Positions 1 to 64,000 of a DNA stretch of 64,000 nucleotides are shown in pieces. Each line of letters begins with the position of its first letter. Positions within the stretch are counted from its first letter, which is position 1. This stretch comes from Archangium sp. (GTDB lineage: Bacteria; Myxococcota; Myxococcia; Myxococcales; Myxococcaceae). Location: positions 6,976,259-7,040,258 of the forward strand of contig JASGKS010000001.1 in the NCBI GenBank assembly GCA_047600485.1, in the 5' to 3' direction. Under the pieces are notes generated by a model. It searched no databases, was not told the origin of the DNA, and saw only the letters and a program-made list of their open reading frames with translations. The position numbers and the translations under genes were made by a program.

Positions 1-976
1 TGTCGGGGTTCACCGTCATGAGGCGCTCGGCGGTGCCCTTGGTGAGCGTCTCCTTCACGCGCGAGAGATCGAGCGACGTGTACGGCGCGACCTTCAGCCG
101 CTGCGCCGAGCCGATGCGGTCGAAGTTCTTCGCGACGGTGGTGTTCGTCAGGTCGGCGCTGTCGTCCTTCTGCTTGTCGGCCTTCTCCGCGGAGCGGAAG
201 AGCGAGGTCTGCTCGTTCGCGCCGGCGATGACGCCGTCGCCGTTCAGGTCGGACGACGCGGCGTTCACGCCCTTGCGACGCAGCGAATCGACCGAGAGCT
301 TCTGGTCCTTGTTGGCGGCGAGGAACTCGCTCAGCGAGAGCGTGGTCTTCACCGGCGGCTCGGGCAGCTTCTCGAGCGGGCGGTTCTGAACGGTCGTCGA
401 GACCTTGCCGGCCTCGGTGCTGATCAACTCCGGCTGCTTCGTCTTCGGCGCTTCCGGCAATTTCTCCAGCGGCCGATTCTGAATCGTCGTCGAGACCTTG
501 CCAGCCTCGGTGCTGATCAACTCCGGCTGCTTCGTCTTCGGCGCTTCCGGCAATTTCTCCAGCGGCCGATTCTGAATCGTCGTCGAGACCTTGCCAGCCT
601 CGGTGCTGATCAATTCCGGCTGCTTCGTCTTCGGCGCTTCCGGCAACTTCTCCAGCGGCCGATTCTGAATCGTCGTCGAGATCTTCCCGGGCTCGGTGGT
701 GATGGGCGCGTCGGGGCCCATCTTCACGTCGACCTGTTCCTTCACTCCGTTGCGCTGGGTCTTGCCGCCCTCGGCGTTCTTGATGACCGACGTCGGCGCG
801 TTGGTCTCGAACTTGTCGGGGAACAGCAGCTTCCCGCCCGCCTGAATCTTGTCGACGTTCTGAAGGCCGTTCGCTTTGGCGACCTGATCGACGGTGAGCG
901 TCGTCTTGAACTCGCGGTTGTGCGCCGCGACCATCTTCCCGAGCGTCGTTCCGTTCTGAATCGTCCTGATCGTCAT
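1..976 (-). CDS. LysM domain protein with 27-aa tandem repeats (3' end outside window)
   Basis: Not in the ORF track because it runs off the window edge. My reverse-strand translation from ATG at 976 gives MTIRTIQNGTTLGKMVAAHNREFKTTLTVDQVAKANGLQNVDKIQAGGKLLFP, which is LysM-like. It is followed by at least three near-identical 27-aa repeats (ISTTIQNRPLEKLPEAPKTKQPELISTEAGKV), each encoded by an 81-bp DNA repeat. No signal peptide is visible. Confidence 0.6.
   Translation of the reverse strand, partial: MTIRTIQNGTTLGKMVAAHNREFKTTLTVDQVAKANGLQNVDKIQAGGKLLFPDKFETNAPTSVIKNAEGGKTQRNGVKEQVDVKMGPDAPITTEPGKISTTIQNRPLEKLPEAPKTKQPELISTEAGKVSTTIQNRPLEKLPEAPKTKQPELISTEAGKVSTTIQNRPLEKLPEAPKTKQPELISTEAGKVSTTVQNRPLEKLPEPPVKTTLSLSEFLAANKDQKLSVDSLRRKGVNAASSDLNGDGVIAGANEQTSLFRSAEKADKQKDDSADLTNTTVAKNFDRIGSAQRLKVAPYTSLDLSRVKETLTKGTAERLMTVNPD
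388..715 (-). repeat. 81-bp in-frame tandem repeat array (about 4 copies, two identical) inside the LysM gene
   Basis: Direct reading shows the unit ...ctccggctgcttcgtcttcggcgcttccggcaatttctccagcggccgattctgaatcgtcgtcgagaccttgccagcctcggtgctgatcaa... recurring at 81-nt spacing (e.g. 421 and 502). Copies are nearly identical at DNA level. Confidence 0.8.
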
Positions 977-1040
977 GCTCCGAGGACGAGGCCTGGAGCA
1001 CCACCGTGCGGGGGCGGAAAGAGTCAGGTGAATCAGGTGG

Positions 1041-1985
1041 TTACGGGAGATCGATGACGATCTTGCCCGCTGCACGGCCCGATGCGCTGCGTTCCCACGC
1101 GTCGGGCAGTTTCTCGAGCGGAAAGCGCGAGTCGATGACGACGCGCACCGCTCCACGCTCCACGAAACCATCGAGCACGCCGAGGTCGACCGCGTTCGGC
1201 TTCAGCAACACCGGAGTCACCTTGCGGCCTCGCACCAGATTCAGCGCCGCGTGCGCGAAGACGCCCGGCCCGGGCAGACACGAAGCAAAGCGTCCCTGCG
1301 GCGTGAGTCGGTCCAGCCAATCTCCCGGAGAACTGCCGACGCAGTCGTAGATGACGTCGAACGGAGCGACGCCCTGCCAGACGTCGCTCTTCGTGTAGTC
1401 GACGACTTCCTGAGCACCGAGTGACCGCACCAGCTCGACGTTGCGCGTGCTGCACACGCCCGTCACGTGCGCGCCCATCGCGCGAGCGAGCTGCACCGCG
1501 AAGTGCCCCACGCCACCCGACGCGCCGATGATGCACACCCGCTCCGTCGCTCCCTCGAGCTTCAGCCCGCACCCATCACGCAGGCCCTGCAACGCCGTCA
1601 TGCCCGCCAGTGGCAACGCAGCGGCTTCGCCGAAATCGATTCCGCTCGGCATCGGCCGCAGCACGTCGAGCTGCGCGACGACTTGTTCGGCGTTCGCTCC
1701 GCCGTTCTTGCTGAGCAACCGCGTGTGCACGCGCTGCCCGACGCTGAAGCCCTTCACGTTCGCGCCGAGCGCCGCCACTTCTCCCGCGAGGTCGTAGCCA
1801 GGAATGAAGTCTGGAAAGCGCGCGAACAAGATCGGCCGCGCCTTGCCGCTGCCCTGCTTCCAGTCGATGGGGTTCACGCTCGTCGCGCGAACGCGCACCA
1901 ACACCTCGTCGGGGCCGGGGGTCGGCGCCGGCAGCTCCTTGAGCCGCGGCTGCATCGAGTAGTCGTCCAGCGTCATCGCGCGCAT
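1041..1985 (-). CDS. Zinc-binding alcohol dehydrogenase / NADPH:quinone oxidoreductase (MDR superfamily)
   Basis: Rossmann motif IIGASGGVGHFAVQLARAMGA and an MDR-like N-terminal catalytic domain. The true start may be the internal Met (MTLDDY..., about 1976). Confidence 0.85.
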   Translation of the reverse strand: MRAMTLDDYSMQPRLKELPAPTPGPDEVLVRVRATSVNPIDWKQGSGKARPILFARFPDFIPGYDLAGEVAALGANVKGFSVGQRVHTRLLSKNGGANAEQVVAQLDVLRPMPSGIDFGEAAALPLAGMTALQGLRDGCGLKLEGATERVCIIGASGGVGHFAVQLARAMGAHVTGVCSTRNVELVRSLGAQEVVDYTKSDVWQGVAPFDVIYDCVGSSPGDWLDRLTPQGRFASCLPGPGVFAHAALNLVRGRKVTPVLLKPNAVDLGVLDGFVERGAVRVVIDSRFPLEKLPDAWERSASGRAAGKIVIDLP

Positions 1986-2001
1986 GACACGCGCATCTAA
2001 C

Positions 2002-4746
2002 TCACTGGAGCAGGCTGAGCAGGAACTCCGTCGGCGTGCTGCGCAGCACTTCGACCGAGCACGACAGCTCCATGCCCAGATGCGAGAGCGAGCCCTTGCT
2101 CAACTGGAAGCGGCCTTCGCGCAGCTGAATCGCAGTGAGCTCGCGACCTGAAGTGACGTTGGTGACGAGACTCCAGCGCGCGGGCAGCTCGGGGTGCGTG
2201 GGGTCCTGCAGCGCGAGATGATCGAACGTCATCACCTGGCCCGTCGCCAGCCCCATGCCGGGGACATCGGCCTTCATGGTGATGCTCACCTGCGCGGTGA
2301 ACGGCAACGCCGAGTAGCCGACGTCAGGCGTCGCAAGCGGGTTGGTGAGCGCCTCCAGCACCACCGCGGTGAAGCTCGCCGACTCGCACGTGCGGCGCTC
2401 GACGCGACGCGAGCGATTCAAGATGTCGCGCGGGAACGGCATCGCCGCGAGCTCCGCCGACAACCCGCGAATGCCCGGCTCGAGCGAGCGCGTCTGCTTC
2501 AACACCACGCGCGCGGGAAACGGCGTTCCCATGCTGAGCGCCGGCCAGCCCTCGGGCACCTGACGGAACTCGAAGTCCAACACCTGTGTCGCTGACTGCT
2601 GCGCGACGGGCTTGCCGGTGTTCTCGCGCTCGAGCCACAGCGTGGTGACCGCCTTCGCGTGGCCGAACGTCTCGAGCAGCTCGGCGTCGGTGAGCAACAC
2701 GGTGCCCATCGGCACCAGCGTCGACGGCCGAATGCGCTCGATGACCGGAGTCGACGTTCCCGCTGCGAGCGTGACGCGATCGATTTCCGGCAGCGCGGTG
2801 GTGGTCGGGTTGGTGACGCTGACCGCTCCGGCTTGCACGTTGAGCTCCATCACCACCGTGCCGTTCTTCACGGTGCAGAGGAACACGCCGTTGCTCTTCT
2901 CCTTGTCGTCGTCGAAGCGTGCGTGCACCACCACCGCCATGTTTCCCGAGAGGTGGTCGATGTTCTCGAGCGCACGCTCTTCGAAGGCCTCGGCGGTCCA
3001 GTACGAGGCCCAGGTCTTCTTGATGGCCCACTCGATGGTCTGCTTCTGGTCGCCGCTGTTGGGCTGCAGCTGCGCGTCGAGGAAGCCGGTGTTCGAGTCG
3101 TAGAGGCCCGCGCCGTTGAAGCCCTCGATGTCTTCCGCGGTCGACGACGAGCGGAAGCGCAGGCCCTGCAGGTACGAGTAGTGGCCGAACTGCGCACGGA
3201 GCGCCGCGGTGAGGGTCGCGAGCGTGGTGGCGTTCATCGGCGTCTTGCGAATGAGCTGCTTCACGCCGCCGTCACGCACCAGGTCGCCGAGCGTGTCGCC
3301 GGGCGGGTGCGCGGCTGTGAATTCCTGCAGGAAGGTCTGATCAGCCGGAGTGGTGTGCGTCTCGTTGAATGACGTCTCGCCCTCGAGAACGAGGTAGCGC
3401 ACGCGTTGATCTTCGTTGAACCCCGGAGCGACCAGCATCGCCTCGAGCCGCGGCCGGAACTGCGCGAGGTGCTCGACGTACGGCCGAATGCTGATGGCGC
3501 CCACCGCGTCAGGCGTGGCGTTGGGAGCGCCCGCGAGCAACCCGAGATAGCCGGTCGCCTTGCCGCCGATGCCGGGCCGCAGCGTGTCGGAGTCGTCAGC
3601 CGAGAGCGTGCGCAGGTCGACGGTGTACGGGAGCGTGGCGATGTCGACCTGCGTGACCGCGGCCGCCGGCTTGCGCTGGCTCTGCAGCCACACCGAGTAC
3701 TGCGCTTCGCTGATGGGCTTGATGATCAACTGCCCGGGGCCGGTGGACTTCACGACCACCGGAGAGCGGAAGCGCGCGAGGTCGAGCAGCTCCTGATCAT
3801 CGATGACGCCCGCGCGATACGCGTTGGGAATGCCGCGGTTCTTCGCGAGCAGATTGAAGTGCGCCAGCGGCGTCTGCGGCACCGCGGTCACCACGCCCGC
3901 GCACTGCGGGAGGAAGTCGGGCACGTCTTCGAGCAGCAAGATGTCGGTCGAGGTCGTGTCGTCCGTCGACTCGCCACTTCGCTTCACGCGCAGCCGGCCC
4001 GCGGTGATGCCGTCGTTGTAGACCTCGAGCTCGCCCGGCGCGGTGAGGTCCTTCAGGCGGATGATGCGGTCGAAGTACTGCAGCTGCTTCGACTCGATGT
4101 CCTGCGCGATGACTTCCTGCTGCGGCGAGCGCACCACCCACACCACCTGCGAACCGATGCCCGCGGGCAACGTCTTCTCGAGCTCGGCGAAGAAGCGCAC
4201 CAGCTCGGCGTGTGACGGCGAGTCGGAGAACTCGAGCTGAAACGCCCAGCGCTCCGGCCGGTCTCCGCTCGCGATGACGTGAATCAACGTGCCGAGGCCG
4301 AACGCGCGCGGAGGAACGAAGAGGCCCAGGTCGTAGAAGCGCGGCGAGTAGAGGCGATCTCCGTCGACCCAGCGGAGGTCGAGCGGCAACACGGTCTCCT
4401 TCTTCGCCCACGCGTAGATGTCGGCGATGGTCGCGAACTCGTGGCCGGTGACGGGAACGATGCCCTCGCGTCCCGGGATGCGCTGGCCGTTGAGCAACCG
4501 GAACCAGTACCACTCGTCGTGCAGCGCGTAGAACGAGTTGTCGAGGTAGCGCACCGCCTCTTTGTCGCTGCCGAAGCCGGTGATGATGAACTTGCCCGAA
4601 GTGCGACCGTGCTCGGTGATGGCGAGCGCTTCGAAGTCGCTCACCGCTTTGATTTCGGTCTTCGCGTGGTCTTCGAAACCGTCGGTTCCCGGGCCCGGGC
4701 AAGCAGAGGTCACGGCCAGAACGAGGGCGAAAGCCAGTCGACGCAT
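2002..4746 (-). CDS. Exported lipoprotein with PEP/pyruvate-binding (PPDK_N-like) domain
   Basis: Signal peptide/lipobox MRRLAFALVLAVTSAC. Motifs RPGIGGKATGYLGLLAG and FRSSSTAEDIEGFNGAGLYDS resemble the GGKAANL / SSATAEDLP motifs of PEP-utilizing enzyme N-terminal domains. Start chosen at the internal Met preceding the signal peptide (the ORF track extends to 4806). Confidence 0.5.
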   Translation of the reverse strand: MRRLAFALVLAVTSACPGPGTDGFEDHAKTEIKAVSDFEALAITEHGRTSGKFIITGFGSDKEAVRYLDNSFYALHDEWYWFRLLNGQRIPGREGIVPVTGHEFATIADIYAWAKKETVLPLDLRWVDGDRLYSPRFYDLGLFVPPRAFGLGTLIHVIASGDRPERWAFQLEFSDSPSHAELVRFFAELEKTLPAGIGSQVVWVVRSPQQEVIAQDIESKQLQYFDRIIRLKDLTAPGELEVYNDGITAGRLRVKRSGESTDDTTSTDILLLEDVPDFLPQCAGVVTAVPQTPLAHFNLLAKNRGIPNAYRAGVIDDQELLDLARFRSPVVVKSTGPGQLIIKPISEAQYSVWLQSQRKPAAAVTQVDIATLPYTVDLRTLSADDSDTLRPGIGGKATGYLGLLAGAPNATPDAVGAISIRPYVEHLAQFRPRLEAMLVAPGFNEDQRVRYLVLEGETSFNETHTTPADQTFLQEFTAAHPPGDTLGDLVRDGGVKQLIRKTPMNATTLATLTAALRAQFGHYSYLQGLRFRSSSTAEDIEGFNGAGLYDSNTGFLDAQLQPNSGDQKQTIEWAIKKTWASYWTAEAFEERALENIDHLSGNMAVVVHARFDDDKEKSNGVFLCTVKNGTVVMELNVQAGAVSVTNPTTTALPEIDRVTLAAGTSTPVIERIRPSTLVPMGTVLLTDAELLETFGHAKAVTTLWLERENTGKPVAQQSATQVLDFEFRQVPEGWPALSMGTPFPARVVLKQTRSLEPGIRGLSAELAAMPFPRDILNRSRRVERRTCESASFTAVVLEALTNPLATPDVGYSALPFTAQVSITMKADVPGMGLATGQVMTFDHLALQDPTHPELPARWSLVTNVTSGRELTAIQLREGRFQLSKGSLSHLGMELSCSVEVLRSTPTEFLLSLLQ

Positions 4747-4894
4747 GGGAGGGTGGGATTCCCTCGCAAGACTGACACCATCACCGAGCGAAGACGAATC
4801 GAGCACTTAGGTTTGACCCGCCCTCAGAAATTCGCGGGTTGCTTCACACCCACGCCCATGAGGACTGGCGAAAAGTTCGGCAGCTCAGCATCCT

Positions 4895-6610
4895 TTGTCA
4901 ATGGTGCGGTGGTTCGGTTGGTTGACTGATCAGTTCGTTCCTCCCACCACTTCTGAAGAGCGAGCGTCGCGGTTCAGGTTCGGAGCGCAGGCGTGGATCA
5001 TCGCGTGGCCGCTCGCCATCGCGTGGACCATCGGCTCGGCGGTGCAGGGGCTGTGGCTCGGCGCGGCGATGAACCTGTTGATGGTGGTCATCGGCCCCAT
5101 CGCGTTGTGGGGCATGAAGCGCACCGCGTCGCTCACGCCGTGGTTCCAGATTTCGCTCGCGGGCGCGCTGTTGCTCTACGGCCCGGGCTCGCTGTCGCAG
5201 ACGCCCATCGAAGAGACCGCACTGTTCTTCGCGATGATCATTCCGCTGGTCGCGGGTTTTCTCTTCGGCGTCGCGAGCGCGTTCCGGTGGACGGTGGCGA
5301 CCGCCATCGCGACCATCGGTGCGCTGCTGCTCGCGCGGGAGGGCTACAGCATTCAGGCCACCGACCCCGCGCCGCTGCTCTCGAAGATCCTCAACATCCT
5401 CACCGCGCTGGTGATGACCGCGGGCTTCTCGGCGAGCTTCTTCATCGCGCAGCAGCGCGCGCTGGCTCGCGCCGAAGCGGCGAATCGCGCCAAGAGTCTC
5501 TTCCTCGCCACCATCAGCCACGAGATCCGCACGCCGATGAACGGAGTGCTCGGCATGACCGAGGTGCTCCTCACCGAGACGCGGGACGAGCGCACGCGCG
5601 AACAGCTCGGCGTGATTCAGCGCAGCGGCGAGCTGATGGTGTCGTTGATCAACGACCTGCTCGACCTCACCAAGCTCGAGGCGCAGAAGCTGAAGCTCGA
5701 GAGCGTCGACTTCGACGTGCACGCGCTGGTGGCCGACGTGGCGCGGCTGTTCGAAGCGCGCGCTCGCGAGAAGAACATCGCGCTCGTCGTGGGCATCGAG
5801 CCGGGCCTCGAAGCGGTGCGCAAGGGCGACCCGCTCCGGTTGCGTCAGGTGCTCTTCAACCTGGTCAGCAACGCGGTGAAGTTCACCGAGCGCGGCTCCA
5901 TCACCATCACCGTCTCCGCGCGCGCGGGGCAACTCCACTTCGCGGTGCACGACACCGGCATCGGCATCTCGGCTGAAGCGTTGCCGCGCTTGTTCTCGGT
6001 CTTCGAGCAGCAAGACGCGTCGACCACGCGGCGCTTCGGAGGCACCGGCCTCGGCCTCGCGCTCTCGAAGCAGCTGGTCTCTTTGATGGGCGGCACGCTC
6101 GAGGTCACCTCGGTGGCGGGCGTCGGTTCGCACTTCTGGTTTCAGCTCGCGCTCGAGAAGGGCGACCCGTCGCAGCTGCGCACGGTGGTGCCCGCTCCGC
6201 GGCCGGCGAGCCCGCGCGTGCTGGTGGTCGACGACAACCCCATCAACCTCCGCGTCGCGCGCACACTGGTCGAGAAGGCCGGGTTCCGCGTCGACGCCGT
6301 CGCGAGCGGCGAAGAGGCCGTGAAGCTCGCAGCGCAACACGACTACTTCGTGGTGCTGATGGACTGCCACATGCCGGCGATGGACGGCTTCGAGGCGACC
6401 ACGCAGATCCGCGAGCTGACCGGTCCCCGCGGGCGCGTGCCGGTGGTGGCGCTCACCGCGTCGACCAGTGAGGAAGACTTCGAAGCCTGCCGTCGCTCGG
6501 GCATGAACGAGGTGCTCACCAAGCCCATCTCGCTCGAGGCGCTCGCGCGCTCGCTGGCGCTGGTGACGTTGCCGACGAAGCGCGCTTCGAAGACCGCCGA
6601 CATCAACTGA
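4895..6610 (+). CDS. Hybrid sensor histidine kinase / response regulator (membrane-bound)
   Basis: N-terminal TM segments. HisKA H-box ATISHEIRTPMNGVLGM. HATPase_c G-box GGTGLGLALSKQLV. C-terminal REC domain VLVVDDNPINLRVA...VLMDCHMPAMDGFE...TKP. Confidence 0.9.
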   Translation: MSMVRWFGWLTDQFVPPTTSEERASRFRFGAQAWIIAWPLAIAWTIGSAVQGLWLGAAMNLLMVVIGPIALWGMKRTASLTPWFQISLAGALLLYGPGSLSQTPIEETALFFAMIIPLVAGFLFGVASAFRWTVATAIATIGALLLAREGYSIQATDPAPLLSKILNILTALVMTAGFSASFFIAQQRALARAEAANRAKSLFLATISHEIRTPMNGVLGMTEVLLTETRDERTREQLGVIQRSGELMVSLINDLLDLTKLEAQKLKLESVDFDVHALVADVARLFEARAREKNIALVVGIEPGLEAVRKGDPLRLRQVLFNLVSNAVKFTERGSITITVSARAGQLHFAVHDTGIGISAEALPRLFSVFEQQDASTTRRFGGTGLGLALSKQLVSLMGGTLEVTSVAGVGSHFWFQLALEKGDPSQLRTVVPAPRPASPRVLVVDDNPINLRVARTLVEKAGFRVDAVASGEEAVKLAAQHDYFVVLMDCHMPAMDGFEATTQIRELTGPRGRVPVVALTASTSEEDFEACRRSGMNEVLTKPISLEALARSLALVTLPTKRASKTADIN

Positions 6611-6701
6611 CGTCAGAAGACGTCTTCACGACTCAAGCCTGTCGTCGGCTTGCAAGCGTGCGTCGATTCATCGAACGAGTCGTCGTGCCCCGCGTGGCAG
6701 C

Positions 6702-9700
6702 GTGCTTGCTTCCCTCCCCACCATGACCCTTCGTGACCTTCGACGCTTCTTCGTCGTCGTGTTGTCGCTGTTGGCGGTGCCCGCGCTCGCGCGTGATTGG
6801 TTCGTCAGAGAAGGCAGCAGCGGCAACGGCTCGCAAGCGAACCCGTTCGGAGATCCGTGGGAAGCGCTCGACAAGTGCGAAGCGGGAGACAACATCCACG
6901 TGGCGGCGGGCAAGTACTACGGCCAGCTCGACGGCGCGGTGTGGAAGCTCGCGTTCCCGCGCATCTCGCTCTACGGCGGCTACGACAAGGACTTCAAGAA
7001 GCGCGACCCGTGGACGAATCTCACCGAGCTCACGTTCAAGGCGGGCAGCAAGAACAAGCCGTGGAACAGCTCGCGCATCTCGACGGGTGACGACTACTCC
7101 GGCTCGCGCATCGACGGCTTCGTGTTCAACATGGAATCGCAGAACGACTACGACGACTCGGGCTCGCTCGATCAACGCAGCCGTCAGCCGACGCCGCTGG
7201 TCATCGATCAACCCGGCGTGGTCATCGCGAACAACATCATCGTCAACGCGTCGAGCGAGGCCATCTCGATTCGCCCCGGCGTCATCGTCGAGAACAACAT
7301 CATCGTGAACTCGTACTCGAGCGCCATCAAGATGACGCCCGGCACGACGCTGCGGAACGACACGAACACCAAGCCCGCCATCGTGCGCAACAACACCGTC
7401 GCCTTCACGTGGGACCCGAGCGAAGCGGGCACCGGCGGGCAGCGCGGCGCGGCGATTCAGTACTCGGGCGGTGGGTTGGTCATCGAAGGCAACCTGCTCA
7501 TGAACTCCGACAACCAGGGCGTCACGCTCAACGCGAAGCCCGAAGACCTGTCGCTCAAGAACAACACCTTCTTCCAGAACCTCTTCAGCAACGTGAAGTG
7601 GATGAAGCCGGTGCCGGTCATCATCGACGACGACACGATGGATGTGCTCGACGAGGTCGGCTTCAAGGCGGTCGCCGACAACGAGGTGAAGAACCCGAAG
7701 GCGAAGTTGCCGAAGGAATGGATGGACCAGTTCTCGCGCCGTCAGGGCGTGAAGCCGGGCCAGGTGAAGATGGACGAGTGGAACGAGCTGCGTCGCACGC
7801 TCGGCCTGCCGGTCATCGCCACGGGAGGAAAGGCGTACGAGGGCTTCGCTCCGGCGTGGAAGACGAAGGACGCGCTGGCCCTGCTCGACATCACCGCGGT
7901 GAAGACCGGCGCGCGGCGCAAGGCGCTCACCGTCGGCGCGTTCTCGGAAGCGGGCCCCGCGGCGGTGCAGCGCGACTACGTGAAGAGCGACGTGAAGCAG
8001 CTCGAGACGCCCGACGCGATGCTGGGCAAGGCGGTGATTCTCGTCGTCGGTCTCGGCCAGAGCACTGCGCTCACCTACGCCAAGATGGACGGAGCGACCG
8101 CCGACACGCACGACGCGACGTACCTGTTCGACACCAAGGGCGAGCAGAAGATCATCGGCGCGTACAAGAAGGGCTCCACCATCGCGCGCACGATGGACAA
8201 GTTCGCCAACAAGCGCCTCTCGAGCTTCGGCACGCCGCCGGCGTTGTTCGTCGCGAAGGGCGTCATCACCGCGACCAACATGGTGCCGCGCACGGGCATC
8301 GTGCTCGACAGCTTCGAGGAGCAGGAACTCTCCCCGCTCGACGCGATGGGCGCGCGCCCGAAGGGCCGTGACTGGTTCGTGCGCGCGGGCGCGAAGAACG
8401 GCGACGGCAGCAAGGAGAAGCCGTTCAAGGACCCGTATCAGGCGCTCGAGAAGGTCGAGGCGGGCGACTCGATTCACGTCGCCGAGGGCGAGTACACCGG
8501 CAAGCTGCGCGCGGCGAAGTTCGTCATCGACATGCCGTTCATCGCGCTGCTCGGTGGCTACGACGCCAACTTCACCGAGCGCGACCCGTGGAAGCACCCC
8601 ACCCTGCTGCGCTTCATTCGCGACGCGAAGAACGACTACGGGCAGGGCTACATCGTCGAGGGCGCGTTCGACCACCGCGGCACCATCGTCGACGGCTTCG
8701 TGTTCGATCGCCGCGACTACAACCTCTACCAGGACGACGGAGACCTGATGGTCGACCGCTCCAACCGCAGCGAGTCGGTGTGGCTCGCGTCGCCGGGCTC
8801 GGTGGTGCGCAACTGCACGTTCGTCAACGGAGCGACCGGCGCGCTGCTGATCAGCACCGCCTCGCTGGTCGAGAACAACGTGTTCATCAACCACGTCGGC
8901 GCCATCGTCACCGTGCGTCGCGGAGACGACAACACGCCCACGCTGGTGCGGAACAACACGCTGCTCTTCAGCTGGAACGAGAAGTTCGGCCAGGGCAACG
9001 TGACCACCGGCTACGGGCTCAAGTTCGACACGCAGTCGCGCGGTGTGGCCGAGTCCAACATCATCGCCTTCATCGACAACCACGGCATCGAGGTGTTCGG
9101 CGACCCGAACGACGTGTCCATCAACAACAACGTGTTCAGCCACAACCTGTGGTCGAACTACGAGACCTCTCCTTCGATGAAGTTCATCGACGACGCGACG
9201 ATGAGCCAACTGCCCGCCGCGGGGTTGAAGAGCGCGAACGGCAACGTGGTGCAGAACGTCGACCTGCCGCTCGATGCGAAGTGGTTCGACGTCTACACGC
9301 ACCGCACCGCGCCCGTGCCCGGCAAGGTGGCGATGGATGACTGGAATCAGCTGCGCGACATGATGGGGCTCAACCTCATCGCGACGGGCGGCAAGCCGGG
9401 CGAGGGCTTCGCGCCGATGTACGACTACAAGAAGGCGCTCACGCTCTTCCCGAAGAAGGAAATGAAGGCCGGAGCGAAGAAGACCGCGCTGAGCGTGAAG
9501 TTCGACGGCGTGGTGCGCGAGGACCCGAGCTTCACGTGGGACGACACCGATTGGGACACGCTCATCGCTGACCCCGCGAAGCTGGCGGGCAAGCGCTTCG
9601 CGGTGCGCGCGTCGATTCGCGGTGAAGACAACAAGTACCTCACGCCGGGCATCGACCAGGCTGCGTATGCGAGCTGGTACTTCATGAAGCCGCAGGACAA

Positions 9701-9869
9701 CGGTCGCGCGAAGAACGTGTACGTGAAGCGCGGCACGAAGTTCGAGCGCGCACTGCGCAACGCGAAGCCGCTCGGGCCGGGTGAGAAGGCCGTCGAGGTG
9801 TTCGTCATCAAGGGCACCGTGCAGGCCAACGGAGACATCGTCGCCGACGTCATCGTCAAAGAAGACTGA
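6702..9869 (+). CDS. Secreted protein with two tandem right-handed parallel beta-helix (DUF1565/pectate-lyase-like) halves
   Basis: Signal peptide present. Each half begins with RDWFVR(E/A)G..G.G(S).(A/K).PF.DP..AL.K.EAGD.IHVA.G.Y.G, followed by Asn-rich (NNxx) beta-helix repeats. The start may be Met at 6723. The antisense 1090-aa ORF is spurious. Confidence 0.6.
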   Translation: MLASLPTMTLRDLRRFFVVVLSLLAVPALARDWFVREGSSGNGSQANPFGDPWEALDKCEAGDNIHVAAGKYYGQLDGAVWKLAFPRISLYGGYDKDFKKRDPWTNLTELTFKAGSKNKPWNSSRISTGDDYSGSRIDGFVFNMESQNDYDDSGSLDQRSRQPTPLVIDQPGVVIANNIIVNASSEAISIRPGVIVENNIIVNSYSSAIKMTPGTTLRNDTNTKPAIVRNNTVAFTWDPSEAGTGGQRGAAIQYSGGGLVIEGNLLMNSDNQGVTLNAKPEDLSLKNNTFFQNLFSNVKWMKPVPVIIDDDTMDVLDEVGFKAVADNEVKNPKAKLPKEWMDQFSRRQGVKPGQVKMDEWNELRRTLGLPVIATGGKAYEGFAPAWKTKDALALLDITAVKTGARRKALTVGAFSEAGPAAVQRDYVKSDVKQLETPDAMLGKAVILVVGLGQSTALTYAKMDGATADTHDATYLFDTKGEQKIIGAYKKGSTIARTMDKFANKRLSSFGTPPALFVAKGVITATNMVPRTGIVLDSFEEQELSPLDAMGARPKGRDWFVRAGAKNGDGSKEKPFKDPYQALEKVEAGDSIHVAEGEYTGKLRAAKFVIDMPFIALLGGYDANFTERDPWKHPTLLRFIRDAKNDYGQGYIVEGAFDHRGTIVDGFVFDRRDYNLYQDDGDLMVDRSNRSESVWLASPGSVVRNCTFVNGATGALLISTASLVENNVFINHVGAIVTVRRGDDNTPTLVRNNTLLFSWNEKFGQGNVTTGYGLKFDTQSRGVAESNIIAFIDNHGIEVFGDPNDVSINNNVFSHNLWSNYETSPSMKFIDDATMSQLPAAGLKSANGNVVQNVDLPLDAKWFDVYTHRTAPVPGKVAMDDWNQLRDMMGLNLIATGGKPGEGFAPMYDYKKALTLFPKKEMKAGAKKTALSVKFDGVVREDPSFTWDDTDWDTLIADPAKLAGKRFAVRASIRGEDNKYLTPGIDQAAYASWYFMKPQDNGRAKNVYVKRGTKFERALRNAKPLGPGEKAVEVFVIKGTVQANGDIVADVIVKED

Positions 9870-10180
9870 GCCAACAGCAGGGAGGGTGGGTGTCGTCGGG
9901 GGCACGCTGAACGCGTGCTCGTTTCGCGCGTGCGGAGGTGCTCCCGAGCGAATTTCTGGCTGCGTCGCGCTGGCTGCGACGGGGTCGGGCTCGTTTCGGC
10001 TAGCCGGCTAGCCAATTCGGGACCGACGCCCCCCGCCCTGCCCGAAATTCGCCCGAAGCCGAGGGGCTGCCGGAGTCGTGCACCGCTCGGGAACCCGACC
10101 CCACTGCCGTTCCTCACGGCAGTTGGTGCGCTCGTTGATCAGTTCACGCGCTCGTTCCGCTTCGGCATGCTCCGCCCCGC

Positions 10181-10960
10181 ATGACGCTCGCGCAGTTCAT
10201 GATTCCAGTGATGAACATCGCGCTCGTGACGGGCGTCGGCATCGTGCTCCCGCTCGCGCTGCGCGAAAAGCTCGTGCCGTGGCTCGTCGCCGCCGTGTGC
10301 GTCGGCATCTCGATGAACGTCGACGGCTCGCACTCCACCGCGGTCGCCTTCGTGGTCCCGTGGACGCTGCTCACCGTGCGCAGCGGCCTCCGCGCGTTGC
10401 TCGACGAAGAGTGGTGGCTCGCGATGGCCGCGGGTTTCGCGGGCACGGCGAGCATCGCCCTCATCACCTCGCGGCTGCAGGCCACTCCGTTCGGCATCAC
10501 CGAGCCCATCGTGAAGCTCACCGCGCTGCACTTCACCTACGCCGGTGCCGGCACGCTGATGCTCGCGCAGCGCCTCAACGAGCTGCGACCGTCGCGACTC
10601 ACGCGCGTCACGCGATGGCTGGTCTTCATCGCGCCGCCCATCGTCGCCACCGGCTTCGTCACCAGAATCTCAGTCGCGCAAGTCGGTGGCGCGCTGGTGA
10701 TGACGGCCGGCGTGTGGCTCGTCGCGACGCAACAATTCTCCGACGCAGTGAGAGGCCGCGCGCGCGTGCTGTGGTGGCTCTCGTCACTCGCGCCGTGGGT
10801 GGCGATGGTGCTCGGCGTGGCGTGGGCGGCGAACCTCTACTGGCCGTCGATTCCCGCGCTCACGGTGGTCGACATGGTGCCCACGCACGGAGCGCTCAAC
10901 GCCTTCGGCTTCGTGCTGTGCGGCCACGTCGCTGCCTGGCTCGAAACGCGCGAACGCTGA
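10181..10960 (+). CDS. Integral membrane protein (unknown function, YndJ-like)
   Basis: Several predicted hydrophobic segments. No recognizable catalytic motif. Confidence 0.5.
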   Translation: MTLAQFMIPVMNIALVTGVGIVLPLALREKLVPWLVAAVCVGISMNVDGSHSTAVAFVVPWTLLTVRSGLRALLDEEWWLAMAAGFAGTASIALITSRLQATPFGITEPIVKLTALHFTYAGAGTLMLAQRLNELRPSRLTRVTRWLVFIAPPIVATGFVTRISVAQVGGALVMTAGVWLVATQQFSDAVRGRARVLWWLSSLAPWVAMVLGVAWAANLYWPSIPALTVVDMVPTHGALNAFGFVLCGHVAAWLETRER

Positions 10961-10964
10961 ACGC

Positions 10965-13244
10965 TCACCCGCCGTCGAGCCCCTGCTTGCGCACGATGAC
11001 GCCGCCCATGCCGACGGCGAAGGGCCCGACGTCGCCGAAGCCGCCCATGCCGTAGAACGCACGCGTGGTCGGTGACGGCACGACGCTCCACACTTCGGAG
11101 TTGGGATCGAAGTGCCACAACACGCCGCGGCCGTTCGCGAGGACTCCCGTCGAGCCGCCGTCGTCGCCCGCGGCCCAGATGTCTCCGCCCGGCATCACGT
11201 ACGTGGCGCGCAGGTGACCTGCGTCGACGGTGTCGGCGACGAAGCCACCATCGGGGAATCGGCGCCACGCGGTCGCGGTGCCGACGATGGAATACAGCGA
11301 GCCACCATCAGCGAAGTTCTGCGCGTGAATGGCGCGCAAGGTGCGGAACGTCTGCGGGATGTTCACGACGTCGTTCCAGCTCGAGCCGTTGTAGCGGCGC
11401 ACGCCGCCGAACTGCGCGCCGACCACCATGATGTCGCTCGACGACAGGCCCCACACGCCGCGCGGGTTTCCCGGCGTCTGCGCGAAGGCGTACATGGCCA
11501 TCGCTCCGCTGGCCGACGAGAAGATGTTCGCGCTGTCGTTGATGAACCAGTACGGGCCGCCCGGAGCGCCCCACGCGCCATACCACTCGGAGTCGTTCCC
11601 GAAGTCGTCGGTGACGAACACACCCGCGCTCTGCCGCAAGTAGTCGCGCCTGCTGCCGACCACGAAGACGCGGTTGGGCATCTCCGCGAAGCACGCGTTC
11701 CAATTCGTCGACCTCGTGGCGCGCACCACCGAGTCCCACCGTGCGCGATCTCCGACCACGACGCGCGTGAAGACGACCTGGTCTTCCGACGCGGCGTAGG
11801 CCTGCGAGGCGTACGTCATGGTGTCGGCGAAGCCACACACGCCGCGCACGTTGGTGGTGCCACCGAAGAAGAGCTCGCGCGCGCCGCCGTCGGTGACGAG
11901 CGCCATGGTGCCAAGGCCGCCCGCTGCGAACACCGTGTCGATGGACGTGGGCGTCACCGCGTAGAGCCCCGCATCACGCGTGAGCGGCGCCTGCACCAGA
12001 CCACCTTCGTCGAGCACACGCGTCACCACGCCGGAGAGCGTCGAGACCCACGGACCACCGAGGGTGAGCGTCATCGCTCCGACGCCGCCGGGAATGTTGG
12101 GGCCGTACTGCCGCCAGCCCGCGTCGGTCTGCCGCTCGAAGATGTTGCCGAACGATTGGTTGGTGACCTTCCACCCGACGTAGAGCTCGGGGCCGGCCGC
12201 GGCGAAGGCCATGGTCTCGCGCGTGTTGGGGTTGCCGTTCCACGGCGTCTCGCCCTGCCACATCGTCGCGTTGAGCGACGGCAGTCGATACGCGCGCGTG
12301 GTGGTGGCGGCGAAGACTTCACCGGTGTCGAGACCGGCGAGCGCGAGCACGTCGAAGGTGTTGCTGGGGTTGAGCCCCATGGTCGTCCACGTCGTGCCGC
12401 TGCGCTTCAAGATGGAGCCGCCGTTCGCCGCTGCGAAGGCCTGACCCGTCGGAGCGACCCACAGCGCGTTGATGCGGAACGCGCCCGGCGTCAGCTCGCG
12501 CTGCCACGTCGTGCCGTTGAAGTGCACGATGACGCCTTCATCACCGGCGACGAACACGTCCGATGGATTCGTTCCGTGCACCGCGTAGAGGTCGACCGTG
12601 GTGCCGACGTCGACCATGAAGGTGCGCTCGCCGTTCCAGAACAACACGGTGCCTGACTCGCCGACCGCCCACACCGTCTTCGGGCCGAACGCGAACGCGC
12701 CGAACAACGCGTTGCCCTGCGGGAGCGGATTTTCCCAGCAGAAGCCCTGCTGACAGAGCTTCGGCAATCCACACTGATTCGCGGTGACGGTGCCGCACTC
12801 TTCGGGGGCGAAGCACTCGCCGCATTCGATGCTGACTCCGCAGCCTGCGTCGAACGCACCGCACTGCGCGCTCGCCGGGCAGCTGCCGACGGGAATGCAC
12901 GGGCCCGCATCGACCGCTCCGGCGTCGGTTCCCGCGTCGTCTGCTCCCGCGTCGATTCCTGCGTCGTCTCCCGCGTCGACGTCACCCGCGTCGGGCGTGC
13001 CGGAATCGACGGAGCCCGCATCGACGCCGCCGTCCTTCGCTCCACCGTCGGTGCCGCCGTCGTTCTTCTTGGGAGGCTCTCCGTCGGCAAGTGGATGGCA
13101 GTAGTCGTCAGGCCAGCACTGCTGATCAGCCGCGCACTCGCCGTTCGCTCCGCAGCGATAGAGGACGTTCGACGGCAACTGGCAGCCGTTGATCATCGCG
13201 ACGGCGAAACCCGCGAACACCAGCACTCTCGCGCGCGTCACCAT
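10965..13244 (-). CDS. Lipoprotein with Cys-rich module, DAG-rich linker and beta-propeller-like W-x-G repeats
   Basis: Signal peptide/lipobox FAVAMINGC. Low-complexity DAGxDAG linker. Repeats of type GTVLFWNGERT / VIVHFNGTTWQ, similar to the 35067..37556 protein. Stop overlaps the upstream gene (13238..13244). Confidence 0.55.
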   Translation of the reverse strand: MVTRARVLVFAGFAVAMINGCQLPSNVLYRCGANGECAADQQCWPDDYCHPLADGEPPKKNDGGTDGGAKDGGVDAGSVDSGTPDAGDVDAGDDAGIDAGADDAGTDAGAVDAGPCIPVGSCPASAQCGAFDAGCGVSIECGECFAPEECGTVTANQCGLPKLCQQGFCWENPLPQGNALFGAFAFGPKTVWAVGESGTVLFWNGERTFMVDVGTTVDLYAVHGTNPSDVFVAGDEGVIVHFNGTTWQRELTPGAFRINALWVAPTGQAFAAANGGSILKRSGTTWTTMGLNPSNTFDVLALAGLDTGEVFAATTTRAYRLPSLNATMWQGETPWNGNPNTRETMAFAAAGPELYVGWKVTNQSFGNIFERQTDAGWRQYGPNIPGGVGAMTLTLGGPWVSTLSGVVTRVLDEGGLVQAPLTRDAGLYAVTPTSIDTVFAAGGLGTMALVTDGGARELFFGGTTNVRGVCGFADTMTYASQAYAASEDQVVFTRVVVGDRARWDSVVRATRSTNWNACFAEMPNRVFVVGSRRDYLRQSAGVFVTDDFGNDSEWYGAWGAPGGPYWFINDSANIFSSASGAMAMYAFAQTPGNPRGVWGLSSSDIMVVGAQFGGVRRYNGSSWNDVVNIPQTFRTLRAIHAQNFADGGSLYSIVGTATAWRRFPDGGFVADTVDAGHLRATYVMPGGDIWAAGDDGGSTGVLANGRGVLWHFDPNSEVWSVVPSPTTRAFYGMGGFGDVGPFAVGMGGVIVRKQGLDGG

Positions 13245-14080
13245 GCAATCACCGCCGCGGTGCCGAGGCCTGCGCCGACTGCGAGCGCTCCGATGCCGCC
13301 CAACACCAGCGGCGTGCTCGAGTCGTTGAGCTGCTGCGCCTGCTGATACGTGAGCGTCGAGCGCAGCCGGCCGTCGTCATTCGGCGCGCCCTGCGAGAGC
13401 GGACCACGCGAGACCGCTCCCACGGTGAGCAGTGCGGCTCCGGCGAGGAGCGACGCGACACCCGCGCCGCCCAACACCAGCGACGGCACGTGCGAGCGCG
13501 CGGGCGGGGGCGGAGGCGGAGGCAGCAACGGCTCCTCGGTGTTCTTCGGCGTGAGGTCGGTCGCCACCGGTGCGTCGTCTTTCTTCGGCTCGTCCTTCTT
13601 CACCTCGGGAGTCGGCGGTGGCGGCGACAACCGGTTCTTCACGCGCGCCGCGAAGCCCTGCAGCAGCGACGCGTCGAGCTTCGCCTTCTTCGGCAGCAAC
13701 AGACTGTCGGTCTCGACCACCGTCTCGTCACTCACGCGGAGCAGCTCGAGGCCGACCGAGAGCTCGGAGTCGATGATGGCGACGCTGAGCAGCACCACCC
13801 ACGGCACCTTGAGCTGACGACCGAGCTCCGCGAGACACGCCTTCTTGCCGTTGCAGTTCGCCGAGTCCTTCACCGAGATGCGCGCGAGCTGCTGCATCGC
13901 CGCTTCGTTGGTCATCGCCAACGACACGCCTTCGCTCGCGAGCAACTTCGACGCGTCGGAGGTGAGGGTCTTCGCAGTCGCAGCCGGTGCCGCCGTTCGC
14001 CGCCCCAACAACACCACCGTCTGTTCGCCATCGGGAGCGGCGGTGAGGCTCAACCCCACCAGCGCGACGAGCCAGGACAT
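13238..14080 (-). CDS. Membrane-anchored exported protein (signal peptide, Pro-rich linker, C-terminal TM)
   Basis: N-terminal signal peptide, PPPPPPP linker, C-terminal Gly/Ala-rich TM helix. Immediately downstream of the STPK on the same strand. Confidence 0.5.
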   Translation of the reverse strand: MSWLVALVGLSLTAAPDGEQTVVLLGRRTAAPAATAKTLTSDASKLLASEGVSLAMTNEAAMQQLARISVKDSANCNGKKACLAELGRQLKVPWVVLLSVAIIDSELSVGLELLRVSDETVVETDSLLLPKKAKLDASLLQGFAARVKNRLSPPPPTPEVKKDEPKKDDAPVATDLTPKNTEEPLLPPPPPPPARSHVPSLVLGGAGVASLLAGAALLTVGAVSRGPLSQGAPNDDGRLRSTLTYQQAQQLNDSSTPLVLGGIGALAVGAGLGTAAVIAW

Positions 14081-14107
14081 GCCCGCAAATCTCTCACAGC
14101 CACGCCA

Positions 14108-15643
14108 CTACCGGGTGAGGAACAAGCGCTCCCAATGGTCGAGCTGCTTTGCAATTTTTCCGCGCGCCGCGGGCGAGTCGGCCATGGTGATTTGCACCTT
14201 GTATTTGGCGAGGTACTGCAGCGCCGCGGGATCAGGCGACTCGCCCTCCGGGGTCTTCTTCCGCAACCGGGCTTCGAGGCTGGTGACGCGCTTCTTCAGC
14301 TCCGCCTCGCTCGGAGGTTGGCGCAGGTCTTTCTTCGGCAACGTGCCGTTCGGCAAGGGCGTGAGCTCGTCATCGGCGTCCTCGTCGGGCTCGCGCGCGG
14401 TGTCGGGAATGGTACCCACCGCGGGCACCTCTGGCGGCTTGCTGGGCGCGGGCTGCTCGACGGTCTTCGTCGGCTGAGGAGGTGGCGGCGTGTCGTTGAC
14501 GACTGGCGGCGTTTCAGACGGTCGCGTCACCGCGTAACCCACGGCGAGCAACACCACGATGCCGGCTGCAGCGAGCAGCGGCACGGCGCGCGACGTCGCC
14601 GCTTTCGGCAGCGCTTCATCGGTCGGCGCTTCGAGCTTCGCGGCCGGCAGCGCGTCATCGGTCTCTGCCGACTGCGCGCGCTCGACGGCGCGTTGTCCCG
14701 ATGCGCGCGCCTGACGCACCACGAACTCACCCGAGAGTGAAGGACGCGGGCCTTTGTTGAGCGAAGCAGCGGTCACCGAAGCAGCGCCCAGCGACTCGAG
14801 CATCGGCAGGAGCAGCTCGCGCAGCTCGTCGGCAGACTGCGGCCGCTCTTCCGGCTTCTTCGACATCAAGCGGAAGATCAGATCATCCAGCTCGACGGGC
14901 ACCTTCTTGAGCGAGCTGACGCGCGGCACCGGAGCGCGCACGTGCGCCACCATCACGTCGAACGGCGTGGGCGCGGTGAACGGCACCTGGCCGGTCAACA
15001 TCTCGAAGCCCATGCACCCCAGCGCGTAGAGGTCGGTGCGTGGAGAGACCGCTTTTCCCTGCGCCTGCTCGGGCGCCATGTAGTCGGGCGTGCCGGCGAC
15101 GGTGGCCTTCGCGGTCTGCTCGGTGACTCCGCTGAGGGTCGCCGATTTCTTCGCGAGCCCGAAGTCGAGCAGCTTCAAGAAGTAGCCGCCGTCGGGTTGG
15201 TCGCAGAGAAAGACGTTCGAGGGCTTCAGGTCGCGGTGGATGATCTGCGCTTTGTGCGCCGCCCCGAGCGGAGCGCACATGTCGAACATCAACTGCACCG
15301 CCTCGAGCTGCGGCAGCACGCGCCCGGCGAGGTACGCCTCGAGGCCACGGCCTTCGAGGTACTCCATGATGATGTACGCGCGCCCGTCGGGGAGCCGGCC
15401 GATGCCGAAGATGCCGGTGATGTTCTGGTGGTTGATGGCGTTGGCGGCCTGCGCCTCTTTCACCAACTGCTCGTAGTCGTTGTCGCTTCCGACCTTCAGC
15501 ACCTTGATGGCGGCGCGCTTCTGAATGACGGGGTGCAGCCCGCGGTAGACGATGCCCATGCCGCCCGAGGCGACGGCTTCCTGCACCTCGTACTCGCTGA
15601 GGCGCTGCCCGATGAGGGGATCTGCGGGTTCGGTGTCGCTCAC
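14108..15643 (-). CDS. Serine/threonine protein kinase (membrane-anchored)
   Basis: Kinase subdomains: GGMGIVYRG...AIK, HRDLKPSNVFL, DFGLAK, TPDYMAPEQ. Pro-rich linker and a TM helix after the kinase domain. Confidence 0.9.
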   Translation of the reverse strand: MSDTEPADPLIGQRLSEYEVQEAVASGGMGIVYRGLHPVIQKRAAIKVLKVGSDNDYEQLVKEAQAANAINHQNITGIFGIGRLPDGRAYIIMEYLEGRGLEAYLAGRVLPQLEAVQLMFDMCAPLGAAHKAQIIHRDLKPSNVFLCDQPDGGYFLKLLDFGLAKKSATLSGVTEQTAKATVAGTPDYMAPEQAQGKAVSPRTDLYALGCMGFEMLTGQVPFTAPTPFDVMVAHVRAPVPRVSSLKKVPVELDDLIFRLMSKKPEERPQSADELRELLLPMLESLGAASVTAASLNKGPRPSLSGEFVVRQARASGQRAVERAQSAETDDALPAAKLEAPTDEALPKAATSRAVPLLAAAGIVVLLAVGYAVTRPSETPPVVNDTPPPPQPTKTVEQPAPSKPPEVPAVGTIPDTAREPDEDADDELTPLPNGTLPKKDLRQPPSEAELKKRVTSLEARLRKKTPEGESPDPAALQYLAKYKVQITMADSPAARGKIAKQLDHWERLFLTR

Positions 15644-15739
15644 GAGTGGACGCGAAGACTCATAACCCGAAGCGCAGCGCGCTGAACGCCGATTGAAATT
15701 GCTGAACGACCAGCGTCGCTACCTTGACTGGACGGCACG

Positions 15740-17434
15740 ATGGCCAAGGCTGCGCGCCGAAAGATGCTGATCGCGACTCCCCCCGGCTGGCAGGCAGGCG
15801 ACCTCGTCGGCGGGCGCTTCACGTTGCTCGGTCGGCTCGCGTTCGGCGGCATGGCCGAGCTGTGGCTCGCGCGGCAAGGTGGCCCGCAGGGTTTCTCGCG
15901 CCTGGTGGTCGTGAAACGCGTGCTCGAGGCGCGCTCGAACGACCGCGAGCTGCTCGACATGTTCATCGAGGAAGCGCAGCTCGGCGCGCGCCTGCAGCAC
16001 CCGAACATCGTGCACACCGTCGACTTCGGTGAAGAGGCCGACGTCCCCTTCATCGTGCTCGAGTATTTGTTCGGCGAGACGTTCGCGCGCGTGCTTCGCG
16101 AGAGCCGCGTGCAGTCGAAAGACTGGCCTGCCCTCGCTTCGGCGCGCGTGATTTCCGACGCGGCGCTCGGGCTCGCGTCGGCGCACGAGCTCAAGGGGCT
16201 CGACGGTCAGCTGCTGAACATCGTGCACCGCGACGTGTCTCCGCAGAATCTGTTCGTGACGGTCGACGGTCTGGTGAAGGTCATCGACTTCGGCATCGCG
16301 CGCGCGGTCGATCGCCGCAGCCACACCGAGCACAACCAGCTGCGCGGCCGCGTCGCCTTCATGTCGCCCGAGCAGATTTCGTCGCAGCCGCTCGACGCGC
16401 GCGCCGACGTCTTCGCGCTCGGGCTGGTGCTGTGGGAAGCGGTGACCGGCGGAGCTCCCGACGCCAGCAACGACCCGGTGGCCATCATGCACGAGCGCGT
16501 GTCGGAGCGGCCGATTCCCCGAGCGCGCAGCCGCAACGCAGCGATCTCGGAAGCGCTCGACGAGGTCATCGCGCGCTCGGTGGAGAAGGACCTCACGCGT
16601 CGTTTCCAGACCGCGCGCGAATTTCACGAGGCGTTGGAAGGTGTGCTCAAGGCCGAGGGCGACGTGCCCACGGTGCAGGTGGCGGCGCTGCTCTCCGAGC
16701 GCTTCAAAGACAAACACGCCGCGCGCTCGCAGCTGGTGCAGCGGCTGGTGACCGAGACCAGCACCGCGCGGCTGAGCACGTCGACCATTCGTGCGCTGCG
16801 CACGGTGACGGAAGACATGCGCGCGGTGGCGACTCCGCCGAGCGCGGCCGACGTCACGACCGGGTCGAACGACGCGCCGGCGGCTGAGCCGAAGTCCATC
16901 GAGATTCAGATCGACGAAACACCGCAGCGCAAGTCGAAGGTGCCGTGGGCCATCGCGGCGCTCCTCCTGCTCGGGCTGGGAATTGGTGGGCTCGCTGCGT
17001 GGTACGCGCGCCAGGACCGTTCACAGCCGGAGGTCGTCGCCGCGCTGCCTTCACCTCGCGTCGATGCGCCCGCGCAGCCCCAGCCCACGCCCACTCCGAC
17101 GCAGCAGCCCGAGGCACCGAAAGTTCCAGAGCCGACGAACGTGGTCACGCCCTCGGTGCCTGCCGTGCCGAAGGACCCCGAGGTGAAAGTCGTTCCGCGC
17201 ACGCCGAAGACCGGCAAGCCCGCAGCGGCCACCGGACTGTTGCGCATCGACACGGTGCCGTGGACGCAGGTGTACCTGAAGGGGCGTAAGCTCGGAGACA
17301 CGCCGTTGGTCGACGTGCCGGTGCCCGCGGGCGAGCTCGAGCTGACTCTGGTGAACGACGAAGAGAAGATTCGCACTGTCATCGGCGTGGAAATCATCGC
17401 CGGCCAAATCACCACCAAACGACTGCAGTTCTGA
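15740..17434 (+). CDS. Serine/threonine protein kinase with C-terminal PEGA domain
   Basis: GGMAELWLA...VVVK, HRDVSPQNLFV, DFGIARA. TM helix and Pro-rich segment. C-terminal LLRIDTVPWTQVYLKGRKLGDTPLV...LELTLVND is PEGA-like. Confidence 0.9.
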   Translation: MAKAARRKMLIATPPGWQAGDLVGGRFTLLGRLAFGGMAELWLARQGGPQGFSRLVVVKRVLEARSNDRELLDMFIEEAQLGARLQHPNIVHTVDFGEEADVPFIVLEYLFGETFARVLRESRVQSKDWPALASARVISDAALGLASAHELKGLDGQLLNIVHRDVSPQNLFVTVDGLVKVIDFGIARAVDRRSHTEHNQLRGRVAFMSPEQISSQPLDARADVFALGLVLWEAVTGGAPDASNDPVAIMHERVSERPIPRARSRNAAISEALDEVIARSVEKDLTRRFQTAREFHEALEGVLKAEGDVPTVQVAALLSERFKDKHAARSQLVQRLVTETSTARLSTSTIRALRTVTEDMRAVATPPSAADVTTGSNDAPAAEPKSIEIQIDETPQRKSKVPWAIAALLLLGLGIGGLAAWYARQDRSQPEVVAALPSPRVDAPAQPQPTPTPTQQPEAPKVPEPTNVVTPSVPAVPKDPEVKVVPRTPKTGKPAAATGLLRIDTVPWTQVYLKGRKLGDTPLVDVPVPAGELELTLVNDEEKIRTVIGVEIIAGQITTKRLQF

Positions 17435-17436
17435 AC

Positions 17437-18459
17437 ATGCTCACTTCTCTGGTCACCGCTCTCGTCGTCACGGCCGCGCCTGCTGACTGGCTCGCAGTCG
17501 CTGAGAAGCAGTGCTTCGAGATGCAGTACCCCAAGTGTCTCGACTCGCTCGAGCGCGCGTGGGTGCGCGAAGGCAACTCGCGCGAGCAGGTGATTCGCAT
17601 TCTCGAGCTGACGGGCGTGACGGCGGCGCAGGTGAAGCAGAACGCGCGCAGCCAGGAAGGTCTGCGGCGGTTGTTCCTCATCGACTTCGCGCACACCTTC
17701 ACCGGTCGCTTTGCGCCGCGCGTGAACACGCAGATTCTCGAAGCGAAGAGCTGGGTGGGTCAGGTGCGGCCGCTCGCGTGGAGTGCGGCTCCCGCTGAGC
17801 TGGCCGGTGAGCATGTGCGCGCCGTTTCGATTCGCATCACCAACGACCCGATGAATCTCGGAACGTTGGTGAGGTTCCACACGCGCGCGGACGGCGGCGA
17901 GTGGAAGGTGAACGAGGTGACCGTCGAAAATTCCGCGGCGCGGCTCGACGTCGACGCGGGCGAGCTCGAGTGGTGGGCCGAATTGCTGACGGGAAATCGC
18001 GGCGTGCTGATGCCGGCGATGGGAAGCGAAGCGAGCCCGCAGCGTGAGCGCGCGACGAAGGCCCCGGTGGTCGCGAAGACCGTGCCGACCGATGACGTCG
18101 CGAAGAAGCCCGGGCCGGTCGCCGCGGTGGAGAACCTGAAGCAACCTGCGCCCAGTGCGGGCCCGCGTTTTCGCCCGGCGGCTTGGGTGATGACGGTGAC
18201 GGGAGCGCTCGCAGTCGGCGCGGGAGTCACCTTCGGGGTGATGTCTTCTTCGGCGCGTCAGCAGTTGATGATGCCGGTGCTCGACTCGGCGGGCGTGGTG
18301 CAGAACCAGACGCAGGCTGAAGCGTACGCGACCAACGCACGCATGCAGCGCGACGCGATTCTGGCGATGGCGCTGAGCATCGGCGGAGGTGTGGTGCTCG
18401 CGACCGGCGTGACGCTCTTCATCGTCGGTTCAGTCGTCGGCGTGAGTGTGCCCCTCTGA
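17437..18459 (+). CDS. Membrane-anchored periplasmic protein (paralog of 34033..35070)
   Basis: Signal peptide, about 190-aa domain, C-terminal TM. Shares RILELTGVTAAQ / EWWAELLTGN motifs with the 34033..35070 product. Start abuts the kinase stop (translationally coupled). Confidence 0.55.
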   Translation: MLTSLVTALVVTAAPADWLAVAEKQCFEMQYPKCLDSLERAWVREGNSREQVIRILELTGVTAAQVKQNARSQEGLRRLFLIDFAHTFTGRFAPRVNTQILEAKSWVGQVRPLAWSAAPAELAGEHVRAVSIRITNDPMNLGTLVRFHTRADGGEWKVNEVTVENSAARLDVDAGELEWWAELLTGNRGVLMPAMGSEASPQRERATKAPVVAKTVPTDDVAKKPGPVAAVENLKQPAPSAGPRFRPAAWVMTVTGALAVGAGVTFGVMSSSARQQLMMPVLDSAGVVQNQTQAEAYATNARMQRDAILAMALSIGGGVVLATGVTLFIVGSVVGVSVPL

Positions 18460-18468
18460 CCCGCTGAA

Positions 18469-20448
18469 TCAGAGACAGCTGCAGCCGCTCGCCATCGACG
18501 CTGAGTTTCGCGGAGTCAGCGGCGCGACCACGAAGTCACTCGAGTTGTCGTTGGTGTCGATGCACGCCGTCGCAGCACCAGAAGAATCACGGCGGAACAT
18601 CGCATCGGTGTTGACCAGGTGCGGAGGCGCGTTCTGCGCCACGCCCGCTCCCTCACGACAATTCGCCGTCGAACCGAAGCCCACGAGGTCGACCACCGTC
18701 GCGCTCGCGGCCATCGTCGGGCAGCCCGTGCTGTCGACCGCGACGGCCACCGCGCTGTTGGCGAGCAGCAACTTGCCGGTGGTCTGAGACATGTCGGTAT
18801 TGGTGACGGCATCGGGGGTCGGCAACGCGACACCGGTCCCCGACTGCGCGAAGCGCACGAGGAAGAAACCACCGGGCGGAATCGACGCTCCCGCCGCGAA
18901 CGCGTGCGAGACGTTGAAGGAAGTGGTGTTGGTCGCCGACGCGTACTGCAGCGACCACCCACTCAAGCTCGCCGCGGTCGTTCCACGGTTGTGCAGCTCG
19001 ACGTAGTCGGCGTTCGGAGTCGTCGCGCCAGTGCCACCGCGTCCGTACACCTGACTGATGACCACCGCGGGCGCGCACGCCGCGCCATTGAACGTCGCCG
19101 TGTTGTTCGGAGGCGCCACCGGCGCAGCACGACGGTCGGTCACGCTGCTCATCACGGTCACCGTGTACTGCGTGCCCGGCACCTGAGCCGCGGTGGTGAG
19201 CTGCGCGACGCGCGGGCTCGCGAGTGACGCGGCGCTGATTCCGAGCGGGCTCGAGGCACCGTCGATGATGGAGAACGCTCCGGCCTGCACCGTCGACGGT
19301 TCCAAATCTCGATTGAAGTTCACCAACACGCGCGAACCGGTCGGCGCATCAGCGCTCAGCACGCGCGGCGCAGGACACGTGCTCTGCATCACTTCCGCCA
19401 TCGTCCACGCGGAAGGAAGCGCTGACGGACCCGCGCGCCACAGCGGCGCGTTCGGCAACACCACGGTGCAGCCCGGCGCGAGCGACTGCTGACTCATGAG
19501 CGCGGTCGGCAATCGCAGCCGCAACGCGAGACCGCCATCGACCGTGCCCGACGAATCGAGCGACACGGCCTGGTAGCCGTTCGAAGGGAACGACGGGTCG
19601 GCCGCGACGTTCGCCACCAACGACACCAGCCGGCTCTCGTACTCATCGAGGCGCGTCGACTGCGTGAAGTCGATGGTGTCGATGGCGCTCGTGAAGCCGA
19701 GGAGCGACTGGCCCGTCGCGGTGCGCATCACGTCGGCATCGAGAATCAATCGCAGCCCCGCCACGCGACCGACGTGGTGCACGTCGAGCGTGAGGCGGTC
19801 TCCGGTGCTCAGACCACCCGCGATCATCGTCGGGTCGAGCGCGACGAAGATTCCCGGGCCCGCCGCGCTGCCTTGAATGAAGAAGCCCGGACCGTCATCG
19901 ACGCCCGCATCGGGAACGAGCGGCTTGAGCGCCGTCACGAGTGCTCCGACCACCGGCATGCTCACCATGCCGCCGTCGCCGAAATCGGCTTCGAGGCGAA
20001 CGGCGCGCAGTTGATCATCGACCGAGCCGCCATCGGTGGAGCCTGCGTCGGTGCCGGCGTCGGTCCCCGCGTCGTCGGTGCCCGCATCGTTGGAGCCCGC
20101 GTCGTCACCGCCGTCGTCGACGCCGCCTCCGCCGGTCGAACCGCCACCGCCGCCACCACCGCCACCGCCGCTCACGGCTCCGCCACCGCCAGTGCCTGCG
20201 TCATCGCCACCGCCGGTTGCGCCGCCGCCACCCGTCGTTCCACCGCCGCCGCCGCCGCCCGTGACTCCGCCGCCTCCACCACCGGTCGTGCTCGTCGCAC
20301 CGCACACGCCGTCGAAACAGCGGTCAGGCGCGACGCAATCGGAGTCCTTCGAGCAGTGGTAGCGCAGCCCGCTCAAGTCGACGGGCGACGGATCACACGC
20401 GCTGATCAGCACGAGGACGAGCCACGAGGAGCGCCAGGAGAAACGCAC
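18469..20448 (-). CDS. Lipoprotein with poly-Gly/DAG low-complexity region and C-terminal lamin-tail-domain (LTD)-like module
   Basis: Lipobox VLISAC. The G-rich run is encoded by about 20000-20300. The C-terminal YVELHNRGTTAASLSGWSLQY...IPPGGFFLVRF matches the LTD pattern (xELyN...dLsGW.L...g..f....i.aggfllV). Confidence 0.6.
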   Translation of the reverse strand: MRFSWRSSWLVLVLISACDPSPVDLSGLRYHCSKDSDCVAPDRCFDGVCGATSTTGGGGGGVTGGGGGGGTTGGGGATGGGDDAGTGGGGAVSGGGGGGGGGGSTGGGGVDDGGDDAGSNDAGTDDAGTDAGTDAGSTDGGSVDDQLRAVRLEADFGDGGMVSMPVVGALVTALKPLVPDAGVDDGPGFFIQGSAAGPGIFVALDPTMIAGGLSTGDRLTLDVHHVGRVAGLRLILDADVMRTATGQSLLGFTSAIDTIDFTQSTRLDEYESRLVSLVANVAADPSFPSNGYQAVSLDSSGTVDGGLALRLRLPTALMSQQSLAPGCTVVLPNAPLWRAGPSALPSAWTMAEVMQSTCPAPRVLSADAPTGSRVLVNFNRDLEPSTVQAGAFSIIDGASSPLGISAASLASPRVAQLTTAAQVPGTQYTVTVMSSVTDRRAAPVAPPNNTATFNGAACAPAVVISQVYGRGGTGATTPNADYVELHNRGTTAASLSGWSLQYASATNTTSFNVSHAFAAGASIPPGGFFLVRFAQSGTGVALPTPDAVTNTDMSQTTGKLLLANSAVAVAVDSTGCPTMAASATVVDLVGFGSTANCREGAGVAQNAPPHLVNTDAMFRRDSSGAATACIDTNDNSSDFVVAPLTPRNSASMASGCSCL

Positions 20449-20475
20449 GGGGCCTGAATGTACCCGAACGACTCT

Positions 20476-21402
20476 TCAGGCAAACAATCGGGCGAGGAGT
20501 CGCGCCGAAGTTCTGATGGACGTCGCGCCCACCCGCTGCGCCGACGAGAGCGTGACCGGCGCGTTCCAGTCGAAGTTCACGAGCCGTTCGAGGTGGCCAA
20601 ACTGCACGCAGCCCTCGAGCGAGAAGATGCGCACGTCGTCACACGCGCGCGCCGCGAGGCGCAAATCTCGCGCGAGCTGCTCGAAGGTCATCTTGGGGAG
20701 CGGATCAATTCCGCCTCCGGTGCTGCCGACGGCGACCGCGCGCACGCCGTGGTGCTTCGTCCACTGCTCGGTGAGACCGGGCCCGAAACGACCGAGCAGG
20801 CTCGAGTAGATCATCAGCACTTCGCGCTCGACCTCGACGTCGAGTGAGCCCGTGAAGCGCTGGAAGAACGCGCTCGACGCCGCGCGGTCCTCGAGCATCA
20901 GCGGGAACTGGTAGCTCTCGATGCTCCAGCCTTCGCTGCGCAGGCGCTGAATGAGCGCTCCGTATTGATCGAGCGCCCGCGCGCGACGACCGCGATTCCT
21001 CGAGCGGCCGGCCCACGCGCGCAACGCCTTGAATGGCGTCTTGAAGAACACCTCGAGCTCGCGCAGATCGGGCTCGAAGTCGAAGCCGAGCGAGGTGAGC
21101 GAGAGCCGATGCGCGTCGCGCCAACGCAGCAGCGATTCGACGCGCGCCACCACGTGCTCGTGATTTTCCGGAGTGGCGAAGTAGCCGTGCTGCGAATCGA
21201 GCAACAGCCACGCGCTGACGTTCACGCCTTCGCCGGCGAGCCGCTGTACCGCGCGTGCACGCTCGTCGCCCAGACAACGAAGGCCGATGGTGACTCCGGC
21301 GTTCAGCGCGCGGAGCTGCTCGAAGAGCTTCGGCGTCTCGAGCAGCGACGTGAGCTGCTGCGCGTCCTGCTCATTGAAAAAGGCGAGGCGAGAGGGCTTC
21401 AC
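20476..21402 (-). CDS. Hypothetical protein
   Basis: Intact 308-aa ORF with coding-like composition. No motif recognized. Confidence 0.45.
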   Translation of the reverse strand: MKPSRLAFFNEQDAQQLTSLLETPKLFEQLRALNAGVTIGLRCLGDERARAVQRLAGEGVNVSAWLLLDSQHGYFATPENHEHVVARVESLLRWRDAHRLSLTSLGFDFEPDLRELEVFFKTPFKALRAWAGRSRNRGRRARALDQYGALIQRLRSEGWSIESYQFPLMLEDRAASSAFFQRFTGSLDVEVEREVLMIYSSLLGRFGPGLTEQWTKHHGVRAVAVGSTGGGIDPLPKMTFEQLARDLRLAARACDDVRIFSLEGCVQFGHLERLVNFDWNAPVTLSSAQRVGATSIRTSARLLARLFA

Positions 21403-21496
21403 GGGCGTTTCTTGAGCGGAGGCGTTGTGACACCGAATTGGGCGTCGGCCAACGGGGCCATGTCGATCTCCACCTCGTTTCCGCTATGACGCGCCA

Positions 21497-23089
21497 ATGC
21501 TGATTCCAGAATCAATTTTCCGGGTCGCGGCGGTGCTCGGGGTTTTGGCGTTGGTGGGCTGCGGGCCTCCGGGCGTGTCGGCGGATGCGGGCAGTGATTC
21601 AGACGCGAGCGTCTCGACGGGCGGCGGTGGAGGTGGCGCGACCGGCGGCGGTGGTTCTGCGACGGGTGGTGGTGGCTCAGCAACGGGCGGAGGCGGAACG
21701 ACCGGCGGCGGCTCAGCGACAGGCGGCGGTGGCGCAGCGACGGGTGGCGGCACGACGGACGACGCGGGCACCGACGCAGGCATCGTCGACGCGGGAACGC
21801 CGAGCGTGTCGGACCCGGCCGCGGCGTGCAGCGACGCCCAGGGAGAGATCTACACAGTGTCGGCGAGCGGCAACGAACCGCTCGGCGCGCGCCTCAAGTG
21901 CCACTTCGACCGCACGCTCACCGCGATGCAGGTGATGATGGAAACGCCGTCCGCTCCGAGCAACCCGAGCCCGGTCGACCTGCACCTCCTCGCGTACCGC
22001 ACCAACCGTCGCGGCCCGGCGGGCAACCTTCCCGGCGTCGGCACCGCGCGCGTGTATCTGCCGCGCAACGCGAAGAGCGGCCCACTCCCGGTGGTGGTGG
22101 TGATGCACGGCAGCGTCGGAGTGGCCGACAATTGTGCGCCCTCGACCGAGATGAACGGACTCTTCAGCCTCGCGCTCCCGTGGGCGTCGCGCGGCTACGC
22201 GGTCATCGCGCCCGACCTCGCGGGCCTCGGCAACGCGGGCGTGCAGGGCTACGTCGACAACCACGACACCGCGATGTCGGTGCTCGACGGCATTCGCGCG
22301 CTGCGCTCGTTGCTGCCCGGCGGAGCGCTCGACGGTCGCGCGATTCTCATCGGCTATTCGCAGGGTGGTGGCGCGGTGCTCGCGGCGCAGACGCTCGAGC
22401 GCTCGTACGGCTCGGGCGGGCAAATCACCGCGGTGGTCGGAGTCGCTCCGCAGTTCTTCACGCGGCTCAACTCGTTCGGCTACGTCGGCATGCTCCGCAA
22501 CCCGACCGCGCTCACCGTCGCGCAGGGCTACACCAAGCCCGTCGTCGGAGCGCTGCGCCACTACGCGTGGTTCGAGAACACGCTCGGTCCCGGTCACGGG
22601 CTCGACGCGTTCCCTGCTGATGGCGGCCAGGGCACCGTCGACGCGCTCGAGCGTCGCTGTCTCATCGACCTCGGCGCGTGGCTGCCGAGCAATCGCACGC
22701 GCGTCGGCGAGCTCATCGACGAGAACCTGCGCACCACCTTCCTCGCGTGCGTCGATGGGCCGACCTCGGCGGGCTGCGTCCCTCCGGGCAAGCCGTTCTA
22801 CGACGGGCTGGTGAGCGACGTGATGGCGGGCGACTCGCTCGGCTCACCGGTGCTCTACCTGCAGGGCGGCCTCGACACCGTGATGCCCGTCGGAGAAGAG
22901 GCGGCCTGCAACGTGCCCGCGATGCGCGATGCCGGCGTGCGGTTGACCTACTGCACCGACAATTTCGCCGCGCACAACAACATCTACGACCGCAACGTCG
23001 AGCTGGTGCGCACCTGGGCGGAGTCGACGGCGTACGGAATTCCGGCTCCCGCCTGTTCGAACGCGGGGTTGCTGGCGTGTCCTCCGTGA
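21497..23089 (+). CDS. Secreted lipase/esterase (alpha/beta hydrolase, LIP-like) with Gly-rich ATGGG linker
   Basis: Signal peptide/lipobox LALVGC. GGGSATGGGG repeats. Nucleophile elbow GYSQGGG (GxSxG). HGSVG oxyanion-like region. Confidence 0.7.
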   Translation: MLIPESIFRVAAVLGVLALVGCGPPGVSADAGSDSDASVSTGGGGGGATGGGGSATGGGGSATGGGGTTGGGSATGGGGAATGGGTTDDAGTDAGIVDAGTPSVSDPAAACSDAQGEIYTVSASGNEPLGARLKCHFDRTLTAMQVMMETPSAPSNPSPVDLHLLAYRTNRRGPAGNLPGVGTARVYLPRNAKSGPLPVVVVMHGSVGVADNCAPSTEMNGLFSLALPWASRGYAVIAPDLAGLGNAGVQGYVDNHDTAMSVLDGIRALRSLLPGGALDGRAILIGYSQGGGAVLAAQTLERSYGSGGQITAVVGVAPQFFTRLNSFGYVGMLRNPTALTVAQGYTKPVVGALRHYAWFENTLGPGHGLDAFPADGGQGTVDALERRCLIDLGAWLPSNRTRVGELIDENLRTTFLACVDGPTSAGCVPPGKPFYDGLVSDVMAGDSLGSPVLYLQGGLDTVMPVGEEAACNVPAMRDAGVRLTYCTDNFAAHNNIYDRNVELVRTWAESTAYGIPAPACSNAGLLACPP

Positions 23090-23128
23090 CTTGACTTCAA
23101 TTCGTGAATGGCATTCACTCTTTTATGA

Positions 23129-23818
23129 ATGATTCACGAAACAGCCATCAAGACGACTCCGCGCGCGCGCCGGCGTGACGCGAACACCTCGCGCATCCTC
23201 GAGGCGGCGATGGAGCTGGTGGCCGAGGGCGGGCTCGACACGCTCTCGATGGGCCGGCTGGCCGAGGCGGTCGACTACACGCCCGGAGCGCTCTACCGGT
23301 ACTTCCCCAGCAAGGACGCGCTGCTCGCCGGGCTGGTGGGCCAGGTGCTCGACGAGCTGCAGGCGTTCCTCGTGCAGGGAGAACTTCCTGCGCAGCCGCT
23401 GCAGCGGGTCTTCGCCCTGGCGCACGGCTTTCGGCGCTTCGCGAAAGAGCGGGCGCACGCGTTCGGCTTCCTCTCGCGCACCATCGCCGAGCCGCGGGTG
23501 TTGTTGCCCGGCGCCGACGCCAACCCCGTCGCCGAGCGCGCCATCGCGTTGCTGGAATTGATGGCCACCGCGCTCGAGGACGCGACGAAGGCCGGGCTGC
23601 TCGACGCTCCTGAAGGTGGGAGCGAGCTGGAGCGCACGTTGTGTCTCTTCTCTTTGCTGCAGGGGTTGTTGCAGCTGCAGAAGCAGTCGCGGTTCGAGTC
23701 GGCGTTGATCTCACTCGAGCCGCTCGTCTCACACGGCGTGCGTACGCTGCTCATCGGCTGGGGTGGAAAGCCGAAGCACGTCGACGCCGCGCTTCACGCT
23801 CACGGAGGCCGTTCATGA
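23129..23818 (+). CDS. TetR family transcriptional regulator
   Basis: N-terminal HTH RILEAAMELVAEGGLDTLSMGRLAEAVDYTPGALYRYFPSKDALL. Confidence 0.9.
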   Translation: MIHETAIKTTPRARRRDANTSRILEAAMELVAEGGLDTLSMGRLAEAVDYTPGALYRYFPSKDALLAGLVGQVLDELQAFLVQGELPAQPLQRVFALAHGFRRFAKERAHAFGFLSRTIAEPRVLLPGADANPVAERAIALLELMATALEDATKAGLLDAPEGGSELERTLCLFSLLQGLLQLQKQSRFESALISLEPLVSHGVRTLLIGWGGKPKHVDAALHAHGGRS

Positions 23819-24351
23819 TTCTCGCCGCGCTGCTCGGAGTGCTGACCTGGTCGTTGATGGAGTACTTGATTCACCGCTTCCTCGGGCACGAGCCGAAGAC
23901 GCGGCCCAACCTGTTCGCCACCGAGCACGTGCGGCACCACTCCGAGGGGAATTACTTCGCGGCGTGGTGGAAGAAGGTCGCCGCGGCGGCGGTGTTCTTC
24001 GCGGTGTTGAGCCCGCTCGCGGTGTGGGTCGCCGGAGTTTCGCTCGGGCTCTCGTACGCCGGCGGGCTCCTCGGCTTCTACGCGTTCTACGAGGTGCTGC
24101 ACCGGCGCGAGCACGTGACCGCGGGGTTCGGCGCGTACGGCAGGTGGGCGCGCCGGCATCACTTCGCGCACCACTATTCCGACACGCGCTTCAATCACGG
24201 CGTGACTTCGCCGCTCTGGGACCTCGTGTTCCGCACCTACAAACCAGTGCAGACGGTGCGCGTGCCATCGCGCTTCGTGATGCCGTGGCTCAAGGACCCG
24301 TCGACTGGCGCGGTGCGCTCGGAGTACGCGGACGTGTTCTTCGTCGCGTGA
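23815..24351 (+). CDS. Fatty acid hydroxylase superfamily membrane protein (His-box desaturase/hydroxylase-like)
   Basis: His boxes HRFLGHE, HVRHH, HHFAHH. Hydrophobic segments. ATGA start/stop overlap with the TetR gene. The ORF-track start (23641) overlaps TetR and is probably too long. Confidence 0.7.
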   Translation: MILAALLGVLTWSLMEYLIHRFLGHEPKTRPNLFATEHVRHHSEGNYFAAWWKKVAAAAVFFAVLSPLAVWVAGVSLGLSYAGGLLGFYAFYEVLHRREHVTAGFGAYGRWARRHHFAHHYSDTRFNHGVTSPLWDLVFRTYKPVQTVRVPSRFVMPWLKDPSTGAVRSEYADVFFVA

Positions 24352-24364
24352 GCGTGAGCTTCGG

Positions 24365-25063
24365 TCACACCAGGCGATGACCGCCGTCGACCGGAAGCAC
24401 GGCGCCGGTCATGAAGCCGTTCTCCATCAGGAACATCGCGGCGTGCGCGAGGTCGGCCGTCGTGCCGATGCGCTTCACCGGGAGCCGCTCCGCGACGCGC
24501 GCGAACATCGCCTGCTTGTCGCCGCCCAACTTGTCCCACAGCGCGGTGTCGACCCAGCCCGGTGAGATGACGTTCACGCGCACGGGCGCGAGCTCGAGCG
24601 CGAGGGCGCGGGCGAGTGAAAAGAGCGCGCCGTTCGCAGCAGACACGGCGGCGCCCGAGGGACCGGGACGCTCGGCGGCGACTCCGGCGGTGAGCGTGAA
24701 GGAGCCGCGCAGCTTCACGTGACGCGCGAGGAGCAACGCTGCGAGCACCTTGCTGTCGAGCACCTCGCGCACGGTGGCGACCTTCATTTGCGTCAGCTTC
24801 TCGCCCGCTCCGCTGATGGCGGTGGTGACGAGGTGGTCGACCTCTCCAACTTTCGCCGCGAGTGATTGGACTGCTGCTTCGTCAGCGACGTCGGCCACCA
24901 CCGCGGCGTGCGCTTTGATTTCACGACGCACGGCTTCGAGGCGAGTCTCGTCGCGGCCGACGAGCGTGACGCGCGCGCCACGTCGCAGCGCCTCCTCAGC
25001 GATGCCGCGACCGATGCCTGAGCTGCCACCCACCACCACGATGCTGCTGTCTTTGAGGTTCAT
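24365..25063 (-). CDS. Short-chain dehydrogenase/reductase (SDR)
   Basis: TGxxxGIG motif: VVGGSSGIGRGIAEEALRRGARV. SDR-length protein. Confidence 0.9.
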   Translation of the reverse strand: MNLKDSSIVVVGGSSGIGRGIAEEALRRGARVTLVGRDETRLEAVRREIKAHAAVVADVADEAAVQSLAAKVGEVDHLVTTAISGAGEKLTQMKVATVREVLDSKVLAALLLARHVKLRGSFTLTAGVAAERPGPSGAAVSAANGALFSLARALALELAPVRVNVISPGWVDTALWDKLGGDKQAMFARVAERLPVKRIGTTADLAHAAMFLMENGFMTGAVLPVDGGHRLV

Positions 25064-25108
25064 GGCGCACAGTCAGCCCCAGAGCGGACTCGTGGCACAA
25101 TCGACAGA

Positions 25109-26020
25109 ATGAAGAAGCACCATCCCGAAAATGGAACGGCGGACTTCAGCGACCTTCCGCTGTTCCTCGCCGTCGCGCGGTCTCAGAGCTTCGCCGCCGC
25201 CGCCCGGCAGACCGGAGTTCCCTTGAGCACCGTGAGCCGCTCGGTCGCGCGGCTCGAGGAACGGCTGGGCGTGCGGCTGCTCACGCGCACCACGCGGCGG
25301 GTGACGCTCACGCACGAGGGCGCGTTGCTGCTCGAGCGCACGGGTGGTCTGGCCGACGAGCTGGGCGAGCGGCTGCGTGATGCGTCGAGCGGAGTCGATG
25401 AACCGGCGGGCGTGTTGCGCGTGACGGCTCCAGTGGTGACGGGCGCGGGTCCGGTGGCGCGGGTGCTGCGCAAGATGCTCGCGACGTTCCCGCGGCTGAC
25501 GGTCGAGCTGCACCTGGGCAACGAGCTCGTCGACCTCGTGAAGGAGCGGTACGACCTCGCGATTCGCAACTCGGCGGAAGAGACGCCCGGGCTCATCGCG
25601 CGGAAGTTGTGGAACTTCTCGTTCGCGCTCGCAGCGTCACCGGACTTCGTGAGGCGCGAATTGCGCGGCCGTCACGTGCTCGACGAGGAGACGTTGCGCT
25701 CGGTGCCGTCGGTCGCGACGCGGCCCGCGCCGGTGTGGCGATTCAGGCGGAAGAATGGAGAGTTCGCCGAGGTGCGGCCGAGGCCGCGGCTGGTGGTGAG
25801 CGACCCGCGTGTGGCGGCGGAGACGGCGGCCGATGGACTCGGCGTGGTGTTCGCTCCGCGGATGGCGATTGAGGCGTGCGCGAAGAAGTTGGTGACGCTC
25901 AGCACCACGCTCGGAGAGCCGGAGTCACGCGTCATCTACGCGGTGTATCCGTCGCGGCAGTTTCTTCCCGCGCGAACGCGCGTCGCGCTCGAGTGGCTGC
26001 AGCGCGAAGGGTCGGGGTGA
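25109..26020 (+). CDS. LysR family transcriptional regulator
   Basis: N-terminal HTH LFLAVARSQSFAAAARQTGVPLSTVSRSVARLEERLGVRLLTRTTR plus a substrate-binding domain. Divergent from the SDR gene (classic LysR arrangement). Confidence 0.9.
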   Translation: MKKHHPENGTADFSDLPLFLAVARSQSFAAAARQTGVPLSTVSRSVARLEERLGVRLLTRTTRRVTLTHEGALLLERTGGLADELGERLRDASSGVDEPAGVLRVTAPVVTGAGPVARVLRKMLATFPRLTVELHLGNELVDLVKERYDLAIRNSAEETPGLIARKLWNFSFALAASPDFVRRELRGRHVLDEETLRSVPSVATRPAPVWRFRRKNGEFAEVRPRPRLVVSDPRVAAETAADGLGVVFAPRMAIEACAKKLVTLSTTLGEPESRVIYAVYPSRQFLPARTRVALEWLQREGSG

Positions 26021-26060
26021 GGGTCGACCAGGCCGCTTCAAGCAGAACTGACCTGCTTCT

Positions 26061-29000
26061 TCACGAGCGACGGCGTCTCACGCCAAGCAGCGCGAGCGCG
26101 AGCCACGCCACGCTTGCGTCGAATGCAGTGCAGCCGCAGCCAGGTCGAACGTCGGAGCCTCCTCCGCCCGCACCGCCGCCGGTTTCCCCACCGCCGGTCG
26201 CGGTCCCGCCGCCCATCGTGCTGCCGCCTCCTGTTGCAGTGCCGCCTCCCGTCGCTGAGCCGCCGCCGGTCGCTGAGCCGCCGCCGGTCGAGCCGCCGCC
26301 GCCACCGACAACTGCTTCGCTCGCACAGGTCGCCGAGCAGCCGTCGCCGCTCATCTGATTTCCGTCGTCACACTGCTCGCCCGTCTGCACGATGGTGTCT
26401 CCGCAGCGCGCGAGGTTGCACGCGTTCGAGCAGGCGTCGTCGTTCAGCATGTTGCCGTCGTCGCACTGCTCGCCCGTCTGGACGATGGTGTCTCCGCAGC
26501 GCGCAGTCGTGCACGCGTTCGAGCAGTCGTCGTTGTTCACCATGTTCCCGTCGTCACACTGCTCGCCTGACTGAAGGATGGTGTCTCCGCAGCGCCGCAG
26601 GTTGCACGCGTTGGAGCACGAGTCGTCGTTCACGCCGTTGCCGTCGTCGCACTGCTCGGTGCCTTGCACGAACGTGTCGCCGCAGCGCGCGACCGTGCAT
26701 GCGTTGGTGCACGCATCGATATTGCTGGTGTTGCCGTCGTCACACGGCTCGGTGCCCTGCACGAAGCCGTCGCCGCAGGTCGCGAGTGCGCAGACGTTGG
26801 TGCACGCGTCTTCGTTCACGGTGTTCGCGTCGTCGCAGGCCTCGGGAGGTTGCGTGAAGCCGTCACCACACCGCGCGAGCGTGCACGCGTTGGTGCACGC
26901 GTCTTCGTTCACCGAGTTCGCGTCGTCGCACTGCTCGCCTGTTTGCCGAATTCCATCTCCGCAGCGCGGGAGCGTGCACGCGTTGGTGCAGCCGTCGTCG
27001 TTGACCATGTTTCCGTCGTCGCACTGCTCGGCGCCCTGGCGGAATCCGTCGAGGCACATCGCGGTGACGAGGGTCGAGACAGGAGAGCCGGCGATGGGGC
27101 CCTGGTTCAACGCCACGATGGTCGCCGTCCACGTTCCAGCCGAGGTCGGCGTGTAGACCACGTCGTAGGTGCCGTCGTTTCGATCGACGATGGTGGCGCC
27201 GAAGGTGGTGGTGCCGTCGGTGGCGATGGCTCCGAAGAGCGAAGCGAAGCCGCTGGCGTGCACGTCTTCGCCGCAGCTGCCGCGCGACTGCATGCGCACC
27301 GTGACGGTCTGCCCCAGAATCGCGGTGCTCGGCGTCGGCGGCAGCACCATGCTCGCGGCGGTCGGAATGCTCGAGCGGACGCTCACGTTCGACACCACGG
27401 CCGACGTCGGTCCTGCGAAGCGCCCCGACGCGACAGCGAGCAAGGCGCCTCGCGCGAAGAGCGACTCCATCTCTGACTGAAGAAGCTCGACCTCGAGCTC
27501 GGGCGCGTAGAACGGTTCGCCCGGCACGATGATGTACGTGCGCAGCCAGCCCTTCGCAGGACCCGTGCGCGTCTCGTCACGAGTCCAGGTGATGCGAATC
27601 GGTGTCGTCGCGGCGAGCTCGGTGCCGAACGTCGACTGACACGCAGACCACCACGGCCAGGCGCAGTAGCGCTCGCGCAGGACTCGCGCCCACCCGCGCT
27701 GTGCGACCGCGTGATTCGCGCTGTTCGGCAGCGGCCCTCGGGTCATGACGGCGACGTGGCCACCGATGGGATCGCCGCCTCCGCTGCTGACGTCGTCGAA
27801 CTCGATCGCGAGGCTGTTCGGAATGTTCTCGTAGCCCAGCACCCCACTGTCGACCGGGAGCGGCAGCGCGTCGGCGAGCACGACCGAGATGCCGGAGGCC
27901 GTGGAAGAAGTGAGCACCGTGAAGTCGAGCTGAAAGTCGTGCGACACGTCGATGCGATCGTTGAAGAAGACCGCGTTCGGGAGCAGGCGACCATCAAAGC
28001 CACCATCCAGGCCTGCACCGGGGCCGGCGTCGTATGCAGGGCCGGCAGCGAGCTCAAAGCCGCCATCGGTGAGCACGGTCGCGTGGCCGAGCAACGTCTG
28101 CGGTGGCGCAATGGTTCTCGTCGGTGCCGAGCAGGCCGGAGGAATCGCGTCGACGAGCTCGAACTGGAACTCGGGCTCGTGCAGTCCGCGATGCGCGTAG
28201 AAGAGATCGACCGGGTAGTTGCGACCCGTCGCGAGCCCGTTCGCCGCGGCGAAGGCATCGAGGGGAACCGCGAGCGTCTGGCGCGAATGCACACCGCCGA
28301 GGTCGGCCAGCAACTTGCCGTTCCAGAAGACCCACAGGTCGTCGGCCGACGCGAAATACAACGTGGTGCCCGGGACCCAGGGCATCTGCTCGTGGAGCTC
28401 CCACGTGAAGTTGCGATTGGGATTCGGCTCGGCCGCAGATGGAGTGCGTTGATCGAGAGGGTAGAAGTGCGAGCTCGTGAATCGCGTCACGCCGGTGGTG
28501 CTCACGTTTCCGCTGAGCACGAGGTCGAGTGGCCGTACCAGCGTCGCTCCTGCGTCGGGAGAATCGTCCCACCATGCGTTGAAGCTGCTCGGCGAGGAGA
28601 CGGTGGTGAGCGTGGTCGGCTGAAACACCGGCTTGTTGTTCGCGCCGAGCGTGGAGGCGACGAACGCCGGCACGTCATCTCCGTTCGCGGACGAGAAGTC
28701 GGCTTGCGTCGTGCGGAAGTCGCGGAACGTCCCGGTGACGGTGCGAATCGGCCCCGGCGTGATGGCGAAGGTCGCGCAACAGTTGCCGAAGCTCGAAGCG
28801 CTGAGCCCGCTGACCGTGAAGCACGCGAAGTTCGCGGTCGAGAACGTGGGAGCGCCATAGTTCACGACGGGCCGACCGGGGCTCCACGTCACCAGCCAAC
28901 CTGCATCGGCGTTGGTCGAGAGCGGCGTGATGACCATTCCAGTGGGGAGCGGCGTGTTGCTGAGCGTCAGGGTGTCGCCCCCGGCTCGATTCGAACGCGC

Positions 29001-29867
29001 CGTGAGCAGCAGAGCGGCCTCGAGTCCCTGCGGAGTGTTCGCCTGCTCGCCACAGCCAGCGGTGAAGACCACTGAGGTTGGGGGCGACGCGACGACGTTG
29101 AAGATCAGATCGAGCGGAACCACCGAACCACCACTCGCGGTCAGCAACACCTGCACCGAGGCTTCGCCCAACGTGGTCGGAGTCCACTGCAGCAGGCCCG
29201 TCGGACTGATGGTCATGCCAGCAGGCGCGGCGACCGCCAGACCCGAGCTCGCGATGGGAGCGAACGACAGACTCACCGTCTCGTTCGGAGGCGCGGTGAC
29301 CGGCAGGGAGATGCTGTTCGACTGGTTCTGCACCAGGCCCATTCGAAGCACCGCGGTGGTGCGCGCCGAACGCGGCGACGAGAGCAGCAACGCGCTGCGC
29401 ATCAGGAACGGGCGAGTCGAATTCCCATCTTGCAGTGGCGTGACACGACAGCAGTCGTTCACCTCGATGGGCGTCGAGCTCGCGGTGAGAGGAACCACCA
29501 CCTGCAGCGTCGCGTTGGCGTACAGGCGGTCATTGGCGGCGTCGGTGGCAACCACCTGGAGAGGAATGGTCTGCACCGTCGCGCCGCCGTTGATGCGGAG
29601 CGAGAAGTCGTTGATGAGCGCTCCGGGGTTCGCGTTGGCGCCAGCCGGCGTGTAGGTCGCGCTCCGCCGCAGGGCGAGCTGCACGTTCACGTTGAAGCGC
29701 GCCTGGGTCGACGAGACGAACGTCGTGTCACGCACCCAGTCGATGGTTCCGCCAGCGAAGCGGGTCGCCAGGGCAGGGCACGCGAAGAACAGCACGGCGA
29801 CCACGACCAGTCGAAGAGCGCGCACGGCGGCGCAGCCTAGCAAGGCGGTCGAGACGACGATGGCCAA
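26061..29867 (-). CDS. Large secreted protein: PA14/fibro-slime-like domain + 9 Myxococcus cysteine-rich repeats + Gly-rich linker + MYXO-CTERM-like tail
   Basis: Motif DDLWVFWNGKLLADLGGVHS (PA14/fibro-slime-like). Nine repeats RCGDG(F/I)xQxGEQCDDGNxxNxDxCxNAC. Then GGGSATGGGS repeats. The protein ends GCGCTAFDASVAWLALALLGVRRRRS (Cys motif + TM + basic tail). Confidence 0.7.
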   Translation of the reverse strand: MAIVVSTALLGCAAVRALRLVVVAVLFFACPALATRFAGGTIDWVRDTTFVSSTQARFNVNVQLALRRSATYTPAGANANPGALINDFSLRINGGATVQTIPLQVVATDAANDRLYANATLQVVVPLTASSTPIEVNDCCRVTPLQDGNSTRPFLMRSALLLSSPRSARTTAVLRMGLVQNQSNSISLPVTAPPNETVSLSFAPIASSGLAVAAPAGMTISPTGLLQWTPTTLGEASVQVLLTASGGSVVPLDLIFNVVASPPTSVVFTAGCGEQANTPQGLEAALLLTARSNRAGGDTLTLSNTPLPTGMVITPLSTNADAGWLVTWSPGRPVVNYGAPTFSTANFACFTVSGLSASSFGNCCATFAITPGPIRTVTGTFRDFRTTQADFSSANGDDVPAFVASTLGANNKPVFQPTTLTTVSSPSSFNAWWDDSPDAGATLVRPLDLVLSGNVSTTGVTRFTSSHFYPLDQRTPSAAEPNPNRNFTWELHEQMPWVPGTTLYFASADDLWVFWNGKLLADLGGVHSRQTLAVPLDAFAAANGLATGRNYPVDLFYAHRGLHEPEFQFELVDAIPPACSAPTRTIAPPQTLLGHATVLTDGGFELAAGPAYDAGPGAGLDGGFDGRLLPNAVFFNDRIDVSHDFQLDFTVLTSSTASGISVVLADALPLPVDSGVLGYENIPNSLAIEFDDVSSGGGDPIGGHVAVMTRGPLPNSANHAVAQRGWARVLRERYCAWPWWSACQSTFGTELAATTPIRITWTRDETRTGPAKGWLRTYIIVPGEPFYAPELEVELLQSEMESLFARGALLAVASGRFAGPTSAVVSNVSVRSSIPTAASMVLPPTPSTAILGQTVTVRMQSRGSCGEDVHASGFASLFGAIATDGTTTFGATIVDRNDGTYDVVYTPTSAGTWTATIVALNQGPIAGSPVSTLVTAMCLDGFRQGAEQCDDGNMVNDDGCTNACTLPRCGDGIRQTGEQCDDANSVNEDACTNACTLARCGDGFTQPPEACDDANTVNEDACTNVCALATCGDGFVQGTEPCDDGNTSNIDACTNACTVARCGDTFVQGTEQCDDGNGVNDDSCSNACNLRRCGDTILQSGEQCDDGNMVNNDDCSNACTTARCGDTIVQTGEQCDDGNMLNDDACSNACNLARCGDTIVQTGEQCDDGNQMSGDGCSATCASEAVVGGGGGSTGGGSATGGGSATGGGTATGGGSTMGGGTATGGGETGGGAGGGGSDVRPGCGCTAFDASVAWLALALLGVRRRRS

Positions 29868-29902
29868 CGAGCTCGCTGCCTATGTAGCGCGGGCGACCGG
29901 AG

Positions 29903-30598
29903 TCAGGGCTGCACGACGGCCGGGAAGTTCGCCGAGCCCTGAATCGTCGCGGTGCACGAGGTCGCGACTTCGCACTTCGTCACCATCGAGTTCACCAGCC
30001 AGCTCAACGTCACCGTGCCGTTCGCGCTCACCGTCTGCGTCGGAACCGGAGTGGTGAGCGTCGTGCCGAGCGAAGTGCCTTCCGCCCACGTCGCCTCTGC
30101 TCCACCGTTCGGCGTGAACGAGACCTTGTAGCTGCTGGTGCCCTGAGACGGCGGAGAGGTCAGCCAGCGCAGCATGTAGTTCGAGCGCAGCGTCGCGGGC
30201 GGCGAGTCGGCGATGGCGGTGCCGAGCTCGAGCGTCGTGACCGTCATGTTCATGGTCGTCACTTCATCGGTGAAGATGATCTCTCGCGGCGTCGACTTCA
30301 TGTCGGGCGTGATGAGGAAGCCGGGGAACTGGCACTTGTCGGCTTCGTTCATCTGCATCGGGTCGAAGCTGCCGGCCGAGGCCGCGACGTTCTGACCGTC
30401 GAGCGTGGCGCGCAGGTTCTTCACCGCGCCGCACGCCGTCTTGGTGTTGTCGTACGTGAGAATCACCTGGAGCGCTCCGCCGTTGCGGCGCTGAGCGGTG
30501 ATGACCGGGCTGATCAACTTGCCCAACTCCGGCGTGGCGGGACCACAGCCAGCGAGGAGCGCGAGCGTCACGAAGGCAGCGAGAGCACGTGAATTCAT
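29903..30598 (-). CDS. Lipoprotein, unknown function
   Basis: Signal peptide/lipobox LALLAGC. Ser/Thr-rich. Confidence 0.5.
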   Translation of the reverse strand: MNSRALAAFVTLALLAGCGPATPELGKLISPVITAQRRNGGALQVILTYDNTKTACGAVKNLRATLDGQNVAASAGSFDPMQMNEADKCQFPGFLITPDMKSTPREIIFTDEVTTMNMTVTTLELGTAIADSPPATLRSNYMLRWLTSPPSQGTSSYKVSFTPNGGAEATWAEGTSLGTTLTTPVPTQTVSANGTVTLSWLVNSMVTKCEVATSCTATIQGSANFPAVVQP

Positions 30599-30619
30599 GG
30601 CGCGCGGACCAAAGCGCAG

Positions 30620-31570
30620 TCAGCGCGTTCCGACCACCAGTTCCGCGATGGCGCGACTGATGCGGTGCCCGAGCTTCTGCTCGACGTCGAGGTAGATGGG
30701 CGAGCTGTTCAGCTCGAGGAACACGAAGCGCCCGTCAGTCGTGCGCTTGATGTCGATGCCCGCGAAGCGCAGTCCGCATTTCCTTGCGGCGTCTCGACAG
30801 TGTTGGACCACCGCGCTCGGCAGCTCGACTTCTTCGTAGCGCGCGTCACCCGACGAGTAGACGGGGTCGTCGCGAAAATCGAGGTGCTGCGACGGAGTGC
30901 GAATCGCGACGCACGAGACGATTTCGTCTCCCGCGAGCATCACGCGGAGATCGTCACCGTCGATGCGCTCTTGAAAGATGACCGGCGAATTGCGGACCGC
31001 GTCGAGCTCGTCGGCGCTCTCGAGGTCGGCGAGGCGACGGGTGATGGCTCCGCCCATGAGCGGCTTGAAGATGACGTCGTGCGTGTCCTTCGCGAATGCG
31101 CGCACCGCGTCGGGGTCGTTGCTGATCAACGTGCGGGGCACGCTCGCGCCGACGCTGCGCAGCACGTTGAGCTGAAACGGTTTGTACTGGAGCACGCTCC
31201 CGGCTTGCGGCGGGTTGATCAGCCGCGCGCCTCGGTCCTGCAACGCGAGGAGCCACGCGACGAAGTACGACGCGCGCTCGCGTTCCTGCATGTAGCGGAT
31301 GAACCAGTCTTCGTAGAGCACGAGCTCCTGGTCTTCTTCGCGTTCGAACGACGGCGCGTACGGAGCGGGGATGCTGCGCAGGTAGAAGCCGCGCACGTCG
31401 GTGAGGTCGACGCCGCGGTAGAGGAATTTGCCGTCGAGCTCGCTGAGCGGAAGACCTTCGTCGAGCGCGTCGCTGCGGATCAGCACGTCGTCTGCGCCGA
31501 GCGCGCGCACTTCCTTCGCCACGGCGTGGACCTGGAGATCATCGTCAGTGCCAAAGATGCCGACCCGCAT
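30620..31570 (-). CDS. ATP-grasp family peptide ligase (RimK-like; candidate graspetide macrocyclase)
   Basis: RimK/glutathione-synthetase-like ATP-grasp architecture (~320 aa); specific catalytic motifs were not confirmed from memory. Start taken at MRVGIFG. Divergent from the repeat-peptide gene. Confidence 0.75.
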   Translation of the reverse strand: MRVGIFGTDDDLQVHAVAKEVRALGADDVLIRSDALDEGLPLSELDGKFLYRGVDLTDVRGFYLRSIPAPYAPSFEREEDQELVLYEDWFIRYMQERERASYFVAWLLALQDRGARLINPPQAGSVLQYKPFQLNVLRSVGASVPRTLISNDPDAVRAFAKDTHDVIFKPLMGGAITRRLADLESADELDAVRNSPVIFQERIDGDDLRVMLAGDEIVSCVAIRTPSQHLDFRDDPVYSSGDARYEEVELPSAVVQHCRDAARKCGLRFAGIDIKRTTDGRFVFLELNSSPIYLDVEQKLGHRISRAIAELVVGTR

Positions 31571-31640
31571 GACGTGTTCGCGGGGCAAATGTACTCTGCG
31601 CGCGCGTCATTTCTCTCGTCGTCATCAAGGAGCGCTCCAC

Positions 31641-32177
31641 ATGAAGGTGAAGGGTCACAAGAGCCTGCCGAAGTACGAGCTCGGGAAGAACAAGAAGAAG
31701 GAAGAGAAGAAGATGACGACGATGGCGCTCGGCGAAGAGAGCGCGAAGAAGCCCGGCAAGCCGGGTCAGGTCACGACCAAAGCGCTCGGCGAAGAGGGCA
31801 ACGCGAAGCCGGGAAAGCCGGGCGGGACGTTCACCACGATGGCGGTTGGTGAGGAGAGCAACACCAAGCCGAAGCCTCCGGGCGGCACGTTCACCACGAT
31901 GGCGGTGGGTGAAGAGGGCGGTGCTCCGAACAAGCCCGGCAAGCCTCCGACGATGACCACGCTCGCGGTCGGTGAAGAGGGCGGTGCGCCGAACAAGCCG
32001 GGGAAGCCCGACGTCACGACGCTCGCCGTCGGTGAAGAGGGCAACGACAAGCCGACTAAACCCGGGAAGCCTGACGTCACGACGCTCGCCGTCGGTGAAG
32101 AAGGCAACAAGCCGAAGCCGCCGGGTGGAACGTTCACCACCATGGCGCTCGGTGAAGAGGGCACAGGCTCGCGCTGA
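31641..32177 (+). CDS. Graspetide (omega-ester-containing peptide) precursor with 8 tandem TTxxxGEE core repeats
   Basis: RBS-like aaggag 10 nt upstream of ATG 31641. Lys-rich leader MKVKGHKSLPKYELGKNKKKEEKK. Eight roughly 20-aa units (TTMALGEES, TTKALGEEG, TTMAVGEES, TTMAVGEEG, TTLAVGEEG x3, TTMALGEEG) separated by KPGKPG-type linkers. The ORF-track entry 31428..32177 is the same frame with an upstream false start. Confidence 0.65.
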   Translation: MKVKGHKSLPKYELGKNKKKEEKKMTTMALGEESAKKPGKPGQVTTKALGEEGNAKPGKPGGTFTTMAVGEESNTKPKPPGGTFTTMAVGEEGGAPNKPGKPPTMTTLAVGEEGGAPNKPGKPDVTTLAVGEEGNDKPTKPGKPDVTTLAVGEEGNKPKPPGGTFTTMALGEEGTGSR

Positions 32178-32191
32178 GCGGCGGTTTTGGT

Positions 32192-32232
32192 CCACCCTCA
32201 CCCCGACCCTCTCCCTCGCGGGAGAGGGGGCT
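32192..32232. repeat. Dispersed palindromic intergenic repeat, copy 1
   Basis: caccctcaccccgaccctctccctcgcgggagaggggg containing a 9-bp perfect stem (ccctctccc/gggagaggg) with a 4-nt loop. Same element at 42426..42466 and inverted at 35086..35123. Confidence 0.8.
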
Positions 32233-32273
32233 CTGAGCCGCGGCGCGTCTTCTGCGTTTCGTCTTCTGCGTTC

Positions 32274-33992
32274 TCAGAGCTTCAGCTTCTTCGTCGTCGT
32301 CTTGCCCGCGCTGATCTCGACTTCGATCGCGCGCTTGATGCCCTTGGCGTCGTTCACCAGCGTGAGCACGTGAATGCCCGGCGGCAACGTCACCTCGACC
32401 AGCGGCGTGTCGCCCAACTTGCGCCCCTTGAGAAACACCTCGGTGTATGGCGTCGTATCGAGCGTCAGCTTCCCCTTCGCGATCTTCACCGGAGTCTTCA
32501 CCGGCTGATCAGTCTTCGGCGGCTCGACGGGCTTCGGCGTCTCGGCAGCGAGCCCCGCATCGACCGCAGCAGTCGGCACAGGCGGCGGTTCCTTCACCGG
32601 CTCCTTCACGACCACCGGCGGAGGCACCACCTTCGCGATGACCGGTTCCTTCTTCGGCTCCTCGGACGACGGCAGATGCGTGACGAGGTACGCGACACCG
32701 ACCAGCAACACGATGCCGACACCCACCGCGATGGCCGCGCGCGCTTTTCTCTCGCGCTGCATGCGCGCGAGCGTCGGCTCTCCGACCTGCGTGGGAATTC
32801 CTTCGACCACGGGAATCGAACTTCCACTCGCGGTGACTTCCGGCGCGCCGAGCGGTGACGGCGCAGGAGCGAGCTCGGCCGCCGGCAACGTCGGGTGGCT
32901 GCGAATCGGCGAGAGGTGCTGCGGCAAGTGCTTCAACTGCGACGGCGTCTTCGCCGACGGCTCGAGCGAAATCTGCGCGATGCGCAATTTGCCCATGCGC
33001 CGGTCAGCGTCGAACAGCCCGTTCATGAACTCCGCGACCGCGCGCTCGCTGCGCACGTACTGCTGACTCACGAGAAACGACGCGAGCGCATCGGCGAGCT
33101 CAGCGGCGCTCTGGTAGCGCTGCTCCAAATCGCGCTCCATCGCCTTCAAGATGATGGCGTCGAGCGCCGGCGGCACCTGCGGCCGAATGCTGCTCGGCAC
33201 GGGAATCGGAGCGCTCACCACCGCCTTCAACGTCGCGAGGTCGCTCTCGCGCTTGAACGGCCGCTGCAGCGTCACCAACTCGTAGAGCACCGTGCCGAGC
33301 GCGAACACGTCGCTGCGGCGATCGAGCGGATCTCCCGCGGCCTGCTCGGGAGACACGTACGCGACCTTGCCCTTCAACGTGCCGGCCGCGGTCTTCGTGA
33401 TGTTCGACTCCGCGCGCGCGATGCCGAAGTCCACCAGCTTCACGGTGCCGTGGTACGTGACGATGACGTTCGACGGGCTCACGTCACGGTGCACGACGTT
33501 TTGGGGCCGGCCGTTCTGATCAGTCAGCTCGTGCGCGAAGTGCAGACCGGTCGCCGCTCCGACGATGACGTCGCACGCGGTGGCGATGGGCACCATGCGC
33601 TCGGCGCGCTTGCTCGCCTGCATGATGCTCGCGAGGTCCTCACCGGGGAGGTGCTCCATCGCGAGGTAGTACTGCCCGCCGACTTCGCCGAAGTCGTAGA
33701 TGCGCACCACGTTGTTGTGGTCGAGCGTCGCCGCGAGCCGCGCCTCGTCGAGGAACATCTGGACGAACTCGTCGTTGCTGCACAGCTCGGGGAGAATCAC
33801 CTTCAGCACGGCGGTCTTCTCGAAGCCGTGCGGCCCGCGCTGCACCGCGAGCCAGATCTGCGCCATGCCGCCCACCGCGATGCGGCGAATCAGCCGGTAC
33901 TTTCCGAACTCGATGGGCTGAAGCCCGTCGGCGCCAGGGGTCTGATCCACGCGGTCGGTGCGCAGCTTACTCCGCCACACAGAGCAGACCAC
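32274..33992 (-). CDS. Serine/threonine protein kinase with C-terminal PEGA domain
   Basis: GGMAQIWLA...VLK, HRDVSPSNVIV, DFGIARA, TM helix. C-terminal KLTLDTTPYTEVFLKGRKLGDTPLVEVTLPPGIHVLTLVND is PEGA-like. Paralog of 15740..17434. Confidence 0.9.
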   Translation of the reverse strand: MVCSVWRSKLRTDRVDQTPGADGLQPIEFGKYRLIRRIAVGGMAQIWLAVQRGPHGFEKTAVLKVILPELCSNDEFVQMFLDEARLAATLDHNNVVRIYDFGEVGGQYYLAMEHLPGEDLASIMQASKRAERMVPIATACDVIVGAATGLHFAHELTDQNGRPQNVVHRDVSPSNVIVTYHGTVKLVDFGIARAESNITKTAAGTLKGKVAYVSPEQAAGDPLDRRSDVFALGTVLYELVTLQRPFKRESDLATLKAVVSAPIPVPSSIRPQVPPALDAIILKAMERDLEQRYQSAAELADALASFLVSQQYVRSERAVAEFMNGLFDADRRMGKLRIAQISLEPSAKTPSQLKHLPQHLSPIRSHPTLPAAELAPAPSPLGAPEVTASGSSIPVVEGIPTQVGEPTLARMQRERKARAAIAVGVGIVLLVGVAYLVTHLPSSEEPKKEPVIAKVVPPPVVVKEPVKEPPPVPTAAVDAGLAAETPKPVEPPKTDQPVKTPVKIAKGKLTLDTTPYTEVFLKGRKLGDTPLVEVTLPPGIHVLTLVNDAKGIKRAIEVEISAGKTTTKKLKL

Positions 33993-34032
33993 TTCATGAA
34001 GCCGCGAAACTCAGCGCGAGTAGAGTCCGCGC

Positions 34033-35070
34033 ATGTCCCTCTTCGTCTGCGTAGTCGCCGCGACGTTGGCGGTGGCTCCTCCGGAGCTGAAGAACGCCGA
34101 AGGGTTGATGGCGAAATACAAATACGCCGAGGCGCAGGCGCAGCTGAAGAAGGCGCGCGCGGCGAAGGGTCTCGATCGCGCGAGCTTGCTGCGCATTCTC
34201 GAGCTGCAGGGCATCGCGGCGGGACAACAGCGACAAGCCGGGCCCGCGACGCAGGCGTTCAGCGAGCTGCTCACGCTCGACCCGGGTCACAAGCTCGCCG
34301 AGGAATTCGCGCCGCGCGTGATGACTCCGTTCTTCGAGGCCGGTCAGGCGGTCAACGAAGCGGGCGCGCTCGAGCTCAAAGCCGCGGCGGTCTCGGCGAG
34401 CAACGGTCGACTCACCGCGCTCAACGTCGAGGTGCCGAAGGACGCGCTGAAGCTCGTGCGCTCGTTGGTGTTCCACATCTCCATCAACGCGCCGTGGTCG
34501 ACGCGCACCGTTCCACTCGAGGGCGGCAAGGCGAGCACGCCGGTCGACGCGACCGAGGTGCAGTGGTGGGCGGAGCTGCTCGGAGAAAACGACGCGCAGT
34601 TGGTCGTGCTCGGGTCCGAGAGCAATCCACTGGTGGCGACGCCGCCGGCACCGATGGTGAGCGCGACTGCGCCGCCTCCGCTTCCGCCGTCAGCCGAACC
34701 GGTGGTGACGAAGAGCGCGAGCAGTGGTGGAGCGGTGCGCACGGCGTCGTTCTTCGTGATGGGTGGCGCGGTGGTGGCCGCGGGAGTCGGCGCGTTCTTC
34801 GGAGTGCGCTCGTCGACGGCGCTCGGTTCCATCACCGGAGCGACGCGAGATGATCAGGGCCGCATCACTTCGCTCACCGAACGCGAAGCCGCCGCGCGCG
34901 GTGCGCAGGCCGCGAGTGATGGGCTCATCGCGAACATCTTGTTCGTCAGCGCGGGAGTGGTGGCCGCGGCCGGCATCGTGATGTTCATCGTCGGCGGGCC
35001 GGAGACGCCCGCACGCGTGACGCTCGCTCCTGCGCTCGGTGGCTTCGCGCTGAGCGGGAGCTTTCCGTGA
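34033..35070 (+). CDS. Membrane-anchored periplasmic protein (paralog of 17437..18459)
   Basis: Signal peptide. RILELQGIAAGQ and QWWAELLGEN motifs shared with 17437..18459. C-terminal TM helix. Confidence 0.55.
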   Translation: MSLFVCVVAATLAVAPPELKNAEGLMAKYKYAEAQAQLKKARAAKGLDRASLLRILELQGIAAGQQRQAGPATQAFSELLTLDPGHKLAEEFAPRVMTPFFEAGQAVNEAGALELKAAAVSASNGRLTALNVEVPKDALKLVRSLVFHISINAPWSTRTVPLEGGKASTPVDATEVQWWAELLGENDAQLVVLGSESNPLVATPPAPMVSATAPPPLPPSAEPVVTKSASSGGAVRTASFFVMGGAVVAAGVGAFFGVRSSTALGSITGATRDDQGRITSLTEREAAARGAQAASDGLIANILFVSAGVVAAAGIVMFIVGGPETPARVTLAPALGGFALSGSFP

Positions 35071-37556
35071 GTGTGGTCGAAGGCAAAGCCCCCCTCTCCC
35101 GCCAGGGAGAGGGTCGGGGTGAGGGTGAACCGCACCACAATCTCAGCGCGCGATTCGTCGGAGGGGCGCGCAACACGTCGTGGCGCTCGCCGCTGCTCCT
35201 CGCGGCGTTCGTCTTCGCCGGCTGTCAGTGCACTCCGCCAGATCTCTCGCAGCAACGCTTCGCGTGCACGACGCTCGCCGATTGCGCCGATGGCCACGAC
35301 TGCATCGACGGCGAGTGTCGCAGTCCCTCGAGCAATGGAGACGGCGGAGCGACCGGAGGCGGCACAGCGACCGGAGGCGGCGCAGCGACCGGCGGCGGCG
35401 CAGCAACTGGTGGCGGCGCAGCGACGGGTGGTGGCGCAACGACTGGCGGCGGCGCTGCAACCGGAGGCGGCGGCGGCGCGACTGGCGGCGGATCCACAAC
35501 CGGTGGTGGCGGTGGTGCCACTGGTGGTGGCTCAACGACCGGAGGCGGCGGCTCGACCGGTGGCGGAGGCGGCACCTGCACTCCCGAAAGCGACCCCGAC
35601 TTCTGCACGCGACTCGCAAAGAACTGCGGCAGCGTGACGGCGAACGACAACTGCTCCGTCTCGCGCACCGCGACCTGCGGCACGTGCAACGGCGGAAACT
35701 TCTGCGGCGGCGGCGGCGCAGCGAACGTCTGCGGCCCCTGTCAGCCCGAGAACGACGTCGGCTTCTGCGGCCGCCTCGCGAAGAACTGCGGCCAGCTCAC
35801 CGCCAACGACAACTGCAACGTCCCGCGCACCGCGATGTGCGGCAGCTGTACTTCACCGCTCACCTGCGGCGGCAGCGTGACGCCGAACGTGTGCGGTGGC
35901 GGCCCCATCTGCACCGCCGACTGGTGTTGGAGCCGCCCGCAGATTCAAGGCAACCATCTGCACGACACCGCCGTCGTCTCAGCGACCGACGTGTGGGCCG
36001 TCGGAGACATCGGCACGATTCTCCACTGGGACGGCACGGCCTGGGGCAAGGCGCCGAACACCTTCGGCGATGATCTCTTCGCGGTCTGGGCCAACGGCAC
36101 GAGCAACGCGTGGGCGGCCGGGCGTGACGGCACCATCCTCCACTGGAATGGAAACGACTGGTCTCCGCTCGGAAACCTCGCCACCAACCAGACCATCTTC
36201 GGCCTGTGGGGCAGCTCGACGAACGACGTGTGGGCCGCGGGCACTGGCGGCGTGCTCCGCCGGTGGAACGGCTCGACGTGGGTCGCGGCGACGAGCAACA
36301 CCGCCAACACCTTCTACGGCCTCGGTGGCTCAGCGACGAACGACGTGTGGGCCGTCGGCGAAGGCGGAATGATTCAGCACTTCAACGGCACCGCGTGGAG
36401 CAACGTCACGAGCCCCACCACCAACGAGCTCGACGGCGTGTGGGCGAGCAGCACGACCAACGCGTGGGCCGTCGGTGACAACGTCATCCTGCGGTGGAAC
36501 GGCACGATGTGGACCGACGTGACGCCGACCACGTCGACTGGGTTCTTCGGCGTGTGGGGCACCGGACCCAACGACGTGTGGGCCGTCGGCGATCGCCTCA
36601 CGATGCGCTTCAACGGCACGTCGTGGAACGCAGTGGGCACTCCGGTCGCGAGTGAGTGGCACGGCGTGCACGGCGCGGGCAGCGAAGTGTTCGCGGTCGG
36701 AATCGGCGGAGCGACGATGCGGTGGACCGGAATGGCGTGGACCGAGCTCACCGCGGGTCCGTTCGAGACGCTCTACGGCCTGTTCGCGTTCTCGACGACC
36801 GACGTTTGGGCTTCAGGCTCGCGCGGAACGATTCTGCACTTCGACGGCACGACGTGGACACGCTCCAACTCCGGTACGACGAACGACCTCAACGCGCTGT
36901 GGGGCTCGGCGCCGAACAACATCTGGGTCGCGGGCGACAACGTGATGAAGCGGTGGAACGGAACGTCGTGGACCACCCAACCCGCTCCGCCGCGGCAGAT
37001 CTACGACCTGCACGGACTCTCGGCGAACGACATCTGGGCGTCGGGCGTCGACGGTTTGATGATGCACTACAACGGCACGAGCTGGTCGGTGGTGAACACC
37101 GGCATGTCGACCACCAACGACTACAACACCGTGTGGGCCCTCGCCGCGAACGACGTCTGGGCGCTCGGTGACAACGGGCTCGCGGGCCACTGGGACGGCA
37201 TGAACTGGAGCGTGGTGGCGCCGTTCATCACCACCAATTCCGTCTACGCGATGTCGGGCAACGCGGGCACGCTCATCGGCGTCGGCCCGGGCGCGACCAT
37301 CGTGAAATTCTCGGGAGGCACGTGGACCGACGTGTCCGTCGGCGGCAGCGATTACTACGGCGTCACGATGGTCACTCCGAGTGAGAGCTACATCGTCGGT
37401 GGCGGCGTCTCGATGCGCTACGACACCGTCTCTCCGCAGCAATACCTCGACCTGCCGAACTACTACGGGTTCTACAACATCGCCGCCATTGCACAGCCCA
37501 GCGGCCCCGTGCTCTTCACCGTCGGCACCGCAGGCGGGGTCCTGCAACACAACTGA
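35067..37556 (+). CDS. Lipoprotein with (ATGGG)n Gly-rich linker, duplicated Cys-rich module and beta-propeller-like W-x-G repeats
   Basis: Lipobox FVFAGCQ. GGATGGGTATGGGAATGGG... repeats. Two copies of C...DFCTRLAKNCG..TANDNC.V.RTA.CG.C. At least 15 repeats of type GTILHWDGTAW / VWAVG / LRWNGTMW. The true start is uncertain because the repeat element lies in the 5' region. Confidence 0.6.
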   Translation: MSVVEGKAPLSRQGEGRGEGEPHHNLSARFVGGARNTSWRSPLLLAAFVFAGCQCTPPDLSQQRFACTTLADCADGHDCIDGECRSPSSNGDGGATGGGTATGGGAATGGGAATGGGAATGGGATTGGGAATGGGGGATGGGSTTGGGGGATGGGSTTGGGGSTGGGGGTCTPESDPDFCTRLAKNCGSVTANDNCSVSRTATCGTCNGGNFCGGGGAANVCGPCQPENDVGFCGRLAKNCGQLTANDNCNVPRTAMCGSCTSPLTCGGSVTPNVCGGGPICTADWCWSRPQIQGNHLHDTAVVSATDVWAVGDIGTILHWDGTAWGKAPNTFGDDLFAVWANGTSNAWAAGRDGTILHWNGNDWSPLGNLATNQTIFGLWGSSTNDVWAAGTGGVLRRWNGSTWVAATSNTANTFYGLGGSATNDVWAVGEGGMIQHFNGTAWSNVTSPTTNELDGVWASSTTNAWAVGDNVILRWNGTMWTDVTPTTSTGFFGVWGTGPNDVWAVGDRLTMRFNGTSWNAVGTPVASEWHGVHGAGSEVFAVGIGGATMRWTGMAWTELTAGPFETLYGLFAFSTTDVWASGSRGTILHFDGTTWTRSNSGTTNDLNALWGSAPNNIWVAGDNVMKRWNGTSWTTQPAPPRQIYDLHGLSANDIWASGVDGLMMHYNGTSWSVVNTGMSTTNDYNTVWALAANDVWALGDNGLAGHWDGMNWSVVAPFITTNSVYAMSGNAGTLIGVGPGATIVKFSGGTWTDVSVGGSDYYGVTMVTPSESYIVGGGVSMRYDTVSPQQYLDLPNYYGFYNIAAIAQPSGPVLFTVGTAGGVLQHN
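35086..35123. repeat. Dispersed palindromic repeat, copy 2 (inverted orientation)
   Basis: cccctctcccgccagggagagggtcggggtgagggtg is the reverse complement of the 32192 element, with one substitution in the loop. Confidence 0.8.
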
Positions 37557-37619
37557 CTTCGTAACGTTTTCTCTCCTCGGCAATCAGGCGTCGGGGACGT
37601 TAGGTCCCGCTCCGTACCC

Positions 37620-38687
37620 ATGGCATCCGCTCCCGTCATCGCTTCCGTCGCTCGCGCGCTCCCGCCGCACTACCACTCGCAGGCAGAGCTCTCGCAGGGC
37701 CTTCAGGACTACTGGCGCGAAGGCGGCCACCACTTCAACAAGAGCCGCGTCGATTCGTTGCACGCCTCGGTGCAGGTGCGCGGGCGGCACCTCGCGATTC
37801 CGATGGCCGACTACCCGCCGCTCAACACCTTCGAGAAGCGAAACCAGGTGTGGATTCGCGAGGCGGTGAAGCTCGGTGAACAGGCCGTGCGCGACGCGGT
37901 GAAGAAGGCCGGGCTCTCGCTGCAAGACATCGACGCGTTGTGCTTCACGAGCATCACCGGTCTCGCGACGCCGAGCATCGACGCGCGATTGGTGAACAAG
38001 CTCGGGCTGCGCAACGACGTGAAGCGGCTTCCGATTTTCGGACTCGGCTGCGTCGCGGGAGTGGCTGGCACCGCGCGCGTGAGCGACATGCTGCGCGGTT
38101 TTCCCGGGCACAACGCGGTGCTGCTCTCGGTCGAACTGTGCAGCCTCACCGTGCAGCGCGATGACCTCTCGCTCTCGAACATCATCGCGTCGGGGCTGTT
38201 CGGCGACGGCGCTTCGGCAGTCGTGGTGCGCGGAGGCGACGCTCCCGGCGATGGACCGCGCGTGCTCGCGAGCGAATCGGTCTTCTACCCAGACACCGAA
38301 GACGTGATGGGTTGGGACTTTCTCGATTCGGGTTTCAAGGTCGTGCTCTCGGCGCGCGTGCCGGAGATGGTGCTCACCAACGTGCGCAACAACGTCGACG
38401 GTTTCTTGAGCAAGCACGGCGTGAAGCGCAGCGACATCAAGCACTGGGTCGCGCACACCGGCGGGCCGAAGGTGCTCGAGGCGTTCGAGCAGGCACTCGA
38501 GCTTCCACCCGACGCGCTCGCGCGAAGCTGGGAGTCGCTGCGCTCGGTCGGAAATCTCTCGTCGTCGTCGGTGCTCTACGTGCTCGGTGACCTGCTCGAC
38601 TCGGGCGTCGCGAAGAAGGGCGACGTCGGCCTGATGATGGCGATGGGCCCGGGCTTCTGCTCGGAGCTGGTGCTGCTGAAATGGTGA
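37620..38687 (+). CDS. Type III polyketide synthase (chalcone/stilbene synthase family)
   Basis: Catalytic Cys in FGLGCVAGVAG, His in WVAHTGGPKVL, Asn in VGNLSSSSVLYVL. Length 355 aa. Confidence 0.9.
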   Translation: MASAPVIASVARALPPHYHSQAELSQGLQDYWREGGHHFNKSRVDSLHASVQVRGRHLAIPMADYPPLNTFEKRNQVWIREAVKLGEQAVRDAVKKAGLSLQDIDALCFTSITGLATPSIDARLVNKLGLRNDVKRLPIFGLGCVAGVAGTARVSDMLRGFPGHNAVLLSVELCSLTVQRDDLSLSNIIASGLFGDGASAVVVRGGDAPGDGPRVLASESVFYPDTEDVMGWDFLDSGFKVVLSARVPEMVLTNVRNNVDGFLSKHGVKRSDIKHWVAHTGGPKVLEAFEQALELPPDALARSWESLRSVGNLSSSSVLYVLGDLLDSGVAKKGDVGLMMAMGPGFCSELVLLKW

Positions 38688-39208
38688 ACTCGCTCTGGCT
38701 CTACACGGCGCTCATCGCGCTGGTGGGCGTGGAGCGGCTCGTCGAACTTCGACTCTCGGTGCGCAACGCGAAGTGGGCGTTCGAGCGCGGCGCGAAAGAG
38801 TACGGTCAGGGCCACTACCCGTTCATGACCGTGTTCCACACCGCGTTCCTCGTGGCGTGCGTGGCGGAGCCGTGGCTCTTCGACCGGCCCTTCGTTTCGC
38901 CGTGGGGCTTCCTCGCGCTCGCGTTCGCCGTCGGCGCGCAGCTGTTGCGGTACTGGGCCATCACCACGCTCGGCACGCGGTGGAACACGCGCGTCATCGT
39001 GCTGCCGAAGGGAGAGCAGTTGGTGAGCGGCGGGCCGTACCAATTCGTGCGGCACCCGAACTACGTCGCGGTGTGCGTCGAGCTGCTGGCGTTGCCGCTC
39101 ATTCACGGAGCGTTCGTGACCGCGGTGGTCTTCACGATTGGAAATGCGCTGCTCTTGCGCGTGCGCATCAAGGTCGAGGAGACGGCGCTCGGTCTGCGCG
39201 CGGAGTAG
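38681..39208 (+). CDS. Isoprenylcysteine carboxyl methyltransferase (ICMT)-family membrane methyltransferase
   Basis: Multi-TM protein with C-terminal GGPYQFVRHPNYVAVCVELLALPL motif typical of the ICMT/PEMT family. Overlaps the PKS stop by 7 nt. Confidence 0.8.
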   Translation: MVNSLWLYTALIALVGVERLVELRLSVRNAKWAFERGAKEYGQGHYPFMTVFHTAFLVACVAEPWLFDRPFVSPWGFLALAFAVGAQLLRYWAITTLGTRWNTRVIVLPKGEQLVSGGPYQFVRHPNYVAVCVELLALPLIHGAFVTAVVFTIGNALLLRVRIKVEETALGLRAE

Positions 39209-39210
39209 GA

Positions 39211-39671
39211 CGTGGCGCATGGCGATTCTCTTCCGTGCGGCGGTGCGAGCTGACCTTCCTGCGATGTTGGCGCTGCTGGCTGACGACACGCTGGGCACCA
39301 AGCGCGAGGTGAGCAGCGAGGACCCGCGCTACCTCGCCGCGTGGGAAGCGGTGACCACCGACGCGAATCAACACCTGCTCGTCGCCGAGCTCGACGGCGC
39401 GGTGGTGGGCATGATGCAGATGACGCGCACGCCCGGCCTCTCTCGCGCAGGAGCGTGGCGCGCGACGCTCGAATCGGTGCGCATTCGCAGCGACCTCCGC
39501 GGGCGTGGGTACGGCGGGCAGTTCATCGAGTACGCGATTGAGTTGGCGCGCACCCTCGGGTGCCGGTTGGTGCAGCTCACCAGCGACGTGCGACGCGAAG
39601 AAGCGCATCGGTTCTACGGGCGACTCGGCTTCGTCGCGTCGCACACCGGCTTCAAGCTCGAGCTCAAGTGA
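39211..39671 (+). CDS. GNAT family N-acetyltransferase
   Basis: RIRSDLRGRGYGGQFIEYAIELAR acetyl-CoA binding motif (R/Q-x-x-G-x-G/A). Start taken at MAILFRAAV (39211) rather than the ORF-track 39138. Confidence 0.75.
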
Positions 39672-40762
39672 GAGTCGACGTCGCCATCGTCGGAGCGGGT
39701 CCCGCCGGCCTCGCCACGGCCATCGGCGCTGCGACGCGCGGGCTGACGGTGCACGTGTTCGACAAGCAGGGCTTTCCCATCGACAAGGCGTGCGGTGAAG
39801 GGCTGATGCCGTCGGGCTTGTCGGCGCTCGAGCGGCTCGGCGCGCTGAAGTTTCTCGACCGTGCTGATTCGGCGGAGTTCCACTCCATTACCTATGTGCA
39901 GGAGAGCGGCGTGCGCGCGGTGGGCACGTTGCCCGCTCCCGGTGGGCTCGGCGTGCGTCGCCTCGCGCTGTCCGCAGCGTTGCGCGCGCGCGCGGTCGAA
40001 GCCGGAGTCGTGCTGCACGAGAAGACCGGCGTGCGCACACATCGCCACGTCATCGACGGCGTCGAGCTCGAGACGGAGAGTGAAGTCGTGCACGCGCAGG
40101 TGCTCATCGCGGCCGACGGGTTGAACTCGCTGTGCCGGCAACGCGAAGGGCTCGCTGGGCCGGTGGCGAAACATCGGCGGTTCGGTGTGCGGCGGCATCT
40201 GCGCGTGAAGCCGTGGGCCGCGACGGTCGAGGTGCATTTCGCGGAAGGCGTCGAGGCGTACGTCACTCCCGCGGGCGTCGAGCGCGTGGGCGTCGCGTTT
40301 CTGTGGGACGCGTCGAGCGCGGTGAGTGAAGAGAGCGGCTTCGATGCGCTGCTCGCGCGTTTCCCCGAGCTCGCTGAGCGCGTGCGCGGAGCTGACTTCG
40401 ATTCGTCGTCGCGCGGCGCGGGCCCGTTGATGCAGCACGTGCAGCGGCGCGTCGCACCGCGGTTCGCGCTGGTGGGAGATGCCGCCGGCTACGTCGATGC
40501 CATCACCGGTGAAGGGCTGACGCAGGCGTTCGACGCGTCGGAAGCGCTGGTCAGTGTGTTGCCCGAAGTCATCGCGGCGCGCGGAGCGGTGGAAGCGTTC
40601 GGTGCGTACGAGCGCGCGGCCGAGAAGTCTTTCGTCAGGTACGCGCGGCTCGCGAACTCGCTGCTGTGGCTCGCGCGACGTCCCCAGTTGCGGAAGTTCG
40701 TCGTCGCGTCGCTGGCGAAGAGCCCTGCCCTGTTCGAGCGAGTCCTCGCGTCGGCGCTGTAG
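39668..40762 (+). CDS. FAD-dependent oxidoreductase/monooxygenase (geranylgeranyl-reductase-like family)
   Basis: GTGA overlap with the GNAT stop. N-terminal dinucleotide-binding motif VDVAIVGAGPAGLATA...VHVFDK. GD motif LVGDAAGYVDAITGEG. Confidence 0.8.
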   Translation: MRVDVAIVGAGPAGLATAIGAATRGLTVHVFDKQGFPIDKACGEGLMPSGLSALERLGALKFLDRADSAEFHSITYVQESGVRAVGTLPAPGGLGVRRLALSAALRARAVEAGVVLHEKTGVRTHRHVIDGVELETESEVVHAQVLIAADGLNSLCRQREGLAGPVAKHRRFGVRRHLRVKPWAATVEVHFAEGVEAYVTPAGVERVGVAFLWDASSAVSEESGFDALLARFPELAERVRGADFDSSSRGAGPLMQHVQRRVAPRFALVGDAAGYVDAITGEGLTQAFDASEALVSVLPEVIAARGAVEAFGAYERAAEKSFVRYARLANSLLWLARRPQLRKFVVASLAKSPALFERVLASAL

Positions 40763-40865
40763 TTTTCTGCTCGGAAATTCGCGCCGAAATTGCGGCGATT
40801 CTGTGCGTGGCGTTTACAGCCTGAGGCCGATTCTCAAACGCTGCGAAAGCCGACCATGCGGGACC

Positions 40866-42392
40866 ATGAGCATTCGTGTGGCTTCTCCGTTGGTGCCGAC
40901 GCTGCCTCCTCCCACGCCGTTGCCGGTTCCGACCGCGGGACAGGTGAAGCGCGCTGAGACGCAGTTGAAGAAGCTCGGATACAGCCCGGGCGCAGTCGAC
41001 GGTCGCCCCACCGCGGCGTTCTCGTCGGCGCTCAAGGAATTCCAGGCGGCGTGGGGTTTGTCTGCGACCGGCACGCTCGACGACGCGACGCGCTCGAAGC
41101 TCGACCACACCGCGGAGCGGCAGCACGACGCGAAGGGCAAGTCGGTCTCGGTCGGCGAGAAGTCGAAGAGCATTCTGAAGATGGAGCAGCTGCTGGCGCG
41201 GCTCGGTTACCGCGTCGGAAAGCGCGACGGTGTCTACTCGCGCGAGACCGCGGAGGCGGTGAAGGCGTTCCGCGCTGATCAGAAGGAACTGAAGGACGGC
41301 TTCGGCTCGATGAGCACCGGCGCGCAGAAGGTGCTGCAGCGCGAGGCGAGCTCGCTGTCGCATGCTCCGGAGCGTCGCCGCGTGAAGGCCACCGCCGCGC
41401 AGACGCAGCTCGATCGCGCCACGCTGAACGCGACGCGCGCGGGCATCAAGGAAGGTGACCACTCGCGCGTCGTCGCCAACGTGCAGCAGCACTTGCGCGC
41501 GGCGGGCTTCGACCCCAAGCGCGTGACCGGCACGTTCGATGAGCGCACCGCGGGCGCGCTCAAGGCGTTCCAGCGTCGCAGCAAGCTCGAGCCGACCGGC
41601 GTGGTCGACGCGAAGACCTGGCGCGCGCTGCGCAACGCGCGGATGGAAGCGACCTCGGGCACCAGCCCCGCGCAGCGGCTCAACGAGCGCAGCGGCGCGG
41701 TGAAGGCGAGCGAGAAGCTGCTCAAGAAGCTCGGCTTCAACCCCGGGAAGATCGACGGGCTGTTCGACAAGCGCACCGAGAAGGCCGTGCGTGCGTTCGA
41801 GCGCCGCGAGCACCTCAAGGTCGACGGAGCCATCACCACCGGCGAGCTGTCGAAGATGAAGAAGCTGTCGAAGGGCGTCACGCTCGGACAGCTGCACGCC
41901 ATCATGCCGTCGCTGCCGATGTCGAAGGCGCGGGCGTATTTGCCGCTGCTCAACCGCGCGATGGCCGAGGCGCACATCAACACCAAGTCGCGCAAGGCGA
42001 TGTTCCTCGCGCAGCTCGCGCACGAGAGCGTGCAGCTGCGGTTCTTCGAGGAGATTGCGTCGGGCGCGGCGTACGAGGGCCGGCGAGATCTGGGCAACAC
42101 GCACCCGGGTGATGGCGTTCGGTACAAGGGGCGCGGGCCGATTCAGCTGACTGGTCGCGCGAACTACCGCGCGGCGGGGAAGGCGCTGCACCTGCCGCTC
42201 GAGGCGCAGCCGAAGATGGCGGCGCGCCCGTCGGTCGGGTTCCGCACGGCGGCGTGGTTCTGGACGAGCCACGGACTCAACGCGCTTGCGGACCGTGGTG
42301 ACTTCATCGGCGTCACGCGGCGCATCAACGGCGGTACCAACGGGCTGTCGTCGCGGCAGGCGTACTACCGCAAGGCGCTGCGGGTTCTCTGA
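40866..42392 (+). CDS. Putative peptidoglycan hydrolase: 5 PG-binding (PG_binding_1) repeats + C-terminal GH19 chitinase/lysozyme-like domain
   Basis: Repeats of LKKLGYSPGAVDG....T..A(L/V)KAFQ. C-terminal ...AQLAHES..L...EE.....YEGRRDLGNT.PGDG.RYKGRGPIQLTGRANY, the GH19 signature. Start at ATG 40866; the ORF-track 40554 start adds an Arg/Ser-rich non-coding-like extension. Confidence 0.75.
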   Translation: MSIRVASPLVPTLPPPTPLPVPTAGQVKRAETQLKKLGYSPGAVDGRPTAAFSSALKEFQAAWGLSATGTLDDATRSKLDHTAERQHDAKGKSVSVGEKSKSILKMEQLLARLGYRVGKRDGVYSRETAEAVKAFRADQKELKDGFGSMSTGAQKVLQREASSLSHAPERRRVKATAAQTQLDRATLNATRAGIKEGDHSRVVANVQQHLRAAGFDPKRVTGTFDERTAGALKAFQRRSKLEPTGVVDAKTWRALRNARMEATSGTSPAQRLNERSGAVKASEKLLKKLGFNPGKIDGLFDKRTEKAVRAFERREHLKVDGAITTGELSKMKKLSKGVTLGQLHAIMPSLPMSKARAYLPLLNRAMAEAHINTKSRKAMFLAQLAHESVQLRFFEEIASGAAYEGRRDLGNTHPGDGVRYKGRGPIQLTGRANYRAAGKALHLPLEAQPKMAARPSVGFRTAAWFWTSHGLNALADRGDFIGVTRRINGGTNGLSSRQAYYRKALRVL

Positions 42393-42425
42393 GGCTCGTA
42401 GAACGTAAGTAAAAGCTTACTTTTG

Positions 42426-42466
42426 GTTCACCCTCACCCCGACCCTCTCCCTCGCGGGAGAGGGGG
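42426..42466. repeat. Dispersed palindromic intergenic repeat, copy 3
   Basis: caccctcaccccgaccctctccctcgcgggagaggggg between convergent genes. Preceded by the AT-rich palindrome gtaagtaaaagcttac. Confidence 0.8.
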
Positions 42467-42512
42467 ATTTGTTTGGGCACTTCGTCCGGCCCTTCACCAG
42501 CCCTCGCGGGCA

Positions 42513-43463
42513 TCACTCCAGGAATGCGTCGAGCCGCGCGATGCGATCTCCGTCGAGCGTCAGCACGTGGAGCGCTGCCTTCACGCCATCGCGGAACATC
42601 GTCAGCGCCGGCTGACCGTTCGCCGTCGTGAGCTCGACGCGGAACGAGCCCGCGCTGCCAGGCACCAGCACCATGCCGGCCAGCGACGCTCCGATGTTCG
42701 CCGCGCCGCGGAACCACACCGGCATCGGCGGCATGGTGAGCACCGCGTCTTCTTTCAGCAACTGCACGAGCAGCCCGACGTCGCTGCGTTCCCACGCGGT
42801 GATGTAGCGAGCCAGCAGCGAACGCGTCGTCTCGTCATCAGCCGCCGGAGCACGCACCGCGCGATTCTCTTCGAGCGTCGCCCTCGCCCGCTGCAGCGCC
42901 GAGTTCACCGCCGCGACCGACAGCTCGAGCAGCTCGGCGCACTCGCTCGCCTGCCACCCGAGCACGTCGCGCAACAACAACACCGCGCGCTGTCTCGGCG
43001 GCAACCGCTGCAACGCCGTCAGGAACGCCAGCGACACGCTCTGCCGCCGCGAGTAGCGCGCTTCGGGTGACGCTTCTTCGGGCTCAATCCACTCGTCGGG
43101 GCACGGCTGCAGCCACGGCACCTCGACGTCGGGCGCCATCGACGACAGCACGGCCGCGCTCGGCTCACCCGGCCCGCTCAAGTCACTCGGCAGCACGCGA
43201 TTCTTCTTCGCTTCGAGCGCGTTGAGGCACGCTGACGTCGCCACGCGATACAGCCAGCCGCGCAAGCTCGAACGACCCTCGAAACCACCGAGGCCCTTCC
43301 ACGCCTTCACCAGCGAGTCCTGCAGCAGGTCTTCGGCGTCGTGCGTCGAGCCGCTCATCCGATAGCAGTGCGCTCGCAGCTCCCGGCGAAACGGAGCGAC
43401 CAGTTGCTCGAACGCCTTCGCATTTCCCGCGCGCGCCGAGGCGAGAAGTTGTTCGGAACTCAT
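42513..43463 (-). CDS. ECF-type RNA polymerase sigma factor with C-terminal SnoaL-like extension (ECF41-like)
   Basis: Sigma-2 region DAEDLLQDSLVKAWKGLGGFEG. Sigma-4 region RQRAVLLLRDVLGWQASECAELLELSVAAVNSALQRAR. An extra roughly 110-aa C-terminal domain. Confidence 0.8.
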   Translation of the reverse strand: MSSEQLLASARAGNAKAFEQLVAPFRRELRAHCYRMSGSTHDAEDLLQDSLVKAWKGLGGFEGRSSLRGWLYRVATSACLNALEAKKNRVLPSDLSGPGEPSAAVLSSMAPDVEVPWLQPCPDEWIEPEEASPEARYSRRQSVSLAFLTALQRLPPRQRAVLLLRDVLGWQASECAELLELSVAAVNSALQRARATLEENRAVRAPAADDETTRSLLARYITAWERSDVGLLVQLLKEDAVLTMPPMPVWFRGAANIGASLAGMVLVPGSAGSFRVELTTANGQPALTMFRDGVKAALHVLTLDGDRIARLDAFLE

Positions 43464-43588
43464 GCGGGACTTTCTAATCCTGAACCGGTCGCCGTCGCCC
43501 CGCCAACTCGAGCGAGTCGATGCAGCGATGAGTTTTCGACGCAGCTCCGGTCTTCACCCACGTCACCTCAACTCGACTGGAGACACAC

Positions 43589-44263
43589 ATGAGCTTCGAA
43601 CACGTATTGCTGTGCATTCGCGGGACGTTGGCAGCTGGCAGCGACCGCAACGCCGCGCGCGAGACCCACAACGCCACCGCCGGCGACCCCGAAGGCGTGA
43701 AGGCCGCGAAGGCGCTCGGCGACCTCTCGCACAAGGTGTTCGTCACCTCGGGTGGAGAGAAGAACGGCGCGAAGAACGACGAGCTCCTCATCCTCGACAT
43801 CTGGCAGACGCCCGAGGCGATTCAGAAGTTCTTCAGCAACGGCGCAGTGCAGGGCGGCGGCGCACGGCTGTTCAAGAATCGCGAACCGGTGGTCTTCATG
43901 CCCGCGAAGGGCGCGATGACGTTCAACATCGTCGCTCCGATGAACAAGACCGAGCGCTACGTCGCCGTGCTGCGCGGCAAGGTGAAGTCACCCGAGGCCA
44001 CCATCGACGCGTTCAAGGCGCACCAGCAGCGCTTCATCAATCCCGGGCGGCAGAACGGCCAGCTCTCGCACGACCTCTACGTGCGGCTCGACGGCCCGGG
44101 CCCCGACGGGCTCATCGAAGTGCTCGGCGTCGACACGTGGAGCGACTTGAAGGGCATGCAGGCGCACTACGCCGAGGTGATGGGCGGGCTGATGCCGCTC
44201 TTCGCCGAGCCGCCGGTGACGAGCGTGTGGACGCAGCCTCCGGGCGCGTGGGTCGAGTGGTAA
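43589..44263 (+). CDS. Hypothetical protein (divergent partner of ECF sigma)
   Basis: Intact 224-aa ORF with good codon bias. No motif recognized. Confidence 0.45.
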   Translation: MSFEHVLLCIRGTLAAGSDRNAARETHNATAGDPEGVKAAKALGDLSHKVFVTSGGEKNGAKNDELLILDIWQTPEAIQKFFSNGAVQGGGARLFKNREPVVFMPAKGAMTFNIVAPMNKTERYVAVLRGKVKSPEATIDAFKAHQQRFINPGRQNGQLSHDLYVRLDGPGPDGLIEVLGVDTWSDLKGMQAHYAEVMGGLMPLFAEPPVTSVWTQPPGAWVEW

Positions 44264-44290
44264 CGCCCCTCATGGGGTACGGTCCGCGGC

Positions 44291-44827
44291 ATGAATGGAG
44301 CCTTGCTGGCCGCGGGCGCAGTCAAACTCTTCGTCGGAATCGGAATCGGTGGTCTCGGCGTCGCGCTCGCGTGGAAGTTGCTCTCGCGGGTGCTCTCGCG
44401 CGGTGAAGGCATTCCGCTCGAGGACAACGGCGCCGCGGGAATTCTGCACGCCAGCGCGCTCATCTCGCTCGGGCTGCTGGTGCGCCAGGTACTCTCGGCG
44501 CTCTACGACACCATCGACCTCTTCCTGCTTCGCGGAGAGCTGCTGAAGACGTTGCCGCGGGTTCTTCTCCTCGGGGGGATTCACATCGGCCTCGCGCTCG
44601 GCCTGGGCGCGTCGATTCTTCTGCTCGGCGTGTGGCTGTTCAATCGGCTCACTCCCGGCATCGACGAGGTCGCCGCGGTGCGCGCGGGAAAAATCGGTCC
44701 GGCGCTGGTGCTCGGCGCGATTCTGGTGACGCTCTCGCTGCTCGCCGCTCCGGGGCTCGAGGCGTTGCTCACGGGTTTGATTCCGCTCCCGACGTTGCCT
44801 GAAGGCGTGGGAGTGACCGCTTCGTGA
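44291..44827 (+). CDS. DUF350-like small integral membrane protein
   Basis: Two internally similar hydrophobic halves with charged loops, as in DUF350. Confidence 0.5.
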   Translation: MNGALLAAGAVKLFVGIGIGGLGVALAWKLLSRVLSRGEGIPLEDNGAAGILHASALISLGLLVRQVLSALYDTIDLFLLRGELLKTLPRVLLLGGIHIGLALGLGASILLLGVWLFNRLTPGIDEVAAVRAGKIGPALVLGAILVTLSLLAAPGLEALLTGLIPLPTLPEGVGVTAS

Positions 44828-45759
44828 GATGGGCTGCCGGACCAGGGCAGCCGATTGCGCCGATGCCGCCACCGGTGCGTGCGCCGGCGCCTCCGCCGAA
44901 GAAGGGCGGTGGCTGCTTCAAAATCGTCATCGGCATTCTGGTCGCCTCGTTTCTCTTCTGCTGCTGCATCGTCAGCGCCGCGCTCGAGAGCGCTGACGAC
45001 CCGCTCAACTGGCAGCAGGTGGTGCAGGCGCCCGACGTCGGCCCGCGCACCAACCTGGGAACTGCCGTGGTGCCTGATGATCTCCGCGCTGATCAGACGC
45101 GACGCTACGCGTGGCGCGAGCGGCTCACCGCGTTCGAGCTGCGCTACGGAATTTCGGACGACGTGCATCGCCAGGTGGAAGACGATTTCGCCGAGCTGTC
45201 GGAGCGCTTCGACTACCGCCCGGGAAAAGGCACGAGCTTCACGTGGCTCCCGCCGCCGGCGTGCCGCGGTCGCGAGTGGAACTGCGTGTTCGACTCGCTC
45301 GCCAGCGACAGCAACCAGAACATTCTCGCGCTCACCAGGCTCTTCAAGCAGCGCCAGGAAGCCGAGCAGCTCGATCAACGCGAGCTCGCCGAGCTGGTGA
45401 TCAGCTTCGTGCAGAACATCAAGTACCGGCTCCCCACCGAGGAGACCGCGGCGTTCGGCCTGCTGCCTCCCACCATCGTGGTGAGCGACGGCAGCGGTGA
45501 CTGCGACAGCAAGGCGTTGCTGGCGACGATTCTCCTGCGACAACTCGGCGTCGACGCGGTGGTGCTGCTCGGCTCGAGCCTGGGTCACGCGGCGCTCGGC
45601 GTCGCGCTGCCGGCGCAGGGAAAGAAGTTCGGAAAGAAGTACGCGTTCGTCGAAGTGACGACGCCGGGGTGGACGATTGGGACGATTCCTCCCGGCTACG
45701 ACATCGCGGGCGCGTGGAAGGTGATTCCCGTCACCGTGTCCAAGGGAGAAGACGATTGA
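44824..45759 (+). CDS. Membrane-anchored transglutaminase-like (cysteine protease core) domain protein
   Basis: Pro-rich N-terminus, TM helix. C-terminal VSDGSGDCDSKALLATILLRQLGVDAVVL resembles the transglutaminase-core G-x-C-xxx-A...LR..GI motif. 4-nt overlap with the upstream gene. Confidence 0.45.
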   Translation: MRWAAGPGQPIAPMPPPVRAPAPPPKKGGGCFKIVIGILVASFLFCCCIVSAALESADDPLNWQQVVQAPDVGPRTNLGTAVVPDDLRADQTRRYAWRERLTAFELRYGISDDVHRQVEDDFAELSERFDYRPGKGTSFTWLPPPACRGREWNCVFDSLASDSNQNILALTRLFKQRQEAEQLDQRELAELVISFVQNIKYRLPTEETAAFGLLPPTIVVSDGSGDCDSKALLATILLRQLGVDAVVLLGSSLGHAALGVALPAQGKKFGKKYAFVEVTTPGWTIGTIPPGYDIAGAWKVIPVTVSKGEDD

Positions 45760-47039
45760 AGACGCGTGGCCTGTTCGCCGTGCTCAGTGCGTTGGCGTGG
45801 TCTGCGTGTGGTCCGACTCCGACTCCTCCGAGTGATGCCGGTGTCGATGCGGGAGTCGTCGATGCGGGCACCGACGGCGGTTCGATGGACTTCGACGCCG
45901 GCGTCTGGGACGGCGGCCTGCTGCAATTGAACGACGTCTCGGTGCTCTTCCCGCTCGCTTCGAGCGCGACCGAGCTCTCGACTTCGAGCTTGAAGCCCAC
46001 GGCGATCGGCTCGCGCGGCATGTTGTTTCCGCAGGCCACGTACGACGCGGTCGGGCACATCAGCGGCAGCTCCGGCAATCCTCCGCCGGGTGGAATCGGC
46101 GAAGCGCTCTACCCTGACCTGCACATCGTCGCGGTGCGCGTCGACCCGTGCTTCGCCGAGCTGAACCCCGACCCGCATTCCACGACGTGTGAGAACCAGC
46201 TGCGGTTGATCATTCAGGAAGTGAAGGCCACCGGAGGAACCGGCAACGGCTTCGACTCCGCGATGCACGTCTTCTACCGGCTCAACCGCGCCGAGGTGCT
46301 CGCGTTCGCGCGCGGCGTGGCGATGCTGCGTGAAGCGAACGCGCCGGGGCAACGGCTCGGCAAGCTCGCTCCGCATCCGGTGATGGTGACGCAGGGCCTC
46401 GGCGGAGCGATGGCGAGCGGCGTGCGCGCGTTGATTCTCCGTTACGCCGGCGTGCAGAACTTGATGCGCGTCACGAAGCTGAGCGCGTCGACCGCCGGCT
46501 TCGGTTGGGACTTCTCGGGCTTCGACATCGCGCCCAACGGCACGCTCACCGCGATGGTGATTCCGTCGCTGGCGATGAACGCCACGTCGCAGTCGCTGTT
46601 CTCCGGCTTCAGCATCACCTCGCCCGAGGCGTTCTTCTCGCCGAGCACCACCAGCGCCGACGACTTCACGCGGCTCTCGAGCTCGATGTCGGCCGGCATG
46701 CTCACCATGCAGGAGCGGGCCACGGCGTTCGACGCGCTCATTCGCGTGAATCACCCCGCGCGCAATTCACCGAACACCATCGACTGCGCGAGCTGTCACT
46801 TCGCGACGCCGACCTCGGTGCTCATCGCGAAGGCGAAGTACTCACTCGACGAAGCGACGACCGCGGGCGTGTTCACCGTGACCGGCCCCGCGGTGTTGCC
46901 GACGGAGCTCGTGCCGACCTTCCAGACGACCGGCGGCTTCAACGTGCACGCGTTCAGCTACTTCGACGCCGAGCCGGGCATCAACCAACGCGTGGTGAAC
47001 GAGTCGGCTGCGGTGGTCGAGTTCCTCAATTCACCGTGA
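45756..47039 (+). CDS. Secreted protein, unknown function (single CxxCH motif)
   Basis: TTG start overlapping the upstream stop (TTGA). Signal peptide LFAVLSALAWSAC. Contains IDCASCHF (CxxCH). Confidence 0.45.
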   Translation: MKTRGLFAVLSALAWSACGPTPTPPSDAGVDAGVVDAGTDGGSMDFDAGVWDGGLLQLNDVSVLFPLASSATELSTSSLKPTAIGSRGMLFPQATYDAVGHISGSSGNPPPGGIGEALYPDLHIVAVRVDPCFAELNPDPHSTTCENQLRLIIQEVKATGGTGNGFDSAMHVFYRLNRAEVLAFARGVAMLREANAPGQRLGKLAPHPVMVTQGLGGAMASGVRALILRYAGVQNLMRVTKLSASTAGFGWDFSGFDIAPNGTLTAMVIPSLAMNATSQSLFSGFSITSPEAFFSPSTTSADDFTRLSSSMSAGMLTMQERATAFDALIRVNHPARNSPNTIDCASCHFATPTSVLIAKAKYSLDEATTAGVFTVTGPAVLPTELVPTFQTTGGFNVHAFSYFDAEPGINQRVVNESAAVVEFLNSP

Positions 47040-47502
47040 GCGCGAGCGTCAGCGGCTCTTTCTGAATCAGACACTTCTCGGCGCTGCACACGCTGAACGC
47101 GATGATGCCGTCGAGCTTCGCGGCGCCCGCTTCCTGCGCGGTAAAGGGCAGCTCGAATTCGGCGGCGCACGAGTCTTCGGCCTTCTCGGCGCACGGAGTC
47201 TTCTTCGACGCCGTCAACGGCACACGGTCGCCCGAGAACTTCACGGTGCTCGACGGCGTGACCTTGAACGCCACCGGGTAATCGGGGTTCACGTGGAACC
47301 CGTCTTTCGCGGCGACGTTGATCAACGCTGAACCGCCCTGCCCCGCAGCGACCGCGCCCTTCGCGGCGATGGAAAGCGAGAACGGGTTCGCAGCCGCGCT
47401 GACGGTGTCGGCCGGAGGAGGAACAGCGGCCGGCTCGTCCTTCTTGCAGCCGACGAGCACCACTCCGAGCACGAGGCTCAGTTCGAGTATTTGACGCCGC
47501 AT
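47026..47502 (-). CDS. Lipoprotein, unknown function
   Basis: Lipobox VVLVGC. Confidence 0.5.
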   Translation of the reverse strand: MRRQILELSLVLGVVLVGCKKDEPAAVPPPADTVSAAANPFSLSIAAKGAVAAGQGGSALINVAAKDGFHVNPDYPVAFKVTPSSTVKFSGDRVPLTASKKTPCAEKAEDSCAAEFELPFTAQEAGAAKLDGIIAFSVCSAEKCLIQKEPLTLALTVN

Positions 47503-48074
47503 CCGTACGCTTTCGTGTCGTTGGTCTTCACTGCGCGCTTCGCCGCGAGATCCTCGAGCGCCGCGTCGACGTAGTTGATCAGCACTCCGCCCTGCGGCGA
47601 CTGGCCTTCACCGTCGGGCGAGTTGTCGATGGCGCCGCGGTACACGAGGTTGCCGCTCGCATCGACGATGAAGAGGTGAGGCGTGTTGGTCGCGCCGTAC
47701 GCCTTGCCGACCGTGCCCGACTCGTCGAGCAACACCGGGTTCTCCATCGCGAACGTCTTCACGCCCGCCTTGCTCTTCTCGGCGCCGGCGCCCTGCTTGC
47801 CCGCTCCGCCGGAGTTGATGGACAGCCACACGATGCCCTTCGCCTGCTGCTTCTTCGCGGTGTCGACCAGCGAGCCCTTGCCGTGCGACGCCTTCACGAA
47901 CGGGCACTCGGGGTTGAACCACTCGAGCACCACCGTCTTGCCCTTGAACGAGCTCAACGAGACTTCCTTGCCGTCGAGGTCCTTCAGCTTGAAGTCAGGA
48001 GCGGGCTTCCCGAGGTCGGCTCCAGCGAACGCAGGAGCAGCGACCAGCATCACCAGCGAGAGCAGTGTCTTCAT
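47478..48074 (-). CDS. Thioredoxin-fold redoxin (TlpA/peroxiredoxin-like), periplasmic
   Basis: Signal peptide. PAPDFKLKDLDGKEVSLSSFKGKTVVLEWFNPECPFV is a redoxin-type motif. Confidence 0.7.
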   Translation of the reverse strand: MKTLLSLVMLVAAPAFAGADLGKPAPDFKLKDLDGKEVSLSSFKGKTVVLEWFNPECPFVKASHGKGSLVDTAKKQQAKGIVWLSINSGGAGKQGAGAEKSKAGVKTFAMENPVLLDESGTVGKAYGATNTPHLFIVDASGNLVYRGAIDNSPDGEGQSPQGGVLINYVDAALEDLAAKRAVKTNDTKAYGCGVKYSN

Positions 48075-48092
48075 GAGCGACCTCCTACCACG

Positions 48093-48171
48093 CTCAGTTG
48101 AGGTGATCTCCGCGTCGACTCCACCGGCATGAAGCCACTGCGCTCATGGAGTCGCCGCGGCATCACCTCAA
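48093..48171. promoter_or_regulatory. Long-range 13-bp inverted repeat (cagttgaggtgat ... atcacctcaactg) in intergenic region
   Basis: Perfect 13-bp arms separated by about 53 nt, between the TPR/rhomboid gene stop and the redoxin gene start. Followed by the small hairpin gagcttcgggtaacaagctc. Confidence 0.5.
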
Positions 48172-48191
48172 CTGAGCTTCGGGTAACAAGC

Positions 48192-49844
48192 TCAGCGCGG
48201 GAGCGCCTTCTTCGCTTCCTCTGGAAGCAACGGCCACAGCACCGCGCGTTTCGCCTCGGTCTCACGACCCTCGAGCACCGCGAGGTCCTTCGTCGCCGCG
48301 AACAGCGCGACCTTCGCTTCGATCGACTTCGGGTCCTTCGCGATCATCTCGCGCGCGGGAGCCTCATCGCCCTCACGCACCGAGCACAGGGCTCGCAACG
48401 CACTCGGCAGCTCCGACGAGTCACCCTCGACGAGTTTGCGCGCTGACTCGCAATCACCGCGACCGACCATCCACAGGGCGCGGAAGCTGCGCTTGATGGG
48501 CGACGAGCCCACGAGGGTCGGACACGCCTGCGACTCGAAGTCACCTTCCATGCTCGCGGTGAGACACGACAGCGACGCGCTCGGCTCTTCCTTGAGCTGC
48601 GCCTTCGCGTCGGCGTAGCGGCCCAGGTCGAGGAGCAGCAACACGTAGTCGTCGCTCCACAGCCGCGGTTCCTTCTTCGCGGCGATCGACAACGGCTCGA
48701 CGGCGTCTTCGTCTCGTTCCTGGCGCATCAACCCGTGCGCGAGCAGGCCCTTCGAAATCGCCCAGCTCGGGTGTTCCTTCTGCATGTCCTTCTCGAACGC
48801 CTCGAGGCCCTGGTCGTCCTTCAGCGCGACGAGCGTGTCCATCTTCAGGCGGAGCAGCCGCTCATCTGACGCGTCGTCTTTCAGCGCCTCGTTGAGCACC
48901 ACCAGCGCGCGGTCAGCGTGACCCGTCGAGGTGTACAGCACGCTCACCAGGCCCGGCTGCGCGGTCTTCTTCTCGGGCAGCAACGCGACGCCTTCTTCGG
49001 TGCGGTTCGATTCGATCAACGCCTGCGCACGGAGCAGCGGGTAGAGCTCGTCCTTGCTCAGGTCCTTCCCGTCGGTGAGCGCGATGATCTTCGCCCAGTC
49101 GTTCGCGCCGTACGCGTTGATCAACGCGACGCGATCGATCCACCCGTCGTGAATCTTCGGCAGCGGCCGCAACGACGCGGCAATCAACAGCGCGCTCACG
49201 AACAACGCGACGGGCAGGCGATTGCGACCACCAGGCACCATGCCCGAGGTGATGGCGAGCCCGAGCACGAGGCCCGCGATGGGCGAAATCCAATCGGCGC
49301 CGATGACGGGCATCAACGCCAGCCACGAAATCGTCGTCGCGATGCTGCGCTTCTGCGCGGGGTCGTTCCACAGCGCGCGCCAGCTGCCGTAGCGGAACCA
49401 TTGCAGCGTGTAGATGCCGCCCATGATGACGAACAGCGGCGCGCCGAGCCCGAGGAACACGCCGTCGCGCACGATGCTCACCGTCGCGACCGTCGCCATG
49501 CCACCGACGATGAACAGCAACGCGAAGCGCAGCGAGCCCATCACGCGCTCGAACGACGTCGCGAGGCTGAAGCCCATGAAGATGTTCCACACCAACAGCA
49601 TCGGGCTGTTGTGCACGAAGCTCGCGGTGAAGAGCCGCCACCACTCGCCCGACCACAGCCCCGCGCGATTGGCCGCGCCGTGCGCGATGGCGTTGTTGAG
49701 GTCGCTCGCGTCGCCAGACTTCATCATCGCGAGGAACGTCACGCCCGCCGCGACGAAGGTGAGCATCGTCAACGGAGCGCCCACCACCATCGACATCAGC
49801 CGATTGCCCTGCCCGCCGCTCTCGTCGTCGTGTTCGTCGCTCAC
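48192..49844 (-). CDS. Rhomboid-like membrane protein (apparently lacking catalytic Ser/His) fused to C-terminal TPR-like domain
   Basis: Rhomboid TM2 signature WRLFTASFVHNSPMLLVWNIFMGF. Where GlpG has GLSG this protein has FLGLGAPLF. Where GlpG has the catalytic His this protein has ADWISPIAGL. The C-terminal roughly 300 aa are helical-repeat (TPR-like) rich in A/L/K/E. Confidence 0.6.
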   Translation of the reverse strand: MSDEHDDESGGQGNRLMSMVVGAPLTMLTFVAAGVTFLAMMKSGDASDLNNAIAHGAANRAGLWSGEWWRLFTASFVHNSPMLLVWNIFMGFSLATSFERVMGSLRFALLFIVGGMATVATVSIVRDGVFLGLGAPLFVIMGGIYTLQWFRYGSWRALWNDPAQKRSIATTISWLALMPVIGADWISPIAGLVLGLAITSGMVPGGRNRLPVALFVSALLIAASLRPLPKIHDGWIDRVALINAYGANDWAKIIALTDGKDLSKDELYPLLRAQALIESNRTEEGVALLPEKKTAQPGLVSVLYTSTGHADRALVVLNEALKDDASDERLLRLKMDTLVALKDDQGLEAFEKDMQKEHPSWAISKGLLAHGLMRQERDEDAVEPLSIAAKKEPRLWSDDYVLLLLDLGRYADAKAQLKEEPSASLSCLTASMEGDFESQACPTLVGSSPIKRSFRALWMVGRGDCESARKLVEGDSSELPSALRALCSVREGDEAPAREMIAKDPKSIEAKVALFAATKDLAVLEGRETEAKRAVLWPLLPEEAKKALPR

Positions 49845-49845
49845 G

Positions 49846-50271
49846 TCACGTCCCCAGGTAATGAAGTGCCAGCGCGCGTCGATGCGCCGCGTGGCGGTGC
49901 TCGAACACGTAGACCGCTTGCCATGTTCCGAGCTGCAGCGCGCCGCCTCGCACGGGAATCGAGAGCTGCGTCTGCGTCAGCGCCGCGCGCACGTGGGCCG
50001 GCATGTCGTCGGGCCCTTCGTCGTCGTGCGTGAAGCGTGCGTCGCCGTCGGGCACGAGCTCGGAGAAGAAGCGCTCCAGGTCGACGCGCACCGCGGGGTC
50101 GGCGTTCTCCTGCACCAGCAGACTCGCCGACGTGTGGCGGATGAAGAGTGTCAGCAGCCCATCGACCGCGTTCTCGGAGCGCAGAAACTCACGCAGCGCC
50201 GCCGTGACGTCGAAGAAGCCGCGCCCTCGTGTGGCGACCGTCAGCTCGTGCTGTGCCTGACGCAGCGTCAT
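49846..50271 (-). CDS. YjbQ/UPF0047 family protein (secondary thiamine-phosphate synthase-like)
   Basis: MTLRQAQHELTVATRGRGFFDVT...LLTLFIRHTSASLLVQENADPAVRVDLERFF...HVRAALTQTQLSIPV is the conserved YjbQ fold sequence. Start at the internal Met; the upstream 64 aa of the tracked ORF are Arg-rich, non-coding-like. Confidence 0.8.
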   Translation of the reverse strand: MTLRQAQHELTVATRGRGFFDVTAALREFLRSENAVDGLLTLFIRHTSASLLVQENADPAVRVDLERFFSELVPDGDARFTHDDEGPDDMPAHVRAALTQTQLSIPVRGGALQLGTWQAVYVFEHRHAAHRRALALHYLGT

Positions 50272-50800
50272 CGAGCGGTGGACTATGACATGAGCGCCGT
50301 GAGAGCCACGTCGTCGAGACGCGGGGCGATGCCTGTGACGCACCGCTGTCCCATGGGGCACGCCGCTCGCTGAGCGCGCCAACTGTTTGATGCGTCTGAG
50401 CGATTGACCGGCCGTGCGCGAGGGCTTTGCGACGGCACCGCGTTTGCTCAGTGGCGGCGGCATGCGCGCACTCTTCCTGGGTCTACTGATGGTGTGGTCG
50501 TCCGGCTGTGTTCCCGTGCTGGCCTTCGCGCTCGCACCTGCGGGAGAGGCGCAGCGGCGGCGAGAGTGGCGAGCGCGCGAAGCGGCCTACCGCGCGCAGT
50601 TGACCATCGACGCGGCGGCAGCTCGAAAGCACTACAACGAGACGGTGCGTGACGCGCCCGAGGTGGCGCTCGCGACGCCCGCTCCCGCAGAAAGCCTCAG
50701 CCCGCCGCCGTTGCCCGTGCAGGACCCGCCGCGGAAGCCGCTCGCTCCGCTCCCGTGCGCGACACGTTGATCAGCAGGCAAGCTTGCTGGGGGAAACAGC

Positions 50801-52249
50801 TCAGGGCACCGCTGCCACGTCGACGACCGCGCGGAACAAAATCTCGAGCCCGCGGTGCACGTTCTTCACGCTCACGCGCTCGTTCTTGCCGTGGAACGTG
50901 GCGAGCTCGTCAGCGGTGACTTCGAACGGCACGAAGCCGTACGCCCGCGTGCCCTTGCCGCGCGCGAGAATCGAATCGGTGAAGCCCGGAGAAATGACGG
51001 GACCCGCGACCGCGTTGGGGTGACCCATCACCGCGTAGCGCGCGAGCGCGTCGAAGAACGGGTCGTCCATCTCGCTCACCGCGGCCTCGAAGCTCTGCAC
51101 CACCTCGAACTTGATGCCCGGCACGTCTTTCACCAGCGCCTCGAGCTCGTCCTGCAGCGCCTTGGGCGTCGTGCCCGGCAACAACCGGCAATCGAGAATC
51201 GCCGACGTCGACGAGGGAATGACGTTGGGCGCGCTGCCCTTTCCATCGAAGCCCGTCACCTGACACGTATCGGTGATGCCCGCGCGCGTGGTCGGCTTGG
51301 CCAGCAGCTTCTTGGTGGCGAACGAATCGACGAGTGACGGCCGCTGCATCACGAAGCCGTTCAGCCCGCCGTTCTTCTCTCCGGCTCTCCGGAGCATTTC
51401 GTAGAGAGCAGGCTGAATTTTCGGTTTGGCCTGACGGGCGGCGAGTTTTTCGAGCGCCTGCACCAGCCGCGTCGGAGCGCGATTGTCGGTCGGCGTGCTG
51501 CCGTGACCGGCTTCACCTTCGGCGGTGACGCGCAGCCAGAGCACTCCTTTTTCACCGACGGAAATGGCGAACGAGGTCTGCCCTTCCTGCAGCAGGTCCT
51601 TCACGCCCATGCCGCCTTCGTTGACGAGGTGACCGCAGTCGATGGTCTTCCACAGCTCGTCACCGACGATGAGCTTCATGCCGCCTTCGGCCACTTCTTC
51701 ATCGGCGACGGCGAGCAAGATGACGTCGCGACGCAATGGTACTTTTTTTCGGGCGAGCCACCGGAAGGTCTGCAGCTCGAGCGTGCCCATGCCCTTCATG
51801 TCGAGCGCGCCGCGGCCCCATATTTGGTCGTCCTTGATGACTCCCGACAGCGGCTGCGCGTCGGCTTCCCAGGTGTTGGCTTCGGCGGGCACCACGTCGA
51901 TGTGCGAGAGCAGACACAGCGGCTTCTCGCCGTCGGGTTTGGTGGCCTTCAGCCGCGCGATGAGCGAGCCGCGCCCCGGAGCGAACTCGTGAATCTCGGC
52001 GTCGATGGAGTCCTTCGCGAGCTCGGCTTTGAGGAACTCCGCGCCGAGCGTCTCGTTGCCGGGCGGGTTCATGGTGTCGAGGCGGAGGTACGACTGCAGC
52101 ACGCCGACCGCTTCGTCACCCGCGGCCTTCCAGTCCATCTCGTCGCCGTATTTGTTCAAGCCCGCAGGCGCGTCGTGCAACGCGCGCGGAGTGGTGGCGC
52201 ACGAGCACGCGCAGAGAACGTTCGCGAACACCAGAATGCAGAGGCGCAT
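50801..52249 (-). CDS. M20 family metallopeptidase (ArgE/DapE/CPG2-like), exported lipoprotein
   Basis: Lipobox VLCACS. Metal-binding motifs LLSHIDVVP, GRGALDMKG, VADEEVAEGG. Confidence 0.8.
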   Translation of the reverse strand: MRLCILVFANVLCACSCATTPRALHDAPAGLNKYGDEMDWKAAGDEAVGVLQSYLRLDTMNPPGNETLGAEFLKAELAKDSIDAEIHEFAPGRGSLIARLKATKPDGEKPLCLLSHIDVVPAEANTWEADAQPLSGVIKDDQIWGRGALDMKGMGTLELQTFRWLARKKVPLRRDVILLAVADEEVAEGGMKLIVGDELWKTIDCGHLVNEGGMGVKDLLQEGQTSFAISVGEKGVLWLRVTAEGEAGHGSTPTDNRAPTRLVQALEKLAARQAKPKIQPALYEMLRRAGEKNGGLNGFVMQRPSLVDSFATKKLLAKPTTRAGITDTCQVTGFDGKGSAPNVIPSSTSAILDCRLLPGTTPKALQDELEALVKDVPGIKFEVVQSFEAAVSEMDDPFFDALARYAVMGHPNAVAGPVISPGFTDSILARGKGTRAYGFVPFEVTADELATFHGKNERVSVKNVHRGLEILFRAVVDVAAVP

Positions 52250-52329
52250 GGAGGGCCTGTTAGCCGTTCGCGCTCCAGTTGCCGAGTGCGGTTCAGCGCG
52301 ACACAGTGCGAACTCACTTGAGCGACACG

Positions 52330-53109
52330 ATGTTGACGCCCACACAGCAAATTCTCGCAGGGCTCGCGGGGCTGCTCGGCGGAACGCTCTCGGGCTTCTT
52401 CGGAGTGGGCGGCAACGTCGTCTTGATTCCGCTGCTCAGCCTCACGCTGGGCCTCAACCAACATCAGGCGCAGGGCATGACGCTCGCGGCGCTGCTGCCG
52501 CCGCTCGGGTTGCCCGCGGTGTGGCAGTACCGCAAGGCCGGCGTGCCCCTCTCGTGGAAGGTGGTCGCCGCGGCGTGCGTGGGGTTCATGGTCGCCATTC
52601 CCCTCGGCAGCGCGCTCGCCAACGTGCTGTCGGCCATGGCGCTGCGACTCATCTTCGCGGTGTTGTTGTTCGCCACCGCGGTGCGCACCTTTCGCGCGCC
52701 GAAAGAAGAGACGAGCGACGAACATTCGGAAATTCCGCCGCGCTTCGTGAGCGTCTCGGTGCTCGCTGGTTTCGCGGGCGGGCTCGGGAGCGGCTTGCTC
52801 GGCATCGGAGGCGCCATTCTCGTCATTCCGCTGCTGCGTCGCTTCTTGAAGATGTCGCAGAAGCAGGCGCAGCTGACGTCGTTGGCGATGTTGCTCCCGC
52901 CGATCGCGCTGCCCGGCGTGCTCGTCTACGCGCAGGCGCAGGAAGCGATGCCCTGGAGCGCGCTCGTCCCCATCGCGTGTGGCTTTCTCGTGGGCGCCTT
53001 CATCGGCGCGAGCCTGACCCGCGTGGTGAGCGCCGCGCGACTGCAGCGCGGCTTCGCGGTGGTGCTGCTCACAGCGTCAGCGTCGCTCATCTTCGCGGCG
53101 CTGCGCTGA
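52330..53109 (+). CDS. TauE/SafE (TSUP, DUF81) family sulfite/anion exporter
   Basis: Two-fold repeated 4-TM architecture with GGLGSGLLGIGGAILVIPLL motifs. Confidence 0.8.
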   Translation: MLTPTQQILAGLAGLLGGTLSGFFGVGGNVVLIPLLSLTLGLNQHQAQGMTLAALLPPLGLPAVWQYRKAGVPLSWKVVAAACVGFMVAIPLGSALANVLSAMALRLIFAVLLFATAVRTFRAPKEETSDEHSEIPPRFVSVSVLAGFAGGLGSGLLGIGGAILVIPLLRRFLKMSQKQAQLTSLAMLLPPIALPGVLVYAQAQEAMPWSALVPIACGFLVGAFIGASLTRVVSAARLQRGFAVVLLTASASLIFAALR

Positions 53110-53126
53110 CGGGAAATCGCCTTCGC

Positions 53127-55475
53127 TCACTGCACTTCGAAGATGAGGTGCGCGTTGCCGGAGCCCGCCGCGTCGTAGCCCTTCACGATGATGAAGGTCT
53201 GCAGCGGAGTGGTGCCGGCGCTGTTGTCGACGATGATGGACTCGATTTCGCCGCCCGAGCCATCGTCGACGCAGTCGGAGGCCACGGTGCCAGCGCACGT
53301 CGGCTGCATGTCGATGAGCACGAGGTCGGTGGTGTCGAAGCCCACGCCGATGACCTGCAACATCTGCATCGGCGGAATCGTCACGTCGTACACGACGTCG
53401 TTGCCGGTGGGCGGGCTGCACGTCGCGCTCACGTCGATGGCGTTGTAGTCGGCCATCGCCACGGCGAGGTCGACCTGACGCGTCGCGACGCCGTTGGTGA
53501 AGGTGATGACGTCCGCTCCGGTGCACACGTCGTTGCTCGCGGTGGTCTGCACCGCGCTGGTGCTGAGCTCGATGCCGAACTGCGTGTTGATGGGGTCGTA
53601 GGCGCCGAGCACCACGAAGTACGTGCCTGCGGCGAGGTTGCCGACGAAGACCGTCTCGTTGCCCGAACCCAGGTCGGAGCACGAGAGCGACGTGCCGGTG
53701 TCGCACGGGTCTCCGCGCAGCTCGAGCGCGGGGTCGGAACCGTTCACCGACGTGGCGGTGACCACCACGCGCTGCGGAGTGGCGAGCGTGAATTGATAGA
53801 CCGCGTCACCGCCGCTGTAGAACGAACAGGCGATGGAATAGTCCTGCACGGCCGCGGCGAGGTCGATCATCTGGCTGGTGTTGGAGACGAGCGTCGCGGG
53901 CGAAGCGCAGGTGTCGTTCGCCGGAGGGAACACGGGCGCGTCGAGCGCGAGGCTGAGCCCGAAGTTGCCTGCGGCCGGGCGGTACGCCTGGAGAATCACG
54001 AAGTACGTGCCCGCCGGGAGATTGTTGACGGTGATGACTTCGGGCGAGCTGATCTCTTCGTCCTTGCAATCGATTTCACCCGTGTCCATGTCGCACGGCA
54101 TCGCGCGCAACGAGATGACGGCGTCCGAGCCGCTCATGCTGGTCGCGGTGATGATCGCCTTCTGCGGCATGGTGGTGGTGAACGTGTAGACGACGTCTCC
54201 ACCGGTCGCGTTCGACTGACACGACAGGTCGTAGTCACGCGCGCCGGTGTTCGCGTCCACCGACTGCGTCATCGCCGGCACCAGCGTGGTGGGCATGGTG
54301 CACGAGTCGTTCATCGGCGGAGGCGGCGGCGTGGTCGTGACCACGTTCAGCTGGAACGCTCCGCTCGACGCGCCCGTCGACGAGCTGTCGCCATCGACGA
54401 CGATGAACCAGGTGCCCGCGGGCACTCGACGCGCGATGGCGGACGCTGGCGTGTCCGAATCACAACTCAGCTCGTTGCCCATGCCTCCGGCGCACGCGGC
54501 GAGCAGCGACACCGCGGGCGAGAACGAGCCCATCGGCGTCACCGTCACCAGGATGTCCTGCTCCGCGGTGGTGGTGAATGAATAGAAGACGTCCGGCTGA
54601 CGGCCCGACTGGAAGCTGCAGCTGAGCTCTGCGTTGCCGTTGTCGTTGACGGCGCCGACGGTGGTGCCCATCACGCTGCCCATGCCGTTGGTGAGCGGAA
54701 TGACTTGCGCCGAAGCGCAGGTGTCGTTCGCGGGGCCCGGCACCGCGTCGCGCAGATCGAAGGTGAGGTCGACCTGCCCCGGCACGTCGGAGCTGCTGTA
54801 GTTCTCGACGAGCACGTACCAGGTGCCAGCGCCGAGTCGATCGATGGACAGCGTCTCGGTGGTGCCGCCGGTGTCGACGCACGAGACCTCATTCATGTCG
54901 GCGCACGGCGCGGAAACGAGCGTGAGCGTGAGGTCCTGATCAGTCGTCGCCGACGTATCGGTCGCGGTGATGGTGACGCCCTTCTCGGTCGGAATGGTGA
55001 ACGAGAGGATCAAGTCAGCGCCGTCGCTCGTGCCGCTCGAGCACGACGAGCGGTACTCGTTGCTCGCCGAGCCGAGATCGACCTGCGCCGTCGCGCTGGT
55101 GCCACCGTCGAAGTCGACCGCGATGGCCTTGCCGCAGATTTCTCCGGGAATGAAGACGCCGCCGTCATCGAGCGGATCGACGCCCGCGTCGAACGCACCG
55201 CCACCACCGCCCGTCGCACCGCCACCGCCCGTCGCGCCGCCGCCGCCGGTCGTGCCACCACCGCCGGTCGCGCCACCGCCGGTCGCTCCACCGCCACCAG
55301 TGCCGCCACCACCGCCGGTGCTCAAGATTTCGCACAGCCCGGTGTTGCTGTTGCAGACCGAGCCGGCGGAACAGCCCGTGCTCTTGCACGACGTCTTGCT
55401 CGGAGAGCCACACGCCGACAACACGAGCGCGAGCACTGCCACCGCGAGGAAACTCAACGCGAACGAACGATTCAT
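53127..55475 (-). CDS. Secreted protein with (ATGGG)n linker and 5 tandem pre-peptidase C-terminal (PPC)-like domains
   Basis: Signal peptide. GGGGTGGGGATGGG repeats. Five roughly 115-aa modules each with a Cys pair, D.(V/F)Y.F(T) ... AGTY(F/W)V(V/I) pattern. Confidence 0.55.
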   Translation of the reverse strand: MNRSFALSFLAVAVLALVLSACGSPSKTSCKSTGCSAGSVCNSNTGLCEILSTGGGGGTGGGGATGGGATGGGGTTGGGGATGGGGATGGGGGAFDAGVDPLDDGGVFIPGEICGKAIAVDFDGGTSATAQVDLGSASNEYRSSCSSGTSDGADLILSFTIPTEKGVTITATDTSATTDQDLTLTLVSAPCADMNEVSCVDTGGTTETLSIDRLGAGTWYVLVENYSSSDVPGQVDLTFDLRDAVPGPANDTCASAQVIPLTNGMGSVMGTTVGAVNDNGNAELSCSFQSGRQPDVFYSFTTTAEQDILVTVTPMGSFSPAVSLLAACAGGMGNELSCDSDTPASAIARRVPAGTWFIVVDGDSSSTGASSGAFQLNVVTTTPPPPPMNDSCTMPTTLVPAMTQSVDANTGARDYDLSCQSNATGGDVVYTFTTTMPQKAIITATSMSGSDAVISLRAMPCDMDTGEIDCKDEEISSPEVITVNNLPAGTYFVILQAYRPAAGNFGLSLALDAPVFPPANDTCASPATLVSNTSQMIDLAAAVQDYSIACSFYSGGDAVYQFTLATPQRVVVTATSVNGSDPALELRGDPCDTGTSLSCSDLGSGNETVFVGNLAAGTYFVVLGAYDPINTQFGIELSTSAVQTTASNDVCTGADVITFTNGVATRQVDLAVAMADYNAIDVSATCSPPTGNDVVYDVTIPPMQMLQVIGVGFDTTDLVLIDMQPTCAGTVASDCVDDGSGGEIESIIVDNSAGTTPLQTFIIVKGYDAAGSGNAHLIFEVQ

Positions 55476-55552
55476 GTGTGGAACTCCGTGATGCCGGCCG
55501 GGAAGGGCTTCCAGCTCTACTACAAGCAGACGAAACAGTAGCGTCGCGCCAC

Positions 55553-56185
55553 ATGCTCACTCCTGCGCTCGTCGTGTTGGCGTTGACCGCTCCGCCCACT
55601 CCTGCCCCAACTGCCGCTGCTCAGAAAGAAGACGTGGTCGCGCGCATCGGCAAGGCACTCGACTGCAAGCCGACGACGAAAGACCCGCTGCGACCGTGGT
55701 GCATCACGCAGCTCACGACCGACGCGGGCTTCACCACTCCGAAAGAAGGAACGGTGCTGGTGGGCCTGAGCGTGCCGCTGCCCGCGTCGAAAGACGTTCG
55801 CGAAATTCTGCTCAAGGCGACTCGCGTGAGTGCGCTCGCGTTTCAGGGCGGCAAGGTGAAGTTGACCGACGTGACTCCGGACAACGACGACGAGAAGAGG
55901 CAGCTGCTCGACGTCGCGGTGCAGGTGTCGATGGTGCTCAAGGACCAGGCCGATTCCATCGCGGTGCCGAAGGGGCTCTCGGAATATCTGCCGACGCTTG
56001 CTGCGGGCGCCGCGAAGTCGGGGCAGACCGTGAAGAACTCCGCGAAGGGACCGGCGACGTGCAAGTTCAACGCGCCCGCGCGCTTGTGGACGGTGCAGCG
56101 TGGAGCGCTCACCGCCTACGTCGTCGCGGAGGACACCGACGACGGCGCGTGGATCAACGTGTACCCGGCCGTGCCGTTCAAGTGA
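55553..56185 (+). CDS. Hypothetical exported protein
   Basis: Signal peptide MLTPALVVLALTAPPTPAPTAAA. No motif recognized. Confidence 0.45.
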   Translation: MLTPALVVLALTAPPTPAPTAAAQKEDVVARIGKALDCKPTTKDPLRPWCITQLTTDAGFTTPKEGTVLVGLSVPLPASKDVREILLKATRVSALAFQGGKVKLTDVTPDNDDEKRQLLDVAVQVSMVLKDQADSIAVPKGLSEYLPTLAAGAAKSGQTVKNSAKGPATCKFNAPARLWTVQRGALTAYVVAEDTDDGAWINVYPAVPFK

Positions 56186-56196
56186 CTCGCTTCGAG

Positions 56197-56739
56197 CTAC
56201 AGCTCGACCAGCACGCCGAGTGAGAAGGTGATGTAGCCGGTCACTCCGCTCGCGAACGGGAGCGGCGCGAGCGCGCGGAATTTCGCGTGCACGGGGCCGA
56301 CGATGCGAAACGCGATGCTTGCTCCGAGCCCGAGCGTGAAGGCGCTCACGGTGTCGACCAGCTTGCCGTCGATGCCGAGCTTCTCGTTCACGAAGCGACC
56401 GTCGAGCCACACCTTCGACCAACCGATGAGCAGATGCGGCGAGAGTGTGAAGCGCCACACCTCGAAGCGCGGCCCGAGCGTGCCCAGCACCTGCAGTCGA
56501 TGCGTCGCGCCGAAGGAGTGCGCTCCGCCGAGGTATTGGTCGAACACGTCGTACGGCTCGGCCTGGTAGCCGATGAGGGCGCCAGCCTCTCCAATCCACA
56601 GCTCGCTGAAGCGGTGCGCGTAGCTGCCGCCGACGAAGCCGCCATACGCGGGACGCAGTGAGGCCGAATACGCGCCGCTGCCTTCGACGCTGACCGGCGA
56701 CTGCTGCGCGAGCACGAGCGCGGCGACGATCGCAATCAT
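56197..56739 (-). CDS. Putative outer-membrane beta-barrel protein
   Basis: Signal peptide. Alternating hydrophobic/aromatic beta-strand pattern, Gly/Tyr-rich. ATGA overlap with the upstream esterase gene. Confidence 0.45.
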   Translation of the reverse strand: MIAIVAALVLAQQSPVSVEGSGAYSASLRPAYGGFVGGSYAHRFSELWIGEAGALIGYQAEPYDVFDQYLGGAHSFGATHRLQVLGTLGPRFEVWRFTLSPHLLIGWSKVWLDGRFVNEKLGIDGKLVDTVSAFTLGLGASIAFRIVGPVHAKFRALAPLPFASGVTGYITFSLGVLVEL

Positions 56740-57566
56740 CGAGCGTCCCACCCACGCGAGTGCAGCACGCGCAGCGCTTCCTTGAACGAAGGCTCGATGC
56801 TGTTGATGTGGTCGACGGGAAAATCGAAGTCAGTGACCTCGATTCCGCTACTGAACTTCTTGTCGCGAGCCTGCTGAGCGAACGTGCGCACCGGCACCAC
56901 CATCTCCGGGCCTTCGAGCGTTCCGGCGGTGAGCACGAGCGTGCGTGGAACGTTCCACGACGTCGGCAGGTCGAGCAGCGACTGGTGAATCGCGCCGCCG
57001 GAATAGATGAGTGAAGGGCTGGCGGCGACGATGGCTCCGAAGAGCGGCGCATCGGCCTGCTGCGTCAGCGCGTGCGCACCGAACAAACCGCCGAGCGAAT
57101 GACCGAACAGCGCGCGACCGTCGCGGTCTTTGCGCAGATGAAAATCATCTTCGATGGAAGGAATGAGCTGCGTTCCGAGGAAGTGATGGAAGTCAGCCGC
57201 GCCGCCCGAGCCACCGAACACGTCATCACCGGGAATCGTGTAGTCGCGGTTGCGCCCGCGCGCGTTGCCTTCGCCAGTCGCCGAGTTGATGCCGACGATG
57301 ACGACTTCCTCGAGCTCGCCGCGTGCTTCAGCTTCGCTCGCGAGCCGCGCGGTGGTGTCGAACTCGTTGAGTGACGGCACGCGGCCATCGAGCTGCAGAA
57401 TCCACGGGAAGCGGCGGTCGGGCTCGCTCGCGAACGACGGAGGGAGACGCACCGTGATTCGGAACGTGTCCATCGGCCCTTCGACGTCTCGCTCGCGGAT
57501 TTCACCGGTGATGGGCGGCGCGCACGAAGCGAACACGACCATCAGAGCCAACGCGGAGCGTTTCAC
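56736..57566 (-). CDS. Esterase (alpha/beta hydrolase, 'putative esterase' family)
   Basis: Nucleophile elbow FGHSLGGLFGAHAL (GHSLGG). GTGA start overlapping the stop of the upstream membrane protein gene. The longer tracked ORF (to 57767) would overlap that gene by 200 nt. Confidence 0.7.
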   Translation of the reverse strand: MKRSALALMVVFASCAPPITGEIRERDVEGPMDTFRITVRLPPSFASEPDRRFPWILQLDGRVPSLNEFDTTARLASEAEARGELEEVVIVGINSATGEGNARGRNRDYTIPGDDVFGGSGGAADFHHFLGTQLIPSIEDDFHLRKDRDGRALFGHSLGGLFGAHALTQQADAPLFGAIVAASPSLIYSGGAIHQSLLDLPTSWNVPRTLVLTAGTLEGPEMVVPVRTFAQQARDKKFSSGIEVTDFDFPVDHINSIEPSFKEALRVLHSRGWDAR

Positions 57567-58858
57567 GGAACGGGCGGAGGCGCAGGTGCAGGAGCCGGTG
57601 CAGGAACCGCAGGCGTCGTCGGGTTCGCACTGCCCTCGGGGAACTTGAAGCCGAGGTACGTCGCGTTGCTGATGCCCATGAGCAACAACAGCGACTCGGG
57701 GAATTCCGGCATCGACATCACCGCGGCGACCGATCGAATGAAGACCACTCCGAGCAGCACGGTCCACACCACGACCTGCACGCGGTGAAAGCTCGTGCCG
57801 TTGCCGTCATCGGTGATGTCGCGGAGGAAGTGCGTGCGGTCGAGCAAGTCGTCGATGACGGCGATGCGCTTCTTCTCGGCGTCCGTCGCGTTCGCGCCCT
57901 TCTCGAGCAACGCGCTCAGCTCGAGACGCAGCGCCTTCGCGCCCTTCGCTCCCGCGGGACTGCTGCCGATGAGCAACGAGCCGAGGCCCGTCGCGCCGCT
58001 GATGCCGAGCAGCCCGAGCGTCTGCGGAGGAATGCGCTCCAGCGTGCCGGTGACGATGAGCACCGCGACCACGCACACGAAGACGATGACGCCCCAGAAC
58101 GCCATCTGACTCTTGCCCAGCGAGTAGTACCCGCTGTTCCCGTCACGCAGCCAATCGCTGCGCACCAGCATCACCAGCATCAGCAGCATCGCGACGAACG
58201 CGCCGATGGAGACGATGGTGATGGTGTTCGGATTTCCGACCGAGAGCGTCACCACCTTGTGCTGCGTCGACACGACCTGCGCCACGCCGTTGGCGATCGA
58301 CAAATAGACCGGCACTTCCATCTGGTAGCTCTGGTGTTTGGTGAGCAGCGCGTCCCACGCCTTGCGGTTCAGGTCGTCGCTCGAGTCGCGGTTCAGCTGA
58401 AACGTGAGCAGCACGTCGCCGACCGTCGCGGGGTTGATGCGCCCGTCGGGAAATTGAATCGGCGCGGCTTCGGTGAGGCCGTAGGTGAGGTTCGAGAGCG
58501 GCACTCCGTCGAGCACCAGCGTCACCAACTTGCCCGGTTGCACGGTGGTGAATTGCGTACGCAACGCAGTCGCCGCCGCACCCGACGCGCGAATCACCAG
58601 CGAGTCGTGCAGGCGGTAGATGTACTGCGGCGCGTCGCTCTGGCTCTTGTCGGGCACGAGCTCGAGCACCGCGGGCACGGCGTCGGCTGCCTGATTCTTG
58701 ATGGGCACCATCGGCGTGCCGGGCGCGCCGGGAGTCACGACCGGGGCTGGCGCGACGGTTGGAGCCGCGTCACTTCCCGCGTCTTGAGCACGCACGACGT
58801 ACGCCGTGACCGTCGACAGCATGGCCGCGACCGAAATCCACCGCATGGGGGAGCGCAT
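57563..58858 (-). CDS. Exported/membrane protein with central TM cluster, unknown function
   Basis: Signal peptide, about 4 TM helices. PAPAPAPAPPP C-terminal tail. Confidence 0.5.
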   Translation of the reverse strand: MRSPMRWISVAAMLSTVTAYVVRAQDAGSDAAPTVAPAPVVTPGAPGTPMVPIKNQAADAVPAVLELVPDKSQSDAPQYIYRLHDSLVIRASGAAATALRTQFTTVQPGKLVTLVLDGVPLSNLTYGLTEAAPIQFPDGRINPATVGDVLLTFQLNRDSSDDLNRKAWDALLTKHQSYQMEVPVYLSIANGVAQVVSTQHKVVTLSVGNPNTITIVSIGAFVAMLLMLVMLVRSDWLRDGNSGYYSLGKSQMAFWGVIVFVCVVAVLIVTGTLERIPPQTLGLLGISGATGLGSLLIGSSPAGAKGAKALRLELSALLEKGANATDAEKKRIAVIDDLLDRTHFLRDITDDGNGTSFHRVQVVVWTVLLGVVFIRSVAAVMSMPEFPESLLLLMGISNATYLGFKFPEGSANPTTPAVPAPAPAPAPPPVP

Positions 58859-58906
58859 TCAGTTGATCAGCGTGCCATGCCCAGCCGACACGGCGAGTTT
58901 TGCGGC

Positions 58907-59790
58907 TCACTTCGCCTGCGCGCGCAACTTGCTGCAGACGTCGCCGTACAACACCGGAATCAACTTCGCCGCCGAGCCGTACGCGTTGCCCACCGCGCTG
59001 CCGTTCACGTCGCTGCGAAAGCTGTCGATGTTCTCGAGACTGGCGGTGACGGTGACGCTCTTCTGGCGATGCTCGACGGTGAGCGTGAGGCGTTTGGGAA
59101 TTCTCGCCTTCACCTGGCTCGAGCCGCTCTGCACGTATTCGTTCCACACCATGTCGGCGTTGACGCCGATGACGTCGCTCGCCGCGGCGATGACTTCGGC
59201 AGCGGGCCGGCCGCGACGCGACACCACGTCATCTTTCACACCGAGGGCGTCGCGCACGCAGCGGTCGAGGTCGGAGTCTTCGAAGCCCGTCGTGAAATAC
59301 AGCGTCTTGCCCTTCACCTTTTCGGCTTCGGCCTTCGCACTCTCCGCAGCCGCAGCGTTGGCGACGGCTCCGCATTCGAGCTGCAGCTCAGCCCATTTTC
59401 CAGGCAAAGAAGGATCGGCCTCGAGCAGCGCGGTGAAGAGCTTGTCCATCAGCGCGGTCTTCTTCTTCACCCACTCCGGCTCGGCGTTCTTCGGGTTCTT
59501 CGCCGCGGAGAGCTCGCTCGCGCGAATGCGGTCCCACTTGTTCGCAATCAACTTCGCCGCCTCAGCGCGGAACTGTTTGCGCGCGGCGCTGGCTTTGAGG
59601 CCCTTCACCGAGCTGCGCGTGAACTCGAGGCTCGAGTCTTCGACGAAGAACGCGTCGGCGAAGCTCGGCAGAAAACCCTCGTCGGCGTACTTCACGAGGT
59701 AGGCGAGTTGCTCGTCGTAGCGCTTGTCATCTTTCGACGTGCAACCGCTGATCAGCACCACGGCCACCGCGACGAGCGCTCGTCTCACGC
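58907..59790 (-). CDS. Lipoprotein, unknown function
   Basis: Lipobox VVLISGC after a GTG start at about 59790. Lys/Ala-rich helical protein. Confidence 0.5.
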
Positions 59791-60702
59791 TGCGCGTTCT
59801 ACACCTGCCGCAGCCAGTTGCTTCACGCCGCGCGCATTCCACACGCCCTCGGCGATGAACACCGCGAGGCTCGACCAGATGAGAATGAAGCCCAGCCAAC
59901 GCCCGCTCGACATCGCTTCGTGGAACACCAGCACGCCACACAGGAACTGCAGCGACGGAGCGAAGTACTGCAGCAATCCGAGCGTGGAGAGGGGAATGCG
60001 GTTGGCGGCGGCTCCGAAGGCGATGAGCGGCAACGCGGTCATCACGCCCGCACCTGCGAGCAGCAAATTGGTCTTCGCGCTCGCGTGACCGAACGAACCT
60101 TCACCGTGCGCCTCGAGCCACAGCAGGTACCCGAGCGCGAGCGGGAAGAGCACGGCCGTTTCCCACGAGAGTGATTCCACCGCGCCGACGGCCGCGCGTT
60201 TCTTCACGAGGCCATAGAGCCCGAACGACGGAGCGAGACCCAGCGCGATCCACGGCGGGTGTCCCGCGTCGATGGCGAGCACGAGGACGCCGAGCAGCGC
60301 ACCACCGAGCACCAACCACTGCGCGCGACGCAGCTTCTCTTTGAGCACCAGCACGCCGAGCAGCACGCTCACCAACGGGTTGATGAAGTAGCCGAGCGAC
60401 GTCTCGACCACGTGCCCGTTGTTCACCGCCCAGATGTAGAGGAGCCAGTTGAACGAGACGAGAAACGCCGCGAGCGTGAGCAGCCACAACTTCTTCGCAG
60501 GCGTCTCGCGCACCCAGCGCAGACGACGCACGCCGACGAGCAGCAGCAGCACCACGCCGAGCGACCACACCACGCGGTGCGAGAGAATCTCGAGTGAGCC
60601 GAGCGGCTTGAGCAGCGGCCAGTAGAGCGGGAAGAGCCCCCACATCAGGTACGCGGCTGCGCCGAGGAAGAGGCCTTGTCTGCTGCTGGAGACGTTGCTC
60701 AC
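59785..60702 (-). CDS. rarD: RarD-like EamA/DMT family transporter
   Basis: 10-TM EamA-like architecture. N-terminal GLFLGAAAYLMWGLFPLYW is characteristic of RarD. Confidence 0.85.
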   Translation of the reverse strand: MSNVSSSRQGLFLGAAAYLMWGLFPLYWPLLKPLGSLEILSHRVVWSLGVVLLLLVGVRRLRWVRETPAKKLWLLTLAAFLVSFNWLLYIWAVNNGHVVETSLGYFINPLVSVLLGVLVLKEKLRRAQWLVLGGALLGVLVLAIDAGHPPWIALGLAPSFGLYGLVKKRAAVGAVESLSWETAVLFPLALGYLLWLEAHGEGSFGHASAKTNLLLAGAGVMTALPLIAFGAAANRIPLSTLGLLQYFAPSLQFLCGVLVFHEAMSSGRWLGFILIWSSLAVFIAEGVWNARGVKQLAAAGVERAA

Positions 60703-60753
60703 GACGCGGACTCAGATACACCCGAGCCCTTCGCCTCGCTGCACTTCCGGGGA

Positions 60754-61137
60754 ATGACCGTCATGCCTGCGATGAAGAAGTTCGAATCTGTACCGGCGTA
60801 TCTGAAGGCACAGACGCCAACCGCGCGGAAGATGCTGAGCGCGGTGCGCGCGTTGATCAAGAAGGCCGCGCCCGACGCCGAGGAAGTCATCAGCTACGGC
60901 ATCCCCGGGTACAAAATGAACGGTCGCACCGGCGTCTTCTTCTCGGGCTGGGCCGAACACTTCTCGCTCTACCCGGTGACGAGCGGAGTGCGCGCCACGC
61001 TCGCGAAGGAAATCGCGCCGTACGTCTCGGGCAAGGGCACGCTGAAGTTCAGCTACGACGCGAAGTTGCCGAGCGCGCTCATCACGAAGTTCGTGAAGGT
61101 GCGACGCGCCGAAGCGCACGCGTTGAAGAAGCGATGA
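60754..61137 (+). CDS. DUF1801 (YdhG-like) domain protein
   Basis: Conserved ...EEVISYGIPGYKMNGR.GVFFSGWAEHFSLYP... pattern of DUF1801. Confidence 0.6.
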   Translation: MTVMPAMKKFESVPAYLKAQTPTARKMLSAVRALIKKAAPDAEEVISYGIPGYKMNGRTGVFFSGWAEHFSLYPVTSGVRATLAKEIAPYVSGKGTLKFSYDAKLPSALITKFVKVRRAEAHALKKR

Positions 61138-61739
61138 CCGGGCCGCGGCGGCTGATCATCGTGGTGGGACTGGTGCTCGCCGCGACGGCGATGTGTCTGT
61201 TCTGGCCGCGCAATCAGCCCGTGCGCGTTGAGGTCGAGGGTCGCGTCGTCGAGCACTGGTGGGAACGACGCGTCGACATCGAGCGCTTCGACGACTGGTG
61301 GGGCGACGGAAAATGTTCGACGGTACCTCGCGGTGCGCGCGTCATTTCCCGGGCGAACTTGAAGACCGGAACGCAGCGGCAGGGCAACCGGTACGTCGAC
61401 GTCTACGAAGAGATGTGTACGTGGAAGCTGTTGTCGTGGAGGTCGGCGCGCGAGGTCACCACGCAGGAAAAGAGCGCAGCGCCGAGCTGGCCGCAGCCGA
61501 CGCTCGCGTCGTGCGACGGCGGAGAAGAAACCGGCTGCGAACGTGAAGGCCGGCGCGATGAGACGTTGAGCCTCGTGGTGCAGACCGAAGACGGAGGCGT
61601 CACGCGGTGCTCGATCGACGCGGTCCGGTGGAACTCGACGCGCGAAGGCGCACGCGTCTCGATTCCAGTCATCATCTATGCGTCGGGCTCGCAATCGCAC
61701 GACTGCAGCCAGCTCGTCGTGCTCGACGCCGGTCGTTGA
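61134..61739 (+). CDS. Hypothetical membrane-anchored protein
   Basis: N-terminal TM helix RRLIIVVGLVLAATAMCLF. 4-nt overlap with the upstream gene. Confidence 0.4.
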   Translation: MTGPRRLIIVVGLVLAATAMCLFWPRNQPVRVEVEGRVVEHWWERRVDIERFDDWWGDGKCSTVPRGARVISRANLKTGTQRQGNRYVDVYEEMCTWKLLSWRSAREVTTQEKSAAPSWPQPTLASCDGGEETGCEREGRRDETLSLVVQTEDGGVTRCSIDAVRWNSTREGARVSIPVIIYASGSQSHDCSQLVVLDAGR

Positions 61740-63110
61740 TCAGGCGTGCTGCGGTGCCAGACCCAACTTCTGCCGCAGCTGCTGCCCACCAATCGCCATC
61801 GTCTTCTTGAAGAGATGCCAGCCCGGTGAGCCGCCGACCGTCTTCTGAATGAACGCGTGCGACGCGGCCTTGTCGACGAACGCCGGAGTGAGCGAGTTCG
61901 GGTCGACGAAATTTTCTCCGATGGCGCGCGCGATGACGTCTTCGGGCGTGGTGCCCATGCCGTCGCTCCCGTACGCCGAGGTGATGAGGTCCTGGCCCGC
62001 CTTGCTCAGCGGCTGCGTGAGCAGGTCGCTGAAGAAATACGTCGTCTTCCCGGAGTCGGCCCAGAAGGTCTCGAAGGCGCTCTTCATCCACTCCGCGTCG
62101 AAGGGAGCGTCGCCGCGCGCGTCGATGGAAGCTGCGTACGAGCGCACCATGCGAGCTCCGTTGTTCGCGCCCTGCCCTGCGCACGGGTCCATCGAGACGG
62201 CGGTGTCTCCGAGCGCGAGCACGCTGCGTCCCGAGGGCAACGTCGCCACCGGCCCGCGCACGCTGGGCAGCACTTCGCCGACCAGCCAGCCGTGTTCATC
62301 GGCGAGCGTCGCGTCTTTGAACCAGTCCCATTCCCACGGCATGCGCTCGCGAATGAGCTCTTTGATTTTCTCGACGACCGCGTGACCGTCTTTGCAGTCG
62401 CTGAAGCGGTCCCAGCTGCGGCCGGGAATCGCCTCGATGAGCGGAGCCCACATCGCCTCGCCGCTCTTGTGCAGCACCGGGTTCCAGAACGTCTCGCCCT
62501 CTTCAGGGCTGATGTTGAACTTCACCGGCGTGAACGGCACTCCGGGAATCTTCTTCGGGCCTTTGACGATGGCGACCGCGAGCTTGCGCGGAGGCGAGTG
62601 ACGCAACGAGCGCGCTTCGTCACGCGCGAACAACGAGCACAGCGGGCCGCGACCGACGCCGACGAAGGTGAGGTCGTGCTCGGCGGTAATCTTGTCGAGC
62701 CCCGCGACGTCGACGGTCTGCACCACCACACGACCACCGCGCTCGGTGAGGTCGTCCATCCATCGGGGAATCTGCAGGCGCATGTCGACCGCCATCGCCT
62801 TGCCCGTCACCGGAGCGACCGCCGTCAACACGCGATTCTTCGCGTTGAGGCTCAGCGTGAGGTGCACGCCGCCGACCATCTGACCGACGTCGCCCCAGTG
62901 CGAGAGACCGAGCTCGTCTTCGAGCGCGAGCGTGCCGCGGAAGCGGCCGGCGACTCCGGTGGGCTTCGATTCGTGCAGCCACTGATGCGTGGTGCGTTCC
63001 GAATAGAGCGTGACCTCGTGCCCGCGCTTCTTCAGCGCGTGCGCCATGTAGAGCCCGATGAGACCGGACCCCACCACTGCAAACCGTTTCGCCATCTTCC
63101 CCCCGGACAA
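61740..63110 (-). CDS. FAD/NAD(P)-binding oxidoreductase (StyA-like putative monooxygenase)
   Basis: N-terminal Rossmann FAVVGSGLIGLYMAHALKKRGHEVTLYSE. Protein of about 450 aa. Confidence 0.6.
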   Translation of the reverse strand: MSGGKMAKRFAVVGSGLIGLYMAHALKKRGHEVTLYSERTTHQWLHESKPTGVAGRFRGTLALEDELGLSHWGDVGQMVGGVHLTLSLNAKNRVLTAVAPVTGKAMAVDMRLQIPRWMDDLTERGGRVVVQTVDVAGLDKITAEHDLTFVGVGRGPLCSLFARDEARSLRHSPPRKLAVAIVKGPKKIPGVPFTPVKFNISPEEGETFWNPVLHKSGEAMWAPLIEAIPGRSWDRFSDCKDGHAVVEKIKELIRERMPWEWDWFKDATLADEHGWLVGEVLPSVRGPVATLPSGRSVLALGDTAVSMDPCAGQGANNGARMVRSYAASIDARGDAPFDAEWMKSAFETFWADSGKTTYFFSDLLTQPLSKAGQDLITSAYGSDGMGTTPEDVIARAIGENFVDPNSLTPAFVDKAASHAFIQKTVGGSPGWHLFKKTMAIGGQQLRQKLGLAPQHA

Positions 63111-63114
63111 CGAC

Positions 63115-64000
63115 TCAGAGCTGATTGACCCAGACCCCAGCAGGCTCGGTGACGGCGAACAACTTCTTCCCGTGCACGGCGAACTGAATCACGCGCGGCA
63201 GTCCGGTGAAGCCTTCGTTGAACGCGGTCCACGACGCGCCCTTGTCGGCGGTGACGAACACGCCGGCGCCGGTGACCGACGCGTAGATTTTCCCGTCGTT
63301 GACGAACAGCGAGCTGACGCCCTTGTTGGGAGGCAGTCCCTGGCTCACGGCGGTGAAGACCACTCCGTCGCCCGAGCTGTAGACGCCGGAGTTCGCGGTG
63401 GCGATGTAGAGAATTCCCTCGAGCGTCTCGAGCCACAGCGTGTTGCTCATGCCGGGCTTGGTCGGAGAGGTCTGCCACGTCACGCCTTCGTCGGTGCTGC
63501 GGCCGATGGTCTCTCCGGCTGAAGCGAAGATGGTCTGACCGACGCGCTCGAACGAGTTCACGCCGGTGTTCATGCCGAGGCCGGTGGCCGACGCGCTCCA
63601 CGTCATGCCTTTGTTGGTGGTGCGAAACACGCCACCCATCGGGCCGCTGCTGGCGTTCATGCCCGCGAGCGTCGTCGTGCCGGTGGTGAAGAACGTGTAC
63701 ACGCTGACGGTGTTGGGCATGCCCGTGTTGGCCGCGCGCCAGGTGACGCCGTGGTCGGTGCTGCTGAAGGTCGCTTCTCCGCCGGCGAGCAGCGTGGTGC
63801 CGGAGAACGCCATGAACTCGGTCTGAATCGGAGCGCCGCCGTCGAGCGAGAGCTTCAGGTCAGACGCGGCCCACGTCGCGCCGTCGTCGGTGGTCTTCGC
63901 GATGCCCTGGCTGTGCCCGACGAAGATGGAGTCGCCGTCGACCAGAATGCAGATCGGCGAGGCGTCGTTGGGCAGCGCGGCGACCTTGGTCCACTTCGTC
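63115..64000 (-). CDS. BNR/Asp-box repeat protein (Ycf48-like beta-propeller); 5' end outside window
   Basis: Repeated S/T-x-D-x-G-x-T-W motifs (STDHGVTW, TTNKGMTW, STDEGVTW, TADKGASW). Reading upstream of 63813 on the minus strand stays open to the window edge (..TTDDGATW..). Confidence 0.6.
   Translation of the reverse strand, partial: TKWTKVAALPNDASPICILVDGDSIFVGHSQGIAKTTDDGATWAASDLKLSLDGGAPIQTEFMAFSGTTLLAGGEATFSSTDHGVTWRAANTGMPNTVSVYTFFTTGTTTLAGMNASSGPMGGVFRTTNKGMTWSASATGLGMNTGVNSFERVGQTIFASAGETIGRSTDEGVTWQTSPTKPGMSNTLWLETLEGILYIATANSGVYSSGDGVVFTAVSQGLPPNKGVSSLFVNDGKIYASVTGAGVFVTADKGASWTAFNEGFTGLPRVIQFAVHGKKLFAVTEPAGVWVNQL

Follow-up and report, generated by a model that had tools for sequence, protein, structure and literature searches.

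The closest described relatives of the repeat analysed here are the BoxC, PIT or TM-ECO elements of E. coli (Bachellier et al., 1990s; Hoyne and Maher 2000, 2002; Holder et al. 2015, PMC4666352), which have been catalogued apart from the REP/BIME sequences. The element was described as an intrastrand purine-motif triplex of the pattern 5'-CCCTCNCCC N3-6 GGGNGAGGG N3 GGGNGAGGG-3'; a survey of 262 proteobacterial genomes listed a single copy in M. xanthus, and the element was not found to be associated with transposons, phages or plasmids (Holder et al. 2015, PMC4666352). In vitro, the single G-rich strand adopts a very stable class II purine-motif triplex; CD and NMR demonstrated this for E. 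coli sequences which share their blocks with the copies presented below and have a different combination of loops. NMR of the full element indicated a triplex and not a G-quadruplex (G4). The element blocks DNA polymerase in vitro and marks hyper-variable loci in E. coli; in vivo DMS footprinting in this organism detected neither structure nor triplex. To our knowledge, neither a function nor a propagation mechanism has been accepted for BoxC since the 1990s.

We studied a 64-kb stretch (the window), to which the copy counts of the locus refer, of the 9.4-Mb genome of a Myxococcota MAG that bears the label Archangium sp. Exact and fuzzy searches of the window for the 38-mer CACCCTCACCCCGACCCTCTCCCTCGCGGGAGAGGGGG gave three hits: 32193-32230 (plus strand, no mismatch; copy A), 35090-35127 (minus strand, one mismatch; copy B), and 42429-42466 (plus strand, no mismatch; copy C). 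As none is expected according to 100 dinucleotide-preserving shuffles, the original prediction of a dispersed hairpin repeat with three copies is borne out; the objects are the same, and only their positions had been off by 1-4 nt. The single mismatch of copy B is a change of the loop from TCGC to TGGC. All three are single copies which lie within 10.3 kb, and no degenerate or additional copies were found in the window. The sequence common to them widens to a 42-nt unit (GGTyCACCC...GGGGG).

Read along its G-rich strand, each copy has the architecture CCCTCTCCC-GCGA-GGGAGAGGG-TCG-GGGTGAGGG, with GCCA as the first loop in copy B. The blocks are a pyrimidine block, its Watson-Crick purine partner, and a mirror-image purine block; the cores occupy 32195..32228 (minus strand, copy A), 35092..35125 (plus strand, copy B), and 42431..42464 (minus strand, copy C, identical to copy A including both loops). 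The perfect 9-bp stem CCCTCTCCC/GGGAGAGGG with its 4-nt loop, noticed from the beginning, is seen in all three copies, whereas it had been overlooked that the "tail" CACCCTCACCCC is the third block of the motif and not a flank. The published TM-ECO pattern fits all three copies exactly. Judged by their sequence, the repeats are copies of the BoxC/PIT/TM-ECO element, about 34-42 nt long and composed of three 9-nt blocks. The motif, known from E. coli, is here found in a myxobacterial genome, and in an annotation of the window the "palindromes" are to be labelled BoxC/TM-ECO-type repeats.

As all three partners are located on one strand, the predicted structure is an intrastrand triplex: in mirror register, nine of nine third-strand positions are compatible with the class II purine motif (antiparallel; G*G, A*A, T*A). 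Non-canonical variants alter all three blocks jointly (CCTTCTCCC/GGGAGAAGG/GGATGAGGG, CCCTCCCCC/GGGGGAGGG/GGGTGGGGG and, in the relative L284, CCCTCTCCTC/GAGGAGAGGG/GGGTGAGGAG), and this covariation in the register predicted by the triplex is a testable lead. For RNA, a hairpin of -18 to -19 kcal/mol is predicted on either strand. These properties raise the question of whether the element is a regulatory switch (hairpin, G4 or triplex) or a protein-binding site which controls replication, recombination or the expression of its neighbours. In GGGAGAGGGTCGGGGTGAGGG, four tracts form a canonical G4 motif, the loops drift from phylum to phylum and the blocks stay identical, positions are kept in relatives, and polymerase is arrested in vitro. 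However, the full element was a triplex and not a G4 in the NMR experiments, the RNA G4 is predicted to be weaker (-12.6 kcal/mol) than the hairpin (-18.9 kcal/mol), no functional class emerges among the genes next to the E. coli copies, and the footprinting in vivo saw no structure. We consider such a control function quite improbable, and we know of no protein that binds the element.

The gene context of copies A and C is as originally claimed: both lie between convergent gene ends. At site A, an ORF for a repeat peptide (31638..32177, plus strand; seven repeats TTMA(L/V)GEEG), a homologue of which is called as a gene in a relative (L282), stops 11 nt upstream of the 42-nt unit, and the 3' end of a Ser/Thr protein kinase gene (32274..33992, minus strand) faces the copy at a distance of 43 nt. 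The homology of copy A extends over 32170..32230 (plus strand; 61 nt, 84% identity in the pair with copy B), i.e. the unit at 32189-32230 and a left flank of about 20 nt which contains CGCGCTGAG and is also present at copy B; the repeat-peptide ORF ends within this flank, its TGA stop lying at 32175-32177. At site C, an ORF with four PG_binding_1 domains and a GH19-like part (40554..42392, plus strand) stops 32 nt upstream of the unit, and the gene of an ECF sigma factor with a SnoaL_2 domain (42513..43463, minus strand) faces copy C with its 3' end, 46 nt away. Directly 5' of copy C, the AT-rich palindrome observed before (42406-42421) is part of a hairpin, GTAAGT-AAAA-GCTTAC followed by TTTTGG (42406..42428, plus strand), which from its sequence resembles an intrinsic terminator, though a weak one, of the plus-strand gene upstream; a terminator scan for GC stems did not flag it. 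Two look-alike ORFs, which begin with TTG at 32187 and 42423 inside copies A and C, are present and spurious, as had been supposed.

Such positions could mean that the repeat is an element of the host which works at 3' ends, either as a bidirectional terminator (the role originally proposed) or as a stabiliser or insulator of mRNA 3' ends, and which is selected at sites A and C; we regard this as possible, if doubtful. All three copies begin 11-32 nt past a stop codon, and a simple terminator scan flags copy C (plus) and copy B (minus). However, a T-rich tail exists only at copy C (plus) and, weakly, at copy B (minus); it is missing at copy A, in the copies of relatives, and on G-rich transcripts, where the hairpin is followed by UCGGGGUGAGGG. 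Moreover, the number of terminator-like sites in the region (11) is at the level of the shuffles (9.5), and a separate terminator-like hairpin adjoins the element both at site C and at ilvC-ppiC of E. coli. PIT elements are reported to have neither terminator nor promoter activity in E. coli and to leave RNA polymerase unaffected. In Enterobacter sp. 638, the same hairpins are located at gene 3' ends, where the genome paper presumed a terminator role without testing it (PMC2869309).

The locus was also compared with syntenic relatives. At sites A and C, copies recur in the same orientation with identical blocks and unrelated loops and flanks, although the neighbouring proteins are only 60-73% identical: a copy is found at the kinase 3' end in relatives L291 and L284, and an inverted pair at the ECF sigma 3' end in L284. 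In L282, site A is occupied instead by a canonical terminator consisting of a hairpin and a T-run, which hints at functional equivalence with the element. Presence and absence vary among close relatives. That position and orientation are kept at two 3' ends despite unrelated flanks argues for a local function, a strong insertion hotspot, or homogenisation between copies. This recurrence at the same 3' ends in diverged relatives with changed surroundings is a second testable lead.

The same core was detected by a scan in at least 119 genome stretches from many phyla (Pseudomonadota, Myxococcota, Desulfobacterota, Acidobacteriota, Planctomycetota, Verrucomicrobiota, Chloroflexota, Nitrospirota, and others among the matches listed), in at least 120 metagenome stretches, and in 35 stretches of viral contigs. 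Loops differ widely between these genomes, in contrast to the identical loops of copies A and C, and the occurrence of the exact core well outside the Proteobacteria can itself be followed up. According to a crude home-made ORF caller, which was wrong on at least two genes of the window, the C-rich strand is in sense to the upstream gene in 69 copies and the G-rich strand in 66, i.e. there is no strand bias. Of 161 intergenic copies, only 26 are located between divergent genes, an under-representation which speaks for a 3'-end function.

Several copies, however, reside within genes. In ileS of Sphingomonas, an insert of about 46 residues with the element separates the positions that correspond to residues 414 and 418 in PDB chain 8c9e; in HsdR of a Nitrospiraceae member, the element is located just ahead of the DEAH box, and in LpdA and E2 it is found in linker regions. 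Five of the six reading frames of the element are open; among the G-sense copies within ORFs, 16 of 23 use the GEGRGEG frame, which is also the frame of copy B, and copies in genes occur in both orientations. RNA polymerase must read through the core in ileS, hsdR, lpdA and the E2 gene, and since residence in frame within essential genes rules out efficient termination, we infer that the element alone is not an efficient terminator. For the bidirectional terminator, the evidence is mixed: the scan hits at copies C and B, the shared 3'-end sites in relatives, and the terminator of L282 speak in its favour; the lack of a T-run at copy A, the reported inactivity of PIT elements, and the read-through in genes speak against it. 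Residence in essential genes offers a further testable lead on termination. A role as stabiliser without termination may be compatible with these objections, and at sites A and C the modelled hairpin may act as an RNA 3' stem-loop able to stabilise transcripts.

Copy B is a case of insertion in frame. It is located in a lipoprotein-like ORF (35067..37556, plus strand; lipobox FAGC near 35217-35228), where it lies in codons 8-22 and encodes PLSRQGEGRGEGEP. The preceding ORF (34033..35070, plus strand; 345 residues, no Pfam domain), by which the syntenic regions of the relatives were anchored, overlaps with its TGA stop the start codon GTG 35067, and GGGAG is found 6 nt upstream of this GTG. An alignment showed that a stretch of about 105 nt (35 codons; 35071..35175, plus strand, boundaries plus or minus a few nt) with which the lipoprotein gene begins, and in which copy B and an SD-like GGAGGGG (35160-35166) are contained, is absent in six related lineages and constitutes a lineage-specific insertion. 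Copy B is placed between the signal peptide and the only canonical start codon; no other ATG, GTG or TTG in frame exists between GTG 35067 and the lipobox. The original prediction had judged this start doubtful, and scrutiny was warranted; but as the insertion preserves the frame of the ancestral GTGA-coupled start and no alternative canonical start is available, translation of copy B as an N-terminal segment of the lipoprotein is, from the reading frame, more likely than supposed. The lineage-specific insert at the N-terminus of the lipoprotein gene amounts to about 35 codons.

With respect to mobility, the repeat had been labelled REP-like, and a search for an associated RAYT/IS200-like transposase had been recommended. 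The hallmark of REP sequences is a GTAG-type tetranucleotide head beside an imperfect palindrome. Neither GTAG nor CTAC occurs in the 42-nt unit, and a Pfam analysis of the ORFs called in the first 56 kb of the window revealed no Y1/RAYT (Y1_Tnp) or other transposase domain. The repeat shares with REP/BIME sequences that it is short, dispersed, hairpin-forming and mainly outside genes, and that stabilisation of mRNA 3' ends is plausible. It differs from them by the missing head, by three blocks instead of a simple imperfect palindrome, and in that no RAYT gene was found nearby within these 56 kb; furthermore, it is an exact instance of the separately catalogued BoxC family, for which Holder et al. 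saw no link to transposons, phages or plasmids. That a RAYT (IS200/IS605-like Y1) transposase moves it as a REP-type element is therefore extremely improbable, and the label has to be given up. As another candidate, a MITE with terminal inverted repeats and target-site duplication was rejected: when filled and empty sites were compared, both ilvC-ppiC of E. coli and site B displayed replacement or insertion, with no clean duplication.

Altogether, we lean towards a structure-forming, spreading repeat of the BoxC/PIT/TM-ECO type which is tolerated at gene ends. Between ilvC and ppiC, E. coli K-12 has 50 nt including the element, where O157 and other strains have 9 unrelated nt, with no target-site duplication. 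The element would spread within and between genomes by an imprecise copy mechanism, which leaves no target-site duplication and carries flanking bases along; the missing duplication and the dragged flanks make a transposase less likely than recombination, repair or template switching, and we know of no mechanism by which the element is propagated. It would persist where harm is small: shortly after stop codons, in the spacers between genes, and, inserted in frame, in parts of proteins that are permissive. The strong hairpin of copies A and C probably serves as a 3'-end stem-loop with the capacity to stabilise transcripts. Decay at these two sites would be expected of an element that is purely neutral or selfish, and the recurrence of the repeat there argues against this reading. 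A more far-reaching version, which we consider unlikely, regards the three-block motif as the core of a pan-bacterial self-propagating DNA: it would spread in a structure-dependent manner (for instance by fold-back priming, by a switch of templates where forks stall, or with the help of a housekeeping repair enzyme) without a transposase of its own, colonise gene 3' ends while displacing or mimicking terminators, and insert in frame in essential genes, and the covariation would reflect selection on propagation. If this were true, insertion in frame would add peptides of the GEGRGEG type to essential genes.

Among the known systems, the Enterobacter sp. 638 repeats CCCTCTCCCXX(X)GGGAGAGGG have the same hairpin core and also lie at gene 3' ends; in contrast to the element, they number about 100, have loops of 2-3 nt and are described as hairpins only, with no mention of a third block (PMC2869309). 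H-DNA or mirror-repeat motifs and G-quadruplex motifs have mirror-symmetric purine blocks and four G3 tracts in common with the element, which is, however, a specific conserved family and not a generic tract of low complexity. The Rickettsia palindromic elements (RPEs), which Ogata et al. reportedly described in 2000, are said to be structured repeats inserted in frame in protein genes and tolerated there; RPEs comprise 100-150 nt and are restricted to Rickettsia. Both RPEs and our element are tolerated in frame as extra peptide segments (copy B, ileS, hsdR, lpdA), but their sequences are unrelated, and the core considered here has 34 nt and occurs in many phyla. The repeats of the window differ from E. 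coli BoxC in their first loop (GCGA or GCCA), in being three single copies within 10 kb, and in the Myxococcota MAG as host; inverted pairing, frequent in E. coli, is absent in the window and seen in L284, and the location described for the E. coli copies is always intergenic (all 23 in K-12), unlike that of copy B inside an ORF. Conversely, the three 9-nt blocks are identical, the second loop TCG is that of K-12 copies 12 and 20, the elements are dispersed mainly between genes in both cases, and the class II purine-motif triplex architecture is common to both. Most similar to copies A and C is the K-12 copy at ilvC-ppiC, which likewise has its C-rich strand in sense and follows a stop codon (after 13 nt) in the space between two convergent genes.

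The 38-mer CACCCTCACCCCGACCCTCTCCCTCGCGGGAGAGGGGG occurs three times in the window: without mismatch on the plus strand at 32193-32230 (copy A) and 42429-42466 (copy C), and on the minus strand at 35090-35127 (copy B) with one mismatch, which changes the loop from TCGC to TGGC. The three occurrences compare with an expectation of 0 in 100 shuffles, and a chance origin was rejected. This search bore out the original prediction of a three-copy repeat with one reverse-complemented member carrying a single loop change; the 9-bp stem and 4-nt loop it had described are perfect in all three copies, and the predicted energy of the RNA hairpin is -18 to -19 kcal/mol on either strand. Since a fuzzy search of the 64 kb gave no further or degenerate copies, all three are located within 10.3 kb; the GC content is 65-69% throughout the window. 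Alignment and repeat analysis gave a 42-nt unit (GGTyCACCC...GGGGG) common to copies A, B, and C. Outside this unit, copies A and C have an extra TTTTGGT in common on the 5' side, and by repeat analysis an additional 20 or so nucleotides including CGCGCTGAG are common to copies A and B.

On the G-rich strand, copies A and C read CCCTCTCCC - GCGA - GGGAGAGGG - TCG - GGGTGAGGG; in copy B the first loop is GCCA. What had been regarded as a tail turns out to be another 9-nt block, the third, whose sequence mirrors the purine arm of the hairpin. This is the architecture of the TM-ECO element, defined by Holder et al. 2015 (PMC4666352) as 5'-CCCTCNCCC N3-6 GGGNGAGGG N3 GGGNGAGGG-3', which had first been described as BoxC and then as PIT (potential intrastrand triplex). 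Copies nos. 12 and 20 in the list of 23 from E. coli K-12 (PMC4666352) agree with the window copies in their blocks and in the TCG second loop, and we consider the identity of the repeat as a BoxC/PIT/TM-ECO element (TM) secure. The label "REP-like" had to be given up, as membership in the REP/RAYT class was rejected by a membership test; a search of the ORFs called over the first 56 kb of the window revealed neither a transposase nor a RAYT domain. No Rfam family matched at gathering thresholds, and an E-value search gave only chance hairpins (E ≥ 0.6).

In published work, the G-rich strand of the element folded into a class II purine-motif intrastrand triplex (Tm 70-82 °C), and NMR on this strand identified a triplex, not a G-quadruplex; by in vivo DMS footprinting the triplex was not detected. 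PIT elements in E. coli are reported to have neither promoter nor terminator activity and to leave RNA polymerase unaffected. The survey in PMC4666352 counted 3610 TM copies over 262 proteobacterial genomes, with very uneven numbers among strains, and a comparison of E. coli strains found TM loci to be hyper-variable. In the Enterobacter sp. 638 genome paper (PMC2869309), 100 hairpins of the form CCCTCTCCCXX(X)GGGAGAGGG at gene 3' ends were recorded independently and presumed to be terminators.

A scan of a genome collection with the pattern CCCTCTCCC N3-6 GGGAGAGGGTCGGGGTGAGGG matched at least 119 stretches. Among the matches listed are Pseudomonadota (alpha-, beta-, gamma-, and zeta-), Myxococcota including Archangium minus and several MAGs, as well as Desulfobacterota, Acidobacteriota, Planctomycetota, Verrucomicrobiota, Chloroflexota, Nitrospirota, and Binatia; Bacillota and Bifidobacteriaceae are represented by single assigned MAGs. 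The breadth of TM goes well beyond the 2015 survey, though the single MAG cases may be mis-binned. A loose pattern matched at least 120 stretches in a metagenome scan, and 35 stretches came from IMG/VR; the loose-pattern metagenome matches listed came from many unrelated lineages and included no close relative of the window's TM subfamily, and the family-specific 42-mer had no match in the metagenome scan. Loop 1 differs greatly from genome to genome (3-6 nt), pyrimidines mostly predominate in the 5' flank, and many loci have a second, inverted TM copy at a distance of 30-60 nt. In nine metagenome contigs of about 50% GC, the core is found within a longer conserved repeat, GGGGAGGGGGAT...GAAATTTCTTGATTCTT-[TM]-GTATTCTTGACTTTTTACGATTTCATCAA, which suggests lineage-specific composite elements built round it.

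Non-canonical variants in about 2.1 Mb of fetched DNA have all three blocks altered together and in mirror register. Examples of such covarying sets are CCTTCTCCC/GGGAGAAGG/GGATGAGGG, CCCTCCCCC/GGGGGAGGG/GGGTGGGGG, and CCCCCTCCC/GGGAGGGGG/GGGGGTGGG; a further set, CCCTCTCCTC/GAGGAGAGGG/GGGTGAGGAG, was found in the Myxococcaceae MAG STL-MYX2 (L284). Such three-block covariation is what a constraint on triple-helix geometry predicts, with the reservation that few variants were sampled and that common descent may link some of the copies. Directly upstream of a TM copy in L284 (2150-2600), about five tandem copies of a unit of about 94 nt (gtgtgacgtttgcggcggtgggcgccggggacgtcacgcggatggggcttcttcgtgc...) were noted.

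Two ORFs of the window have 100% identity to proteins of an NCBI MAG labelled Archangium sp. (locus tag QM817_31815). The gene content of the window is typical of myxobacteria, with several Ser/Thr kinases, an ECF sigma factor, a DUF4215 protein, and a type III PKS. As originally proposed, two copies lie between convergent gene ends: copy A starts 11 nt past the stop codon of a repeat-peptide ORF, with 43 nt between its end and the stop of the kinase gene, and copy C starts 32 nt past the stop of a PG_binding/GH19 ORF and ends 46 nt before the ECF sigma stop, an AT-rich hairpin with TTTT being placed between the PG_binding/GH19 stop and the copy. The repeat-peptide ORF (~31638-32177, plus strand) encodes a Lys-rich leader followed by seven repeats T(F/V)TT(M/L)A(L/V)GEEG with KPGKP linkers; head-to-head with it is an ATP-grasp ORF (30620-31588, minus strand) matching RimK and GSH-S_ATP, and the pair looks like a multi-core graspetide (omega-ester peptide) precursor and its ligase. 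The syntenic relative L282 also has a homologue of the precursor. Between copies B and C, a mini-cluster of type III polyketide synthase, ICMT-like methyltransferase, and FAD monooxygenase (37620-40762) is kept in L282 and L284, the latter having an extra GNAT gene and lacking the GH19-like gene. Low-complexity (GGxxT)n linkers are common to several secreted proteins or lipoproteins (20.1, 21.6, 26.2, 35.3, and 55.2 kb) and are the reason for many long direct and inverted DNA repeats in the window; 93-nt tandem repeats were seen at 26266-27123, within the gene of the DUF4215 protein (26061-29867), and also at 346-703.

Copy B starts 19 nt past the stop of the ORF 34033-35070 (345 aa), at the beginning of the lipoprotein-like gene 35067-37556. 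For the search of relatives, an M20 peptidase and the 345-aa ORF were used as queries; the lipoprotein query was swamped by low-complexity GGxT repeats (identity ≤ 39%). Homologues of the 345-aa ORF led to six lineages with protein identities of 90, 73, 72, 60, 60/58, and 54%. In every relative the lipoprotein start (ATGA, GTGA, or TAG-ATG) overlaps the preceding stop codon or directly adjoins it, and is followed by a signal peptide of 15-23 aa. According to the alignment with these six lineages, only the window contains about 105 extra nucleotides (35071-35175), which include TM. The original prediction had copy B translated into the lipoprotein N-terminus and doubted the start codon. A second, strong SD-like site, GGAGGGG (35160-35166), is followed 8 nt downstream only by an ACG (35175). 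The insert is in frame with the ancestral GTGA-coupled GTG, 6 nt upstream of which there is a GGGAG, and no other in-frame ATG, GTG, or TTG precedes the lipobox. As the frame is kept, no other canonical start exists, and GGAGGGG precedes only an ACG, translation through copy B appears favoured, and judging from the sequence copy B is probably translated within the lipoprotein ORF. An in-frame, open insert would be quite unlikely to arise without selection. The ACG sits where the relatives have the ATG or GTG of the signal peptide; it may be a non-canonical start, a start lost by mutation and compensated by the in-frame GTG upstream, or an erroneous base in the MAG.

Coding copies are found elsewhere. 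The context of 196 non-redundant TM copies was classified with a crude home-made ORF caller, which took the wrong strand of the window at 31.7 kb and at 39.6 kb, so that the following proportions are indicative only: 86 copies lie between co-directional, 49 between convergent, and 26 between divergent genes, and 35 are deep inside long ORFs. By the same caller, the copies lie at a median of 36 nt from a stop codon, and neither strand is favoured with respect to the upstream gene (C-rich sense 69, G-rich sense 66). Several of the deep copies are genuine coding sequence. In Sphingomonas ileS, an insert of about 46 aa, aligned between residues 414 and 418 of PDB 8c9e, is an inverted TM pair coding for PSPLRGEGRGEGQ... 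and its inverted partner; in a Nitrospiraceae HsdR, TM directly precedes the DEAH box, and in Dyella LpdA and a Sphingomonas E2 it occupies lipoyl-domain linkers. Two further loci likewise have in-frame cores inside bona fide protein-coding genes. The G-rich strand has stop codons in one of three frames, the C-rich strand in none; 23 in-ORF copies have the G-rich strand in sense, and 16 of these are read in the frame ..P(L/S)P..GEGRGEG... Neither "GEGRGEG" in a full-text search nor in-frame TM insertion inside genes was found in the searchable literature. These in-gene copies show that RNA polymerase passes through the core in both orientations, which speaks against the core being an efficient terminator on its own.

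This read-through weighs against the terminator part of the proposal that TM is kept as a functional 3'-end element, namely a bidirectional terminator or mRNA stabilizer; we nevertheless retain the proposal because TM recurs at the sites of copies A and C in diverged relatives. At the kinase 3' end (site A), TM with identical blocks and orientation is present in the window, L291 (73% identity in the 345-aa ORF), and L284 (60%), with the loops TCGC, GAAG, and CACG and at distances of 43, 17, and 1 nt from the stop, respectively; the flanks are unrelated, and L284 has an additional second, inverted TM. L282 (72%) has a canonical hairpin plus T-run terminator instead of TM, and L287 (54%) has neither. 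As for site C, the orthologous ECF sigma gene of L284 has an inverted TM pair at its 3' end; no TM was found in the stretch of a relative reached via the M20 peptidase, which ends about 1.3 kb short of this site. Of the terminator or stabilizer proposal, stand-alone termination is unlikely, and the hairpin could still serve as a 3' stem-loop; as a whole we regard the proposal as rather doubtful, though worth keeping in mind. The recurrence is the main observation that the view of a harmless repeat does not fully explain, and it could be due to a function at these sites, to terminator-like DNA being a hotspot of insertion, or to copies homogenising one another. The 3' UTR before copy C (42393-42424, TGAGGCTCGTAGAACGTAAGTAA...) resembles that following the site A precursor gene in L282 (185-215, TAAGGCTCGTGAACAAGTAAC...), which may be a trace of TM copied with its flank between sites.

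In E. coli K-12, TM is located between ilvC and ppiC, 13 nt past the ilvC stop and beside a separate terminator hairpin; in O157 and many other E. coli strains, 9 unrelated nucleotides replace 50. A comparison of these filled and empty sites gave no target-site duplication, nor is a clean one visible at site B, and the reading as a MITE was rejected on these grounds.

How TM works is less secure than what it is. We suggest a structure-forming repeat that would be gained and lost on short time scales, as at site B, among E. coli strains, and within genes. It may be copied imprecisely along with a few flanking bases, because the A/B and A/C pairs each share different extra flanks, and it would persist at sites where it is harmless; its RNA hairpin could act as a 3' stem-loop, not as a stand-alone terminator. 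The kind of element is already known; new are its membership in a Myxococcota MAG, the in-frame copy in a lipoprotein gene, a range far outside Proteobacteria, the in-frame insertion into essential genes, the recurrence at the same positions in relatives, and the three-way covariation. In their behaviour, the in-gene TM copies are like the Rickettsia palindromic elements.

Follow-up and report, generated by a model that had tools for sequence, protein, structure and literature searches.

What does a four-gene cluster make when three of its genes look like a familiar pathway for membrane lipids and the remaining one, an acetyltransferase gene, has no obvious place in that pathway? The question arises from a 64,000-nucleotide stretch of DNA (hereafter the window) from an uncultured Archangium-like myxobacterium, in which a type III polyketide synthase (PKS), an ICMT-family methyltransferase, a GNAT acetyltransferase and an FAD-dependent enzyme are encoded in succession.

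Gene calls and junctions

A first-pass annotation had described four co-directional, tightly packed genes between 37620 and 40762, and this is how we find them: all four open reading frames lie on the forward strand, with these same outer limits (Table 1). Its account of the junctions holds only in part. The 7-nt overlap of the PKS and methyltransferase genes (ATGGTGA) stands and is kept in several relatives (loci L001, L005, L006, L094 and L096), but the methyltransferase and GNAT genes, annotated as overlapping by 4 nt, are separated by a gap of 10 nt. The GNAT and FAD genes, in turn, were placed 2 nt apart when in fact they overlap by 4 nt (GTGA); the codon at 39674 is GTC and no start codon. 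An AGGA motif is found 8 nt upstream of the GNAT ATG. The junctions are of the translational-coupling type and, judging from spacing alone, the four genes are predicted to be co-transcribed. Consensus scans for promoters and terminators across 37000-41200 returned no match, such scans being uninformative for a high-GC organism.

Table 1. Genes of the cluster, with positions counted from the first nucleotide of the window.
Gene product	Position	Strand	Remarks
Type III PKS	37620-38687	+	355 aa, ATG start; Pfam Chal_sti_synt_N/C
ICMT-family integral-membrane SAM methyltransferase	38681-39208	+	175 aa, ATG start; Pfam ICMT; SrsB/PkqB/FtpB-like
GNAT N-acetyltransferase	39219-39671	+	150 aa, ATG start; Pfam Acetyltransf_1
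FAD-dependent oxidoreductase/hydroxylase	39668-40762	+	364 aa, GTG start; FAD_binding_3; SrsC/PkqC/FtpE-like

A recurrent trio and its likely product

The PKS matches the Pfam families Chal_sti_synt_N (1.4e-21) and Chal_sti_synt_C (6.7e-21), and its Cys/His/Asn triad is intact, as had been claimed, with C144, H279 and N312 aligning with C138, H277 and N310 of Pks11 from M. tuberculosis (PDB 4JAO). Pks11, which shares this triad and a Trp discussed below, is about 50% identical over the whole length (353 versus 355 aa; E 1.9e-95, 323 bits). Other solved type III PKSs score at most 189 bits each; ArsC (3VS8) is outside the 60 best solved-structure matches and hence more distant than Pks11, CylI or RppA. 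Set against Pks11 and the PKSs of operons with the same gene trio, and against SrsA, FtpA and PkqA by description, the window PKS appears to fall in the Pks11 group. In M. tuberculosis, Pks11 is encoded outside any operon of the srs type (PMC5916927). The protein database holds 8000 homologues, the nearest of them 90% identical. An identity as DpgA (3,5-dihydroxyphenylacetyl-CoA synthase) was rejected, the score being 214 bits against an NCBIfam equivalog cut-off of 425.

One residue bears on the mode of cyclisation. W232 aligns with W230 of Pks11 and MMAR_2474, a position at which Trp is common to ArsB, SrsA, FtpA, PKS10 and PKS11 (PMC5916927). By way of Pks11 W230 and that same source, the window PKS carries Trp at the position of ArsB W281, where a change to Gly makes ArsB yield pyrone instead of resorcinol (PMC6274091).

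The methyltransferase matches Pfam ICMT (1.9e-26) and PEMT (7.2e-10), gives weak matches to eukaryotic and archaeal ICMT structures, and has at least three hydrophobic stretches, one of which could accommodate two helices. The flavoenzyme matches FAD_binding_3 (3.6e-16) and contains an N-terminal GAGPAG Rossmann motif as well as a GDAAG motif. Its best NCBIfam match is to a geranylgeranyl-reductase family (4.7e-33), with further matches to UbiH-type hydroxylases, all of them under the cut-offs.

To place these genes we compared the loci of 80 genomes of Myxococcota, Gemmatimonadota and Actinomycetota. The order PKS-ICMT-FAD recurs in most: an ICMT-like gene usually follows the PKS gene directly, and full-length homologues of the flavoenzyme, 37-81% identical, usually lie downstream of the two. 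Many Myxococcota genomes have this order, as do Streptomyces, Nonomuraea and Mycolicibacterium, whose trio operons encode PKSs 50-55%, methyltransferases 55-58% and flavoenzymes 37-46% identical to those of the window. A trio operon yields alkylbenzoquinones in S. griseus, M. smegmatis and Streptomyces MNU77 (PMC9927152), and the products of SrsA and FtpA are oxidised to alkylquinones (PMC10896814). The assignment to an srs/ftp-like phenolic-lipid operon, already proposed in the first-pass annotation, is thus backed by a PKS of the Pks11 group, by W232 and by a gene order shared across phyla. We consider it probable, with good confidence, that the locus is a phenolic-lipid operon of the srsABC/pkqABC type, its product being a prediction from sequence.

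S. griseus srsABC and M. smegmatis pkqABC, to which the window operon is likened by descriptions of SrsA and PkqA, have the PKS, ICMT-like methyltransferase and FAD oxidoreductase in the same order and, like the window, no dedicated fatty acyl-AMP ligase (FAAL) or acyl carrier protein (ACP). They differ in that the window operon has a GNAT gene between methyltransferase and flavoenzyme and a myxobacterial host. The closest cultured relatives are M. xanthus ftpABCDE and the myxobacterial 'alkylpyrone' cluster, with PKSs 60-64% identical in Archangium, Myxococcus, Corallococcus, Cystobacter and Pyxidicoccus. Most such loci have the PKS-methyltransferase pair and a downstream flavoenzyme, as does the window, but most of those in Archangium, Myxococcus and Corallococcus also carry genes for an ACP and an AMP-binding protein of about 590 aa (FAAL) at the methyltransferase/flavoenzyme junction. 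This arrangement, the ftp type of cultured Archangium and Myxococcus, was seen for example in L022, L025 and L036 (PP-binding and AMP-binding domains), whereas the window has the GNAT gene at that junction. The earlier remark that FAAL and ACP genes are missing nearby can be extended to the whole 64 kb of the window (tblastn, best E 0.6).

Other systems are less alike. In A. vinelandii arsABCD, type III PKSs make long-chain alkylresorcinols and alkylpyrones, and the Trp rule applied above comes from its ArsB (PMC6274091); there, however, a type I fatty acid synthase supplies two type III PKSs and an ICMT/flavoenzyme pair is absent, whereas the window operon has one PKS. B. subtilis bpsAB and 'Entotheonella' cepAB couple a type III PKS tightly to a methyltransferase that follows it and give methylated phenolic lipids (PMC7064976, PMC5916927), but they are two-gene systems without a flavoenzyme, and CepB belongs to another methyltransferase family (PMC7064976).

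By homology with these systems, a pathway can be proposed. The PKS would draw on primary metabolism for its starter, a long-chain fatty acyl thioester, given that dedicated FAAL and ACP genes are absent, and would extend this starter by three malonyl or methylmalonyl units. Aldol condensation, aided by W232, would then close the chain to an alkylresorcinol or alkylresorcylic acid, with alkylpyrones as likely side products. The membrane-bound ICMT-like enzyme would O-methylate the ring and the FAD enzyme would hydroxylate it, giving a methoxy-alkylhydroquinone that might oxidise in the membrane to an alkylbenzoquinone ('polyketide quinone'). Such a compound could serve as a membrane or spore lipid or as an alternative electron carrier.

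The product class is a prediction from sequence, and the end product may be other than a quinone: Hug et al. (2019), cited in PMC12766979, reported alkylpyrones from in vivo work with the myxobacterial cluster. Imagine that the real product were an O-methylated long-chain alkylpyrone, as for that cluster and for Bacillus BpsA/BpsB, and that the flavoenzyme acted elsewhere than on a resorcinol ring, for instance on the alkyl chain, as its reductase or hydroxylase. Several observations fit this scenario: the conserved myxobacterial cluster has been assigned to alkylpyrones by similarity to MIBiG BGC0001831 (PMC12766979), the closest relative with a solved structure, Pks11, carries the name of an alpha-pyrone synthesis PKS, the flavoenzyme finds its best NCBIfam match among geranylgeranyl reductases, and resorcinol synthases commonly make pyrones too (PMC7064976). 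However, W232 occupies the position at which a Trp favours resorcinol formation by aldol cyclisation, and in Streptomyces and Mycobacterium the trio with its flavin hydroxylase has been demonstrated to produce quinones. We therefore regard a pyrone end product as unlikely.

The myxobacterial type III PKS cluster is among the five most conserved biosynthetic clusters of Myxococcota (PMC12766979) and the core pathway has already been characterised in Streptomyces, Mycobacterium and Myxococcus, so that another copy in the window adds little by itself.

The acetyltransferase: passenger or pathway enzyme

The GNAT protein matches Pfam Acetyltransf_1 (1e-17) and has an RGRGYG acetyl-CoA motif. Its nearest solved structure, 1Z4E (E 2.7e-35), has no assigned function, and a 100% identical protein is recorded from an 'Archangium sp.' metagenome-assembled genome (MAG). 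We rejected a role as a PhnO-type aminoalkylphosphonate N-acetyltransferase, for which the score was 55.7 bits against an NCBIfam equivalog cut-off of 142.

That the gene stands outside the canonical trio, as first proposed, is borne out by its distribution, confined as it is to one small clade of uncultured relatives. Among the loci compared, it lies within the operon only in the window and in L008, L005/L010, L090, L094/95 and L096. The PKS, ICMT and FAD trees each recover the GNAT-bearing clade as monophyletic, and within it one sister lineage (L006/L007/L009) lacks the gene. Elsewhere among the 80 loci we found no case of this GNAT family being linked to the PKS. The junction that the gene occupies is variable in other genomes, where it holds ACP and FAAL genes, a gene for a secreted protein or a reversed NmrA-NmrA-TetR block; such variability helps to account for the presence of starter-loading genes in the operon of myxobacteria.

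Orthologues also occur outside the operon, in L088/L089 and in L097. The next closest GNAT (83% identity) stands alone in MAG171, a MAG whose own operon is a plain trio, and 97 of 100 bootstraps place this GNAT within the clade of in-operon copies. Should MAG171 combine more than one genome, as it may, the argument from free-standing orthologues would lose force. In Alphaproteobacteria and Actinomycetes, homologues with 55-62% identity are encoded by stand-alone genes.

Since free-standing orthologues exist and one sister lineage does without the gene, the GNAT is most likely an intact, co-transcribed passenger, acquired at a permissive junction by the ancestor of the small clade. The gene is under purifying selection, with dN/dS (0.26-0.36) like that of its ICMT and FAD neighbours; this, its intactness in at least six lineages and its start/stop coupling to the FAD gene would also be expected of a real tailoring enzyme.

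If the GNAT were a true fourth enzyme of the pathway, it might acetylate a hydroquinone, a resorcinol or an amine-bearing intermediate, or acylate a protein partner, and the outcome would be a phenolic lipid modified in this clade only. Its retention between methyltransferase and flavoenzyme across the diverged lineages, the selection on it, the intact acetyl-CoA motif and the overlap of its stop with the FAD start all speak for such a role. Against it stand the orthologues outside the operon and the members of the same clade that lack the gene. It also counts against such a role that the family is never linked to the PKS in other phyla and that stand-alone members, of unknown function, are widespread. 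Moreover, the usual substrates of GNATs are amines, which they N-acetylate, and no amine occurs in the canonical phenolic-lipid pathway. On balance, participation of the GNAT in the pathway strikes us as rather unlikely, and its recruitment as a fourth tailoring step leading specifically to an acetylated or acylated alkylresorcinol or hydroquinone, a type of compound undescribed from any srs, pkq or ftp system, as improbable. Were the latter true, acetylation might protect a redox-active lipid or aid its export. The clade offers a clean with/without test system for acetyltransferase modification of polyketide quinones.

We looked for traces of the gene in the sister lineage that lacks it. Local DNA alignment to the 130-nt ICMT-FAD spacer of L007 gave no deletion scar scoring better than shuffles; a GNAT profile had its best match among 66 frames there, on the right strand and in the right position, at E = 0.15, which is suggestive but not significant. 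An ancestral TetR-GNAT cassette was rejected, the TetR genes beside the GNAT in L088 and L090 being unrelated beyond family level.

Chance adjacency and genomic neighbourhood

That the four genes are unlinked neighbours by chance, or artefacts of the high-GC DNA of the window, in which many spurious long open reading frames do arise and no consensus promoter or terminator was found, is a reading refuted in practice by the strong family matches of all four genes, a GC3 of 0.80-0.85 in the called frames, orthologues that keep this order in dozens of genomes and dN/dS values well under 1. A PADLOC scan of the GNAT and of two proteins of unknown function encoded upstream gave no matches. The operon is flanked by genes for a kinase, a lipoprotein-like repeat protein, a peptidoglycan-binding protein and a sigma factor.

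Layout and family assignment of the four genes

The four plus-strand open reading frames of the operon have GC3 values of 0.80-0.85 in a window with a G+C content of ~67%, displaying the third-position bias of real genes. Reading frames and junctions directly from the sequence, we find that the first-pass annotation had placed the outer limits (37620-40762) and the tight packing of the genes correctly. Its junction figures (7-nt and 4-nt overlaps, then a 2-nt gap) stand only in part: PKS and methyltransferase do overlap by 7 nt (ATGGTGA), but the other two figures were wrong in order and size, with a 10-nt gap between methyltransferase and GNAT, a 4-nt overlap (GTGA) between GNAT and FAD enzyme, and no start codon at 39674. 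Promoter and terminator scans at the operon were blank; the spacing of the genes suggests transcription as one unit.

Genes of the operon and its surroundings in the window
Feature	Position	Strand	Remarks
ATP-grasp (RimK-like) protein	30620-31588	-	upstream of region
Ser/Thr protein kinase	32274-33992	-	upstream of region
829-aa ORF	35067-37556	+	directly upstream of PKS, 63-nt gap
Type III PKS	37620-38687	+	355 aa, ATG start
ICMT-family methyltransferase	38681-39208	+	175 aa, ATG start
GNAT acetyltransferase	39219-39671	+	150 aa, ATG start, AGGA 8 nt upstream
FAD enzyme	39668-40762	+	364 aa, GTG start
PG_binding_1/GH19 gene	40866-42392	+	just past FAD enzyme gene
ECF sigma factor fused to SnoaL-like domain	42513-43463	-	downstream

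Pfam assigns the PKS to Chal_sti_synt_N (1.4e-21) and Chal_sti_synt_C (6.7e-21), the methyltransferase to ICMT (1.9e-26), the GNAT to Acetyltransf_1 (1e-17) and the FAD enzyme to FAD_binding_3 (3.6e-16). The methyltransferase contains several hydrophobic stretches and matches ICMT structures weakly. None of the four proteins reached an NCBIfam equivalog cut-off; DpgA is ruled out for the PKS (214 bits versus a cut-off of 425), as is PhnO for the GNAT (56 versus 142), and the top scores of the flavoenzyme, below equivalog level, fall to geranylgeranyl-reductase and UbiH-type hydroxylase families.

The polyketide synthase and its probable product

The closest solved structure to the PKS is M. 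tuberculosis Pks11 (4JAO; 323 bits, ~50% identity, colinear over residues 6-355), followed by CylI (189 bits) and S. coelicolor THNS (183 bits), with plant chalcone synthases at ~105-120 bits. At E ≤ 1e-20 the database contains 8000 homologues, up to 90% identical, many of them annotated as alkylresorcinol/alkylpyrone synthases. In the alignment C144, H279 and N312 match the catalytic triad of Pks11, bearing out the intact Cys/His/Asn triad claimed at first pass, and W232 aligns with Pks11 W230. Trp230 of the Pks11 orthologue is the counterpart of the ArsB tryptophan required for resorcinol formation, a residue also conserved in FtpA, SrsA, PKS10 and PKS11 (PMC5916927); the corresponding swaps, ArsB W281G and ArsC G284W, have been described (PMC6274091, PMC7064976). 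Because it carries tryptophan at this position, the PKS looks resorcinol-forming.

Beyond the observed gene content, residues, order and conservation, we infer substrates, products and role by analogy with the characterised srs, pkq and ftp systems. SrsA of S. griseus and FtpA of M. xanthus make products that are oxidised to alkylquinones (PMC10896814), and a methyltransferase and hydroxylase within one operon turn resorcinol into benzoquinone, and the polyketide quinones made by the pkqA-C operons of M. smegmatis and Streptomyces MNU77 act as alternative carriers of electrons (PMC9927152). SrsB is credited with decarboxylative methylation of alkylresorcylic acid in the title of a paper cited in PMC5916927. 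By this analogy, the PKS would most likely be primed by a long-chain acyl-CoA or acyl-ACP and add three extender units before the chain cyclises; the membrane methyltransferase would then O-methylate the ring and the flavoenzyme hydroxylate it, giving a hydroquinone that would oxidise to the quinone. The pathway could well end in a pyrone instead, since PMC12766979, which counts the myxobacterial cluster as one of the five best conserved in Myxococcota, catalogues it as an alkylpyrone cluster following in vivo work in M. xanthus. Resorcinol-forming enzymes usually release pyrones too (PMC7064976).

Operon architecture across relatives

A scan of one genome per species gave 80 loci, which we then searched with the four window proteins; nearly all of them contain the PKS-methyltransferase pair. 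Next to this pair comes the flavoenzyme in close uncultured relatives, whose PKS is 76-91% identical, and in Streptomyces, Nonomuraea, Nocardioides, Mycolicibacterium and other Actinomycetota (50-55%). It lies, where found, ~2 kb past the methyltransferase in Gemmatimonadota and Acidobacteriota, and in cultured Archangium, Myxococcus, Corallococcus and Pyxidicoccus (60-64%) the two genes are ~2.1 kb apart in most loci. In three of these (L022, L025, L036) the ~2.1 kb contain genes for a PP-binding protein of 83-93 aa and an AMP-binding enzyme of 585-591 aa, the ACP and fatty acyl-AMP ligase (FAAL) of the ftp type. No relative of either protein occurs within the 64-kb window, so that the absence of starter-loading genes reported next to the operon extends to the whole stretch.

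The operon is unlike the ars type of Azotobacter vinelandii and lacks the ACP and FAAL that define the ftp type. It works like and, by the features tested, belongs to the srs/pkq type, the PKS-methyltransferase-flavoenzyme order upholding the srs-like phenolic-lipid reading. Since these features are present and we came across no acetyltransferase in such an operon context in PMC10896814 or PMC12766979, this is an operon of known type to which a clade-specific accessory gene, the GNAT, has been added.

The GNAT is found between methyltransferase and flavoenzyme only in the window, L008 (PKS 91% identical), L005/L010 (86%), L094/L095, L096 and L090; with a profile of 120 GNAT homologues, none of the other loci among the 80 showed a member of this family close to the PKS. 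In neighbour-joining trees (used throughout, with bootstraps for the GNAT tree only) of PKS, methyltransferase and flavoenzyme, these loci form one clade with L007/L009, which have no GNAT and carry in its place a non-coding 130-nt spacer (L007 3917-4046; same in L006/L009). One frame of the L007 spacer reads VCRPATVKDLPAL, a weak and non-significant resemblance to the GNAT N-terminus (E 0.15). In L090, sister of L007/L009, the GNAT is followed by a reversed NmrA-NmrA-TetR block (1473-3512) and then the flavoenzyme. The simplest history is a single gain followed by a single loss.

A protein 100% identical to the GNAT comes from a metagenome-assembled genome (MAG) labelled Archangium sp. Leaving aside the record of the window itself, the nearest GNAT (83% identical) stands free beside a TetR gene in MAG171, a MAG whose own operon is the plain trio; it nests within the in-operon clade in 97/100 bootstraps, although MAG bins may be mixed. 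A second free-standing copy (L097, 69%) joins the tree immediately outside this clade. More distant homologues, 55-62% identical, occur as stand-alone genes in Inquilinus, Sphingopyxis, Micromonospora and others, one adjoining a methylmalonyl-CoA mutase gene, and no function is assigned to the closest solved structure, 1Z4E. The GNAT gene shows no decay, its dN/dS (0.26-0.36) being similar to that of methyltransferase (0.24-0.32) and flavoenzyme (0.19-0.34). Elsewhere the same junction holds ACP and FAAL, a 345-aa protein that has a signal peptide and no Pfam match (L011, 4502-5539), or nothing. We read the GNAT as a functional gene carried along in the operon and not as an essential step of the pathway; its recruitment as a tailoring enzyme is a less likely possibility.

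Neighbouring genes

The N-terminus of the 829-aa ORF resembles that of a lipoprotein (LLLAAFVFAGC); a (TGGGAA)n stretch rich in Gly and Thr and two modules rich in Cys come before ~14 'WAVGD..G.I.HWNGT.W' repeats, which suggest a beta-propeller. The ORF has no match in Pfam or PADLOC and keeps its position in relatives, at 61% identity in L003 and L094 and 46% in L005. The kinase further upstream also occurs in syntenic L003. The PG_binding_1/GH19 gene, with four PG_binding_1 repeats and a chitinase/lysozyme-like C-terminus, looks like a local insertion because syntenic L005 lacks it there, a sigma-factor gene coming directly next. In the relatives L001/L002 a different ECF sigma gene (L001 7336-8004) has a 4-nt overlap with the start of the PKS gene, a hint that sigma factors may control the operon in some lineages. 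In L008, the closest genome relative, a tandem array of ~six 45-bp units (9035-9400) between PKS and methyltransferase replaces the 7-nt overlap seen elsewhere.

Follow-up and report, generated by a model that had tools for sequence, protein, structure and literature searches.

A rhomboid-TPR protein without the catalytic dyad shares its genomic slot with active-type orthologs in Archangium-like bacteria

The window studied here, a stretch of 64,000 nucleotides from the genome of an Archangium sp., carries a gene for a rhomboid-fold protein (P0001) that, to judge from its aligned sequence, is incapable of canonical intramembrane proteolysis. We somewhat favor the view that P0001 is a pseudoprotease derived from a family of active enzymes and serves as a non-proteolytic membrane scaffold or adaptor, a role that is proposed by analogy to characterized rhomboids. 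What is new here is that, in two related genomes that are Archangium-like, the slot of P0001 is occupied by orthologs of the active type. The most unusual aspect of the protein was invisible to the initial annotation, which had been made from the DNA letters of the window: it combines active positional orthologs with a position as an approximately fivefold divergence outlier amid neighboring genes that are about 90% conserved. P0001 is known from one sequence only, taken from a single MAG, and this is the main limit on the significance of our findings. The corresponding NCBI record (MFT3712270.1) names an active 'rhomboid family intramembrane serine protease'. The gene and its two domains are laid out as follows:

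48192..49844, minus strand: putative rhomboid-TPR pseudoprotease gene (P0001), a 550-aa open reading frame with a GTG start and a Pfam Rhomboid match
49149..49844, minus strand: residues 1-232 of P0001, a short cytoplasmic tail and a 7-TM (6+1) rhomboid-fold domain
48195..49148, minus strand: residues 233-550 of P0001, a TPR-type solenoid built of about 20 helices, with a predicted periplasmic location

A rhomboid-like N-terminal region of roughly 230 amino acids had been proposed at the outset, and its assignment was borne out by a profile match, a structural model and a superposition. The Pfam Rhomboid profile (PF01694) matched residues 66-199 of P0001 with an E-value of 4.6e-14 and a score of 53.3 bits (cut-off 22.6), far above chance. 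The AF2 model of P0001 was confident from only seven sequences (mean pLDDT 83), and its Foldseek superposition on GlpG (5f5k) yielded a TM-score of 0.75, normalised to GlpG, with an rmsd of 3.7 Å over 193 columns. The sequence strings on which the proposal had drawn are present at residues 69-92 (WRLFTASFVHN...VWNIFMGF), 132-138 (GLGAPLF) and 183-192 (ADWISPIAGL). The seven segments of the transmembrane domain are seen as hydrophobic stretches in the sequence and as helices in the AF2 model. About 20 amino acids precede TM1, the loop that connects TM1 and TM2 (L1) comprises about 24 amino acids, and the positive charges, as read from the sequence, are grouped in the predicted cytoplasmic loops.

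For the assignment of active-site positions, we relied on a profile alignment in which 150 cluster representatives were combined with Escherichia coli GlpG. The catalytic serine of GlpG (S201) corresponds to G134 of P0001 and the catalytic histidine (H254) to P188; these columns hold Ser in 140 of 144 and His in 129 of 134 aligned homologs. A profile alignment had been set beforehand as the refuting test for the initial claim that both catalytic residues are absent from P0001, and the claim stands. A phmmer comparison with the PDB also aligned the GlpG sequence GLSG onto GLGA of P0001. At the oxyanion hole, H150 of GlpG is replaced by L83, in a column that is occupied by His in 100% of 128 active homologs, and N154 is kept as N87. 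Likewise kept are the equivalents of W136/R137 (W69/R70) and of G257/G261 (G191/G195). These positions are located as follows:

49635..49640, minus strand: WR motif (W69-R70), a scaffold motif of the L1 loop, kept (profile alignment)
49596..49598, minus strand: Leu83 in place of the oxyanion-hole residue His150 (profile alignment)
49584-49586, minus strand: Asn87, the equivalent of Asn154, kept (profile alignment)
49437..49451, minus strand: degenerate TM4 motif G132-L-G134-A-P136 instead of G-x-S-G-A (PDB and profile alignments)
49281..49286, minus strand: S187-P188 in TM6 instead of A-H (profile alignment)
49260..49274, minus strand: GxxxG motif by which TM6 packs against TM4 (G191...G195), kept (profile alignment)

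The losses are not spread evenly over the protein. In 128 active homologs, 36 columns are conserved to at least 80%; P0001 keeps 22 of these and has lost 14, and the losses affect nine of the 13 active-site columns versus five of the 23 columns elsewhere (Fisher p = 0.011). Residues that hold the fold, namely the WR motif, Glu99, Asn87, G132, G142 and the GxxxG motif of TM6, are kept. With the Ser-His dyad lost along with one residue of the oxyanion hole, canonical intramembrane proteolysis by P0001 would be ruled out. We give next to no credence to the idea that P0001 still works as a protease through non-canonical residues, e.g., Ser187 of TM6 together with His78 of TM2. Ser187 does adjoin the former His position, and His78, the equivalent of GlpG His145, is kept; however, TM4 of P0001 is devoid of Ser and TM6 of His, the loss of the oxyanion-hole residue His150 comes on top, both the GxSGA and the AHxG motif are rewritten, and a single sequence affords no conservation support for alternative residues. 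We know of no rhomboid with a Ser187/His78-type dyad.

The C-terminal part of P0001, initially described as a helical-repeat domain of about 300 amino acids, is a real TPR solenoid according to Foldseek and family profiles. In the AF2 secondary structure, the C-terminal 318 residues are all helices, and the model resembles many TPR superhelices (Tom71, CTPR, LbcA and OGT in Foldseek comparisons). Taken alone, P0001 matches TPR_14 with 22 bits, which is under the Pfam threshold of 23.5. At the level of the family, the TPR signal is unambiguous: the family profile matches TPR proteins of the PDB with an E-value of 2.5e-30, and relatives of P0001 are matched by Pfam TPR_19 with E-values down to 3.6e-19. 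The 7-TM topology and the conserved cysteines lead us to predict a periplasmic location for this domain, which ends in a conserved motif (LWPLLPE..ALPR). Its four cysteines, as judged from their conservation, probably form two periplasmic disulfides with a putative pairing:

48384..48566, minus strand: C427, C441, C465 and C487 of P0001, invariant columns across the full-length family

The family of P0001 was collected by an exhaustive HMMER search; a word-indexed protein search had poor recall and returned essentially only P0001 itself. P0001 is colinear with a Myxococcota rhomboid-TPR family, whose hallmarks are a short N-terminal tail, seven TM segments, a PLPxxHD linker, a TPR domain of about 300 amino acids with four cysteines and an LWxLLP...LPR end. 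It matches P0002, the rhomboid of locus L004 in one of the two related genomes, with a phmmer E-value of 8.6e-103 over residues 20-550, and it nests phylogenetically within a bacterial clade of active rhomboids. The active Myxococcota proteins (P0002, the ortholog at locus L008 of the other genome, P0003 and P0163-P0179) possess the same full-length architecture and are 31-41% identical to P0001, but they keep the equivalents of H150 and N154, the GASG motif and the AH motif, whereas P0001 keeps only the Asn. The catalytic motifs are fully of the active type in the L004 and L008 rhomboids, and they are intact in 45 of 45 further clade members beyond these positional orthologs. Ser, His or both are missing in five of the approximately 134 full-length nearest cluster representatives, and the genomic surroundings of P0035 and P0136, which are likewise degenerate, gave no lead. 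Since P0001 has lost its catalytic residues and the closest relatives carry an intact, much less diverged equivalent, it would constitute a rare natural bacterial case of a protease turned into a non-enzyme. The initial annotation was right that P0001 is fused to a TPR domain; this fusion, however, is not special to the dead form but is ancestral in the active Myxococcota family and was already known.

P0001 is encoded in a slot with the gene order YjbQ-rhomboid-redoxin-lipoprotein, which is identical in L004 and L008. Its neighborhood contains the following features:

49846..50271, minus strand: YjbQ/UPF0047 gene, upstream (Pfam and NCBIfam; probable start Met65)
48087..48183, minus strand: 97-nt hairpin insertion in the rhomboid-redoxin spacer, specific to the window (alignment with L004 and L008)
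47478..48074, minus strand: secreted redoxin gene (AhpC/TSA, ResA/DsbE-like), downstream, 88-91% identical to L004 and L008
47026..47502, minus strand: small lipoprotein gene (158 aa) that overlaps the end of the redoxin gene

The YjbQ protein is 92% identical to its L004 ortholog. Since the stop codon of yjbQ lies 1 nt ahead of the rhomboid start, co-transcription of the two genes is probable, and both the GTG start of P0001 and its coupling to yjbQ are conserved in the orthologs. The redoxin-lipoprotein pair is present across Myxococcota without a rhomboid gene. Outside the window, L004 and L008, the YjbQ-rhomboid-redoxin arrangement was not found, and distant family members reside in unrelated contexts; since the gene context is conserved in only three genomes, we rejected a functional tie of P0001 to the redoxin. 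The 158-aa lipoprotein is about 50-55% identical in all relatives, i.e., it is fast-evolving everywhere and presents no anomaly of the window. The 97-nt hairpin possesses perfect 16-nt inverted arms and a folding dG of -73 kcal/mol (z -6.7). It matched no Rfam family, no consensus terminator or promoter was recognized in it, and no second copy was found in the window or the fetched loci. A search of the 9,422,076-bp contig for an active P0002-like paralog gave no match, but this search also missed P0001 itself.

The divergence of P0001 from its positional orthologs is confined to the gene itself. Genes flanking P0001 are 80-92% identical to those of L004 and L008, but the rhomboid is only 37-38% identical, and the nucleotide identity falls exactly at the borders of its gene. 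Between the L004 and L008 rhomboids, the identity is 73%. P0001 has diverged from these active orthologs by 62% at the amino acid level, and its branch (0.83) is five to six times longer than theirs (0.14 and 0.18), with the membrane and the periplasmic domain affected about equally. The loss of catalysis was accompanied by a five- to sixfold acceleration in both domains, which suggests a change in the partners or clients of P0001 as well. An omega value of approximately 1.2 was obtained for both domains on the P0001 branch, where dS is near saturation and the value is therefore not to be over-read; ortholog branches have an omega of approximately 0.29, and the neighboring genes of the window have values of 0.2-0.4. 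Relaxed selection would also yield an omega of about 1.2. The NG86 dS of P0001 is 0.84-0.89, with an estimator that saturates at 0.75-1.1 in such GC3-rich genes, and the identity at 4-fold sites is 55-57% versus 50-54% in a saturated control.

The P0001 gene is not simply decaying but is probably still selected as a protein. Despite its divergence, P0001 keeps an intact reading frame of 550 codons, the hydrophobicity of its TM segments, the four cysteines and the C-terminal motif; the gaps relative to P0002 are limited to seven small in-frame events, and GC3 (0.90) and GC2 (0.45) are like those of neighboring genes. When sequences were allowed to diverge to the same extent in unconstrained simulations, the open reading frame survived in none or in 13 of 400 runs (0-3%, indels not counted), and all six cysteines of the ortholog survived in at most 2 of 400 runs. 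These data speak against a functionless relic that evolved under relaxed selection, either after the loss of catalysis or after takeover by a paralog. The normal codon-position GC, the confident AF2 model, the conserved start codon and yjbQ coupling, and the selective retention of fold-scaffold motifs alongside erased active-site residues point in the same direction. We regard such a relic, an early unitary pseudogene whose reading frame happens to be still open, as unlikely; it would fit the elevated omega in both domains, the loss of 14 of the 36 conserved columns, some of them away from the active site, the erosion of the TPR signature under the Pfam threshold, and the fact that P0001 is a singleton in all databases searched.

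How a dead and strongly diverged protein came to occupy this slot can be explained in several ways. It is possible, although we put this forward tentatively, that recombination through the conserved flanks brought in a long-diverged and already dead allele from an unsampled related lineage. Such an allelic replacement would match an identity drop that is sharp and confined to the P0001 gene, with both gene ends remaining ortholog-like, and the synonymous sites, which are indistinguishable from saturation. Local rearrangements are found nearby: besides the 97-nt hairpin insertion, there is an additional open reading frame of 456 aa. In a richly sampled NJ tree, P0001 branches first in its clade, ahead of non-syntenic relatives (support 55%), but this basal position is also the expected long-branch artefact of NJ. 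At the strict synapomorphies of the syntenic subclade, P0001 carries the ancestral state at four of four sites and the derived state at none of the four. At the relaxed synapomorphies, 61 sites in all, the residue of P0001 is the derived one in 11 cases and the commonest alternative in 15, a pattern that resembles controls known to branch outside the syntenic subclade but that fits an origin in place if about 20% of the states at fast sites are retained. Searches of 1.84 billion representatives, of GTDB genomes and of JGI metagenomes, which uncovered neither a close relative of the dead allele nor any donor-like sequence above 41% identity, speak against a replacement. P0001 is, moreover, nearest to the P0002 subclade, with 37-41% identity compared to 31-34% for the rest of the family, and it has six of the 14 synapomorphies of the wider clade.

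A recent origin in place under pervasive positive selection (omega of at least 1) appears rather unlikely to us. It would entail the loss of the dyad, followed by the rewriting of about 60% of both domains, with the fold kept, while the neighboring genes changed by about 10%. Quite improbable is a diversifying arms race, in which P0001 would serve as a target, as a decoy or as a receptor, e.g., in the inner membrane for the entry of a contact-dependent toxin or a phage, and would have changed its surface and lost catalysis en route. The about equal acceleration of the membrane and the periplasmic domain, the restriction of the divergence to one gene between conserved neighbors, and an omega of at least 1 with fold and reading frame preserved, provided that the divergence arose in place, are compatible with such a race. 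However, the L004 and L008 orthologs evolve slowly (73% identity, omega of about 0.29), and hypervariability is thus no general property of the locus; among the immediate neighbors of P0001, no genes of toxin, immunity or phage type were recognized, and the omega of P0001 itself is unreliable with dS near saturation.

In the scaffold or adaptor reading that we favor, P0001 would have descended from the Myxococcota family of catalytically intact rhomboid-TPR proteases and would reside in the inner membrane as a 6+1 TM rhomboid-fold protein whose periplasmic TPR solenoid probably owes stability to disulfides. Its rhomboid core may dock TM segments of clients in a thinned bilayer without cutting them, and its TPR solenoid may recruit or regulate a periplasmic partner. 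P0001 could thereby act as an adaptor, holdase or regulator in a manner comparable to YqgP, ActH, Derlins and iRhoms. Architectural parallels are rhomboid-TPR proteins known in Firmicutes (PMC7231995; PMC9245657). In YqgP/GluP of Bacillus subtilis and ActH of Staphylococcus aureus, as predicted for P0001, extracytoplasmic TPRs come after a 7-TM rhomboid core, but both retain the catalytic residues that P0001 is without. The YqgP variant S288A still functions as an adaptor of FtsH, a protease-independent activity (PMC7231995), and the TPRs of ActH alone activate the amidase LytH (PMC9245657). In front of the rhomboid core, YqgP carries a globular metal-binding domain (PMC7231995) and ActH a cytosolic domain of about 150 amino acids (PMC9245657). 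Compared with these N-terminal cytosolic domains of roughly 150 residues, P0001 has only a tail of about 20 residues, and its solenoid of about 20 helices contrasts with just three TPRs in ActH. A further likeness is to TPR adaptors of the LbcA/NlpI type, periplasmic scaffolds that present substrates to hydrolases. The family TPR profile matches Pseudomonas aeruginosa LbcA with an E-value of 5e-17, and Foldseek finds this match too; LbcA, the TPR partner of the protease CtpA, is however a soluble lipoprotein without a rhomboid domain, and the likeness is generic to TPR repeats.

P0001 had also been described as 'iRhom/derlin-like'. This holds as a functional analogy but not as a family assignment, since P0001 nests in a bacterial clade and is devoid of the features that define either group. 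The Derlins (Der1, Dfm1 and Derlin-1) are like P0001 in having a rhomboid fold without the Ser-His dyad. They retain and require the WR and GxxxG motifs. Their home is the eukaryotic ER, where they work with p97 and Hrd1, and they have six TM segments and no TPR domain, in contrast to the bacterial P0001. No match of P0001 to Pfam DER1 was found at E<=10, and membership among the Derlins was rejected. The iRhoms (RHBDF1/2 and Drosophila iRhom) resemble P0001 in that they combine a 7-TM pseudoprotease with an extracytoplasmic partner-binding domain, and Foldseek superposed the TM domain of P0001 on cryo-EM structures of iRhom1/2 with an rmsd of 3.2-4.0 Å over 170-187 columns. As Lemberg and Freeman reportedly described them in 2007, iRhoms start with a long cytoplasmic N-terminal region, carry a large iRhom homology domain in the loop from TM1 to TM2 and are marked by a Pro beside the lost Ser. 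P0001, with its tail of about 20 amino acids, its L1 loop of about 24 amino acids, GLGAP instead of GPxG and its place in a bacterial clade, was rejected as a member of this group, and its extra domain is, unlike that of iRhoms, a C-terminal TPR. Membership among the rhombosortases, which are paired with GlyGly-CTERM substrates, was rejected as well (TIGR03902, 30.3 bits versus an equivalog cut-off of 84). Derlins bind membrane clients and distort the lipid without cleavage (PMC8641752; PMC12615303), and together with iRhoms they are precedents for non-catalytic roles of rhomboids (PMC12615303).

Rhomboid pseudoproteases such as the Derlins and iRhoms are central to membrane-protein quality control and signaling in eukaryotes, whereas bacterial functional evidence for dead rhomboids is limited to the engineered dead mutant of YqgP. 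P0001 and its active positional orthologs form a matched dead/active pair for probing non-catalytic functions, i.e., which residues serve client binding, membrane thinning and adaptor roles, and how the loss of catalysis affects partner domains and the pace of evolution. The public record labels P0001 as an active serine protease, and other degenerate homologs may be labeled in this way as well. If the allele was acquired by replacement, P0001 would be the product of long evolution at ordinary rates, and the dead form is possibly conserved elsewhere. If it arose in place under positive selection, P0001 would be a natural snapshot of the neofunctionalisation of a protease into a pseudoprotease, possibly by way of a new client or partner or an arms race. 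It would then correspond, on the prokaryotic side, to the origin that the YqgP work postulated for Derlins and iRhoms.

The rhomboid gene lies in DNA with a G+C content of about 66%:

48192-49844, minus strand: rhomboid-TPR open reading frame of 550 codons

Its product is identical to the deposited protein MFT3712270.1, which stems from a MAG labelled Archangium sp. (9.42-Mb contig), and all strings quoted in the initial annotation were found (WRLFTASFVHN..VWNIFMGF at residues 69-92, GLGAPLF at 132-138, ADWISPIAGL at 183-192). The Pfam Rhomboid model matches residues 66-199 (E=4.6e-14); the Pfam TPR models score slightly below threshold on this protein alone, and the NCBIfam GlpG and rhombosortase models give sub-threshold matches only. 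In the public record it bears the name 'rhomboid family intramembrane serine protease' despite the missing catalytic Ser and His; profile-based naming leaves the active site unchecked.

For the assessment of the catalytic center, 150 cluster representatives from an exhaustive HMMER search and E. coli GlpG were aligned to the profile, with the following correspondences:

GlpG S201 (catalytic Ser): G134
GlpG H254 (catalytic His): P188
GlpG H150 (oxyanion hole): L83
GlpG N154 (oxyanion hole): N87, kept
GlpG H145 (conserved TM2 His): H78, kept
GlpG W136-R137 (L1 scaffold motif): W69-R70, kept
GlpG G199 (TM4): G132, kept
GlpG G257 and G261 (TM6 GxxxG): G191 and G195, kept

These data bear out the absence of both catalytic residues that had been proposed initially, and phmmer against PDB chains likewise places 'GLGA' of the window protein opposite 'GLSG' of GlpG. 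The two columns are occupied by Ser in 140 of 144 homologs and by His in 129 of 134. Since TM4 of the window protein contains no Ser and TM6 no His, the canonical dyad is unable to form. Of the 36 columns with a conservation of at least 80% in 128 catalytically intact homologs, the window protein retains 22, and the losses cluster at the active site (9/13 versus 5/23 elsewhere; Fisher p=0.011). The protein has thus lost its dyad and one oxyanion-hole residue while retaining the scaffold motifs.

With an alignment of 7 sequences as input, AlphaFold2 gave a model (mean pLDDT 83) that demonstrates, together with the Pfam Rhomboid match, that the N-terminal domain has the rhomboid fold claimed for it: in Foldseek searches of the PDB it matches GlpG (TM-score 0.75 normalised to GlpG, rmsd 3.7 A, 193 columns) and also iRhom1/2. 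The C-terminal helical repeat, described initially as TPR-like, proved to be a TPR solenoid. Its model matches Tom71, consensus TPR proteins, LbcA, OGT and APC subunits; searched against the PDB, the family profile of this domain reaches E=2.5e-30 for TPR proteins and 5e-17 for LbcA; and relatives pass Pfam TPR models (TPR_19 down to 3.6e-19). Seven hydrophobic helices, and positive charges in those loops that correspond to cytoplasmic ones in GlpG, point to an N-in, 6+1 TM topology that would put the TPR solenoid on the periplasmic side. Four cysteines (C427, C441, C465, C487) are invariant in all full-length family members, consistent with a periplasmic domain in which disulfides might form.

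All nearest full-length relatives (P0002, P0003, P0004 and 45 further clade members collected with P0002 as query) carry the complete motif set WR/H/H/N/GASG/AH; P0002 is 38-39% identical to the window protein, P0003 and P0004 31-33%. Two contigs, L004 (encoding P0002) and L008 (a GTDB MAG contig, 'Archangium sp. new MAG-75'), share the gene order of the window: M20 peptidase, YjbQ, rhomboid-TPR, redoxin, small lipoprotein, transglutaminase-like protein, DUF350 and a 224-aa protein. Amino-acid identities at this locus are as follows:

Flanking proteins, window versus L004 or L008: 80-92%
Rhomboid, window versus L004 or L008: 37-38% (TM domain 43-46%, TPR domain 31%)
Rhomboid, L004 versus L008: 73%

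The small lipoprotein shows about 50-55% identity in every comparison and is therefore a generally fast-evolving gene. Three-point (Poisson) branch lengths are 0.83 for the window rhomboid versus 0.14 and 0.18 for its orthologs, a 5-6-fold excess in each domain. In yjbQ the nucleotide identity is 88-97%; it drops to 35-70% at the start codon of the rhomboid gene and recovers to 85-97% within the redoxin gene. The first four rhomboid codons and the last ~45 nt, with the stop codon and the 8 nt that follow it, are still ortholog-like. What distinguishes the window gene is its position in a slot whose orthologs are active enzymes, where it is an extreme outlier in divergence. Only in the window, L004 and L008 does a rhomboid gene lie between yjbQ and redoxin. 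In about 75 further Myxococcota loci the redoxin occurs without it (the lipoprotein is also present in most of the closest of them), and rhomboid-TPR family members at a greater distance reside in unrelated gene contexts. Consequently, the neighbourhood gives no reliable functional clue.

Two features of the window are absent from L004 and L008:

48087-48183: 97-nt hairpin insertion directly 3' of the rhomboid gene
45669-47039, plus strand: extra 456-aa open reading frame with a lipoprotein-like N-terminus (..LSALAWSACGP..)

The spacer in which the insertion sits, from the rhomboid stop codon to the redoxin ribosome-binding site, is conserved apart from it. The inserted DNA forms a long near-perfect hairpin (perfect 16-nt arms at 48092-48107 and 48162-48177; dG -73 kcal/mol; z -6.7). 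It lacks an Rfam match, and neither the window nor 171 fetched loci contain another copy; a MITE/REP-like element is one candidate identity, a terminator/attenuator uncoupling the redoxin from the rhomboid gene another. The 456-aa frame, without a Pfam or NCBIfam match, lies about 1 kb from the rhomboid gene and marks a second change specific to this lineage; in L004 and L008 the transglutaminase-like and small lipoprotein genes adjoin. The redoxin-lipoprotein pair (47026-48074 in the window; L008-L087 elsewhere) is widely conserved independently of the rhomboid. The secreted redoxin (AhpC/TSA, ResA-like) is 58-88% identical over 80 Myxococcota genomes and is usually followed by the small, fast-evolving lipoprotein gene, which often overlaps its 3' end. 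Thioredoxin-fold oxidoreductases usually carry CxxC at the active site. The window redoxin (47478-48074) has one Cys in this region (WFNPECPFV) and a second only near the C-terminus (YGCGVKY), and by its sequence may belong with 1-Cys or atypical 2-Cys peroxiredoxin-like proteins instead of the ResA/DsbE-type reductases.

Is the divergent gene decaying? Its codon-position GC (0.63/0.45/0.90) resembles that of its neighbours, and it differs from P0002 by only seven small gaps, all in-frame. When the ortholog CDS was mutated without constraint to equal amino-acid divergence (indels ignored), the frame stayed open in 0/400 runs with new bases at 66% GC and in 13/400 at 87% GC, and all six Cys of the ortholog survived in at most 2 of 400. 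Together with the selective retention of scaffold residues and the confident structure prediction, these findings argue against simple decay and show, for one sequence from a single MAG, that the gene is still maintained as a protein. Against this reading counts an omega (NG86, per branch) of ~1.2 on the window branch; the branches of the orthologs give ~0.29 and the window neighbours 0.2-0.4. Since dS saturates at ~0.75-1.1 in these GC3-rich genes and 4-fold-site identity (55-57%) barely exceeds a saturated control (50-54%), this value is valid only if the divergence arose in place.

Recombination through the conserved flanks, which would have swapped in a divergent unsampled allele, is a serious alternative to such in-place acceleration. 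In a densely sampled NJ tree the window protein sits at the clade base (support 55%), outside non-syntenic relatives with 52-59% identity to P0002, and it has the ancestral residue at 4/4 strict synapomorphies of the syntenic subclade; a few-taxon NJ tree instead unites it with P0002 and the L008 ortholog (63% bootstrap; terminal branch 0.81 versus 0.12-0.16). It shares 6/14 synapomorphies of the wider clade. At 61 relaxed synapomorphies it shows the subclade state 11 times and the commonest other state 15 times, resembling proteins known to branch outside the syntenic subclade (14-43%), a result also compatible with in-place evolution if fast sites keep ~20% of their states. The nearby local rearrangements, the hairpin insertion and the extra 456-aa frame, are compatible with a recombination-prone spot. 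No sequence more than 41% identical to the dead allele was found in a 1.84-billion representative library, GTDB genomes or JGI metagenomes.

The window protein is a member of the rhomboid superfamily and of the rhomboid-TPR family of Myxococcota; the fusion of these two domains is already known. It failed the defining tests of an active S54 protease, and membership tests rejected iRhom, Derlin and rhombosortase identities. Of the inactive iRhom/derlin-like scaffold initially proposed, the dyad loss thus stands, membership of iRhoms or Derlins does not, and a scaffold role would be a matter of analogy. Among the nearest 150 representatives, degenerate rhomboids are sporadic (P0013, P0035, P0136, P0140 and the window protein); Ser, His or both are missing in 5 of ~134 full-length ones. 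P0013 is an independent dead case, located at L007:

4042-5706: P0013, degenerate rhomboid-TPR with GNAA for GxSG and Ile for the catalytic His
5733-6227: active-type rhomboid directly after P0013, WR..H..H..N..GASG intact; the contig ends before TM6

In the literature consulted we found no characterised natural bacterial rhomboid pseudoprotease; that some bacterial rhomboids without catalytic residues 'may act as chaperones' is a passing remark (PMC9245657, citing Lemberg & Freeman 2007). Catalytically dead YqgP S288A keeps its FtsH-adaptor role (PMC7231995), activation of the amidase LytH needs only the TPRs of ActH, whose rhomboid domain is dispensable for associated phenotypes (PMC9245657), and Derlins and iRhoms are client-binding pseudoproteases (PMC12615303, PMC8641752). 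These precedents support a model in which the window protein would work without proteolysis, its rhomboid core serving as a docking site for transmembrane segments of clients and its periplasmic TPR domain as a platform for binding partners. The tandem dead/active pair at L007 suggests duplication followed by degeneration, and thereby a second route to bacterial rhomboid pseudoproteases.
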